Assembly (NCBI RefSeq): GCF_964204645.1
Contig: NC_134035.1
Location: 3,844,001-3,908,000 of the forward strand
Direction of reading: 5' to 3'
Length of the DNA stretch: 64,000 nt
From: Tubulanus polymorphus
Taxonomy: Eukaryota > Animalia > Nemertea
The translations under genes and the position numbers were made by a program. This document shows, in pieces, positions 1 to 64,000 of the stretch (positions within the stretch are counted from its first letter, which is position 1; every line of letters begins with the position of its first letter). The notes beneath the pieces were generated by a model. That model was not told the DNA's origin, made no database searches, and worked only from the letters and a program-made list of their open reading frames with translations.

Positions 1-2
1 AC

Positions 3-122
<120 letters not shown>

Positions 123-2692
123 TTAAAATCATAAAACTCATCGATAACTTCTTCATTCAAGTTTTTGTCCTTCGCCAGTTAGAGGGACATTTTTGAAGCC
201 TAATAATGTACATGACGTAGGGAAAAGCGAAACAAGAAATATGGAATCAGTTTGCCTTGCGTGGGTTGGGCTTTTTGTACACAAGATGGATAGAGAGAAA
301 GGGATGGAGTGGGAGTATAGAAGGGGGAAGAAAGGGAGATGGAAGAAAGGATGGAGGTAGGCAGCATCTGTATCTGTATATACACGTTGACCTGGCATTA
401 ATTGTCAAAGGTGGAGATAGGGTGAAAATGTCTATACAGAATCCCACAATAATAACTACAAAAATAACATTAGGTCCGAAATGTTTTGAGCTAGTTGTTT
501 ACTCAACGTTTGGACTTTATCCTAATAGTCATCTTGTGGAATACTACATTCCAGTATTCCAGAAGACGAATATCTTAGAATATCTCGGAATCTATCGATA
601 ATCTATAGATTATCGTTATAACGCCGACATAGCGTTTTATCAATCGTTAAGGACGGAGGTAGTCGAGAATAAATCGAATTTCAAGCACGTTTCACGTTCG
701 TACGGAATGACGAGGGGTTATTCGGTGCGAGGAAAAAATACGAAAATCTAAAAAGAATTTCGAGACGACGTCATCCGCTCGTAAAATCGCGTCGTCGTCT
801 TCTCGGTGTACAGTTCGTTCGATAAAACTACCGCTACGAACGATCATCAATGAGTTGACGAAGCTTTATTCGGCGAGCGATTAAAAACCGACGACGACAA
901 TTACTTATAAAACATACGAACAAACGAACGTACCGATAAAACGAGGCACACGCGCACGAGCGTACCATCGGGTACGATGTTAAAAACCGCAAGGAAAAAA
1001 AATTTTACGGACGAACATCAAAGAGACGAATCGTCGAACGGTATTAATTTCTTTTTTTTTCGTTTCATCTTGTCGGATCTTGTCTCGAGGAAGATTCACT
1101 TTTTTGTTCGATCGAGTAAAATGTCGGTAAAAACTACTCGCCCCGATTTCGACGGATAGACGAATGTTATATCAGCAGGCGCACCTGACGACCTGAAACT
1201 ATATCTGATTTGAGTTCGTCGATGCTTGGTGTTTTTCAAACTGAATTTTTGACAATTTTCCACGACGAATTACAGAATAAAGCGTGTGATTTTTGAATTT
1301 CTCTTTCCAGTCATTGAGCGCGTACAAATGCTGGTTTAATTTGCGACTTCGCATTAGGGGGGCGGATTTCATCGAATATTTATCGGCGCGTCGTCGTCGC
1401 AAAACGGCCGCATTGTTGACCGCGTTTGTTATTTCAAAAACATCTTGCACCTCAACGAATCGAACGACAAGTGTCCGCGATTGTGCTGAAGTCGCTTAAT
1501 AGCGTTAAAAGCCATTATCCGTCTGCTGACGAAACGTTAATTTATCGCCTTAACGTCGTCGCGCTCGGAGCCGAGTTTGTGATCTTTTTTTAACCAAATG
1601 ATAAAAGATCGTCGTGCGTAAAAATGTTTCCGAGTACCGTCGTTTATCTTTTCGTTTTTTGAAATCTTCAAAAGCCTTTATCGAATGCATTTGTTGCGTC
1701 AACGGAAAACATTCGACGCAGTCATCGTCGACGAGATAATTATTCGGCTGAACTCGATGCGTTAATCGGGCGAAAAAACTCGAGTACATCGACAAGAGAA
1801 CGGCTTGTGACCTGCTCAAAACCTTTGATAAGGCGATGCAAGCTTCGTACAATGCATTCCATGTTGTAGTAAGAGATCTCTTCTCATTTCTGCCTTCGGT
1901 TTGATCTTGAAATGAGATGAGTATTCTTTTTTGGAAAAAAAACGAACATCCACTCTAAATAATTATTCTATGAGCTTTGGATCCCAGGCGCTGTTTCAAA
2001 TGTGAAAGGTTTTAACGATAACCCGGCGAAGGTATCATAAACTTGCATTACCTTTAACCACAGGGTTAACTCAATTGATATTGAATTAAGTTAACCCTAA
2101 GGTTTAAGGCAACACACGTTTTCACTGATTTTTCCATGTGACTACACAAAATTCTGAGTTTTCCAGGTTTTCAAGGCCAGTGGCACCACCCTGTGGTTGG
2201 ATCGAGTTTACACGTGAGACGAACCCATCCCTAGGCATATATAAAGGAGGCGAACTTGACCGAAAAAAAAAACCCGATGACACCCCACTGGATCCTTGAC
2301 AACATACCGGGCACCGGCGCTAGAGAATAGACCTAGAATGAATCCAATTAAAAATCATAAACTCATAAAACGCGTAAAAGTTATTATGAAGACGCGGTCG
2401 TAAAGTAAGGTGCGAAGCCGAATTCTGTATAGAACGAACACCTTCGCACAACAATCGTACAAAGCGCCGAGCGGCGACCATTTTTCTATCACATCGTAAA
2501 AACATGATCGAATGACCGTTATTTTTTTCGGATTCCATGCGAGCTAAAGTATGCGTTTGTTGCTCACGTGATTCTAGGAAAACAGCTTGAAAAACGTTGC
2601 CAATCTCGTGTACATACATGTATACATGTACACTACCTATAACATGTAGAGAATCCCACAATAATTACGGAAACATGATATAAAGACCGAAG

Positions 2693-2963
2693 ATGTTTCC
2701 TTGAGCTAGGAGTTTATTCAGCGTTTCGACTATATTCTATTAAGTCATCTTCATGAATACTGTATTCCTTGAGCTAGTAGTTTATTCAACGTTTCGACTA
2801 GATCCTAATACTTATCTTCATGAATACTGTATTCTTTGAGCTAGTAGTTTATTCAACGTTTCGACAAGATCCTAATACTTATCTTCATGAATACTGTATT
2901 CCTTGAGCTAGTGTAGTTTATTCAACGTTTCGACTTCATCCTAATAGTCATCTTCAGGAATAA
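2693..2963 (-). repeat. Four tandem 67-68-bp units, each with a hammerhead-like core (Penelope-like terminus family)
   Basis: units start at 2701, 2769, 2836, 2903; relatives near 480-545, 3218-3335, 10130-10280, 14940-14980, 15265-15320, 16320-16500. Confidence 0.85.
2918..2963 (-). ncRNA. Minimal hammerhead ribozyme motif, intact unit of a tandem array
   Basis: uuauuc-CUGAAGA-u-gacu/aguc stem II-GAAA-c-GUU-gaauaa; 6-bp stem I; self-complementary AACGUU. Confidence 0.65.
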
Positions 2964-3034
2964 TGATGTTGTTCTCATTTAAGCATTGATGAAACACTCC
3001 GAGTTCAGTGTTGTAAAGATAATATAAAACCCCT

Positions 3035-3147
3035 GGAGCCGGTTTTACAGACTGGTATTACCTTTAATCTGGGGGTTAACTCAATTGAAAATGAATTGAG
3101 TTAGCCCCTGGTTTAAAGGTAATGCCAGCCTGTAAAACCAGCTCCTG
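3035..3147. mobile_element. About 110-bp palindromic MITE-like family
   Basis: hairpin centred on AACTCAATT...AATTGAGTT; further copies near 2020-2120, 12374-12482, 15114-15220, 54590-54695. Confidence 0.7.
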
Positions 3148-5922
3148 CGCACTAAGAAGTTAGTAATTTAGTTAGTTTAGATACCACCAGTGTAGTCGAA
3201 GAATAAAAAGAGTCTGAAATGTTTCCTTGAGCTAGTAGTTTATTCAACGTTTCCCCCAAATTCTAATTCCTCAGGATGACTACTAGAATATAGTCGAAAG
3301 GTTGAATAAGCAATCAGCTCAAGGAAACATTTCCATACTTAAGATCATTTCTTTTGTTAACACTGTGGGATTATAGTGTTTTATCAATGGTTCTGTAAAC
3401 TACAATTTCTTATAAGCCACAAGAGAATTGTTTTTCGAAACAATTTTTTCTGAAGATATGAAGATTTTTTACAGTTATTGTTTCATGTACGATGGGACAT
3501 TATCTATTTTCTACTGTTGAGAATGAATGCTCTACGGTTAGACGAAAATGGCGATCGGCGGAAAACACATATCTTTACTTAACCGGACTTGTTCAGTCAT
3601 GAATAGCATATTACTACATGTAAATACATTAAAAATCGCTTAAGACCAACCGTCATTGCGTTGACAAATTTCCAAATGATGACTTAGTATAGAATAGAGA
3701 ATATCGTATTTTTAGCATCTTTTGTGCAGCCATTTTCATACTCATGACCGTTTTGCAATGACATGATTCACTTCCAGTGGGGATCTTACCATTTGTAGTC
3801 CTCGATATTTTAAGAGGTGAAATATAAGAATTTCCATAGCTACTAAATGAATGAGCAAAAGGTGTTGTCTATGAGTAAGCCATCATGAATACATCTTTTC
3901 ACTAATAGGCAGTTGTGAAAGTGCATCAAATCTAATACTAGGCCTACAGTGTACTGAAACCACTAGAAACAATTATCCAGACCGCGTTTCTAAAATTACG
4001 AAGATTTTTCATAGCTTCGGACACTAAACTTGAAATTTCATAACTTTTCCAAGCCTTTAAGATATAACTACTATAAATCCATAACTTTTCTGGAATAAAA
4101 CAAACCCTGTTCAGAGGGATGCTCAAAAGCTTGTTAAAAAGGGACAGAGTTTTTTCCCCGACTATTCCCCGACATGCCCGTTGCTTTCCCTCACTACTTC
4201 TCGACATGAACGTTGTTTTTGCTGACTTCATCTACTAAGAAAGAGACGGAAACTCTTCAATTTTACGCCCGATCTACGTAACTATCTTAAAACAAATATC
4301 CCTGACTTTTACCCTGATTTCTAGACCAGCGGCCAACCTGTTAAAGCGAACAACCACCGGATAGTCGATACAACGATGATAATAATTTTCTTAACCACGG
4401 TATTCATCGGATCTTTAACTTTCGAACCAACTTATCATAAGCATCTGGTTTGACGTGTACAACTTTTGATATCACCTGCGCTAAGATGGCGCATTATCTA
4501 TTTTCAAACGAGGAATTCCGTGTCCATTCAAACACACAGCGTACATAACAACCCCCGAAAAAAGAAAAAAACGCATTCATTTCACGCGACTCGAAATTTA
4601 TTTATCCATTTCGACGTTCATTATAATCTCGTACGATTAATCGACGACGATTTATTTCGCCGACAGAAAACATTAATTATTTCCGTCGAAACTAACGACT
4701 TCGAACGGACGTAAAGTATTAATAAACGGTGAGTAATTACTTTTCGACGTTTTCGCGATCAATAACGCCGCGCGACGCGGCCCGGTCGAGTCGGGGTCCG
4801 TCGAAACAAGCGAAACGGGAGGTCGGCGTATTGTTCGCGGCGTTCGAGGGGTAGCGTCGAGGTACGACGTCGCAAGACAAATCGTTTACGATTAATTTCG
4901 CGCGGTCGAAACGCATTTATTTTCTTTTCCGTCGGTGAAAAGCGCGCGGCATCGAGCATCGTCCGCCGATGAGCGATCGGTTTCGTATTCATGAGCGAAA
5001 CATTTTCGCGTAAATAATCCCGACCCGAAAAACGCATTCATTTCAAAATCCACCGGCCGACGGCCGCCCTGCCGAAAAACGATCCCTTTCAAACGGAGGT
5101 AAAAAATTGCCGAACGATTTATCACGTTAACGACGAGGTTTATTTATCGCGACAATAATGAGGAGTGCAGTCGTCATTAATATTCTTTTCCTGCTTATGT
5201 TAACTTTCTCAAGAGAAAACGAGTGGGAGGGATAGACAGAATATGGAGAGATGACAAGGTGGCTGCTGTCCCCCTATTTACAAATCCCCTGAGTTTTTCC
5301 AGATTAGTCCCGGAGTGAATGAGAAATTTGATGGTTTAAATGTTCAGAATTCTTTTTTAATGTGGTTACACAAAATTCCTTAGAGCGAATCAGCGAAATT
5401 TTTAGGTTTAAAACATTACAATTCATTCGTTTTTCTGTGAATAACGTACTGATAAAGAAACGTGGTCAATAGCATCGTCCAAATTCCCCATTTTTCCTGA
5501 TTTTTCTGATTCCCAGTTTTCCAGGTTTTTCCAGGTCAGCGGCCACCTTGGAAGAGGAGAGAGGGAGAGTGATCGAGGGGGAGTGAGAGAGGGAGGAGAG
5601 TAAATGGAGAGCGACGGCATTAGAGACAGGGCATTAGAGACATGCGAGAACGAGAGGAATGAGGCAGAAGAGGGAGGTTGCAAAAAGAGACATGCGATTA
5701 CGAGAGGGATGAGGCAGAAGAGGGAGGTTGCAAAAAGAGGAAGGGACAATGAGTGCGGGGATAAGGCACATGACGGAGGTGAGAGGCCTAGACAAAGAAA
5801 TAGGTCAAGGAGGATCAGAATTTTTAGAGATTAAATAGATGGGACAAGGTAGGTAGATACGAAAGATGGAGATTTCATGAGATTTTTGGACACATGAAAT
5901 ATATACAGATCAGGGCAACTCA

Positions 5923-6048
<126 letters not shown>

Positions 6049-9000
6049 TTAAAACGATAACAAAACGATGATTATCCGATATTGATGGTTGCTCAGAGCG
6101 CTTCACAGTTATGCTATCATTAGGCATCCTCCGACAGGGGGAGATTTGAACGCGATGGCATCATGAGACTCTGCCACGTTGGGGTGGGGAAGTAACATCT
6201 GAGCATTGCTTAGGAGTCATCTATCAGATCAGGTGGCCTTTCAGGTGGCCACTTGATATTTGACTGCCTTCCCCCACTTTTCCCCCGACACGCACGTTGT
6301 TTTCTCTGACTTCGATCAACACAGAATCCGATTAACACAGTCAAATACATAAGGCATAAACGGAAACTATTCGATTTTACACGTGATCTAGAAATTGCAA
6401 CAAATCTACTTGACTCATAGCTTTTTTACAAAATTTCCCGGATATTCCCAGACTTTTTTAAAGGAGAGCCGACCTTTCCTTGATTTCCAGGTTAGCGGCC
6501 ACGATGCCATTTACTGCAGGGTGGAGATAGGCCCGGAATCGCCCGGGGATACTACGGTTATGTACACAATTCAGCGTTCTTTTTAACATTGATAGTTTAG
6601 AGCAGGTATTTTTCAAAATTCGACTTCGGGTTCACCGGCACTTTGCGGAGGCGTTACGTTTTGAATTAGCATTTTTAAAAAAAGAGCGCAGCCTTCATTA
6701 TCGCTCATTATGAAGATCGATGACAATAAAAAAACATTCGGCACAGTTTCGACTGAACACAATTCGACTGAAGACGAAGAACCTGCAATCGCGAAAATCG
6801 GCTTGAAAAGAGCCCCGTTAAACGACAAAAGCCAAACAGATGTCGAGATCGAAATTCCCAGGCTCATCATTTTTCCACAATGCGGCGATGACAAGCGTCG
6901 ACGTAACTCCGCCGAGATATATAATAAAACTAAACGCGAAAAAAACCACATAAAGAAGTAACATAATCAGATTCATCAATCTTATTCAAACGCGGGTTTC
7001 GGGGGCCCCCGATGAAATCTCTGACACAGATCTTTCTCACCGAACAGAGCGAGAGTTCATCTTCAACTCGGTTATTAGAACGTAAACGGACCAAAGACAA
7101 AAGCGTCGAGGACGACAACGACGCATTCAGATTTCGTAACCTGGATTCGCGCGTCGACTATCGAAAAGCGCAAAAGCGCGCATCGTCATCCCGCGACGGA
7201 TAAACAATCGCCGAAGAAAAGGCCGGTCGCTTTATTGTCCGACGCCGGTCTTCGTTCCGCGGCCCCGGAGTTCTTTCACAGCAGAAGCGGCCGAGTTCAT
7301 CAATATTCGCGGCGATAAATACGTGTTGACAAGCCTGTGAATTCGCGGCCCGATCTTCCCACCTGTTACGTGATATCGGGCGATGGTTTTTCTGTAGATG
7401 TCATCGCGCGATTCAATGCGACGAGTAAATCATACGCGGCGAGCTATTGTCGCCGGCCGGGGCGGGTACGAACGAATGATTTAAACACGACTTTCAAAAA
7501 AAAAAAAACAACAACAACGACGATGACGACGACCCCCGAGATATAAAGCCGCGAATGCTCGACCCGGGAAAGTTAACCGTAAAATTAGGACGCGTCGTGA
7601 AATTCTGTGTTTGTTTCTCTGAAGATGGCACAGTGAACTGGGATACGTAAATGACCGGGATAGCCACTCTTATTAGACTTAACTTTTTCCCCTGACTATT
7701 ATTCCCTGACATGCACGGTGTTTTCCTTGACTTGATTTGCTAAGAATCCATTCAATTAACACAGTCAAATACGTAAAACATATACGGAAACTATTTGATT
7801 TTTTGAACAATATATCAATCTTGATAGATTTCTCTGACTTATCGCTGATTTTTAGCTTTTTTACCAAATTCCTTGACTATCATTCCCTAACTTTTTGAAA
7901 GTGAAGGAAATTCCCCGACTTTTCCCTGATTTCCAAGTATTCATTATTTGACTTGCTTTTCTCCCTGACTATTCCCTGGTATGCACGTTGTTTTCCCGGA
8001 CTGGATCCAATCAAATGAATCCAAGAAAATGAATTTTCCAGACTTTTCCCTGAGTTCCAGGTAAGCGGCCACCTTGCTATAAGTATGAACCATGTAGCAA
8101 GTCGAAGTATCTAATCATTAACTTAAGAGATCAACCTTTTAGCACTCATTTTTTCTCATCAGAGATAGAGAGAATTTCTATAATATCGTTCGCATTTCAA
8201 ACCGTGTCACAGCGAACATATCAATCGCGTGGCCTGAGAAAAAGCTATATTTTTACGAGCAGCATTCAATGATGCTGAGAGAGATATATATCGAGGTCTC
8301 GACTCGCGTATTGTCTGAAAGTCATTTTTCGAAACGATGCCCGCAGAAAAAGAAAAACGTCCATTCAAAAAAGACTAGTCGTCGTAAAAAAAACCCGAAA
8401 AAGACGTCCTTGTGTGAATTCGAATAAAACCTATAAATCTCGGGGTGTCGCGGACGCGATGCAGCTAGGCAACCCATAAAAATCCGGCCCCGAAATCACA
8501 TTCGCGACCGAAAAACGCTTTTATTCGTTCGAGGTCTCCGTTTGTCGTCGGCTTCGGTGATTAAGTGTTTTACATCGAGAATAGATAAAGCTCGTTCCGC
8601 GTCCCCCCTCCCGAAAAATAACTAACGAGAACGAAAACCATAATAAACAACATAAATTATCAAACATCGTGCGTTCAATACGTAAGCTTTCAACAGTTGC
8701 TCGCTTTGTGATGAGGGGCAGACGACGACGTCGACCGGCTAACTGATTTCACCGGCGAGACGAAGCGTTTTTTGAAAATTTACCGAGGCGGCCGGCGACT
8801 ATTCTAAATACCGTACGAACTTTCTCGTCAACACCCGATAGATACGTGCGATTTCTCTAGCGATTTCGCGAAATCCGCGTCGTTCTATTCAAATTTTTTC
8901 GAAATTGACGATGCTGTTTTTTGTGCGCGTTCGTTTCAAGGCTTACGATGACAACAGGTGCATGCATCCCCCGACAACGAGATCGAGGACGAATAGGTAA

Positions 9001-9245
9001 ATGATGATGTTGCGCGATATTTACGAGCTAGCACCGGCCGGCTTGCGTCGGAGTTCATTCATCGCGGTTTCTTCTTTAAAGGTGACCTTACGTTACCGGA
9101 CTGATTATTTTTCTAAGACGCCATTTTCTTGTCGGAGATGAGCGAATACGTTTTTCAAAAATGTCGCTACTAGTACCATGAATCTAGATTGAAAACGATA
9201 CCGGACGATTCTACAGTCGTGAAAATTGTCGGCTTGAATATTTAC

Positions 9246-9272
9246 CTGGTTAATCTCTGATCTTGGTATTGG
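9246..9272 (-). CDS. Su(H): Su(H) 27-nt microexon, QYQDQRLT(R)
   Basis: tttttcag acceptor, gtaaat donor; supplies QRLTR that precedes EAM in CSL proteins; phase 2/2. Confidence 0.9.
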
Positions 9273-10392
9273 CTGAAAAATCGAAAAATAAAAAGAATTT
9301 CATCGTTATTACAAACAAAAAGAAGAGATATTCTTTCTAAAGTTTCAAACAGACGCGACTATCTGATACGTCTGTTTGTAGTAGTTTTCACCCAAAAACG
9401 ATGAGAGCAATTTGACATTAAAAATAGTGGTTTAATAGAAAGTGAATTAATAGAAATGATTCTGATTTTGAAAGTATTTTGTTATTTTTCAGGAATAGTT
9501 TAGCTCGAAAACAGAGTAAAAACGACTCTAAAATAGTATTCATAGTTAGGGCTGGTTGAATAGCGTAAGAAAAGGGTGTTCGGTTCCAATGACTGAAAAT
9601 AGAAAAAGGGTCCGACAAGAAATTAAGATCAGCATATACGAAAAGACTCAAATGAATAAATAACATGTTGACCGGTTGAAAAGGCGCGCGTCGCTTGTTC
9701 GCACTTGAAAAACCATTTCACTCTCCACTGTCCATGACAAATGACCAATCAGAGGACAACGCAGTTGTCATGACACGTTTCAAATCTGACAAATCGTCGG
9801 ATTGTAGAATTAATTGACCGCACGGATAGACTATGATTTAGTCGTTAACTCGCCGAGCTAGTCTGACCACCCAGGGAGCCAGTCGCTCAGAACTCGGTCG
9901 ACGAATAATGACCTTTTAGTTATCCAGTTAAACCAGTTATTGAGCAACTGACCTGCAGGTATTACACCTTGCCCGTGGATTAGTTCAAAAATACCTGACA
10001 CAAACAACTTGAATGTAAATGAAACTGTTTTCTTAAATCGAATCTTGTTCATGAAAGGAAACCATCGATGAAACATTTTGTGCCATGTGTCGATACACCG
10101 GGAATGCCACGCTGATATAACGAGAAAGATGAAGTGCGGAAAGTTTCCTTCAAGCTAGAAATTTATTGATTCGACGTTTCGACTATGACCTAATTGTCAT
10201 CTTCTTCAGGAAGGATATAGTCGAAACGTGTAATCAATAAATTATTAGCTCGAAGGAAACTTTTCGCACTTCATCTTTCAAGTTATATTAGTGTCGGATT
10301 CACAAAGGAAACTCACGGTGAAATACGTAATTTTGAAATGATCCTGTAAGGAATCTAAAATTTTGACGCCAGGTTTAAATGAAGCAGCCTAC

Positions 10393-11009
10393 CTCGGATA
10401 GAAAGGGTCGTGATAGTAATTCGAATATGCGTTGTATCGACAACTGTTGTTATTGTTGTTGTATCCGGCGTAGACGTTGTACTGGCCGTAGTAATAATCA
10501 TCCGAGTAATCGTCCCACCGATGGTAGGTGGCGCCGCCACCATACGCGTTGTGCCCAGAAGTAGGCGTAGTATACGCGTACGCGCCGGCCGTCGGGTTCG
10601 CGTTCCCAAACGACGGCTGATACGCCGGGCTCGATGGATAGGCGGCGCCGGACGTGCAGTACGGCGACGGCGCATACGGCGACGAGCACGCCAACGAGTA
10701 CGGGTGATGCGCGCACGCCGGCGAACAGTGCGCCGAACACGGCGACGTGGTGTGGTTGAAGCATTGTTGCGGCGTCGACGCCGGCGTGCACGGCGTACCG
10801 GGCGCGGCGGTCGTCTGCGGTGATACCGGGTACGACTGGTTGGCGTAATATTGCGTCGAATTCGCGCCGTTAAAATTTTGGTTGTCACCGCCGCCGCCGC
10901 TAATATTATCAAACTGCGTCAAGGAGGAAGACGACGAGGACGTGTACGCGCCGTAGTCCGCCGTTGCTGCGCTCGCGGCCGGCGACACATCGGAAAGTAA
11001 TTTCAACAT
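10393..11009 (-). CDS. Su(H): Candidate alternative first coding exon of Su(H): 205-aa Y/S/P/A/N-rich low-complexity N-terminus (MLKLLSDV...HDPFYP)
   Basis: ATG at 11009, open for 617 nt to ag|gtaggc donor in phase 2, the phase of the 9272 microexon acceptor; GC box and CCAAT upstream. Confidence 0.65.
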
Positions 11010-11149
11010 AATAATACGACGCAATTGATCGCCGCGGCGACCCCGGACGGTGCGTAAAAACAAACAAAAGTCGAATTCGCCGAGAACAATACGAAGAGAT
11101 TTATCCGCGTTCGGGTTTTTTGATCTATTCGCAAAATTCCCGTCCAAAT

Positions 11150-11720
11150 TTCTCACAAATTAACGTTCGCGAAATTACAAAAGGATCCGTCGGTTCGGTC
11201 GTTCAGATGCGCGTTCAGATCTTGGGAACAATTCTGTCCGTTTTTCCCAGCGACTAGCGACGAGTTACGACCGTCGTGTCGACGTTCGGTGAAATATGTG
11301 AGAACCGCCGAGAAAACCCGTGTGTTCGTTTCGTCGGGGAGGGGCGCGTCGGGGTCCGAGTCGACGAAGACGTGTGCCAAAAAACTATGAAATGAAAAAA
11401 ATGCGAACAAAAAACGACGAAACCCGAGGATTCGTCGACGAGACTTCAAAAGGCGCTCGGTTTTTGATCGGCGAATTTCACTTTTTTTTTTTTCTTTTGA
11501 AAAACGTTCAGGGGGAGGGACTTAAATACGTCGCACGTCGACGGGTTTTTAAAATTTTCGGCTGCTTTGTTGTTGTTGGGGAATTAAGTAGCGCAATTCG
11601 TCGCCGACTGAAAACATTTACGAGATGAAATTTCCCACCATAAATTTCGCCGTGAAACGTCGCGTTTGACAGGCCGCGGTGGGCGGGGCTTACGCCGGCG
11701 CCGGCGCAGCGGACGATTGG
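11150..11720 (-). promoter_or_regulatory. Candidate internal Su(H) promoter/5' region
   Basis: TGTGAGAA at 11150-11157 and 11297-11304, GC box GGGCGGGG at 11681, CCAAT (minus) near 11716, CpG-rich, upstream of ATG 11009. Confidence 0.45.
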
Positions 11721-11990
11721 CTGAACGGTAACTCGTCGGGCCGTACGCGAATGAGATTAATTTCAATCGACCTCGAAGAGAGCATAAAACGAGCAAGAAA
11801 ACGAAACGTCCCGCGACATCGAAAAAAAGGTCAACGGAATTATCTTTCTCGAAGTTGATAATGTAGCGCGATATAATCCCATGAAAAGAATACCAGCTCG
11901 GCCATTTTCCATCTATTTATGAGTGAATCGGAGAAATCTCTAGGTTTAAAATTCATTCATTTTTCATTGAATCAGGTATTGATACAGAGC

Positions 11991-12295
11991 AAGCGGTGTA
12001 GGGGCGAGTGGTTAGAGCGTTTGGGAATCGCTCTGGGAAGCCAGGGCGCGGGATCGAACCCTGTACATTACCGTAGTGTCCTCGGGCGAGACACTTATCC
12101 TCATTGGGTACCTGGCCTGATAGATGACTCCTGAGCGCCTAGTAGCTGCTTGGATGCTCTTTTGTGTCTAAATAAACTCATTCATTAATTAATGTTGCTT
12201 GTCCCCAGGGAGAGATGACGGATACAAGGAATAAGGCTGGGGGTAATTATACCAAATTTGAACTGACCCTGGTTAGGATACCTGCGCTATACCAA
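11991..12295 (+). mobile_element. tRNA-derived SINE with CORE-like central domain
   Basis: A-box TGGTTAGAGC, B-box GGATCGAACC, GTCCTCGGGCGAGACACTT core; second copy at 62935-63310. Confidence 0.75.
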
Positions 12296-13120
12296 TGAAA
12301 TTATTATCACTATACAGAAACAAGTCCATCATCCGAATTCCCTGAGTTTTCCAGGTTTTTGGTAAAAACCCTGAGCCCGGTTTTACAGACTGGTATAACC
12401 TTTAATTCGCGGGCTAACTCAATTGATAATGAGTTGAGTTAACCCCTGTATTAAAGGTAGTACCCGTCCTAAAAACCGGCCCCTGAGTTTTCCCTGATTT
12501 TTTCTAGATGTTTTATTCAAGATTTCCTGAGTATTCCAGGTTTTCCAATGTCACTGGCGACCCTGAACGGTATCGTTTCAAACGATCTATTTTTCGTTAT
12601 TTCTCAAAGTCGATACGCGACAACGCGATATATCGAATTCCGCGTGAAGAAGAGAAGCCGAAAATCATTCATGGCCCACAGGTGCGAATCGGCGTGTACG
12701 CGAATCGGGTAATGAATCATACACGCGTGATTAGATTCGCGAGGTTACCCCGTATTTTAATAATGTCCTAGCGCGACACAATCAGTCCATTGTCGAACGA
12801 TGCCCGAAATCCGTTTTACTTCATCAACCAAACGGAGCAGGTTTATTTAATGGCCGAATCCGTCGGCAATTATCGTCAATCACGCGCGCGGTCGCCGCGG
12901 TTTTTTTTGCGCGATTGATACGGTTTTTTTTAATGGTATTCACGCAGACGCGGATTCACCGGGGCAACGCCGACACTTACCGACAAGAATGCGCGCAGTC
13001 GAATTTACTATATAAGGCTAAAAATAAATGATACCTCGTTTTTATGTTTCTGCTGAGCTTAAAAGTTTACCCGGCCGGCCGCCTATCACCCTGTAGATTA
13101 CTTTTCTTTTTAAACATTAA

Positions 13121-13404
13121 TCATTTCTGTACCGACTTATTAATACCCCTAAAGTGATGGAGATGATTTGAAAATGTTTGAAAAATTCTGGCCCAGTGCA
13201 TCAAATAAGAGGCATCAGCTATAGTGCATCTACACCGCGGTGCAGTGTATCATTAGTTACTTATATCTAACTGTGTTTGACAGGTGCTGCCATCTTTCAG
13301 TAGATAAAAACATTTACGAATTACATCAATACATCGCACTGCCATGTACCAGCAAATCGATCACCGATTAAACACCGCGCTGAGGTGTAGACGCACTGAA
13401 AGGG
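13121..13404. mobile_element. piggyBac-like MITE, diverged copy
   Basis: right TIR and TTAA intact, left TIR degenerate. Confidence 0.75.
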
Positions 13405-13733
13405 TTAAACCGTTGCTTAAGTGGCACGGCTGCTGTACGATCTGTAAAAATCCAACTTGGTGGTCAAGCTTAAACTAAGGTATAAGGCTAGTATCTCAGG
13501 GAAGAATTAAAGTGAAAAGTAACGTATGTGGTAGATAGGCCGATGGACACTTTTCACTATTTTCAGTCAGTCATATTCGAACAAAACTTTTCCAAAGACT
13601 AGGCTAATTCCACGTCAAAAAAGACCTTTCACATTTTGAGGCGGAATCCAGATAAAAAAGAAAATCCACCCATTTAAAAAAAAACCGGAGATCACGCCCT
13701 GACACGTAGTCCCCAGTTCCTCACGATACGTAC

Positions 13734-13938
13734 TGTTTCGATAGGCCGTTGTGATGCCGCGTGTCTTGATCGCCGTGATGGTGACCTATAGGGGGCGACG
13801 GTGTAGGCATCGGGCTCGGTGGAGTGTGTATTGCATTGGACATCGTAGTGATGCTGAGTGGAGCCGTCGTCGACAGGTGTCCGAGTTCTCCATTGATTTT
13901 ATCGGGCGGCGTCAACGATCCGGGAATTCCTCCTGATT
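13734..13938 (-). CDS. Su(H): Su(H) coding exon, (E)SGGIPGSLTPPDKING...TPPSPMPTPSPP...GLSK
   Basis: ttttcag acceptor, gtacgt donor, 205 nt phase 1 to 2; GSLTPPDK and PPSPxPTPSPP are characteristic of protostome Su(H) N-termini. Confidence 0.9.
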
Positions 13939-14044
13939 CTGAAAATATACGTTCGACGGAAATTAAAAATCTGTCAAAATTAGAGAACATTTTTCACATT
14001 TTTGTGAGATTGATTCTTCTCTGACCTCATAAATTCAATTTAAC

Positions 14045-14215
14045 ATCGGGCCCAGTCCCAGTTGAAATGGGTTTAATTTGACTCTGGATCCAGTTCCACA
14101 ATTATGCGGGTTTAATAATATGACTGTGGACCCAGTTCCACAGTTGAATGGGTTTAATTTGACTCTGGATCTAGTTCTACACTTCCACAATTATTTGGGT
14201 TTAATCGGACTCTCT
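14045..14215. repeat. Degenerate tandem repeat, about 40-50-bp unit
   Basis: GGGTTTAAT...GACT recurs four times. Confidence 0.7.
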
Positions 14216-15434
14216 TGAGTTATATTTCCTAGGATTCCATTATTCAAAAAACTTATTTCATTCCCCGAAGCTTCGATTACGATCATCACTCATTCGTTCA
14301 AAATTTCCGAGGCATCATCTCCAGCTGGTTGCATTAACATCAATTACCCAATGATTAAAGCATTGTCGCGAGTCCCGCCCCTACAACGCATCATCCATTC
14401 ATCCATTCACGACGTATTTACCCTAGACCGGTCAGTTTAAATCGTTCAATCATCCGTTTCAACGAAAATAGTTCTATTCCTACCCTTCGGGCGGAGAGGA
14501 ACACTAGGGATATCGACGAGCTAGCAGCTATTGGTGGCGGCATTGTCAACGCCGTAGTATTACTCACATAACACCAGCTACGGAGCGACATTGACTCGGA
14601 CAATGCGAAACTATGATGAGAGAATAAACAGCTGTTAAATCCCCTCATTCACTCTCATGCATATTTAGCGGGGAGAGATAAGATTAGAAACGGACATTAA
14701 AAATGATATCTCGTCGACAGTGTGCGCACGCGCTCCTGCGTTTATAAGTCGCATTCGATGCAAACGCAAATAGTAGAATCATGACGCTATTGTTCAGGTT
14801 TTCACAGTAGAACAATGACGGATAAGAAGTGCCATTTATGAGTTTAATCGAAATCGTTAGATTCAAGCAGTTCATCGAGATTCGAGCCTTTCGGCTTCGT
14901 TCGTCAAAACATAGACTCTTAGGCACTTAGATCGGATGTTACTAGTATTTTCGACTCTATCCTTATAGTCATCTTCAGTGGAGTGATCTTGTTCCCTCGC
15001 CAATAATGTACATCCCTGTCATGTAGCTAATATATAAATCATTTGCGTATGTTCTAAAAATGTATCTAATGTCCATATATGACGAAATGAATTATGAAAA
15101 ATTATTTTTCAAGAGCTGGTTTCATAAACTGGTATTACCTCAAACCCTGAGGCTAATTCAATTGAAAATGAATTGAGTTAGCCCCTGGGTTAAAGGTAAT
15201 ACCAGCCTATAAAACCAACCGCCAGGTACCAGTATATCATTCCAGGCCCCAAGAATCGTATTGTTTTCCTGAAGACGACTATAAGGATATAGTGGAAATG
15301 TTGTATAAACTACAAGCACAAAGAAAAGAGCCTTTTCGGACTCATTTTTCATTTTGTCTTGTGGCATTTCACCCGTATCATCGTATGTACAATGTTTACA
15401 TCCTTCATTCCCGCGCATAATTTACGATACTCTT

Positions 15435-15794
15435 AAGCCTAGCGCACATCGACACTGCGATTGGAGGCAACTAGTTGCAAGGCAGTTTTCGGCGCATGAG
15501 AGGAACTGGCTGGATATGATCAGTTGCTTGAATGTGTCGATGTGAGCGAGCTTACGATTGGTAAGCGTCGATCTATCTCCAGTTCCAGTCAGTTGCCCAT
15601 GTTCTACTTTTGAGCAACTGGTTGTACTCAATCGCAGTCATATCCGTCGATGTGCGCGCTCTGGATCTCGGCGATCGACACGCGCCATGCAGTTGCTGCA
15701 ACTGACCGGTTGTAACAAGATTTCGATGTGCGCGGGGTAATCGTTCGGTAGCAACTAGTTGTCTCCAATCGCAGTGTCGATGTGCGCTAGGCTT
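15435..15794. mobile_element. MITE with about 44-bp TIRs, PIF/Harbinger-like
   Basis: AAGCCTAGCGCACATCGACACTGCGATTGGAG and its reverse complement at the ends; superfamily is inference. Confidence 0.75.
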
Positions 15795-16838
15795 CATGCA
15801 CAGTGGTTATAACGCACCCTACTAGCAAAACTTCATATAGCATTTATTGGTTCTTTTGCTACTAGTAATATAGGAACTATCCCTTGACCCTACCGAGCCT
15901 TTCCTAATCCCGACTTCATCGGACTGTACGAGATAACTTAAAATCGTACCTACATAATTCAACATTTACACAATACGTTTACTTAGGAGGTAATTCCGAT
16001 ACGTCCTGACCATTTAGAAATCCATAAATGTGCATAAGGCCGGTAAGACACTGGTATATATTACATGTGAATGTAGGAAAAATGCCACTGGAAAATATAT
16101 ACATATATCCGGTAAATGGAAAAATGAGATGGGAAATTCGAAGCCAATTTTCACATGTATTTAATTCCTAATTAATCACGGAACGTCGAAAATTACGATC
16201 AGTCGAACACTTTAAAAACGATTTATGAGATAACCATTGATGAAATACAGCGCGAGTCCGCGCGTTGTGACGACAATATAAAAATCCCACACTATATAAG
16301 AATGAAAAATAAAGTCCGAAATCTTTCCTCGAGCTAGTAGTTTATTCACTTTTTTTACTATGAACTGATGATCATCTTCAGCCCATAAATCTATATGCAA
16401 ATCTCATTATTTCGTCATAACATCAGTATTTCTGAAGACGACTATTAGGATATAGAAGAAACATCGAATAAACTACACTAGCTCAAGAAAACATTTCAGA
16501 CTTCTATCCTTCATTTGTAGTATGGGATTTTTTACAGTATGATTGACGAGACCTTAAATTTCGTTCGGCAATCGCAGATCTTTGTGAAAAAGTTGCTCAC
16601 GTCGAATCAGAAGATAAAGCAACGTCAGGCCATGTCTGGGTCTTAACTGGCCTAACTCGGACTCGAGGCAAATTTGGACCATGCATGTACATGTAAATCT
16701 ATCACTACTAAAATACTATCGGATTGATACTATGGCAATTGAGCCGAGTTACTTGCAGAACCAGTTTTCGGTCTCATCTCCCGATTTCCAGGTACGTAAG
16801 GTAAGTGGCAACGCAACCTTGATTGACGAATAACCAGT

Positions 16839-16868
16839 GAGAGAGAGTGAGAGAGAGGGAGGGAGAGA

Positions 16869-16911
<43 letters not shown>
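16839..16911. repeat. (GA)n microsatellite
   Basis: direct inspection. Confidence 0.95.
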
Positions 16912-16916
<5 letters not shown>

Positions 16917-17674
16917 ATGTTTCTGTGTATTAACAGTCACATGGTATGGTAAGATACAAGACACATCTGTCGGGTTTAAGACAAAAAAAAAATCCATGCC
17001 GTCTTATTGTCTCTCACTGGTACTAGCGCGCGCGCACACACACACTCTCGAACACTGACACTAGTGCAGCATATGGTGTCGCAAAACGAGAAAAAGGAAA
17101 ACCTGCCCATTTAAAACTATACGGGGAGATAATCGTCGAACGAACGCGACAAAGCGTTTCCATAATAACAGCAATCGAAATCTCCCGTTAAAACCGGTCG
17201 TAATTCCGCGCTACGCGAATGCCCGGGAATTCCGAAAACAAATTTCTAGAGATTTTTGCGACATTCGGCGGCAAGCGGGCACAAAAATGGGTAGAATACC
17301 TTATATTCACAGTAACTCGGGACCATCGTCAAACTAAGAAAATGCATATAAAATATCGATATCATTATCCATATCGTATTTGAATGATAACTAACCCTTA
17401 CCCCTTATTTAACAATTATCTAAAATTGTACAAAGTCATAATAACCGATAACCCCATATCGTAATGCAGTTATATGAAAATGAATCATCATAACAATTAT
17501 CATAAGAAATGAAAAGAAATTTCATTATTCATCATTTTACATATCATCCGTGCAAAGCATTGCTATCTAGATCAAAATCCCCGATCCCTATTGCGATAAA
17601 TTTCCTGCTTTAAAACTACAACCTGCTAAATATTCCGAAACCGTTTTTACGGATGCGCGCATCCCGTTACATAC

Positions 17675-17768
17675 CGTCCGAATATGTGCGCGTATATTCC
17701 TCGAATCCGTACCCGTGGCCGTGGTGGTGATGCGCCATCGCAAATTTCAAAGACGAAGGCGCCCACAT
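17675..17768 (-). CDS. Su(H): Candidate alternative first coding exon of Su(H), MWAPSSLKFAMAHHHHGHGYGFEEYTRTYSD
   Basis: ATG at 17768 (second in-frame ATG 17738) with in-frame stop upstream; g|gtatgt donor in phase 1, matching the 13938 acceptor. Confidence 0.55.
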
Positions 17769-18068
17769 TGGCGCGACACGCTATCGTCCGTCCGTCCGAA
17801 TTGGCGCGATGCCGCCGACGAATTTCGGTACAGCAGCGGCGATGTTTTTACGAATGATATTTACGCCGTATTCCGAGGAGAACTGCGTAGCCGCCGTAAA
17901 GGAGTATTCGTCGATAAAGGAGTATTCGTCGCCACTGCTGCTGTATCCCTCTCTCTCTCTTGTCAGAACGGTATCGTTGGTGAGACTCCGATGACGAACA
18001 ACGACGACGACGACGACAGAGTTCATTTAATATTAATTATATGCTAACACCTGTACGCAGACAGATTT

Positions 18069-18076
18069 TTCCCACG
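18069..18076 (-). promoter_or_regulatory. CSL/Su(H) binding site CGTGGGAA about 300 bp upstream of alternative exon 17768
   Basis: exact consensus match; function untested. Confidence 0.45.
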
Positions 18077-19181
18077 GTGGCGGACAATTCATCCATCGCT
18101 CGCTCGTATATTATACAGCTTACGGGGCCACAAGTAAACGATGATAGCATCGAACGAGAAGACGCCGCCGTACCCTGTAATCTGTATACAAATAATCGCG
18201 CAAACACTGACGGATTTAGCGTCCGAAACCACTACATGCAAATGCAAAAGATTTGAAATGGAATTTATCGAAGAGCTTTATTGAGAATTAAAATGAAAAA
18301 ATTTTGAGAAGACATCTCGGCTCCTCTAGAGGCTACACCTGGCCATGGTGTCTATAGAAACCACGAAATGCATCTTAATTCTTGATAAACTTCTTATCTT
18401 AAGAATTTATATATAGTCGGTTTTCATTTTTCTATTCATCTTATTAGATAGTAGCACTTTATCAGTAACCTGCTCTATGTACTATCGGTGTCAAAATATC
18501 CGATAAGCTTTTGACAAAACAACAAAAAAACGTTTTTTTTAGTATTTCCAAAACCTAGATAATTAGATTTAATGGATTTTAATCGTTGAAATTCATATAT
18601 AGCAAGTTTTAATCTGATTTTAAAACTACGCTCCATGTCCCAGTGTATACATGGGCTATTCTACGATCGCGATTTACACTGTTTTCTAGAACAGTCATTA
18701 GTAATTAACGGGTTTTCAGGGTGGCTCAATCTCGCACCCGTTCATAATCGATATTATTCTATTAAAACGACGAACACGAAGATGTTAATAACGTTATGGG
18801 TAAGCACGCACGCGCGCGCGTTGGACCACGCGACCGACCGGGTTTCCGTATTCCGTACTCGCGTACACAAATGCGGTGGGGCTAAGCAAACGACGCGAAG
18901 TTGTATTTGCTCTGAAGAAATACCAGACGCGCAATCTACTAGATCTACTATTACTACGTAATCATAAATATCACTTTAGAACACGGGGAGTGGAGAACAG
19001 GTCAAAATCGATCGCGGGAAAACAAACGCGGCGCGTATAGATTCGAATTGCCTCTACGGTATTGATTAAACAATAGAAAATGACGCCGTTCAAATGCGCT
19101 TTTCCGTTTAGTAGAACGACGGCCTTTTTTACGGTCATATTTACCGGTAAAGGTAAAAAATGATACCTAAATTCTCCTTAA

Positions 19182-19480
19182 CCCTTTCAGTGCTGGCTAA
19201 TTAATACCCTATAGTGCTGAAGATAATCTGAAAATTTTGAAAAATTCCACCCTAGTGTGTTGAATAACGGGAATACCACGAAAAAAGTGTCAAAAAGTGT
19301 CTACACCGCGGCGCAGTGTATCGTTAGTTACTAATATTTCACTATGTTTGACATGTATTGCCATCTTTCAATAGAGATAAAAACGAATTACTAATTACAC
19401 CAATACACCGCAGTGCGGTGTACTAGCAAAATCTATCACTGATTTATACACCGCACTGCGGTGTAGACGCACTGAAAGGG
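19182..19480. mobile_element. piggyBac-like MITE
   Basis: TIR CCCTTTCAGTGC/GCACTGAAAGGG flanked by TTAA on both sides. Confidence 0.9.
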
Positions 19481-22400
19481 TTAAGCGGCCAGGGTCTGGT
19501 TTCATAGACTGGTATCAGAGTTATCCCTCGGGGTAAATCCTCCTAAATCTGGGTAACAACCACCTTAGTAACAATGAGAAACCATGGTAATAACTGACGA
19601 ATTTCAAATCGATCCCGGGGACTATTTCGCTTCCGCATCTATGAAACCCGGCGCCAAACTTTTTCGTAAACCGCGATGAAATTTGTAATCAGTTCATTTC
19701 TATAACTGCCGCGTCTGTAATAGGAAAATTCAACATGATTACAAAAATAGTATAATGAACAGGGTAGATAGGCGGCTGGCCGGGTCAACTTTTAAGTTCA
19801 GCAGAAATGAGAAACAAGGTAGCTAGTTCTATTTTCCGCACAAAAGATTTTCAGTTCAATTCGAAACTCAAGTTCGAACTGAAGACGAGTCGTAAGATTA
19901 AAACCGAGCGCCGGGTTTTAAGTCATCAAAGACGCGATCACACGTAGATGATGTGGCTCGAGCCAAATTTGGCCCGTGCCTAATTAGAGAACGCGTTCAC
20001 ACGCAAACCATTCAATCGATACTAAACAATGCTCAAACAAAGCGAAGTGGATCATTTCCGGTGCCAGTTGCAATTCAAACGCAATCATTCGTCTGGTGCT
20101 AAAATTTGGCTCGGGCAGGCCTGGTCCGACATTTTTGGTCGGGCCAAAAATGCTCGTGTGATCGCGGCTAATGTTGAAGGAAAGTCGAACTCCTGATTAA
20201 GCCATCCATAACTCGCTGACAATTCTAGTTCGACAAATGACCTATAAGACTAAATTCATCCGTCAGTCAGATCCGGCGCGTAGCTCGGCGATGACGCACA
20301 GAATCGCACGGGCGAAATCCGAACTTCGCTCTTTTGAAGCGCGCGTGATATCGGGGTTCATTTGGACTAAATTAGGTCTTCGTAATTCTAAAGCGCATTG
20401 AAAAACGCCGCGAAAACGATCGCATTAAGATACATACGCCCCGAGGCTCTCGTCATTTCAACAAAAATAGACAGGAAAATACTTCTGAAGAGGTTCTTCA
20501 AACGACAATAGCTAGAAAGTCGCGTTGTTGTTGTTATTATTATTACCACAAACTCCAGTTATTTCGGATAATTGTAAAACAGCTAAGAATGCCGGCTACA
20601 TAAAGATATACGGACGAGAAAGAAAAAAAAAATAAAGCGTAAAAAATTTTTTTGAGAGAGAGCGACGAGCGATTTATGTCGTCGCTGTCAAGAAAATGAT
20701 TTAGCGTGAGAAACGTCGAGAGCAACAGTAGCGTTCGACGATAGACCGAGGCCCCGTAAAGCCGGGCAACGCGGCGCGCCCGTTCGTAAAGTCACGGTCC
20801 GCGCTTCGCGTTCTCCAAGGAAACCGGGAATTTTCCCAAGACTCGTCGCCGTTAATTACCCGTTGGTTTATTGTAATTCGTTTAGCAGTTTATAAGCGAT
20901 ATGTATATATATAATATAGCGTACGCGACGAGGTTGTTAAAATATCGGGACGTCTTACGTTTCTTTGTAAACTTTCGCTATTAACTTCTGAAAATAACAG
21001 TTCATCATTATCAACGTTTAAATGGCTATTCGAAAATCTTTTCGCGAACGCCTTGAATACGATAATGCGAAGAATGCTAAATTTAAACGCTCGAAAACTA
21101 TAAGAACTTTGTTCGTTTTTCGATTTATCGGAAAACGTCTTCCGAAAGTAAGATTTGCTTCTCGAAGCCCCGATGAGGGAAACGCGGAAAAGGAAACACG
21201 TTTCCCCGCGTTATGTCTACTTACGAGAAACGTGGTTTAGGGAACGAAGTTTCTGAGATCGAATGGATCAATCAATCCTGGATATAAGGAGTTTAGACAG
21301 GGTCCCTACAGATCAGTTATTCCTGGATATAAGGAGTTTTCAAGGGGAAACTTTCAATATTTCTAGGAAGTGTCTGCAGCACTTTTATATCCCAATTACA
21401 GTGGACTCCTAAATCTGTACTGTTTATCTCCGTAAACTGGTGTCATCTACATGCCTGGGAGTACACTAAACTCTAATTCAGTATGCGCCTAATTTGGTAA
21501 AGACAAAATCCTGGTCCAAACTGTACCAATTTTGGCAGTCTACTATACAACTACGAACAAGACAAAAATGTCTAATTACCTAATTCTCAAAAACGAAGGA
21601 GTTCGGGGCATTTTGCTCAAATTAAAGGAGTTTCAAGCACTTTTAATCAGTGTATTCAAGGAGCCGTAGGATATCTTTGAAATGCTTCTAGTTCCACAGT
21701 TGCGAGTTACTGAGTTAACTCACCGGTTAACATCAATTAAAACGAGTTAAAACGTTTGAACTCATAAAGAACCGAATCTAACTCGGAACTCGGAACCGAG
21801 GAACTGAATCTGGGCGTGTCAATTTTCCAACCAGACCGGACCCCGCGAGCGAAAAAAAAATTTCATCGTCCCCGCATAATGAATTTTCAATCAGTCAATA
21901 TGCGCAGCACGAAAACAACGCGGCGCGCTTTGCTTGCCATAAGCATACAAGATACCGATAACAGCATACGCTCAGTCGTGTCGTCTCGTTCGTCAATTTT
22001 ATCAGAAAGTCGGCCCCGGAGAGTTGGATTTTATAGATAGCGCGTTAAAGACAGCCGGTCATTTTCCCACGCGCGCGCGATTCCATTATCTTAATGCATT
22101 CATATACACCAGCCCTGCAGCAGCAGCAGCAGCAGCATACAGCGTCGTCGTCCTAGTCGATGATGATTATAGCCACGATCCAACCAAGAAACAACTTGGC
22201 CCGTATTTGAACCGGCCCCGGACCAGAGATGAGTCAAATTTGACCCGTGCTTAATTAGAGAGGACATTCACACTTACGTCGGTAAAGCTGCGCTCACGCA
22301 CGGAGAAGATTTGGCCCGGTTCAAACCGGCCCGGACAAAACCTGGCATCGAATTTGGCCCATGCTTACTGTAATTAGAGGGGACATTCACTTACATCAGT

Positions 22401-22826
22401 TAAGCTACCATCACCTAGGGGCATTTGGTGGGGGTCATACCGGCCTCAATGAGACCAAAGTTAAATTTGGCCTTCAAACAGACTAATCATTCACTATCTA
22501 CTAAGATATTATCAAAATGATACTGTGGCAAGTGAGGTGAGCTAGCTTTCACAAGGAATAATTCGTTAAAATTTGGCCCATGCCTTTTAACAGACCGCGT
22601 TCAAAAAATCACTCACTCATTTTCTACTAAAATACTATCGAAATGATACTGTGGCAAGCGAGGTGAGCTAACTTTTACCAGGAATTTTTCGTTGAAATCT
22701 GGCACGGGCCTGGTCCCGACATTTTCATGGTCGGTTTCGAAAATCGCTCTTAGAATCGAGTCCCATCTCAAAGCGTACTTTTTCTCAAATCGTGGCTTTT
22801 TCCCCAAGATACTTTCTTCTTCTTAA

Positions 22827-23112
22827 CCCTTTCAGTGCTGACTAATTAATACCCTATAGTGCTGGAGATAATTTGAAAATTCTGAAAAATTCCACCCTAG
22901 TGTGTTGAATAACGGGATACTATAGTGTGTCTACACCGCGGCGCAGTGTATCGTTAGTTACTAGTATTTCACTATGTTTAACACGTGCTGCCATTTTTCA
23001 AGAGAGATGATTACTAATTACTAATTACATCTCAATACACCGCAGTGCGGTGTACTAGCAAAATCTATCACTGATTTATACACCGCACTGCAGTGTAGAC
23101 GCACTGAAAGGG
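22827..23112. mobile_element. piggyBac-like MITE, same family
   Basis: same TIRs and TTAA flanks, internal sequence near-identical to 19182-19480. Confidence 0.9.
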
Positions 23113-25233
23113 TTAAAACCCTTCATCTTCATATGCCGCGGCACAATTTCTTCTACGAAACTACAACTAACCCTTTATTATATTGGGCACGACTTTTAAA
23201 TAGGGGAATAATATTTCAGCATCGATGTATGATGATGACAACGATGATGATGATGATGATGATGATGTTGTATTTGTTGACCGTGGGAATCGCGTCAGAT
23301 CGCGCGGGGAACAGTTCCGCGTCGAGCATCCTCGTGAAATATGCCGACGCGAAACGAAAAGAAATTGATACGAATATCGAATAACCAACCGTTCGAAGTC
23401 ATTTTCATATTCTCCGCAACATATTCCGACGAGTTTGTAAAGTTCGCCGTAAACTGTCCAAATGAAATCCTGCATCCACAAGTCGAGAGACTTAGTGGTC
23501 TTAATTAAATCTTAAGACTGGTCTTAAGTTGAAAGAAGACCATGGAACTGCCTTGCTCTTAAGGCTGGTCTTAATCTCAACCAAATAAATACGAAGCTAA
23601 TCTTAGTTCTATGGCCAATGAAAAAACTTCAGTCATCAGACTTTCATTTTTTGCTTGAGTTGCAACTCAAAACCTATTTGATAAATGTGGAACTGGGTTC
23701 AGTATTTGTTTCAGAATCAGGGGCTAGTTGTATAGTCGAGACTAGAGTCCAAAAGTGGTCCTAAATCTCAAAGCTGATCTTAAGTTGTTAGATTAATTAT
23801 ATTGATCTGAGTTGGCCTTAGACCATCTTAGTCCCCGTAGCCAATCTAACAACTAACATCAAATCTTAAGTTTTGAAAGCACTCTTGGACTCATCAAATT
23901 CATGATTTTGCCACTGGCCCCGGGGCTTCAGATGGAAGTTAGGACAGTTTTTGCGAAATTTCTGGAAAGCTCTGGTCTAAGCTATGGGAACGTTAGACCA
24001 TTTCGAAAACGATTTCCATAACCATGGAACTGGATCATCGGGTTTGGTTTCGTGAGATACTTCAAACTCAAACCTGTAAAGGTCTAATATTGTACGTGAA
24101 GTGCTTAATGTAAATAAAACTATATCCATTTTTTTCGGAATACTTTAAAACTCACAGTGGGACTGGGACCTATGATGTACGACGATGCCTTGTTTGGGTG
24201 ACGCTTTTCATAAGCTAGTTAGCAGTTAATACAATCATACAGATGCCAGAGACATCTAGTGATAAACAAACGAACTACTCGCACGGGCCGGGTCATTAAA
24301 CTCTACACACAAAAACCAGCAATCGTGCATAGATTGGTAAATGGTGCCATCTATGAATAAACAGTCAAATCATTATCCTTCGATAATTGATTCGATACTA
24401 GCAGATACAGTCAAGATTTTAAATGGTGGGATTTTAAAAAAAGGCTGTTGGAAAAGAAAGTTGAGTCCTATAACAATATCGAACTTCGAAAATGGCACAA
24501 ATCTAAATGCAAGACTAATGAATTTTTCCGAAAACTCTATACAGTAAGTCAGTGAGATATGAACTATTGCCCAATTAGTACAGACTCCTACAAAATTGGT
24601 ACTGTTTAACGGTAATTCAGTGGTTTTGTAAGCAACTTTTCGTCCTAAAAACTACCTTAACTCGGGTTTCCTATTTGGTAACCACCTAATTGGGTAATGG
24701 ATATCCAGTGACCCAAACGTTCACCACGTTTGAGTGTGGTTAACGTACTAATAGATATCCTGGTCCTTAACTGTACCAAATTAGGCTTGGTTTTCTGTAC
24801 AACTACAAACTAGACAAAAATTTTTCAGTGTCTATTTCTCAAAATTGAAGGAGTTTCAGGTATTTTGTATAAAGTAAAGGAGTTTCAAGCACCTTTTAGA
24901 GCATTTTCCATTTAGAAGAAGTTTTTAAGGAATCAAGGAGTCATTGGGACCCCGGGCCCAGTTGCACAGTCATGACTTTAGTCCAAAACTGATGCTTAAT
25001 CTTAAGACGGTCTTAAGTAGTTGTTAGATTGGCAATATAGAACTAAGTTGGTCTTATAACGGTCTTAAATCTTCCCCAGTTAAGGCTTAGACTTAAGACC
25101 AGTCTAATACCATTTTAGCTCTTAAGCCATATCTAACTTAGGCCAGTCTTAAGTTTTACTACCATTTTCAGTTTTAAGTCTTCGACTAGGGAACTGGTCC
25201 CTGTTAAAGATTTATAAAATATAGAAATCATAC

Positions 25234-25816
25234 CGTGATCCGTCGTGTTGGAGAAATCTCTTCGATTCTGCGAAGACGTATTGTTATCATCCTGTTCGGT
25301 CCTGCCGCTGCCGCCGCCGCGATCGACCGCTCGATAGTGTGTACCGTCGAAGCCGTGTCCCGTCGACGCGGCCGCCGCGTTGTAATCGTCGTAATTCGCG
25401 CGGCGTCGATTCGCGTTGCGTTCGTTGTCGTTATTGAAACTGTCGATCAAACCGGACTCGACGACGTCTTCGAAATTGTTCGTCGCGAGCGTCGTCCGCA
25501 CTGTAGACTTACCCGCCGTTGTCGCCGCGTAGCCGTTCAGATTACGATCGACGCCGCCGCCTGGTGTCGGCAACTGAAGTCGATTCGTCAGATCTAACGG
25601 ATTGTCAAACGCGGTCGTCATCCGTCTGCTCATCTGGTGGTTACCATGGTGACCGAGGAGCGTCTTCGCGGCGGTTACATTGTTGGCCACGGTGGCCGTG
25701 ACGGTGGAGGCACAGTTCGGTAGGTTGTTAAATGAGAACGCATGATGATTGTTCATCTGTCCGAGGATCGGTGCATCTCTCTGTAAACTGGCTCCTAATG
25801 TGTAACCATAATACGG
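25234..25816 (-). CDS. Su(H): Su(H) long-isoform coding exon, PYYGYTLGASLQRDAPILGQMNNHH...FDNPLDLTNR...TTDH
   Basis: atttcag acceptor, gtatga donor, 583 nt phase 0 to 1; contains PxDLS-like PLDLT; joins in frame to 13938. Confidence 0.85.
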
Positions 25817-26237
25817 CTGAAATAATACGACGAAAAATAATTGAATACACGATAATTACCTGAGCCGTTTCGGGGTAATCTCATCGAAGTCGATTACCTG
25901 AGCTGTACGTTACAAGGGGTAATCCCCGAGGAAGTCGATTACCTGACCCATATGGCATATGGGGTAGATTACCAACCTGTACTGCGTGTTTAGGATAATC
26001 CTGTGGAACTGGATTACCTGGGGTCAGTAGCTCTAAAATTGCTTCAAGAAAACCGGCGAATAAATACCATAGTAACAATGAACTTTCAATTGTCACTTTG
26101 TCAACTATCCACTGGTTGACTAGAACCAACTTTAGAGCAATTGGCCCCAGACTCAGGATAAAATAGTGTGGGATACGTTTACCCAACGCATACTAGGCTG
26201 AAGGATTCAAAACAGTGGGACTCATACAGACCCATAC

Positions 26238-26632
26238 AGCATATAAGGGTCAATCTATCGGAATCAAATTACCTGAGCCTGACAGCATAGGGGTCAACCT
26301 AGCGGACTCTATTACCTGCCCCCGCACAGCATAGGGGTCAACCTAGCGGACTCTATTACCTGCCCCGTACAGCATAGGGGTCAACCTAGCGGACTCTATT
26401 ACCTGCCCCGTACAGCATAGGGGTCAACCTAGCGGACTCTATTACCTGCCCCGTACAGCATAGGGGTCAACCTAGCGGACTCTATTACCTGCCCCGTACA
26501 GCATAGGGGTCAACCTAGCAGAATCTATTACTTGCCCCGTACAGCATAGGGGTCAATCTAGAAGAATCTATTACCTGTCCCGTACAGCATAGGGGTCAAC
26601 CTAGCGGACTGAATTACCTGCCCCGTACAACA
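26238..26632. repeat. 43-bp minisatellite, about 9 copies
   Basis: unit CAGCATAGGGGTCAACCTAGCGGACTCTATTACCTGCCCCGTA; starts at 26283, 26327, 26370, 26413, 26456, 26499, 26542, 26585. Confidence 0.95.
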
Positions 26633-28399
26633 TATTGCAACCCACGGGACTCATTAACCACAGAGCGCGAATATAATGACAGTTTTAATTTCCACAGATC
26701 AAATTGAACTTGCGGAACCCGTGGAACTGGGTGCCGGATTAATTGTACTGAATCAACTAAAGTCGTTTAACGTAACGCTCAGTAGGTCGGCTGGGTGTGT
26801 GCGTGTATGTGTGTGTGTATATAGCGTAGAAGGTAATTTTCTGCCGACCCGAGGTGTTAGTGTGGGAAAGTTGTCGATCACTATAAATACAGCAATTAAT
26901 GTACATTTATACTCTCTCTAGCTCTCTCTCTTAGCGCGGCGGCGCGCGTAAATGCCGCAATGCCGGCCGTTTACAGTCGGTGTTCTTGCTGACTGTAGGA
27001 ATGTCACCGAGCTTCCCCCGAACCGTGGGAAACTAGCTAATACGCGATATCAAATTACTCAAATTATTTCCTACGAATTCTGTCGCGCTTCTTACACGGA
27101 CGGACGCAGGGCCCAATATAATCAAACCTAATTCTAAAGCGATTTAACGTGAACTGGATTTAAACTCACTCCGACTTGAACTATTACCCTTAACTCGAAA
27201 AGTTCAGTTTTAACTAAAACCCCGCCAAAAAAGGTCATTAGAGGAAGGTCATTTTACTATTCAGCTCCTAATCTTTGTAATGAACTACCTCGCAGCATTA
27301 GAGAGTCTCCATCTGTCTCAGCCTTTGAATCCAGATCGAAAACTTTTCCTTTTATAAGCACCTATGGTGATCAATATTCAACTCGTACTATATAAGCTAA
27401 AAAATCTTATCGTTATTAGTCTATTAACCCCCCCCCCACGATAGCTCATTAGACAAACATTTAAGTTGTAATAACCCATACGTACGTTCAGAACCTCAAG
27501 GGGCATTGTATAATCCGCGATGGAAAACTATACATATTTTCAGGGATGCTTGGCAGCTGTAAGTGTCCTGAAACAGGTCCTCGTCGTCGCCCGGTGCGGT
27601 ATTTATTCAACACACGCGCTGCGCATTTTTAACAACGTACAAATGGTAAACGTACGACGATGACATAGAGCTCTCGCCCGGCACATCGATTGACCCGTTT
27701 TCGCGAATTACTAAACGACCCTCACCCCATTTACGGCGCAGCTAACGAGCCCTTCAGGATATTCTCGGGGTTACGAAACGCTGGCACGTAGAATTCGCCG
27801 CGTCGATCGATAAGGCGACCGCGTTCGAATAAGATAACTACTAAGTTCGAACCCAAGCTCTGTTTTATAGTCGAGACTTAAGTCCAAAAGTGATCTTAGT
27901 TCTTAAGTCCGGTCTATAGAACTAAGTTGTCCTTAGATCGGTCTCAAGTCTAAGCCATGACTGCAACCGGCCCCAGGATCTAGTCAGGATGAGCGAAATC
28001 TCTGAATAATCACAGACAGACGAAAACTCCAAAGTGGCACTGGCTCCCGAATGATTTTGCATTTTGACATCTAAATCATACAACGCGTGGAACGAAGTCC
28101 TGTACCGTGAAAAACTGGACACCTAATCAGTTCAAAACTGTGAAACCGATACGAAGAGCGTTGAACAATTACTTTAGGTGCTCTTCTATAAAGTAGAACA
28201 GTAATACTTGGATATGCAAAAACTCTTTTCGTGCATAGGCCTAGAGTAGAACCATCTACAAGAAGATTTAATCAACCCCTGTCAGTGATGCCTGTGCCTT
28301 CCGACAAGGCATCGGAAGATGATCGCGCGTCATCATCTCTTTCAACCCCAGTCGGTCGAACTATCAACATCAGGTCGTACCATCAAGATCGAGACTTAC

Positions 28400-28429
28400 C
28401 TGCGCCAACATAACGTGCTGTTCATTCAT
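28400..28429 (-). CDS. Su(H): Su(H) long-isoform first coding exon, MNEQHVMLAQ
   Basis: ATG at 28429, consensus cag|gtaagt donor, phase 0 matches the 25816 acceptor. Confidence 0.75.
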
Positions 28430-29266
28430 GATGTCGAGGATGGATGCTGCGCGCGTGCTAAATACTAGAAGTTTACTGACCCATTTAACGCGTGTAGTCG
28501 CCGCCGATACTTTAGCCTAGATCTCTCCTTACGATATATAGCTGCGTTAGAGAAGACCTTATAAACAACGACTACGATTAATCCCGACTGCCGCAAGAGG
28601 AGCCATTTCTAAATATGAACAGCGTCCAAAGTCTTGTCCGCCGGTAAAAACGTAAATTCGCACAATTCACGCAGGAATTCTTTTATTCCGTGAGAGTCGT
28701 CTTGCGTTCACACACAAACACACACACATGTATACGAACTATTATAACGAGCTGTTAGGAGAAATTCACACATTCATTAACGATACGCCGCGGCGCGTAC
28801 TTTCCCCCGCCGAGCGACGAACGCACCGCCGAAAAGAAAGAAAAGTCCCGTAAAATCTCCTCGATTCTCGCAATACTATGTACGCTTAATCCGTTTATCC
28901 GAAATGAAGTGGACGACGAACTATCAGAAATGCTCTCTACTCGGCGTACAAAGCGTTCGTTCGACAAAAAAGAAAAAATCCCGAAGACCGAAACAATGAA
29001 GCGTAGGATATGTACTAGTTCCGTGTATGTCAGTGTCAGTCAGCCCACGCGTTACATACACTAGCATTCAGGTCTTCCGTGTGTGTGGGTCCGGGTTGTA
29101 TTGAGGAGACTTGTCTCTATCCATCCAATAAAGAGCGAAGACCAGACTAAGGAGCGTGCGTTCTCTCTCTCTTCTCTCTTGCCGCCGCTGCTGCTGCGTT
29201 TGTGTGCTCTCGGCGCGCTCTTCTAGTAGTAGAATAGTAGTGTGTGTGTGTGTATACACGGCGACC

Positions 29267-29274
29267 CGTGGGAA
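29267..29274 (+). promoter_or_regulatory. CSL/Su(H) binding site CGTGGGAA upstream of the long-isoform ATG
   Basis: exact consensus match; function untested. Confidence 0.45.
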
Positions 29275-29708
29275 ACTACATTTGCATCTGACAAACGAAT
29301 AACAATAGACATGCGGCTAGTGCTTCGATGAAACACCCTCCAGCAGCAGATGAGAGCGCGAGATGAGGTCGTATATAACCCCCCCCCCCCCCGGTAAAGT
29401 CTTAGAATAAGCCGCTTTGAAGCATCCTATGCGTGATCTACCTAAGCCTCTATTGCGTATTATTTAACCCCAATCTTATTAAATATCAGATTTGATTAGA
29501 TAGATACTTCGTCCTGAGCTGGTGTTTAATCTCCTTTTATCTATTTAATCGTTCAATTCGAGAACGATTCAATTCGAGATTGATATCGTTGTATAATAGG
29601 TTTTTATCTGCTATCGAACACCCCCTCAACCCCCCCCCCAGGAATAGAGCGCGAACTAATGGAAGAATCCTTAAAAATGTTTCTCAAGGCCCGCGCGTGT
29701 TGACATAG

Positions 29709-29713
<5 letters not shown>

Positions 29714-29741
<28 letters not shown>
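29714..29741. repeat. (CT)n microsatellite
   Basis: direct inspection. Confidence 0.9.
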
Positions 29742-29744
<3 letters not shown>

Positions 29745-32700
29745 AATAGGTTATCAAAATTATTTACCATGTTTTGTGACCTGCTTGTTGCTATTTGAAC
29801 GCTTGAACTCTGGTGTGTGATACCATTCATTATCGAACTGATAAAAAGACTTTGGATTTTCCCCCATCGTTTTTATGCCTTCTGTGTTTATACCTTCGAT
29901 ACACATGAAGTCAATATATAGCGCAGAATTTTGTGAAAGAAATAAATCAGAAACGGACGCATCGTTTTATCAAACCGATGCACAATTTTGCCGGAAACAA
30001 TTCTGAAGATTCGAATTTTACGGTTTCTGATTCGGTAATCACCTAATTAGGTCAAGAATATCCTGGAACCAACACTACCAATTTAAGTGTAGTCCAAAAA
30101 AAATTGCTAATTCCCTATTTCTCAAAATTGAAGATTTTTAAAGGAGTTTGGGGCATTTGGCTCGAAACTAGGAATAACAAGCTCATCCAAAAGCTTTTTC
30201 CACTTAGAATCAGTTTTAAAGGCATCGAAGAGTGATGATAGGGACCCTGATTAAACTGTATTTCAATCGTTGCTTTTTTGACTACGATCCAGTGTATTTT
30301 TAGACTCGTCTGGTTTCAAACGCTCTTAAAAATATTTACGGATAATTCCTCGGAGGATTTTGACAGTGTAATAGTAACGAACTCCTGGGGGGGGGGGAGG
30401 TTGGCGCATCGACGGAATGGCGACGAGCACTCGTAACAAAAGCTCATTCATACGCGTCTGTTATTGACGAGGAGCAGGTGGCTGTCAGGGTGTCTGCGCG
30501 TCGTCGGGTTGAATGGACCCGCGCGGGTGCCCTACGGAGCGCGTCGATTGTCTACCGCAGCTCTAGTTACGGGCGATGACAATGAACGCCGCGACGAAGA
30601 TGAGTCGGTAAGATCGGAGGGTCGTCGTGACGGCGAGGATTCCAGAGGAGCAGTATTCGTCCAGCGGCCACTGAGCGCTGAAAGCTTCGAGTCCTCTCCC
30701 AACCAAAAACATCACGTGCAATCCGGCAAACTGTTACATTAGGAAAAGTTATTAGGCGAAAAATTATTAGGCGGTGTCATCACGAATCCCATGAAAATGC
30801 CAAAATTCCAAAAGATGTGGAAAATTTTTCAGACTTGCAGTGATTTGATTGCGACAGTATCCCAGCATCCGGGAGGGAGGAAAATAGAAATGACAATATA
30901 CGAGACAATATACGAGAAATTTCTGATTTTACCTCATATTAGAAAATCATGTTTGATTCTTTCCTATGTTTTGTGGATTGGAAACTTACCAGTAAGTCAA
31001 AAGCAAACTGTGATAGCACCAGTCCGTTGACAGAGGATCTACTTGCAGAATACCGACAATAGAGGATCTACCTGCAGGATAGCTGATCAGCGCAGTATCC
31101 CGGTAGGAGGGTACAGTAGGCTTTCTCTGATATCTCGATTAGAGTGTTGAAATTCATTGTTTCCTATGTTTTCTCGATTAGAAAGTCATATCAACGCAAA
31201 CCAGGATAACAAACACTGATTAAGACGCCAAAGTGGGATACTGACATTGGACACGGACAGGATTTCACGGACAGAACATACTCTCTGGCATTGTATAAAT
31301 CAAGTCTTTGAAAGATGCAGCAGATTTTTCGCACAGCACGTTTCAGACGGTGCATGTGAACATATCAGAGGTGGTCGGCCCTAAAAACCCACGATCGCCG
31401 AGAAGAATTAGATTATCATACGACGCGTACATCCTGTGTTAGACAATCGACGATCGACTCCGCGCGACAATCTTCCGACAATCAAACCGCGAAGTTAGGT
31501 CATCGCCGATTGTGCGAATTCAAATTCAATACGACGAGTCTAAAGCGTCCTAATTGATTTAGATCGAAAGGGTAATTAATGCCCCCCATGTAAATCCTCT
31601 TCCCGGCTTTTATAAACGAACGTCCCCGCTGTCGGGGTCCCCCGGAGGGATTCAGGATGCAATTAACGAGGATCACTTCCGCAATAGTGCATTTCAATTA
31701 ATCGGGAGGAAACGTAATAACCAGGTACACCATCTTCTAAAAGTCGATCGATTTGGACTCATAGAAACGGGATGAATCACGAATTCGAAAACGATTTTCT
31801 CTATAAAAAGAAAGAGTGGTCGCATTCCGCCTATTTACATATCCCCTCAGTTTTCCACTGGATTACGCAAATGAGCGAATCAGAGAGAACTTTCTGAAGG
31901 TTTAAAATGTTACAATTCGTTCATTTTTCATTGAATCACGTATTGATAAAGAAGCGTGTGGTCAACCGCATTATCGTAATTCCCTGAATTCACAGCATCA
32001 TATATCTGTAGGCCTATGAGAAATTTTCAGTTTTAACAGATATGTTTCTATTCCCTGAGTTTTCCAGGTTTACCAGCTCTCAGTGGCCAGCCTGAATAAT
32101 CAAAACATGAACAAATCGCGGCGTAATTACAAAAATCAAAAGGAAAATAATAGTTGATATTTATATATCGTATTAGAACAAGAATCCTATACAATACAGG
32201 TGTCTTTCTTGCTGGTATTATCATCCATGATCCTATCACTCCAGAATTACTATCTCTCCCTGGGTAGAAGTGACATCCAAGCTACAATACTCAGATATCA
32301 GGAATCTGGTTAGGTATTTCGCTTGCAGGGTGTACGAAGTATTCGCATTGCAGCCAGTGTTTGGTGTCCCCTGAACCTATATCCATAACTATCTGTTGAT
32401 TACTAAATCTCTCTCAGCATCCAAGCTACACTATACTCAGATCTCAGGAATTAGGTCTCACGTACCCATTTGTTTCTGGGTGAAGACTAAAGGCAATGAG
32501 GATAAGCACCTAGCCCAGGGACACTATAGTACTGAACCCATGACCTGGCAGTTCTTAGCACTAAGCCACGCCATTCCACTAGATGAGTGCAAAAACATCT
32601 TATCGCAGCATTTAAAATGATGAGGATAATCATCTTGCCTGGGGACGCTTCAGTATTGATCCCATGACCTGGCCATTCTTAGCACCCCACCGTTCCACTA

Positions 32701-32930
32701 GAGTGCACTAGTATCTTATCACTGCATGCAAAATCATGAGGATAAACATCTTTCCCAGGGACATTGCTGAACACAGCGAAATACTCAAACCACTCGTCGA
32801 CACCGCTACACTAGTGCACCGTTTTGCAGAGGATACAACACTACTGTATAATAAGATAAAATCCCACTATTTACAGATTAAAAGAATTTAAAAACCAGAA
32901 TTTATTTATTAAATCTAAATTATTTAAAAG

Positions 32931-32971
32931 ACACGACGTTTCGATCTCACCCTAGAGATCATCGTCAGGTG
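32931..32971 (-). ncRNA. Minimal type I hammerhead ribozyme motif, mirror copy
   Basis: reverse complement of the plus-strand core; stem I only 3 bp. Confidence 0.65.
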
Positions 32972-32981
32972 AACAAAGAAC

Positions 32982-33023
32982 ACACCTGACGATGATCTCT
33001 AGGGTGAGATCGAAACGTCGTGT
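32982..33023 (+). ncRNA. Minimal type I hammerhead ribozyme motif (Penelope-type)
   Basis: acac-CUGACGA-u-gaucuc/gagauc stem II-GAAA-c-GUC-gugu; stem I acac/gugu; predicted cleavage after C33019. Confidence 0.8.
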
Positions 33024-35365
33024 CTTTTAAATATTTTAGATTTAATAAATAAATTCTGGTTTTTAAATTCTTTTAATCTGTAAATAGTGGGATTTTATCT
33101 TATTATCCGTTCACCACGTTTGAGTGTGGTCATCGTTCTACTACTACTACTACTAGTAAGGGGATTTGAACCCAGTATCCCGTAGTTGAATGTTCTAGGC
33201 ATTCACCCATACTGTTCCACTAATGCACTAGTATCTCATTGCTGGGTGCAGAGAAACGATGGGGACTAGTGTATCAGCCCGCAACAATACCATATTCAAC
33301 AGAACCCACGACCTGATATCACAGAGTCACGTACGCGCCACTTGTTCAAACCATCCCAACAAGATGATATTTGAAAACAACAGTGAAAATAGGATGACAT
33401 AAATTCGAAGAAGTTGATTTATAAGTAGTATGTGCTTTGATTACAATTTCTGGGAAGTCTTTGGAAAAATTGGCTAATACTTCATTTCATGACACCAAGG
33501 CTCTTAGGGGGCACTCAGTTTTGAGGTTCATAGGGATGTGTCATATCATATTTCTGGATCCAGCCTGGCTGAGACAGACACTCTTGCACTTGCCGATACC
33601 GCATGCTATAACTGTATTAACCTCGTTCGGATTAGGGGCAAAACTGCAGATAAGGTCACGTTGCTGCTGTTAAGTTGCGTTTAGTACTATGGTTAAGGGA
33701 TATGGCAGGGATAGGCCTACGGCGTCAACATGCATTACCATCACAGACACTAACAGTAACCTAGCCCACGTGCGGTCTTCATGGCTCAGTAGATAAGGTA
33801 GTTCACTGATGGTAGGCTCTAATCCCAGCAAATAAAGCTTTAACGTTCCTGTGTAAAACCTCACCGTGATAAACCCTCTAGGCTAAAGAACATAAGCCCC
33901 CCATAGCAAAAAGTTAACAGTCTTAACTACAGTTTAGGTCACATTCCCACTGTATGGCGCTAGCGTCAAAAGAATAGCGTTATGGTTAGGTACATAACCA
34001 TCGGGGACAACTGCGTTTGCTCCAAGTTGACTTCATATGCAGTTAGATCTTTCTAAGTTTGGACAAGTAACTAATGCCACACATATACAGCGGACAGGTG
34101 CCATAAACTGCATAAGACCTATCTAAGTATGGACACGTGTCTAACGCAACATTATTGCGGAAAGGTGCGTTCTACTCTTCTCAGTGCAAAGTTTGACAAC
34201 AAGTCATCATGAAGTAGGCCTAACTAACGCCTTACATACGCCACGGTAAGAACCTTAAACTGCAATAAGACCTTTCTAAAGATTGAGCTATTGTTATTAT
34301 ACTCACATCAGAATAGAATCAATGACGGCTGCAGAATCACAATAACAACATCATAATAGTATATGACGAACCCGGAAGTGAGTTCAGTAGGTTCAGAGAG
34401 GTGCCCTGAAAATAGTCCAATTCAACCCGGAATATTGAAGATGACAGCGGCTTAAACACGGTACAATTTTCACCTAGCCCTAGATCTGTACGAGACGCTT
34501 GCTAGTGAGAACGCTTACCGATTTACGGAGAATGTATCCAGCTGAAAATCAACTTTAATCGTCGAGAATTCCAAACTTCATACACAGAGTTCCGCACAAG
34601 ATGGCGCATTCGGAGTGAGGGTTCGATCGGATCCGACATGGGCTAAATTCTATTCAAACTCGAGACCATGTTCGAATCCCGCGATTATGGCAGAATATTG
34701 CTCACGTGCCACAGTAATAATACTACCCCTTTGGCGGTCGCGTGCTACCCCTATATATATCATTAACGGCGGATTTGAGAACTAATTCAGATTGCGGGAC
34801 AGTTTAATTACTTCGTTTGTTGCCTAATAATGATAAATTTATCTATGAATATATACTAGATTTTGATAAATGTCGCTATAATGTTCACTTGTCCTACAGA
34901 ATTAAAAGAACTTCCCCAAGCCTGAAGGCTCTACCAAAAATGGGAGAATGCGCTATAGGAAAGAAAAAATAATTGGATGGGCTTATACCGAGGTTTGTGA
35001 AAATATCCGATCATGAAACTAAACCACAGACAGGTTCTCTGAAAGGTTATAAGCAGCCAGAGCGGTCTCTCCTGTCACTGGGTTTAACCTGATGAAAAAA
35101 CCAAAACAAACAGAACTAAAATTTCATATACAATTTCAACATTTATTTCCCACTTGTATTTCTACTATAAATAAGCCTTTCACATAATCTCAGACGACCT
35201 TGAACTGGGCGCAATTCACGAAATTATGACCACAAGGATTTTCGTAAACAATTTATAATATAACTTAATTTTTCTGGTAACCAATTGAGTCAATTTACAA
35301 TTGTCGGCTTTTTAATGTTTTATCGCTATATCACAGATTTTTTCAAAAAACTAAATGCCTTTAAA

Positions 35366-37153
35366 TCAAGAAGAACCTAACAGATGTTCGACCGTCATAA
35401 TCAGATCATTATGTTTATTCAGCATATGCTGCATGAGCGTCGCGTCACCCGTATCTTCACCGCACAACGCGCAACAACCGGCGATTTCCAGATCGACCGA
35501 CGTCAAAATCGCGTGACCGAGCGCTTCGTCGACCAGTTTATTGGTGGCGCTGTCCTCGACCGGCGGCTGAACGGCGGTCTTCAGATCGATGAGCGAGCTG
35601 GCGGCTATCCGAGCGTCGTCCGTCGTACGGAACTCGTCGCGGCAGACGCGCGATCGTATATGAGCGTCGAGATCGTCGCGATTCGGGAACTCGCAGCGAC
35701 ACGCGACGCACGCGAAAAACGCCGATTTTTTCGCCACCGTATTTTTTTCCGAATTCCCCGCCGCCGTTTTCGTCGTCGCGGGGCCGGGGGCACTTCGATA
35801 TCGTTCGTGAATCCGAGTATGAGTTTCAATGTCTTTGCGGCGGATGAATCCCTTCCCGCACGTCGCGCAAACGAACGGCAATTCCTTCAGATGAATCCGC
35901 CGCACGTGCTGGCGCAGATTCGACTCCGAACTGAATTTCTTACCGCACGCGTCGCAGACGCTCGCCGCAGCGGCCCTCTTGCATCCGTGCACGAGCTTAA
36001 CGTGACGATCTAAGTTATAACGCAAGTGGAAACTCTTCCCGCAATCGGCGCACGCGAAAACCTTCTTCGTCGCGTCGTGGAATTTCAAATGTCGTCGCAA
36101 AACGCGTTTCGACGCGAAGCGCTTCCCGCACGTGTCGCACGTGTGGTCGTATTTTTTCTCGTGAACGGTCTCTTTGTGCTCTTTCAAATAAAACGTCGTT
36201 TTGAACGCCGCGGAACACCGGTCGCATCGAACGCGACGCTCTGGGTGAACGCGTTTGACGTGCGCTTTCAAGAACTTCTCGCGTTCGAACGCCTTCGTGC
36301 ATATCTTACACCGAAATCCTTCGACGTCGTTCTCCGCGTTCTTAGACGCCGGTCGTTTGTCTGATCGGTCGTTCTGCGTCTCAGTCACGACCGTAGACTT
36401 GTCTAAAACCAAGCTTAACCGTTTTTCACCAACGTTCGGCACAACTTTAGGCATCGGAACGCTGGCACCAGCTACGCTATCCTTTGCGCAACTTTCAGCT
36501 CCGATATCGCTACATTCAGGCATGCAGCCGCCCGCTGAGGCCGAACTATCCGTAGCGGACTTTCGCGTAATATCAACGGACTTTTCAGTCCTGATTTCGC
36601 TAAATTCAGGCACGCGGCCACGTTCTACGCAGGCTGAGCGTTCCTTCGCAGATTTTTGGTATACATCGACGACAGAACTCTCGATCCCGATTTCACTAAA
36701 ACGCGGCGTATCATCACCCGCCGAGCCGCGATCGATGAATTTTCGCGTGATACGTTTTAGAGTCCCGGTCGACTCATCCTTCGCGGAAGACGACGTCTGT
36801 TTTATAGACTCGGACCGCATCGGGACGACACGGTTATCTCGATCACGCGTCGTCGCCATTCGTTTCTCGTTTTCGAGCGAGTACTCGTCAGTCAGAACGC
36901 AGCGTAATCCGGCGTCGATCACCTGAAATCTCGCTTTGTTGATAACGAATCGCACGCCGCCCGTCGACGTTTTACAGATTTCCACGTTCAGCCCAGACAC
37001 CGATTTCGAGGTGAATCTTACGCGCGATTCCGATTCGATCAATTGAATCGTTTGTACGAGGAAATCCGGCAGAACGAGTTCTAAAGTTTGAAGGTCGACG
37101 TTCAGCTTGGCGCCGCGGGTTTTATCAGCGCCGTTCGACGATGCTTCCGACAT
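35366..37153 (-). CDS. C2H2 zinc-finger protein, intronless CDS, about 595 aa; six tandem C2H2 fingers plus two atypical C-terminal fingers
   Basis: ORF track 35366-37159 (first ATG 37153); repeated C-x2-C-x12-H-x3/4-H; AATAAA on minus strand at 35142-35147. Confidence 0.93.
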   Translation of the reverse strand: MSEASSNGADKTRGAKLNVDLQTLELVLPDFLVQTIQLIESESRVRFTSKSVSGLNVEICKTSTGGVRFVINKARFQVIDAGLRCVLTDEYSLENEKRMATTRDRDNRVVPMRSESIKQTSSSAKDESTGTLKRITRKFIDRGSAGDDTPRFSEIGIESSVVDVYQKSAKERSACVERGRVPEFSEIRTEKSVDITRKSATDSSASAGGCMPECSDIGAESCAKDSVAGASVPMPKVVPNVGEKRLSLVLDKSTVVTETQNDRSDKRPASKNAENDVEGFRCKICTKAFEREKFLKAHVKRVHPERRVRCDRCSAAFKTTFYLKEHKETVHEKKYDHTCDTCGKRFASKRVLRRHLKFHDATKKVFACADCGKSFHLRYNLDRHVKLVHGCKRAAAASVCDACGKKFSSESNLRQHVRRIHLKELPFVCATCGKGFIRRKDIETHTRIHERYRSAPGPATTKTAAGNSEKNTVAKKSAFFACVACRCEFPNRDDLDAHIRSRVCRDEFRTTDDARIAASSLIDLKTAVQPPVEDSATNKLVDEALGHAILTSVDLEIAGCCALCGEDTGDATLMQHMLNKHNDLIMTVEHLLGSS

Positions 37154-37429
37154 TTTCACTTAGGCCTATTTAACCCTTTTTCCACGACTACGTAACGTCT
37201 TTTTTACAAAAGGAATAAAAGAAAAATGAGATAATTACAACATTTGCATATAAGAGATGTGAATAAATCGTATAAAAACATACGGCTGGTAAAAGTGGAA
37301 TCTCAAACATCGATCACCAACGAGCGAAATTAAACTGCACAATAAATTCGAAATTGAATTGTATTGATTTTATCAAGTTTGATCTATTAAAACGCTAAAT
37401 AACGAATTGGACATATGTCTTACCTACTT

Positions 37430-37790
37430 ACTCCTCTTCGGGGAGTTAATTAAAGAGATCCAATGGATGTGCGATGCATTTTTCGAGGTCCTGGCGTCTT
37501 TGAAGAGTCAAAACAGTTTACGATATTAACAGCGTAAGCCAATAAAATTCAATTGATTTGACTTTGCTTCCCCGATTTACGGCATCCGCGAACCGAGCGG
37601 CTGGCTCTTAATCTCGGGAGCTGGTGAATTCTCCAAGCGGCTGGCTCATGAATGGGGCCGATCAAATTGTAAACATTGCGGGTTTGTCCTTCGTTTATTA
37701 CGGTATCTGAATGGAAAATCGCTACCGAACTCGATGATCTAGAAACGGGAACAACGCGAAACTCGAGAGGAATTCATTAAATGGTAGGTG
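37430..37790. promoter_or_regulatory. Candidate bidirectional promoter between the zinc-finger gene and AGBL2
   Basis: divergent donor sites (minus gtaagt near 37431, plus gtaggt at 37784), duplicated AGCGGCTGGCTC, TGTAAACA. Confidence 0.45.
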
Positions 37791-38835
37791 TAGGTTGAGG
37801 GCTTGGAGGGCGCCGTTTTCTCGTCTCAAAATCAAAAAAAGTGTCAACTGTCAAAATCTTTAAAGTTAAATATCAATGTAACTTTGTTGTCATCTACTGT
37901 GCTGCACCCGATGAACCCTGTCAATATCATTTTCAGGTCTTTGATTATTCATACGACTTGGCCTAAATACTTCGCATACCAACAAGGTTTCCCCGAATAT
38001 AACCCTTTCATTTTCAAAACTTATAGTGATGTACTAATATTAGTCGGAATACCAGTGTTTGTTTGTGGAACGATGGCTAAAATTTAGTTACTAGACTAAT
38101 ACTGATGGTGATCTCTTCCTTTTCTCTACTACTCTACTAACTATAGTATAGGGCTTCATCAGGGGTGGATGCAGGTTTTTGGAAACATTGGATTTAGGGT
38201 CACTATACTTACACATATTTCTTAGCGCAAAAGTGGGCACGAAGCCTCCTTGCTAGGGGGGTCTGGGGGCCCCTAGAAAATTTTGAAAAATTTGATTAAT
38301 TTAGATGGATTCCGAGCACTTTCTTGGTTGAAATTGGGAATGAAATGGGGAATGGGTTGAAAACCTTCTATGATTTTTAGGAGAAGATTCCAAGGTCCCT
38401 TGGCCAAAAAAATGCGGGATACCCCCGCACCCTCCCTGGATCTGCCTATTACTTTTTTTACAATCCTGTATTAATCATGACAGGTTATTAGCGTTAGGGT
38501 AAGGGAAGATAAGAGTAGGATAAGCGACTGAGGCAGATTAGTGTGTGAAAGATAGTAAATAAACGCTTTAAACCTAGGCCTAACCTTTTGATCTTAAACC
38601 TATTCTAATAGCTGTCACATAGACTACAGGCGTAGACCCTATTCAGAATACCGGTATGTGCTATTTTCATATCACCTGATGTATGAGACATATATTTTCT
38701 AAGAATAAATATCAAATATAAATAAAGCATGTAGGGGCCTAAATTGCCAGAACGAACTAATTGTTTAAATACGGCCCTAAATCGAATTTTTTTTTTTGTT
38801 TGAATTCAGGACTGTTGTCGTTAAATGAATGAACC

Positions 38836-38889
38836 ATGTGGAATGAGAATAACCTCGAAGATAACCAGCTCAGCGGCAACTATGACGTG
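38836..38889 (+). CDS. AGBL2: AGBL2-like first coding exon, MWNENNLEDNQLSGNYDV
   Basis: acceptor at 38808-38809, ATG 38836, gtacga donor, phase 0 matches next exon. Confidence 0.55.
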
Positions 38890-39018
38890 GTACGACCAAC
38901 GTGTGTTTTATATGCGGTAAAAACCCGCTTAATTCGGATCATTTCGAATCGACAAAATTCATCAGGTTCATCGTCGATTCGGATTAAACATTACAGTTAA
39001 CGAGCCATTACGGTTTAT

Positions 39019-39064
39019 TTTCTGATAGTTTCGAAGTTTTGACTAAACCTCGTCATCAGAGAAA
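39019..39064 (-). ncRNA. Minimal hammerhead-like motif, second family
   Basis: uuucu-CUGAUGA-c-gagguuu/aaacuuc-GAAA-cu-AUC-agaaa; degenerate inverted partner at 39130-39167, relative at 46314-46360. Confidence 0.55.
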
Positions 39065-39526
39065 CAAAATATTTTTCATATCCTTCATTCGTGTTCATGT
39101 ATTTAGGAAATCTTTAGTTTTTAGTTTTTCTGATGATGAAGTTTATAGTCTGAAATTCGAAACTGTCTAAACTAAATTGTTTAATCATCAACAGTGGGTT
39201 TTGCTCCTTAACGAAATACATAGATCAATATCAGGGCCCAGGTTTCATGGTTGTGAGTTTGAGTTAAAACTCTTCAAGAGTTAAAATCAGTTCATTTTCC
39301 ATGTTTTAATGCTATAGTTGGTTTTAACTCAGAATTGTGGAACTAGGTCCAGTCTACCGGTCATCATATTTTACCTACCGGTAGATCTTTGATTAGGTGT
39401 ACCGTGAATGATATCTGAATTAGATCAAAATCTGAATCAAACTCTGAATTAAGCGGGTTTGACCACTTTTCTCTAGTCATCTTTGCCGACAGTTTCACAT
39501 CTTATTTCGATATGTCTATTTTTTAG

Positions 39527-39581
39527 AATCCGTACGAAAGTTTCATGCGTAGACATTTGCAGCATTATGGATACTATACGG
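39527..39581 (+). CDS. AGBL2: AGBL2-like exon, [18 protein letters not shown]
   Basis: resembles the PYExFMxRHLQxYGY N-terminal motif of vertebrate AGBL2; ttttag acceptor, gtaagt donor. Confidence 0.85.
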
Positions 39582-39595
39582 GTAAGTATCCTGAA

Positions 39596-39730
<135 letters not shown>

Positions 39731-42676
39731 CATGTTCATATTGTGTACAGCTCTCAAACAGCATCCTTCCAAACTTTTCATGAAAAACGAAGGGTTTTTT
39801 GTTTTATACCAAATCGACGAAAGAATCGGACTGATTTTAGAGTTCAACTCTTTTTCGTTTGAACAGGGCCCGTTATAAAGCTAAAAACGAAATGTCGTAA
39901 AACCGTCAGGTTTGGAATTCTTTAAGAAATGGTTTTTCGACAGCATAAGATTTATCGAGCGTACACGAGAGAAATGAATGGGGTTTTTTTCTCGGGTATA
40001 TATTTGAAGTATTTACTCATTATCCGCGTCGCGTTTACGGAGTAAATCAAATCCGCTTCGATCTAAAATTCCGGTTTATTTGTTCGCTTTCTTCATTAAC
40101 TCGCCGTCGTCGTAGCCAGGAACGCGACTAACACGAGACATTTGATCCCTCGATTTTGAAAAATAGACGTAAACGACGTGACCTACCGCGACACACAACG
40201 TTTTGCAGGTATTTTTTTTACCGTATGTCATTGAATATCCGTAGTCAATGTCACCGAAAAAAGAACGCGAGAAAGAAAAAGAACATTCGCCGAACTCGCC
40301 GAGAAAAAAATTATCGGAAAGAATTTTCGGGATCGTAGACTTTCGATTTCCCCGATTCCCTGATACAAATCTACGCACACCTTTCCCGCAATCTCAACTT
40401 TAGGGAATGATTTTCTGGGATCAGTGACTTGGAATTAGTTTTCGGACAATTGGTAATACCTTTGAAAACCCACTGTACACAAATCTAAAAGATTAATATA
40501 GGCCTATGGTCGTGATATAACTTTCCCAGACTTTCCCTCGTGCTCATTGTATGGATCGGTTTTAATTTTCAGCTTTTCGGTCCATCATTTCCGCGAACTT
40601 TCCGTCGCAATATCGACAATCGCGATACAAAAAACCACGCGACCGAGTCTTTTACCACGAACGTGAAATATCTATATTTTTCGATTCAGTGATTATCCGT
40701 TACGCCGCGGTACTAAATACCTGTTTACGTTTTTTTTACGGTTGAAAATCTATTTACTTTTCATAGGAGATTTCGTGAACTTAATCGGAATAACATATTA
40801 TAGGTGTCTTAGAGCCTAAACAATAAAACACATCGACAAAGACTGTGTAGATATATGTATGTATATATATGTATATCTCCCTATTACGGCGTGCTTGACT
40901 AATAGCCCTATAAGCTATGGAACTCCCGCATAATTGCTTTCTTTCGGAGCGAAAATCTCTTAAGAGCGCGTACTTAAGATTTACCGCTGTTTTGAATTTA
41001 ATCGATTTTAAATCTTGTCACACGGCGTACGAACCTACGTTACGGCGCCGGCAATAAAACCCGACGTTTAATTACTTATTCGCGTTCAAGATTTATTTCG
41101 TTTAATCCTCGAACGACCGGTGTGTTCTTTAAGTGCTTTTCTCTCTCCGAAGTAAGAGAAAGAGAGCTCTTTCTTTAGAAATACGCGGTCTTTAGTTAAA
41201 AGAAGTTTTAGATATTTATTTACACTTCGCTGGACATCGGGGTAGGCCTATATATTAGAGGCTATTAATACGGTGATAACACCTATAATATATCGGGATC
41301 TCTTTCTTTCTGTGCGCGAGCATTTTCTCTTGAGTCTTCAGAAGTGTTCTTATCACGTTCATTTTAACGGGGAGTAGTTCGTTTTTCGACGTCGACACCG
41401 CCTGCCGCGGGTGTCAAAATAACGAGCGATTAAATTATTCAATTATTCGTTACCGTAATTTGCGTACGTATTATTATCGTAATCGTATCGTCGTTGAACC
41501 TGTTTTTCGCCGCGTATTTACTCGACTAGGACGAACGAATATTCTTCGAAAATCACTTCGAATCGCAAATCGGAATTTAATTGGATTTCTCCGGCTTGAT
41601 TTACGTTCAGTCGCTGAAAAGATCTAGTGGTCGTATTAAGTCGCGTCTCGGTTTTGTTGGGGTTTTTTTTTGTTGTTCTTTACGGTGTGAATTTAAGGCT
41701 TTATTAGACGAGTTCGCATACTCTGTAATAACGTACATTGTCACCTGTTTTTCTCGCGGTTCCCACCAGCACCGAGAAGACCCTGATCGTAAATTTTCAA
41801 AATACGGTCTTTGCGCGATCGAAATACGGACACTCGATTTGTCGAACCGCATTTCGACGCTTGTTTACGAAAAACGAAAGTTACCAAACCGACACTATTC
41901 GTCTTCATCTTGCGAAAGCTGTCATCTAATTTCGCGTGATAGATTTCGATATGAGCGATGTGGCCCTGGCAATTAGATTTGTTCAAAGCAGGTAAGCCGC
42001 TTATGATGCAGCGATCTATTCTTCGCGATGACTGCGGCGATGAATATTTGAAATATCGTCGCGTGGCGCGCGATGCGTCGTTCGTTTCTTAAGTCCGAAC
42101 TTAATGAATCATATATACGCGTCTAATTGTTAAGCTTAATTTGGAAATGATGAGATTATTGAATATTTTGGTCTAAGACCGTCAACTAAAGAGCTACTGG
42201 TATATAAGTAGTGGTGTCTAGGTTTTATAGCAGCACATTAAGGTACTAACTAGTCCTCAGATTGTTATGACGAGTAAAGCATTTCTCTCAAATGTCTAAG
42301 GGTTTAGTTTTATAAGTTACTGTAAGGTCTATGTGATAGAAAATACGCAAGTGTGTTTTTTATCAATACGTGATTCAAAGAAAGATGAATGAATTTTAAC
42401 ATTTTTGAACCTAGAAATTTCTCTGATTCACTCACGGAATTTTGTTTAATTGCATGGAAAAATCAAGGGATTGGTAAATGGGCTGAAAATGGCAACCCTT
42501 GTGTTTGACAACAGATTTTGTAATTTACGTCGGGGAAAATTTCAAAAATCTCCCCAGAAATTCCTGGGAGATAAATTCGGGAACTCAAGGGATTATTTGT
42601 AAATGGGCCGAAAGTGGCCACCGTGTTACGAGGTGTAGGATTTGATTTAGCTATAATATTTGTGTTTTTTTTATAG

Positions 42677-42796
42677 GTCGAAACGAAGGTTATCGACATT
42701 CGCTGCCGTCGTTTGAAGACTGGGAGAAAACTCACGCGTACGACGTCACAGACAGCGAGTCCGATTCCGACGACGCCAACGATAAAGATGATAAAG
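42677..42796 (+). CDS. AGBL2: AGBL2-like exon, (G)RNEGYRHSLPSFEDWEK...DKDDK
   Basis: AG/GT sites, open frame, phase 1/1. Confidence 0.75.
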
Positions 42797-44162
42797 GTAA
42801 CGACCGTAGATAGAGAACTTTTTTCAAGTCTACGAAAGTCTCTTGTTTCGATTAACCGGAGTACGGATATTTTCAGGAAAAAATAAATTTTCAAAAAATT
42901 TCTATCATTATCGTGGGCATTTTAAAGAGAAAGGGGAAAAATAATGTTTTTGGGCCTTTTTTTCAACATAGAATCTTGGAAGGACTACGGAATAAAAGAT
43001 AAAAAAAGGAGCGAAATTTGTGTTGATTTAAATTCCAATGATCGGGGAAACTAAATTTTTTTACGAAACAGGGGATGGAAAATTAGGACGAAAATATGGA
43101 AATAAATTTTTCTTATTTTTTTGGAAAAATTATGATGAAAGTGTGACATGAAAAAAAATGATATTTTGGAAAATTTATGACGAAGAAAAAAAATCGTGGG
43201 TGGTTGATCCATACTCCGCTAGTAATTAAAATAACTACTAGGCTGTATAGGGCGTATAGGGGAATGTGTTCAATCATTTATTACGTTATATTAAAATACC
43301 ACACTGAATAACCTGAATAATATTACACCTGACTTGTAGTGGCAGCGCGGCTATGTTTTTGTCATAATGAATTATTAAACAGAACGGTTTAGTAGTTTAC
43401 GCCCTGCAGTGTTTGAGCTGACCACCGTGACAGGCTTTATTTATAACACATGCGCCTTCCAAACATACCTACATGGGGCCACTGAGGTATTGGGTTTACT
43501 TGTGATAAATAGTGTCAATCAAGAATAACACCTGCGTATGAGAAATCAAGATTTCTTTTGGAAAAGAATTGGCTCCTTATTTGTAGATATAAATGATGAA
43601 TTTTCCCGAAAGGTCAAGCTACTGGTTGTAGCCCAAATCACAAAAAATCGACTTTCGATATCTATAGAATGGCTCCTTATTTCTAGATGTAAATAACTTC
43701 TCCCATTGAAGAGATCAGCCTCTCTCGGCTTAAAGGTTAAGCTACTAGATCAATACGCTTGTCGTCCAATGGCGCATTAAAGAAATCTTCAGATTGGTCT
43801 TTTTAGTCAGATTGTGAGTCCGATTTAGGAACTCTCTACCAGCGGCTTCTATCAGGTTTACAGATTACGCTATTCCGGAATGGGTAGAGCGTATTCTGGT
43901 CTAAACGAACGCGCCAGTAGAGGATTTCGGAATCGGCACCGGACCGATCGAAACCTGCCCTAGATTGGTTTAAACCGGTTTTAGAAGCACCAGTTGCCAG
44001 TGGTTTAGAATTTGACGGGGTCAGAGATAACCGGGTTCCAGGTTAAGTCGAGGAGATAGACAATATCCGTGTTTAGATGAGAGAAATCCGACAATAAACT
44101 CAGCCTAAAGATGTAAAGAATTGTTCTCGAATTATTGATAGTTGTATTCTGTGTATGTTTAG

Positions 44163-44324
44163 CTCGTCGGAGTTACTGGGACGAGTTACAGTGGGACGAG
44201 TTACAGTACGCGTGTAAACTCGGTAGAATACGTCGTCTCAGTAACATCGGCGTCGACGGTCACCGCTGCCGTAACAAACCAAACCCTCCGCCGTATCGCG
44301 ACGATCGCGACGACGACGAACAAG
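44163..44324 (+). CDS. AGBL2: AGBL2-like exon, possibly cassette, (A)RRSYWDELQWDELQY...DDDEQ
   Basis: AG/GT sites, 162 nt, symmetric phase 1. Confidence 0.6.
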
Positions 44325-44409
44325 GTAAAATTAGAATTATCGATATCGCTGAAACAGTTACACGCAATGCTTGGAGAAGATACATGGTGCGCAGATTTGA
44401 AGCGGGATG

Positions 44410-44820
44410 GTATCGCCACGTTCTGCCCTCGCAGGGATTTGAACCTGATGGCATCGCGAGACCCTGCCACATTACAAACCCCTGTCCTAAAAGACCTATC
44501 CTCCCTCAAGCGCCTGCCCTAATAGACCTATCCTCCCTCAAACTCCTGCCCTTATAGACCTATCCTCCCTCGCAGGGATTTGAACCAGATGGCATTGTGT
44601 GACTGCCATGTCCTCCCTCACAGGGATTTGAACTTGATGGCATCATGAGACTGTCACGTCCCTCCCTCACAGGGACCTGAACTTGATGGCATCATGAGAC
44701 TTGGCCACAGTATGAAACCCTTGCCATAGTTGACACATCAGGAAGAATTTGGCAGTCTCATGATGCCATCAGGTTCAAATCAGTGTCAATGGAGGATGGA
44801 GGTCTGTTAGGGCAGGGGTT
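44410..44820. repeat. Composite tandem repeats (about 52-bp and 30-bp units) with an inverted terminal copy
   Basis: CAGGGATTTGAACCTGATGGCATC-like unit x4, GACCTATCCTCCCTC x3, inverted copy 44752-44820; relative at 6127-6180. Confidence 0.75.
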
Positions 44821-46682
44821 AGTTCTGTGTCCAGGTTTGAAACCCTGCAGGATTAATGCACGTGGCAATGAAACGGGATTCTTCAGTTTAGAGAAAAATT
44901 CTCGATTTTATCAGTAGAAAAAATACAATTAGCATTTGTCATAGCATAATGACACAACATTGCATAGGCCCTAACTGTATGTTCGAAATCTCAGCCGATT
45001 CAGATAATCAAATCATTTTACCCGAAATCATATTTTCTCCGCTGCAAGCCGCTTCCAATAACTCTACGGGTGAACGAATAACAGCTTTCGCTGATGTTTT
45101 CTTTGGTTCTAAAAATGGGTTAGTATTTTCTTCAGTAGTTTACGCTATTATTTCCCACAGCTTCCAGTGTGAGAGCGACTTATAAATGCAGTATTAGACA
45201 TTCACGAACATGCACACGCACACACATTGCCGAGTGGATTTTACAACACTTTTCGATTATTACCTGTACTTATATCAGCATTTTACTAATCGTGTAGAAA
45301 AGTTGAAAAATAAAAAATGTTTTGTGGCCATTGGGATGTCACCGACAAGGTTTTTGAGTACCAGGTACAGCGCAGCTAAATCCAACTTTTCGCGATTAGC
45401 CTCTAGACTTAAACTGCGAATATGGGTTATTGAATTAGAATAAAGTCTATCATTAGGGATATATAACAAAGGTTATTAATTAATTTATGGGCTAGAGACT
45501 CTGATGTGAGAAACGTAAATAGATTAAGGCCTCTTTTAATTTCATGGGGTACAGATCATGTCTTCAGGTAAGAAATCAAAGGCCGAACGGGAAAAATCAC
45601 TATCAGAGCGAAAATTGTATTGAATCGAGTTCGAATTGCGAGTAAAATTAGGACGGAAATATCAAGAAAAAATAATTAATTTATTCCGAGTAAAAATTGG
45701 TCGAATAAGTGTAAGGATGTGACGTATGACGGGTATGTTCTACTCGGCGTTTGGAAAATCGGAATTGGAATATTTTTATACGCGGAAGTCGCATTATGGA
45801 GTGTGAGTAATAAAACTGTCTCGACGCGCCGTCGTTGCGTAATCGGCGCGGCCGCAGACGGCAGTTGATTGATTAAGTTTCGTTCCATTAACATCGTTTA
45901 AGCATTTATTAAAAGTGTTGATTTATACAATATCCGTTCGTACGACTGAATGCGGTTCGTAACGTTAATAGCGTCCATTAGCGAGCGCCGATCGAGCCGC
46001 GGTCACTATACGGCATCGTCGCATCGCAGCTTCTGTATCTATATACGTGATGGTTCATGTATGAAAATTATAGGGGTAAGGTACGGCGACGTCCGGCTGT
46101 TGGAAAGTTGCTCGAAAGTTGGTTCAAGTTAAGAGCGTTCAGGATTAACATGCGGTGAACATTGTAGTTTTGACTGGTAGACTGATGTTAATCGCAATAT
46201 TTCAGAGTTAATGATCAAAGCCCGCAGTTGATGATTCAACATTCGATGTTTTTTTAAGTAATTTGCCGAAATCGGAAAACTAATGTGTCATTTTACGTAA
46301 CAACATTTTTTCGTTTCTCTGATGATGAAATTTAGTCAAAACTTCGAAACTGACGGAAAAAATCATCAACTGTCGGTTTTGCTCATTAATGCAGTTGCGA
46401 TTAAGTTATCCGTCAGATTAACGATTATTGAGCAACTTCTGGGCCCTGGACGCAGTTCCACAGACAAGCCCCTGCAGTCTCCGTGGAACTGGGTCCGTTG
46501 AATAAAGGGCAAAGGTCAAAGCTGAAAATGGTTAAATTTTAAGCGTAAAACAAGTGTTGTATTTTTTGTCAAATTCGACACGTTCGACCGAGGTTCCTTC
46601 TACGAAATATGGATCAATTTGGTCGTGCTGATTCTGTATCAGTGATTCGGAGGACTAACTTTATGGCCGGTGTTTATTTCAG

Positions 46683-46750
46683 ATAAAGGATCCCCGGATG
46701 ACTATTTCCGGACTACGCAACTCGTTTACAACTTCCAGGCCGGGCGAATG
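46683..46750 (+). CDS. AGBL2: AGBL2-like exon, (D)KGSPDDYFRTTQLVYNFQAGRM
   Basis: tttcag acceptor, gtaagt donor, phase-consistent. Confidence 0.8.
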
Positions 46751-47201
46751 GTAAGTTCAACACCTTTCATCATTTTGAGATGTCTTCCATCTAATGAGTT
46801 ACTACTGGGGTTCTTGCGGGTTTTAAAAAGTTTTGGCCAATGGAAATTTTTTTCAGGCCCTGGAAAAGCTTGAAGCTTTGTTTATGGCTATGGAAAAGGT
46901 ATAGAAAATCAGAAAATGGTCTCAAAGTAAAGTTTTCCTTCTATTTTGAATTTTAGGCTGTATGCCTAAATGTCTTACTACACATTTGATAACAAACTTT
47001 ATGAAAACACTTCTTCAATTGGCACTTATTTACTTTGAATGCCTACATGGCCTGGTTCTTGGTTGGTGACTTCTTGGTGGGTGTGGAAAATCTGGGTATG
47101 GAAAAGTTATAGAAAATGAAATTGTGAAACCTGCAAGAACCCTGTACCATAATATTAATATTTTTAATAACCTCTTTAAAACAATGTTTTCTAATCTATA
47201 G

Positions 47202-47275
47202 GTGCCTCGATTACGTGAGCCCCGTCAACTCTATGCCATGGCTAAAGATATGGGACCTCAACAGGCCGCTAGGTG
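47202..47275 (+). CDS. AGBL2: AGBL2-like exon, VPRLREPRQLYAMAKDMGPQQAAR(W)
   Basis: LREPR and RWP motifs of the AGBL2/3 N-terminus; splice sites. Confidence 0.88.
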
Positions 47276-48035
47276 GTAAGTTTTCCAATTTCAGCAAATA
47301 ATCTATGAGAAGTTGATTTTCTATGGAAGCTGGCAGTACAAAAACGAAATCAGTTCTAATTCTTCTAGACTAATTCTTCTTTTGTTGATTGATAAACTAT
47401 CGATAAGGTTACTTTATTCCTAATCATGTCTTCCAATCCATAGTATATCCAGCTTTACTTTATTTATGAATATTCTAGATTAATACAGGTTCCCTGTGAC
47501 TCCTTGTTAAACAGGTTCCCTATGACTCCTTGTAATATAGGTTCCCTATGACTCCTTAATTATTCCTTAAAAACTTTTTCTAAATAGTAAATGCTTTTGA
47601 AGGTGCTGGAGACTCCTTTGATTTGAGCAAAATGCTGAAAACTCCTTTAAATCTCTTCTAAAATACCATAACATGGTATATCTGGGACCAGGATTTTTTT
47701 CCCATTTAGGCGGTTACCAAATTCGAAACTGAGTTTGATGTAAAAGTGTGTAAAAGATAAAGATTAAACAGTACCATCTACGAGGAGTCTACTGTAATTA
47801 AGGATATGAAATTGACGCAGACGCTTCCCCAAAAATCGGAGCTTTTCTCTTTTTAAACTCCTTGAAATCTACTTATATCCAGGGTTGACTGATCTGTAGG
47901 GACCCTGTGATAAAACCTCTACTATAAAAAGAAGATTGGAGATTGAAAATTGAAGTGTTTTTGTATGATTCAATTGATGAAATTGTGTGACGATCATCGT
48001 ACGTTGAAATGTCCAGTATTTTGATATCGTTACAG

Positions 48036-48118
48036 GCCGTCCGATATTCAGGTTATGAAACACCGCGTGAAACACATCGAGTACGTTCCTAACGAACGCG
48101 AGCCGTTTTACAAACGCA
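48036..48118 (+). CDS. AGBL2: AGBL2-like exon, PSDIQVMKHRVKHIEYVPNEREPFYKR
   Basis: HIExxPxxxEPFY motif; splice sites in phase. Confidence 0.88.
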
Positions 48119-48745
48119 GTAAGTAGTAGTAGCCGTAGTTACCATAGTTATCCGCGCGATAATAGAAACATAACTGCATCAATCCATCCCTCGTCCGCCG
48201 TCCCCCCACGAGAACGACATGATCGCACAATCGAATTCATTACGATCAATCACTCTACTGTTTCCTGCTTTCTCTCCTTTGTTTTTGCATGTGTGGCATT
48301 AAACGTGCCCCTAGAGCTGAATTAACAACGAAATATGTCAGAAATGAGGGTTTAACGCTAGATGAAATTAAACTAAACATTTACTTAGAATTGACCATGG
48401 CCCAGGTTCTCAAAAAAGTTAAACTCAAATTTCTGGTTCAATTGCTGTATTGGTTACTTCATGTTTTCAGTGAGGACAACAATTCAAACTTAACGGCTTT
48501 TGGCTTACACATTTTTTCATGAAACTGAACCCAGGGGTCAGTTGTGCCAAGCTAGTTAGTTGCTAGTAGTGTTGGAGCTACCGGGTAACCAATGGATAAA
48601 TGCTGTTGGTGACAATTGAAATTGCATTATTAGCACTGAATTTGTCAACCAGTTCACTCAACCAACCCTTGAGCAACTGGTCCCAGATTTATATTTTTAT
48701 CATGATTTCGAGCTTATTTTCGATGTGAATCTCTCTTCTTTTTAG

Positions 48746-48831
48746 CATGTGTGGAAAAGATGCCACTCGTGAAGACCGAAGAAGGCGGTGGTCGCGTCGT
48801 CTATAACTATGAGCCGACATCGGGACCTTTT
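48746..48831 (+). CDS. AGBL2: AGBL2-like exon, CVEKMPLVKTEEGGGRVVYNYEPTSGPF
   Basis: GxVVY motif; splice sites in phase. Confidence 0.85.
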
Positions 48832-48986
48832 GTAAGTAAACAGATTGAAATTCAGGGGCATTTTTTACTATGCACACTTTTCCTTGTTTTGTGTTAAAAA
48901 AGATTTGAAAAAAATGGGTGGATCGGTCAATTTGCCTAATCTAGAATGAGTTTTTACTCTAGAATGAGGTGTTTACTCTAGAATGG

Positions 48987-49440
48987 CAGGGTCCCTTCGA
49001 CTCCTTCATTTCTTAGAAACTCCCTTCTAAACAGAAAATGCTTTGAAAGGTGTTTGAAACTCCTTTGATTTGAGCAAAATACTTGAACCTCCCTAAAAGA
49101 TCCTTCAATTTTGATAAATAGGCAATTAGAAATGTTTGTAGTTGTATGGTAAACTACCCCTAAATCAGTAAAGTTGGGACCAGAATTTCTTTCGTTACCC
49201 AATTAGGCAGTTACCGAATTAGAAACCTAGTTAAGTAGTGTCAAGGATAAAAATCTGCTCACAAAACCACTGAATTAACAGTTTACCAAGATAAACAGTA
49301 CTGATTTAAGAGGAGTCTTCTGTAATTGGGACATAAAAGTGATGCAGCAGCAGATGCTTCCTTGAAATATGAAATTTCCTCTTTTAGATCTCCTTGAAAA
49401 CTCCTTACATTCAGGAATGTCTGATCTGTATGGACTCAGA
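48987..49440. mobile_element. About 450-bp dispersed repeat family (CAGGGTCCCT-type end)
   Basis: homologous segments near 21298-21680, 24560-24952, 30030-30250, 47486-47908, 53666-53880. Confidence 0.6.
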
Positions 49441-49475
49441 ATGTCTGATATTGTTGCTGTTGTTGTTTGTTGTAG

Positions 49476-49609
49476 TTTATCCGATCTCGTGTCGGTGGTT
49501 ATCGCGGTGGTTGCTCCGACGCCGCCGTTAAACTCAATTCCGAGGAGGACACGACGTTGATATTCGAATCGCGATTTGAAAGCGCTAACCTCGCCAAAGC
49601 CGTCCAAGT
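49476..49609 (+). CDS. AGBL2: AGBL2-like exon, FIRSRVGG...TLIFESRFESANLAKAVQ
   Basis: FESRFES(G/A)NL motif of cytosolic carboxypeptidases. Confidence 0.93.
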
Positions 49610-49659
49610 GTAAGTTTCAAATGCATCTAGGTTCAGCGGGTCTGTGGATAAAGTTTGAT

Positions 49660-50425
49660 TTGAAAAGTACAAATCGAAATGAGCAAATTCAAGACCCTAG
49701 AAAACTGCGTACTGGTATCATATGATATTGTATTGTTTTCACAGTCATTGAAGAAGGTCTGTTGGCCTATTATTTGACTGACTCTGGTGTTTCACTTAAG
49801 TTGAAGGAGTATTTCCTAACATCCTTCTTAGCTCTCTGTTTTTGGATCATCGGAGAATGTCCTCTTAGATTTACTCTTTGTTGATCTCGTGATGGGTCCT
49901 AATTTTGTTTAGGCCCCTATACAAATTTCTATTCAGAGTTTACTCAAACTTATCAGCCTGTGGAACTGCATCCAGGGTTTAACTTAACCTAGTCTTTACT
50001 AGCATCACTGGTCAGACAACCACTTTTCAAAAGTAAGCTGATAAAATGTCTAATGTCTGGCGTTTGTAGTTGGATTTCAATTGAAAATATCTCAGGTGAA
50101 GTCCTGAATGAATGTGAAGTGGATGATCAGGGTGGATGTATGAATGTACAAATCGAAACGAGCAAATTCACGACCCTCAAAAACTGTGTTCTGGTAACTA
50201 GGACCTGATGAAAAAATTTCTATTCTGAGTTTACTCAAACTCACAGCCTGTGGAACTGCATCAAGGGTTTATCTTAACCTACCCTTACTGGCCACCAATT
50301 TTCGAAAGTAAGCTGATAAAACGTCTGCTGATGTCTGGCGTTTGTAGTTGGTTTACAATTGAAAATACCTCAGGTGAAGTCCTGAACACAAGTGAAGTGG
50401 ATGATCAGGGTGGATGGATGAATGT
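49660..50425 (+). repeat. Local tandem duplication within an AGBL2 intron
   Basis: GTACAAATCGAAA.GAGCAAATTCA at about 49667 and 50146; 49923-50145 matches 50214-50425. Confidence 0.8.
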
Positions 50426-50509
50426 CTATGGGAAGATAACCCAGGGTGAAAACGCTTAGCCGATACGTTTCATGATCGGTAGCCATTTTATTTTTGTTTC
50501 TTGTTGCAG

Positions 50510-50642
50510 GGATGAATACGACTATGAATTGACGTTGCGTAATGATCTTTATACGAAGAAACACACGCAGTGGTTTTACTTCCGAGTGACGAACACGCGA
50601 GCGAACGTGAAGTATCGATTTAACATAGTTAACTTCATGAAG
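50510..50642 (+). CDS. AGBL2: AGBL2-like exon, [26 protein letters not shown]...VNFMK
   Basis: QWFYF motif of the CCP N-terminal domain. Confidence 0.95.
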
Positions 50643-51028
50643 GTACGACACCGATACGCTGTTAGCATCTTTACAAGCTGCGTTCGCGTGAACAGTTTTT
50701 TACCCGGCACAAATCCGGCCCGTGCCAGTTTAGGCCTGGATCAGCTGTTCGCAGCGGTGCCAAAGCTTGTGCCTGTTAGACCTGGGCCAAACTAGGCCCG
50801 ACCGAAAACTTTGATAAAAAATATTGCACGTGAACGGTTCTGGAAGTGACTTTCGTCACTTGCCCACATCAAATGATCAGATCTTGCGCTCTCTAATTAA
50901 GCATGGGCCAAACTAGACTCTGACCTGGTTCAAATCGTCTCCGCGTGATCATGCCTATGAATATATAAGACACAAATTTTATCATTTATCGCCAGTTTTC
51001 AAGTGAAACGCGTCATGTTGTTTTTTAG

Positions 51029-51150
51029 TCGGATAGTTTATACAACAACGGAATGAAACCGTTGATGTACAGCGAACGACGAGCGATGGACGGTAAAATC
51101 GGTTGGACGCGTTCAGGATCGGATATCAAATATTACCGAAATAATCTCAA
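51029..51150 (+). CDS. AGBL2: AGBL2-like exon, SDSLYNNGMKPLMYSE...IKYYRNNL
   Basis: SLYxxGMxPLxYS and IxYYxN motifs; splice sites. Confidence 0.95.
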
Positions 51151-51572
51151 GTGAGTGAAATTCTAGACCAATGAGTATCACCGGTGCGAATGTCGAAAGC
51201 AATTAAGACAAATCGTAATGTATGTAGTATACCTATAAGGAAAACCCTCAATATTGATGATTGACAACTGAACAATCTGCTACACGGACGATTCAAATAG
51301 ATTACTTCTATCCATTTTCATCTTCAGAGATTTAATCAAAATGTTTCCATTTGACTGATGTTTGAAGGAGAATGTTTTTACCCATCTTTTCATCTTGGGA
51401 CTGCTGTGAATATTTCACAGACTCGAGGCTCATGGTCCTGTTCCACAATCATTGTAACAACATTAATCTTGATGATAGACTTTAGACTGTAGAACTGCGT
51501 ACGACATCTTCAGCTTTAAATATCTCGGTATGAAATTGAATTTCCATTCATATTTCTTTGTTTTCTCTACAG

Positions 51573-51693
51573 ATACTCAACTACAAAGGGAGAGCGTAGT
51601 TACTATTCGCTGAGTTGGACGATGCAACTGCCGTACGATAGCGATACTGTTTACATTGCTCATTGCTTCCCGTATACGTATACAGATCTTCAG
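51573..51693 (+). CDS. AGBL2: AGBL2-like exon, YSTTKGERSYYSLSWT...AHCFPYTYTDLQ
   Basis: PYTY motif of CCPs. Confidence 0.95.
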
Positions 51694-52030
51694 GTATTGG
51701 AAAATTTTAAACCTCTCATAGACGAACAGTTACTATCGCGAGTTGACACCTAATCTTTGGCAGGGTGGCCACTGACCTGGAAAAACTGGGGAACGAGAAA
51801 AATCGAGAAGAAATCTGAGAAAATTGAGGGAATATTTAGCAAAAAAGCCTGGAAAACTCAGGGAATTTAGATAATGCTATTGATCACATGTTTCTTTTAT
51901 CTGTTGGTTATTCAATGAAAAATGGATGTATTGTAACATTTTAAACCTACAAAACTTGGATTTACTTTGGCAATTTTGTGCCACCCGGTTCGATAAACTT
52001 ATCTCTAGACTCTCTCATCCTTTGTTTCAG

Positions 52031-52168
52031 GATTATATTCTCGATATAATGAACGACCCGGTGAAATCGAAGATCTGCAAACAGCGAGTTCTATGTCGTT
52101 CGCTCGCCGGAAATCTAGTCTACGTGCTGACCATCACGTCTCCTTCAAAAAATATTGAAGATGGAAAG
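52031..52168 (+). CDS. AGBL2: AGBL2-like exon, [10 protein letters not shown]...[18 protein letters not shown]...GK
   Basis: LCRSLAGN motif. Confidence 0.95.
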
Positions 52169-52534
52169 GTACGTGCGGCTACATGTGCATTTTATCATAG
52201 AATTCCACAGTCGTATCAGTACTCAAAACCCGACAGTATAGCGTTCCACCGTGAATGGGTTAACAATTTTCAGACTTGCAAGTTTTGAATCTTACTAACT
52301 CCAATTGATAGCAAACACTTCAACAGTCTATTTACAACATTCTTTTGGACCCTGTTCCACCACAGTTGTGAGTTCGTCTAAAACTCTGAAAGAACGCGTA
52401 ACTGTGTCCTGTATATGTTGAGAAAGTTGTTTCCTTGTTTTTGTTAAACACATTTAGATTGAAAACAGAAAGAAAAACACATTATTATCAATGTTGATGT
52501 TTGAACCAATGTTTTCAATGCGTTTTTATTTCAG

Positions 52535-52645
52535 CATAAGAAAGCTATAGTGTTAACAGCGCGGGTTCATCCTGGTGAAACTCAGGCCAGCTGGATGATG
52601 AAAGGCTTCCTCGATTATCTTACCGGAAACTCGGCAGATGCCAAG
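52535..52645 (+). CDS. AGBL2: AGBL2-like exon, [29 protein letters not shown]...AK
   Basis: ARVHPGE zinc-binding HxxE motif of M14 peptidases. Confidence 0.97.
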
Positions 52646-53038
52646 GTATAATTTGCATGTATTCCTAATCTAGTGGGTGAGGGGCTGATCTAGAAAGGTT
52701 ATGGTCCAGAAGGAAATCAAGGGCATTTCTAAGATAAAGTAGCCATGTCAAAGCCTACTGGTGGGGTTCCTCCATCTAGGATTAGATATTTTTGAGGCCA
52801 CAAGTGGATTTCCTCCCTCGGTATTAGATATTTTTGAAGAAATAAACTCGAACAGACGCAATTTCAAAGAGAATGAGTTTCAAATTCATAGTTTTCACAC
52901 TAATCGCTTGTTAAAAAGGGCAAACTCAATGATAAGGAAGGGGTCCGGACTCCTGAGACTACCCGCTAAATCCACCCTGAGAAAGCCCAGTTGTCGAGCC
53001 TGTCCAAAATGGTTAGATGGTTATATTTGTATTTTCAG

Positions 53039-53208
53039 GTGCTGCGAGATACGTTCATCTTTAAAATCGTGCCAATGTTGAATCCGGACGGCGTTATTGT
53101 CGGCAATTATCGGTGCTCATTATCGGGTCGCGACCTGAATCGAAACTATAAAACTGTGCTCAAAGAATCGTTTCCTTCCGTGTGGCATACGAAGAATATG
53201 ATCAGAAA
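53039..53208 (+). CDS. AGBL2: AGBL2-like exon, [35 protein letters not shown]...
   Basis: PMLNPDG and DLNR M14 motifs. Confidence 0.97.
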
Positions 53209-53477
53209 GTACGTTTTTTTCGGGGATGGGTGGCGTAGGTTAAAAGCCCCACCGCCCCGATGTGAAAATATCCCGCAATCCCGCAAGGAACAAATCCCTC
53301 GCAGAAATAATCCCCTGATATGAAAATCCTCCATGGAAGAAATCCCCTGATTAGGATATTACATCCTTCAGGGATATTATCGGGGAGAGGAGTATTATGT
53401 TGGGGAATGTCACGAAAGGGGTTTTAATCCTTAGAGAAAATCAATTAATGAATCGTTTCATTTTGTTTTACCCGTAG

Positions 53478-53637
53478 GTTGCTCGAAGAACGAGAAGTGA
53501 TCGTCTACTGCGACATGCACGGTCACAGTCGTAAACATAATGTGTTCATCTACGGTTGCGAGAATCGTAAAAACTGCGACCAGCGACTTCACGAACGCGT
53601 CTTCCCGGTCATGTTGCATAAAAACTCACCGGAAAAG
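53478..53637 (+). CDS. AGBL2: AGBL2-like exon, [27 protein letters not shown]...SPEK
   Basis: DxHGHS third zinc ligand motif. Confidence 0.97.
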
Positions 53638-54211
53638 GTACGATGAGTCCTACGTCTGGACATGCCGGGTTCCCTATGACTCCTTGATTCCTTAGCAATT
53701 TCTTCTAAACAGAAAATGCTTTTAAAGGTGCTTGAAACTCCTTTAATTTGAACAAAATGTCCAATACTCCTTTAAAGCTCCTTCAATTTTGAGAAGTAGG
53801 CAATTAGAAATTTTTGTAGTTGTACGGTAAACTACGCCTAAATCGGTACAGTTAGGACCTGGACTTTTTCTCTATCCTTAATTCAGGTATTGAAAAAACC
53901 AGGGACCAGTTGCTCAAAAGTTTGTTAATGATAACAGGTGGATGATTCACCAAGAATCTTAGTGTCTGGGTTACACTAGGATCGTAGAGCGACGGAGATC
54001 ACTGGTGTAGACAACCACTGCCAGTGCTGGGTGAAGTGGATAAATACCATAGCAGCAATGATCTTCAATTTATCACTATGCCAACGATCCACTGGTTAAC
54101 TCTAACCAACTTTTGAGCAACTGGCCCCTGGTCGAACAAATACTGAGTTCAAGCAGTTAAGGGGTGATAAAAGTCAATATGTGGATGTTGATGATTCGTG
54201 TTTGTTTCCAG

Positions 54212-54313
54212 TTCGTGTACGACTATTGTAAATTCAAAGTTCAGAAAAGCAAAGAAGGAACCGGACGAGTTGTCATCTGGAATATGGGTATAATGAACAG
54301 TTATACTATGGAG
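54212..54313 (+). CDS. AGBL2: AGBL2-like exon, [34 protein letters not shown]
   Basis: KEGTGRV and SYTME (catalytic Glu) motifs. Confidence 0.96.
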
Positions 54314-54856
54314 GTAGGTTCTATAGCTGATTCAGAAAGTTAACTATCGGTTTGATGAGTAAACGCTACGGAAATAGGGTCTCCAGCATAATTATTAGAG
54401 CTGCGCTATAATAGAAAATTTGATTACTATTATCATTATTATCATCACTTCGAAAACACTCTCAAAAGATCGTCTTTCAATGATAACAATGGGCACTGCC
54501 TTCTTCATTGCGACCGAATCCATCTTTATTCTTTTAAAAAAACTTAAATGATTAACCGTGCTGATGAAACTCATTTGTTATCGAGGGGTGACTTATAGAC
54601 TGGTATTACCTTTAACCGACGGGCTAACTCAATTCATTATCAATTGAGTCAGCCCCAGGGTTAAAGGTAATGCCAGTTTGTAAAATGGGCTCCAGAATTA
54701 TATAGATTGATTTGAAAAATATATAAATATATATAACTACCCCTTGCTTAATTTTTGCCGATAGCTTGAAAATTACTTAGTTCGAAAACGCTGTCTCAGC
54801 CATCGTAGTTCCTCTTAGCGCTCAACATTTTAATGAAAAGTGATTATGTTTCGCAG

Positions 54857-54982
54857 GCCACGTTTGCCGGATCGGAGTTCGGGAATCTGAAAGGTTATCA
54901 TTTCACGTCGGCCGATTTCGAACTGATGGGTTTCCACTTCTGCGACACGCTGCTCGACTACTGCGACCCCGATAAAACGAAG
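54857..54982 (+). CDS. AGBL2: AGBL2-like exon, ATFAGSEFG...FCDTLLDYCDPDKTK
   Basis: CDTLLDxCDPD motif typical of AGBL2/3. Confidence 0.95.
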
Positions 54983-56029
54983 GTAATGTCGAACAAAGTA
55001 GAAAAAAAATAACAAATGGGAGTGAGGGGGATTATTCAAACTGAGGTGGAACTGGGTCCATGTTGTCCGTTCTTTAACTAATGTCTTGCTTTCTTCATGT
55101 TTTCTCATTACTGCCTCTCTGTACACGTGTAAAATCATCTAAAATCGCCGATTTCATCGAATGGTTTGTACATTTCCTTCAGGCATTCCTTTAGTTAGTC
55201 GTGGGTTCATTTGATTCGACTGCGGACCCAGTTCCAAAGGTTTAATCATCCCCGGTGCATGGACCATAGTTGTTTGTCAGATTTTGATTGAAATCTTTAG
55301 AAATGAAGTCATTGTTACGGAACTGGGTTCTGGTATACCAATATCATACTATTGGGGGGCTTCCTTGCGTTGTTGACCCATTCCCTTGTAGAGATGCGAA
55401 CCAGAAGGCATCATAAGAGAGACTCTACCATGGTGCAATCCCCTGCCCTAGTGTATGCATTATAGAGGCAGTAATTTATACCATGGTAGAGTCTCATAGA
55501 AGATCTAAGAGACCATATTCATTTCAAATAACTCTTTTACTGTGATAATGGTAAAATCTATTTGTGTCTGGGATCGATTTTTCGAAGATATTTCTCTTCA
55601 TCGAAGGGAAAAGAGACTCCATTTTATGAACTAAATCAATTTTAACAATGTTTCCATGCCTACCATTTGAAATTGCTTTCAAATCATAGAAATTATGGGA
55701 ACATGGGGAACATATTGTTAAAAATTCAAATGTGGCTGATCTTTTCTCTTTTAATCATGAGAAAAAGGAGACTTTTTAGCAATACTTCAATACAGTGTAA
55801 AATGGATATAAAAACAATGGTTTATTTAGACTGCACAGTTTCACTGGTCGTATTAATACCAAATTGAGTAATGTGTTCAAAAGATTGAGAGAAAAATCTC
55901 CAAAAAAATCAATCTGAGACAAAAACATATAGACTTTAGTTTGTTAGAATTTTGATTAAATGTTTACGCTTTCAATCGAAGCTTCTACAAACACACGGTT
56001 AACAAGTTTTATCTTTTTTCTTTGAACAG

Positions 56030-56163
56030 TGTACCAACGTTCTGCTGGAATTGGAAGAGAAGTTGAGAAAGGAAATAGTGGAGAAACTCGAGAAACAGGG
56101 ACAAGATGTCACTCTGGAGGACGTACATCTCAGCGATGATTACGGATCTGAAGTCGAATCCAG
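56030..56163 (+). CDS. AGBL2: AGBL2-like exon, CTNVLLELEEKLRK...GSEVES
   Basis: splice sites, phase continuity. Confidence 0.85.
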
Positions 56164-56452
56164 GTCAGTTTTTCCCTCATGTAGTTCAGATGATTACCTA
56201 TACAATAGATAGATTTCCCCGTGGCTCGGACCTTTTATTACAAATTTTTCCGCGGGATATTGACCCGTCATCAGGGACCTTCGTGTCAACACATGGAAAA
56301 ATCACGGAAAACTCAGAGGATGATTCGTACATTGATGAAAAGTGGCCACGTCGCAGTATACAAATACGATGCGCAATACTGAAGTCTTACTTAGACATTA
56401 AAGTATCGAAAAAATGATAGCCAATATAGAACCGGTGTTTGTATGTTTACAG

Positions 56453-56522
56453 TGATAGCGGTGGCTCGGACAGTTCAGTATCAGACGGACTACCTGTACA
56501 TCTACAATACATGAACGATCAG
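56453..56522 (+). CDS. AGBL2: AGBL2-like exon, (S)DSGGSDSSVSDGLPVHLQYMNDQ
   Basis: GSDSSxSDGLP motif found after the catalytic domain in AGBL2/3. Confidence 0.9.
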
Positions 56523-56895
56523 GTATAATCCGAATAGATCATTTCAATATGATCGATACAAACTTAGTACCGCAATTTTTTTAATTTAGGCGTTACTGTA
56601 AATGTAAAATCCTACATTTGTTTAAAGACTAAAAAGTTTATTTGATTACTAGAAATATTTTGGGTAGTTTCTGCCACCCTTCTTCAGTCCAAAATCCAAA
56701 ATGTTTAAACTGAAGAAGGGTGATGGTAGCAACCACCCGAAATATTTCTAGTGTTTTAAGTAAAGCTTTCGACAATATTTTGGGATTTTACATTTACAGT
56801 TTCAATACGTATATCGTGATCTTACTGATTCGTTAGACGTTACTATCGGAGACCAGTACGGTATTACTACGTTCTCGTTCTATCATCCAAAATAG

Positions 56896-57030
56896 GTCGC
56901 GAAAAAGAAGAAGAAACTGAAATCGAAGAAAGAACGCGACAGTCAACGAAACGCTCAAAAAGACGATAAACCGAAGCTTCCGCCGCACAGTCAATGTAAA
57001 CATCCAACTACGTCACCTACTGCTCTAAAG
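56896..57030 (+). CDS. AGBL2: AGBL2-like exon, VAKKKKKLKSKKERD...ALK
   Basis: basic KKKxLKxxKER stretch; splice sites. Confidence 0.85.
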
Positions 57031-57344
57031 GTAAATCATACACACACAGTAACGCTCATTGCGACGATCCCAAAATATCAATTTAAACAACTGTTATTGA
57101 TTTTTTCCTGCATTTTAGGAGTGGAATCCTTCCACTCGTCTTTAGTGTTTATTCGAAACATTATTTTCAAATAAACTCTGAAGATGGATGGAAGGATTCC
57201 ACCCCGAAATATTGTGGGTTTCTCTCAATGATGTTCATCAAGTCTCAAGTATTTACGACAGTAACACTCGTTGGTGGACATTTTATGTTGAGCACTAAGT
57301 TCTACCCGACAAAACACCGCATTTCTTTTCCGTCTACTTTTCAG

Positions 57345-57476
57345 CCTCATATGCGCTTTTCGAATAATTCCGGCAAACGTTCGCGGTCGAAGAACGGCGC
57401 CGACGCTTCGACGAATCCTACGTACGTCGTCAATAATCCGCAGGATTTGTTGAAACCGACCGACGATCCTAAACAG
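57345..57476 (+). CDS. AGBL2: AGBL2-like C-terminal exon, PHMRFSNN...DDPKQ
   Basis: ttttcag acceptor, gtatgg donor, phase 0/0. Confidence 0.7.
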
Positions 57477-57790
57477 GTATGGAAGAAATATCGGAAGAAG
57501 ATGTCTTTTTATTTGAATAGAAATATGAAACATGTTACTCAAAGTCTAGGTCTTTCCCCCCTTGATAACTGATGAATTCAAACAGAAATGTGGAAGGTGT
57601 TACCGATGCCTTACCCCCCTTGATTTCTTACTTCACATGTAGAGAAATGTGAAACTAAAGGGGTCTTACCCCCTTCATTAATGATGTATTTTAGGTACTT
57701 TTTAATTCCTATACCATGTTACTGATGTTGTATATAAAAGCATTTTTCTGCAAAGTCTGTATAAATCTGTGTATCTAAACATTATTTCAG

Positions 57791-57871
57791 TCGCGTCATT
57801 CGGCGCCGTCAAAAATAGTCAGTTTTAATCTGAAATACTCGGACATCGCGTGTACCCGCGTGTCCTATCAG
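57791..57871 (+). CDS. AGBL2: AGBL2-like C-terminal exon, SRHSAPSK...VSYQ
   Basis: tttcag acceptor, gtaaac donor, phase 0/0. Confidence 0.6.
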
Positions 57872-59094
57872 GTAAACTCATCGTCGCTATCCGCTCCACA
57901 CGATTCGTACTACTAGAATTTTTCAAATTTTCTTCCCGGCACTTTTTATATCGATGGTGGTTGATTGTATTTAAGCTTTGCGCTCTTTCACCCTGCGTGG
58001 CTTTGGGTAGGTAATGAATATATAGATTGATAAATCCCGAGCCTTACGACTGCCTCGAATTGCACCTGTTTTTCATTCGATAGATAGATGAATATAGATG
58101 AATAGCTAGTTAGAATATCATCTAGATAGTATAGTATACATATAGCCGGGCGAAGGTTGCGCAATCTTGTAATCTGGTTCGAATTATCGAAAAATAATTT
58201 AGACACGATTTTGCTCACAAATCATTCTAAATTTTGCATAATTACATTGTATGATTACTTTAAGACCCATTACGACAGCTGTGAGTTGAATTTGACCCTA
58301 GCGAGTTGTTGTAATTGGAAATGAACTGGTTTCAGCTCTTAAGGTACATATTCAACTCACAACTGACGAACTGGGTCTTGTCCAATACAGATTGTATGAG
58401 AAAACAACTGATTTGAAGAATGTTGATTTTATATAGAGGTTTTTCAGATTTTAGAAGATGCTTTGATCAGTTTTTTTCCTATATTTCATACATAATTGTT
58501 TCATAAATTTGATTTTCATATCTTTCGATTGTACCTCTTTGTAACATTTCATCGCAAATTATTTTGTTAGATTTTATAGTTATGTAGAGTGGAAATGTTC
58601 TAGGATGTATGATTCTGTGTCTCGCATGTTTGAATCGGGTAGAATTCTATCAGAATCCAAACCCATTTTCAATTTTCGTATTGAATCATGTTGTATTTCA
58701 AAAACTTTTACTTACCATAGCTAAACCTGTTTGCATTCTATCAGACCTGAACACCACAATAAAGTTTTATTATATGTATCATGGGTGGATCTCAGAAAAT
58801 TAGAATACAGGGGGTCTCAACAAAAAGGAAGGGCATTCCTCAGATAATGCATGTCAAAGGCCACGAGCCAGGTTTCACCATCAGTGTTAGAATTTTTTGA
58901 AGAAATCCATCCCAAAAGACACCATTTCTGAGAGGATGAGTCAAAATCATACATTTTAATGATCTCTGTCTTGACAAAAAGGGCAACCTCGATGGGACAA
59001 CAGAGTCGCGGACCCCCAAAACCACTCCCTAGTTCTGCGCCTTATAAATATAGAATTTCTTTTGATAATGCCAATTCGAAATGCTTAATTTCAG

Positions 59095-59167
59095 AAAGAA
59101 TATCTGGAAGCGTTGACGAATGCTCTGTTGAAGAGCGGAGTAATGATGCCGACCGACGCGCCGACCG
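59095..59167 (+). CDS. AGBL2: AGBL2-like C-terminal exon, KEYLEALTNALLKSGVMMPTDAPT
   Basis: tttcag acceptor, gtaaga donor, phase 0 to 1. Confidence 0.7.
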
Positions 59168-59812
59168 GTAAGATAGAGTTAGACAATTCTCGTAAATAAT
59201 CCTACAAGTACAATCGTTTTCCCTTTACCCTGATGATAGAATTTACACTTGTCAACTGAAGACCCCCTGCATGATCCTAATGATGAAAATGCATGGATAA
59301 ATTTTGCACGAGCATGAAATCGAACTGTTTGATCGTTCACAATGCACCTTATCATTTTCCAAACCACCCAGAACCTTGTTTGTGATCCCGAATAAAATCA
59401 AATTTTAGAGATTCTGATATTTGGAAAAGCGGCAACATTTTGTGTACATATTCTGGGTACATCCTTTATGAACGGCCCCTTTCCTGTAATATCACTGGTT
59501 GAGTGTGTTTTGGTGCCAGTTGTTCAAAGTTGGTTAGAGTTAACCTGAGGATAGTTTACATAGTGACAATTGAAAGTTCATTATGACTGCAGTGAACTGA
59601 TATAAATCTCAGCGTAGAGTTAACGAATAAAAATCCACAGTTAGATCTGTTGAAAACAGTTTTTCTACAGATCTAACTGTGAGTTTTTATTCGTTGAAAG
59701 TTCATTGTTACTACATGGTATTTATCCGCCAGTTATCTTTAAACAACTGTCGAGCAACTGCAGCCCCTGAACGATAACTTTGTCACCTTCGTTTCGTTCT
59801 CTTCACAAACAG

Positions 59813-59989
59813 ACGTTCCGCATTTTCGTTATTCACTCGCCACAAAAACCACGTCCTCCACATTTCCTGTCAACCTCGACAATCTGTGTCCGATCCACGC
59901 GGAGCAGACGCTGGCGGCGCAGTTCGTCAGTCAGTTACAAGAACTGCAGGATCGCAACGACAACGATATACGCGACGACTCGTTTTCAG
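59813..59989 (+). CDS. AGBL2: AGBL2-like C-terminal exon, (D)VPHFRYSL...DDSFS
   Basis: AG/GT sites, phase 1/1, open frame. Confidence 0.7.
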
Positions 59990-60717
59990 GTAAAATCCTC
60001 GCGCAACTTCTTTTTACTAACCGTTTGTTTCGTTTGCCGCGATATGAAAACCGACAATCGAAAACAGTGTCTCTTGGATGCTTTGAATCAGTTTTGAAAT
60101 TCAATCGAAGACTCCTCAGTATATGTATGAAATATTCACAGTTAGTTCTTTTCGATTGTCGGTGTTTTCCACTGCTAATGCTTTGGCTGCTTTTGATTCT
60201 ACTTCTAAATGGTAATGTTGAGCTGTCCATTTTACTTCTAACTTCACACTTTGCCACCATAGTCAATTATTCATCTCTATCCATCAGTTGCACAGATAAA
60301 ATGCTGTGAGATGAGGGATGTACGTAAGACCCATCTATGCCCAACTGAAGACTCATCTTTAAGCATATATGAAAATCGCGCAAAATAAAGATTCAACATC
60401 TAAAATCTCTTTTCTGGACATTTCGGAAAATGTTCTTCCCATTTTCGGAGATTTATTCAGAATGAAATTAATTTAAGATTAATTAAGATTAAATCTCTGA
60501 AAATGGAAAAAAGAAATCGTTCGAAAACGTCAGGAAAAAGATTTTATTTGTTGAATCCTTGTGTACTGTGGTATTTTCATATGCACTTCATAGACTGTGT
60601 CTGGTTTCAATTGGTTTCGACTAATCTTTAGGACTTACGATTATCTTCGGTGAGTTCTGAGTAGAGTAGTCAACAATAGATTTGAATTTGGAGAATATTT
60701 TGTTTAGTTTTAAGTAA

Positions 60718-62016
<1,299 letters not shown>

Positions 62017-62725
62017 TTCTGCTGCGCAATATATCTTTCCTATCGCACGTTCGTAATCTGTAAATGTCACCGTAATCCGTAACAGTCACTCGTAATATGT
62101 AACGGTTTCCGTGGTTGGGTTTTCACAGACGACTGATCGTCTAATTCAGTTGAAGAACGACTGTAAGACGTTTCAACTCAAATGCAATGAGCCTTTTGTT
62201 TTTTTCAATTACAATTGAATCAAAACATTAACATCTGCAGGGGACGGGACTTGTGCAGGTCCACAAAATCTTTTTGAGTTCCTGTTACCATTTTGTGCAA
62301 GAGTACATATAGTAATACCGGTATTGCCTTTTGGACATCAGAGTGCCCTTTTAGGTCACGGCAAATCCTTCGCAATTCATAGCCTCTCAATCCACCCCTG
62401 CAAGTTCTTACAGTTTTTCTTCAATTGCGGGTTTTATTCGTCTCTCTGGTGTTCATTTTCTACTTTGAATTTCGTTTTCTCGGTCTCGTTCTTCGTTGAC
62501 ATTTCGGTGCTTGAATCTATTATGTATGAATTGAACTGGAAGTGTTCCATGAATTAGAATTAGAAACGTTTTTAATCAATTTTAATGAGCAACTTCCCTG
62601 GTGTGAATACGCATTCTTTTTGTCAAGAAATGATTAATTCCAAATGATGTTGGCGCCGACTCGGGTGTCGAATAAAAATGTGAAAATTACATAAAGTGAC
62701 GTTAATTGCGTGTTTTTATTTCCAG

Positions 62726-62919
62726 TGACTGTGACGGAAGATGCGAATTCGCGAGCGGGCCCCGTTCGTTACAAGTTGATCACTCGTCGCGCGGGCGCCG
62801 CGGCCAATCGGGCCGCGTCTCAGAGTTTGAGCGTACAGCCGTCAAATCGGGTGATGCTGGAGCACGCCGTCGCCAAGCAGCAGCAATACCCAGACGCGAT
62901 GGATATCGTCTATAAAAAG
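62726..62919 (+). CDS. AGBL2: AGBL2-like C-terminal exon, (V)TVTEDANSRAG...DIVYKK
   Basis: ttccag acceptor, gtagga donor, phase 1 to 0. Confidence 0.65.
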
Positions 62920-62934
62920 GTAGGATATATCATG

Positions 62935-63310
62935 AAGCGGTGTGGTTGTGGGCGAGTGGTTAGAGCGTTCGACGAAGCCAGGTCGTTGGTTCGAACGTAA
63001 TGTCCCTGGGCAAGTTGTCTCTTGAAGGAGGTGCCACTTTTCTTAAAATGCTAATGAGAATGTAACGTCTCCTCAAAGTGCCGGTGAACCCGAAGTCAAA
63101 TTCTTTAAAGATAATAGTTCAAAACTACAGAGAAAATATCACTGAATTCATGACCGTAGCCCCTCGGGCAAGACGCCCATCATCGTAGTCCTGGAGTAAA
63201 TGGATACCTGGCCTGATAGATCACTCCTGAGTGCTTGTAGCTGCTCAGATGTTTTTCTCCTCCAGGAGAAATGACTGATACATTGTTAGAGATCGAGTTG
63301 CTGAGGGTAG
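62935..63310 (+). mobile_element. tRNA-derived SINE, same family, interrupted by another repeat
   Basis: GGGCGAGTGGTTAGAGCG, GGTTCGAAC, shared TACCTGGCCTGATAGAT body; insert about 63040-63130 matches 6590-6680 in reverse. Confidence 0.65.
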
Positions 63311-63526
63311 TAATACCTATTCAATAGAAAAATCAGCGGATGTTGAACATCGTATCACAGCTGAAAAGGGCGCTTCGATATCATCATTATCATCATTGTT
63401 GTCATCATAATTTTTATATTTTTATATTCACATGGCTTATAGACTTATGAATTACTACCACAAAATGGTTGAAATGAAATTGATTGCTAACCGATCATCG
63501 TTTTTTGAAAATATTCTGATTGTTAG

Positions 63527-63607
63527 GAAAGCAACAAGGTGAAATTGAAACCGTTAAAGGAATCGTTGAACGAACATGTTGTCGATTCCGATCTCAGTTC
63601 CGAAATG
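63527..63607 (+). CDS. AGBL2: AGBL2-like C-terminal exon, ESNKVKLKPLKESLNEHVVDSDLSSEM; gene probably continues beyond window
   Basis: AG/GT sites, phase 0/0. Confidence 0.55.
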
Positions 63608-64000
63608 GTAAAAAATGTTGTTATCTATAATGGCAGGGTTCATAGCAGTCCGTGAATGTCCTTAACAGTTTTGAAATGCGAATGGGTCAATACAACACCT
63701 TGAATATCATTGAATGGGCTCCAAATTCCTTGAACCATTGGTCATTGAATGGCATCAGTCATTAGTTATCAGCCGCAGATCCAAGATAGAAGTTCACTGT
63801 AACAGCTCTTCAAACTTCTACTGATTATAAGAATGCCTGGAATTTTCCTATATTAAGCATGACGATTATATATAAGTCATGGAATCGAAGTCGAAAAAAG
63901 TCTGTGAATGTCGTTAAATGAGCTTAGTCTTGGACACTATGAACCCTGCTATCGAAGCTTGCATCGTCTAGCTATAGCTCTGTGTATGTTATGAATTGAA

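What the first reader, a model, noticed from the sequence alone, without database searches (positions are those of the whole stretch)
9246..28429. Su(H) alternative first exons may form a promoter-switched co-repressor code (CtBP+Gro, Gro only, neither)
Seen: three ATG-bearing exons, each ending in a GT donor whose phase matches a downstream acceptor. Isoform L (28429, 25816, 13938, 9272) carries PLDLT (25586-25600) and GSLTPPDKI (13895-13921); isoform M (17768, 13938) keeps only GSLTPPDKI; isoform S (11009, 9272) has neither. Established (recalled, Miller et al. 2019 eLife): protostome Su(H) outside Pancrustacea recruits CtBP through a PxDLS-type motif and Groucho through a GSLTPPDKV-type motif. 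Inference: promoter choice tunes the default-repressor strength of the Notch effector without Hairless. I do not know of this graded isoform series being described.
Basis: partly seen in the sequence, partly recalled or inferred. Interest (0 to 1): 0.85.

Follow-up and report, generated by a model that had tools for sequence, protein, structure and literature searches.

The report
Ancient alternative promoters of Su(H)
The gene for the Notch pathway's DNA-binding protein has three alternative starts that keep or drop its two repressor-recruiting motifs, and two of the starts have promoter elements conserved across worms, lamp shells and molluscs that look like Notch feedback switches.

Summary
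This is the 5' half of a ribbon-worm Su(H)/CSL gene (minus strand). The three starts are supported, with corrections: exon 2 ends at 25234 (not 25513) and the Gro exon at 13734. Database models of Octopus hold all three classes. The M exon has counterparts in annelids, brachiopods, molluscs, chelicerates, hemichordates and sea stars, and carries its own aromatic-acidic motif. The S exon recurs in Lineus (unannotated) and cephalopods only. An RNA-like run shows the spliced Gro exon and transcription inside S and part of the M region; the M and S junctions themselves were not seen. New here: a CSL-like site plus E-box, 14-15 nt apart, lies before M in 7 of 7 lophotrochozoan loci, and an octamer plus CSL site before L in 6 of 7, suggesting Notch autoregulation with different partner factors. 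'Graded repressor strength' stays an inference: M persists in lineages lacking the CtBP or Gro motif, so it adds something as well as removing CtBP. No binding or expression data. No paper found describing this; the scan had not noted it on other DNA.

The parts
29267..29293 (-). L-promoter module: TGTCA, octamer ATGCAAAT (29287-29280), then a CSL site in reverse orientation (GTGGGAA on + at 29268-29274)
   Evidence: octamer+CSL pair once per locus in window, Lineus, Owenia, Liolophura, Patella, Magallana; none in about 11.7 Mb of resampled DNA
28400..28429 (-). First coding exon L1 (10 codons, phase 0)
   Evidence: 30-nt phase-0 first exon also in Lineus, Lingula, Patella, Magallana
25234..25816 (-). 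Exon 2, 583 nt, with CtBP-type motif PLDLT at 25600-25586; in-phase but unsupported inner donor at 25512
18030..18076 (-). M-promoter module: CSL site CGTGGGAA (18076-18069), E-box ACAGGTG (18054-18048), A/T-rich TATA-like element with AATTAA (18041-18030)
   Evidence: one sense-strand match in each of 7 lophotrochozoan loci, 170-426 nt before the M ATG
17675..17768 (-). Alternative first exon M (31 codons, phase 1) with aromatic-acidic motif YGFEEY
   Evidence: run X4 holds 0.38 of the words of 17660-18260
13734..13938 (-). Exon 3, shared by L and M, with Groucho motif GSLTPPDKI at 13921-13895
   Evidence: spliced contig with these exact ends in run X4
10393..11009 (-). Alternative first exon S (205 codons, phase 2), Tyr/Pro/Ser-rich, ends with SCRY..SN and YHDP elements
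   Evidence: X4 contig 10661-10982 lies wholly inside it
9246..9272 (-). 27-nt micro-exon common to all forms (start of the conserved CSL body)
   Evidence: depth
5924..6019 (-). Next common exon (start of the LAG1 DNA-binding domain); the rest of the gene runs off the window's left end

Best explanation
One Su(H)/CSL gene is read from three promoters. L gives a protein with CtBP and Groucho motifs. M replaces the CtBP exon by a short conserved aromatic-acidic peptide and keeps the Groucho motif. S replaces both by a long Tyr/Pro/Ser-rich peptide. All share the DNA-binding body. L and M promoters each carry a Su(H) site paired with a different partner site (POU octamer at L, bHLH E-box at M), so Notch signalling most likely feeds back on Su(H) and the cell's partner factors decide which N-terminus is made; cells with proneural-type bHLH input would swap CtBP-recruiting Su(H) for a form that represses less or differently. 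Shown: exons, phases, motifs, conservation of exons and promoter modules, splicing of the Gro exon, RNA-like coverage inside S. Inferred: that M and S are first exons spliced as drawn in this species (about 0.95 and 0.85), that Su(H), POU and bHLH factors bind the modules (about 0.7), and that the forms differ in repression (about 0.6).
For: Exon layout conserved in 7 lophotrochozoans. Octopus sinensis models X1/X2, X7 and X5/X6 are the three classes. M-type models in Owenia, Lottia, Patella, Haliotis, Octopus, Mercenaria, Dreissena, Mytilus, Magallana, Ptychodera, three sea stars, Centruroides, Tachypleus; unannotated M in Lineus and Liolophura and S in Lineus. Promoter modules fit the S, E, V1 and V2 site definitions of fly Notch-responsive enhancers, one of them the Su(H) autoregulatory enhancer (PMC3390367). 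Motif binding shown for centipede Su(H) (PMC6777938); a PxDLT motif recruits CtBP in KLF3 (PMC3874204). Ptychodera models X2/X4/X7 lack exactly the Gro motif stretch, a second route to the same switch.
Against: M and S junctions not seen in this species (contigs only, one RNA-like run of unrecorded kind). The only deposited protein of this gene is L-type. Other species' isoforms are database predictions whose read support I did not see. S not found in Lingula, Owenia, Liolophura, Patella, Magallana, and window S versus Lineus S is not significant pairwise (139 of 2000 shuffles). The CSL-like site before M is non-canonical in Lingula and Magallana and the module is absent in Asterias. No binding, reporter or tissue data.
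Confidence: 0.6

Rival explanations
1. Pure subtraction code: the promoters exist only to drop CtBP and then Groucho, giving strong, medium and no default repression; the M and S peptides are inert linkers.
For: The motif content follows exactly this series; Octopus has the same series; Ptychodera removes the Gro motif by another route.
Against: M peptide motif fits 16 of 19 taxa and 0 of 4014 residues of L-type N-termini (pattern drawn from these sequences); M is kept where there is no CtBP or Gro motif to drop; S ends in conserved elements shared by Lineus and Octopus (0 of 2000 shuffles).
Confidence: 0.15
2. The promoters are kept for where and when Su(H) is expressed (separate feedback loops); the N-terminal differences are of little consequence because repression runs through co-repressors that bind the shared core.
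For: The strongest non-coding conservation is in the promoters; mouse RBPJ also has alternative first exons with stage-specific use (PMC1995199); core-binding co-repressors are known (own knowledge).
Against: CtBP, Gro, M and S motifs are islands of conservation inside otherwise divergent N-termini.
Confidence: 0.17
3. L and M are real but S is not a first exon here: it is a GC-rich intronic open frame, a retained intron or an internal cassette.
For: No S junction; no protein hit for S; GC 0.59 favours open frames; patchy distribution.
Against: S ranks first of 106 donors against Lineus/Octopus ends; same intron, phase and terminal elements in Lineus; Octopus and cuttlefish models begin with it; X4 covers S while unique intron bins are empty, and reaches 11 nt above the only nearby in-phase AG at 10972.
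Confidence: 0.08

Closest known systems
Protostome Su(H) with direct CtBP (PxDLS) and Groucho (GSLTPPDKV) motifs (Miller et al. 2019, PMC6777938)
   Same: Both motifs, same order, in the N-terminal region; Malacobdella has the same PLDLT variant.
   Different: The paper gives one protein per gene and has no occurrence of 'isoform' or 'promoter'; it does not mention M or S exons or promoter modules.
Mouse RBPJ alternative first exons (PMC1995199)
   Same: Several first exons joined to one CSL body, with stage-specific use.
   Different: [quoted passage not shown]
Drosophila Su(H) autoregulatory enhancer ASE5 and E(spl)m-alpha enhancer (PMC3390367)
   Same: Su(H) + POU sites (as at L) and Su(H) + E-box + AATTAA (as at M); Su(H) autoregulation.
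   Different: Fly modules hold five Su(H) sites, ASE5 lies downstream of the gene, and neither is tied to isoform choice; here single sites at fixed spacing sit just before alternative first exons.
Promoter-switched transcription factor isoforms such as TAp63/deltaNp63 and short TCF1/LEF1 (own knowledge)
   Same: An internal promoter removes an N-terminal effector region from a DNA-binding protein.
   Different: Those lose an activation or signal-binding region; here co-repressor motifs are dropped stepwise and new conserved peptides are added.

Membership tests
CSL / Su(H) / RBPJ | LAG1 DNA-binding, beta-trefoil and TIG domains | tested here: met
   P0026, identical DNA to the window, hits PF09271, PF09270, PF20144 above cut-off; core 92.5% to Lineus Su(H)
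Protostome Su(H) with direct co-repressor motifs | [quoted passage not shown] | tested here: met
   PLDLT at the orthologous position
Protostome Su(H) with direct co-repressor motifs | GSLTPPDKV-like motif C-terminal to it | tested here: met
   GSLTPPDKI in exon 3
Protostome Su(H) with direct co-repressor motifs | Motifs bind CtBP and Groucho | not testable with these tools
   Shown only for centipede sequences
Alternative-promoter isoform series | Separate first exons spliced to a shared body | tested here: inconclusive
   Phases, conservation and models in other species fit; M and S junctions not seen in this species
Alternative-promoter isoform series | Independent transcription starts | not testable with these tools
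   Only contigs were available; conserved modules are indirect support
Notch-responsive 'Su(H) plus local activator' module | High-affinity Su(H) site with a partner-factor site (E-box RCAGSTG or POU site) | tested here: met
   Window fits S+E+V2 at M and S+V1 at L by the definitions
Notch-responsive 'Su(H) plus local activator' module | Activity depends on Notch signal and on the sites | not testable with these tools
   Needs reporter or ChIP data

The most novel reading that the evidence does not exclude
The bilaterian ancestor's Su(H) already had a second promoter giving an M form with its own acidic-aromatic, activation-domain-like peptide; in lophotrochozoans this promoter is driven by Su(H) plus a bHLH factor through a module of fixed spacing, so Notch signalling exchanges its own effector from a CtBP-bearing repressor to a differently acting form. 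This would be a feedback switch at the level of the CSL protein itself, lost or replaced in flies and vertebrates.
Probability: 0.35. Interest if true: 0.88.

Novelty: new variant of a known kind. Interest (0 to 1): 0.72.

Why it matters
CSL is usually treated as one constant protein switched between repressor and activator by its partners. A conserved set of promoter-chosen N-termini would mean that in many invertebrates the effector itself changes by cell type. It also answers a point raised by Miller et al., that CtBP and Groucho probably cannot bind the one N-terminus together: isoform choice is one way to pick. Two short promoter modules conserved across nemerteans, annelids, brachiopods and molluscs are directly testable in Platynereis, Owenia, oyster or cephalopod embryos. 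Cloning or knock-down designs that use only the long form would miss M and S.

Tried and rejected
Protein search with exon S alone: no hit (length limits apply). Octopus, cuttlefish, Ptychodera and centipede loci could not be fetched, so the position of S in cephalopod genes and arthropod promoters were not read. Run X5 (2015, RNA guess) laid nothing. CSL sites are not clearly enriched over the whole window (12 versus 6.3 expected, 6 of 100 shuffles); the signal is positional. No shared element found upstream of S between window and Lineus. The exon-2 extension line used a wrong frame and is not used. Ten paper searches found no description of these isoforms or modules; the library lacks most subscription papers.

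Full report
Identity. The minus strand of window 1-29300 holds the 5' half of a Su(H)/CSL gene. A deposited 704-aa protein (P0026) maps to it; its locus L001 (assembly GCA_964204645.2, record OZ123236.1) is identical to the window over 35,756 nt. It has the three CSL domains and its core is closest to the nemertean Lineus longissimus (92.5%). I recall this assembly as the ribbon worm Tubulanus polymorphus; no tool confirmed the name.

Checking the observation. The three ATG exons, their donors and phases are as stated, and both motifs are in frame. Two corrections: P0026 carries exon 2 on to 25234 and ends exon 3 at 13734. The 25234 end is the orthologous one: in Lineus, Lingula, Owenia, Liolophura, Patella and Magallana the CtBP exon ends at the same phase-1 position after a His, followed by the Gro exon and, in most, a micro-exon. 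P0026 begins at an internal Met of exon 2, as do X2-type models of many relatives, which hints at a further non-coding first exon that I did not locate.

RNA evidence. Of the runs offered, X3 behaves as genomic DNA, X1 as patchy DNA, and X4 as RNA: unique intron bins are empty, one 1,393-nt contig covers exactly 13734-13939 with about 717 letters before and 471 after, its depth accounts for the 27-nt micro-exon bin, and a 322-nt contig lies wholly inside S. X4 also holds 0.38 of the words of 17660-18260, as a roughly 250-nt M exon piece would (inference). The kind of run is not on record, contigs give no strand, and neither the M nor the S junction was seen; contigs drop minor branches, so this is not absence.

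Exon M. It is the only ATG-led phase-1 candidate in its 11.3-kb intron and ranks first of 315 GT sites with a profile built from 14 other taxa (z 3.5). Database models with a short first peptide joined to the Gro exon and lacking the CtBP exon exist for Owenia, Lottia, Patella, Haliotis, Octopus, Mercenaria, Dreissena, Mytilus, Magallana, Ptychodera, Asterias, Patiria, Acanthaster, Centruroides and Tachypleus, more loosely Eurytemora and Cherax. I found unannotated copies in Lineus and Liolophura. These peptides share an aromatic-x-aromatic-acid-acid-aromatic core (window YGFEEY; 16 of 19 fit, 0 hits in 4,014 residues of L-type N-termini; the pattern was drawn from these sequences). From memory it resembles acidic activation domains; that is a lead only. 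M therefore predates the protostome-deuterostome split, and it is kept in sea stars and acorn worms, whose long form has no PxDLS motif, and in a horseshoe crab, which has no Gro motif. It cannot exist only to remove CtBP.

Exon S. It is the only long phase-2 candidate in its intron; a stop-free frame of this length arises in 198 of 20,000 resamples. Octopus models X5/X6 and a cuttlefish protein begin with a Pro/Tyr-rich peptide, lack both motifs and join the same micro-exon. Lineus has an unannotated 144-codon exon in the same intron and phase whose end matches Octopus (0 of 2,000 shuffles). The window's S has the same two elements (SCRY..SN and YHDP) in swapped order, is weakly similar pairwise (24 and 139 of 2,000), but ranks first of 106 donors against those two ends. 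No S was found in Lingula, Owenia, Liolophura, Patella or Magallana. So the full three-step series is shown for two nemerteans and cephalopods; the L/M pair is general.

A TGGGAA followed 14-15 nt later by CAGGTG (CAGATG in Patella) occurs exactly once on the sense strand of each of the seven lophotrochozoan loci, 170-426 nt before the M ATG; the pattern allowed 10-20 nt and the chance rate is 0.0016 per kb. It was first seen in five loci and relaxed to fit Lingula; Magallana was an independent hit, and in Liolophura the module led me to the unannotated M exon 231 nt downstream. An A/T-rich element follows, identical over 14 nt between window and Lineus. The site is a canonical CSL site in five loci, not in Lingula or Magallana, and the module is absent from Asterias. 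Before L1, an octamer ATGCAAAT lies 4-5 nt from a reversed CSL site in six of seven loci (Owenia being an independent hit; Lingula keeps only TGTCA and the CSL site), with no match in about 11.7 Mb of resampled DNA. By the definitions of Liu and Posakony (PMC3390367) these are S+E(+V2) and S+V1 combinations, the codes of a proneural-cluster Notch target and of the fly Su(H) autoregulatory enhancer. Binding here is inferred, not shown; other factors can read TGGGAA and CAGGTG.

Mechanism. Most likely (0.6): three promoters; L and M are Notch-autoregulated with different partners (POU versus bHLH); the products share the DNA-binding body but differ in co-repressor motifs and in an added peptide, so promoter choice changes how Su(H) represses or activates in a given cell. 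Ptychodera models that lack just the Gro stretch show a second route to the same switch. Rivals: pure subtraction (0.15), promoters kept for expression only (0.17), S not a true first exon (0.08).

What is known. Miller et al. 2019 established the two motifs and their binding for centipede Su(H) but say nothing of isoforms or promoters. Mouse RBPJ has alternative first exons without a reported co-repressor switch. Fly Su(H) autoregulation is known but by a downstream enhancer. The isoforms sit unremarked in RefSeq models. Ten searches found no paper on them; the library is incomplete. Promoter-switched effector isoforms are a known kind, so I rate this a new variant of a known kind, interest 0.72. 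Earlier scan notes concerned other loci; two on CSL-site clusters elsewhere may have prompted the site check.

Noticed in passing
proteins P0226, P0230, P0231 (Ptychodera flava X7, X2, X4): Models lack exactly the 14 residues that hold the Gro motif, as an alternative acceptor inside the exon would give; the locus could not be fetched.
   Followed up: partly
L003, L004, L005, L006, positions 1-2800: A MINDY deubiquitinase gene lies head-to-head with Su(H) in Lingula, Owenia, Liolophura and Patella; in this genome the upstream neighbour is a C2H2 zinc-finger gene instead.
   Followed up: no
window 35366-37159 (-): Single long open frame of about 597 codons with several C2H2 zinc fingers.
   Followed up: partly
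window 26243-27032 (-): Within intron 1: two CSL sites (27031, 26868), a TATA-like word near 26910 after a GA run, and a 43-nt tandem array (9.1 copies) whose first unit holds a CAG|GTAATT donor at 26617; a candidate for the non-coding first exon implied by P0026.
   Followed up: partly
L006 2444 and L007 2404: Patella and Magallana share a further CSL + E-box element (GTGGGAA directly followed by CACCTG) about 560-600 nt before L1; not seen in the window.
   Followed up: no
M module in L003, L005, L006, L007: One or two GATA words follow the E-box in Lingula, Liolophura, Patella and Magallana where the window, Lineus and Owenia have the A/T-rich element.
   Followed up: no
L008 2450-2485 (Asterias): A degenerate form of the L module (TGTCAG, CAAAT, TTCCCAC) lies about 520 nt before the long form's start.
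   Followed up: no
window 60814-62016 (+): 400-codon open frame with a collagen triple-helix repeat hit.
   Followed up: no
window 32848-33140: Long palindrome noted earlier by the scan (s1-492874) as carrying hammerhead cores; not examined here.
   Followed up: no
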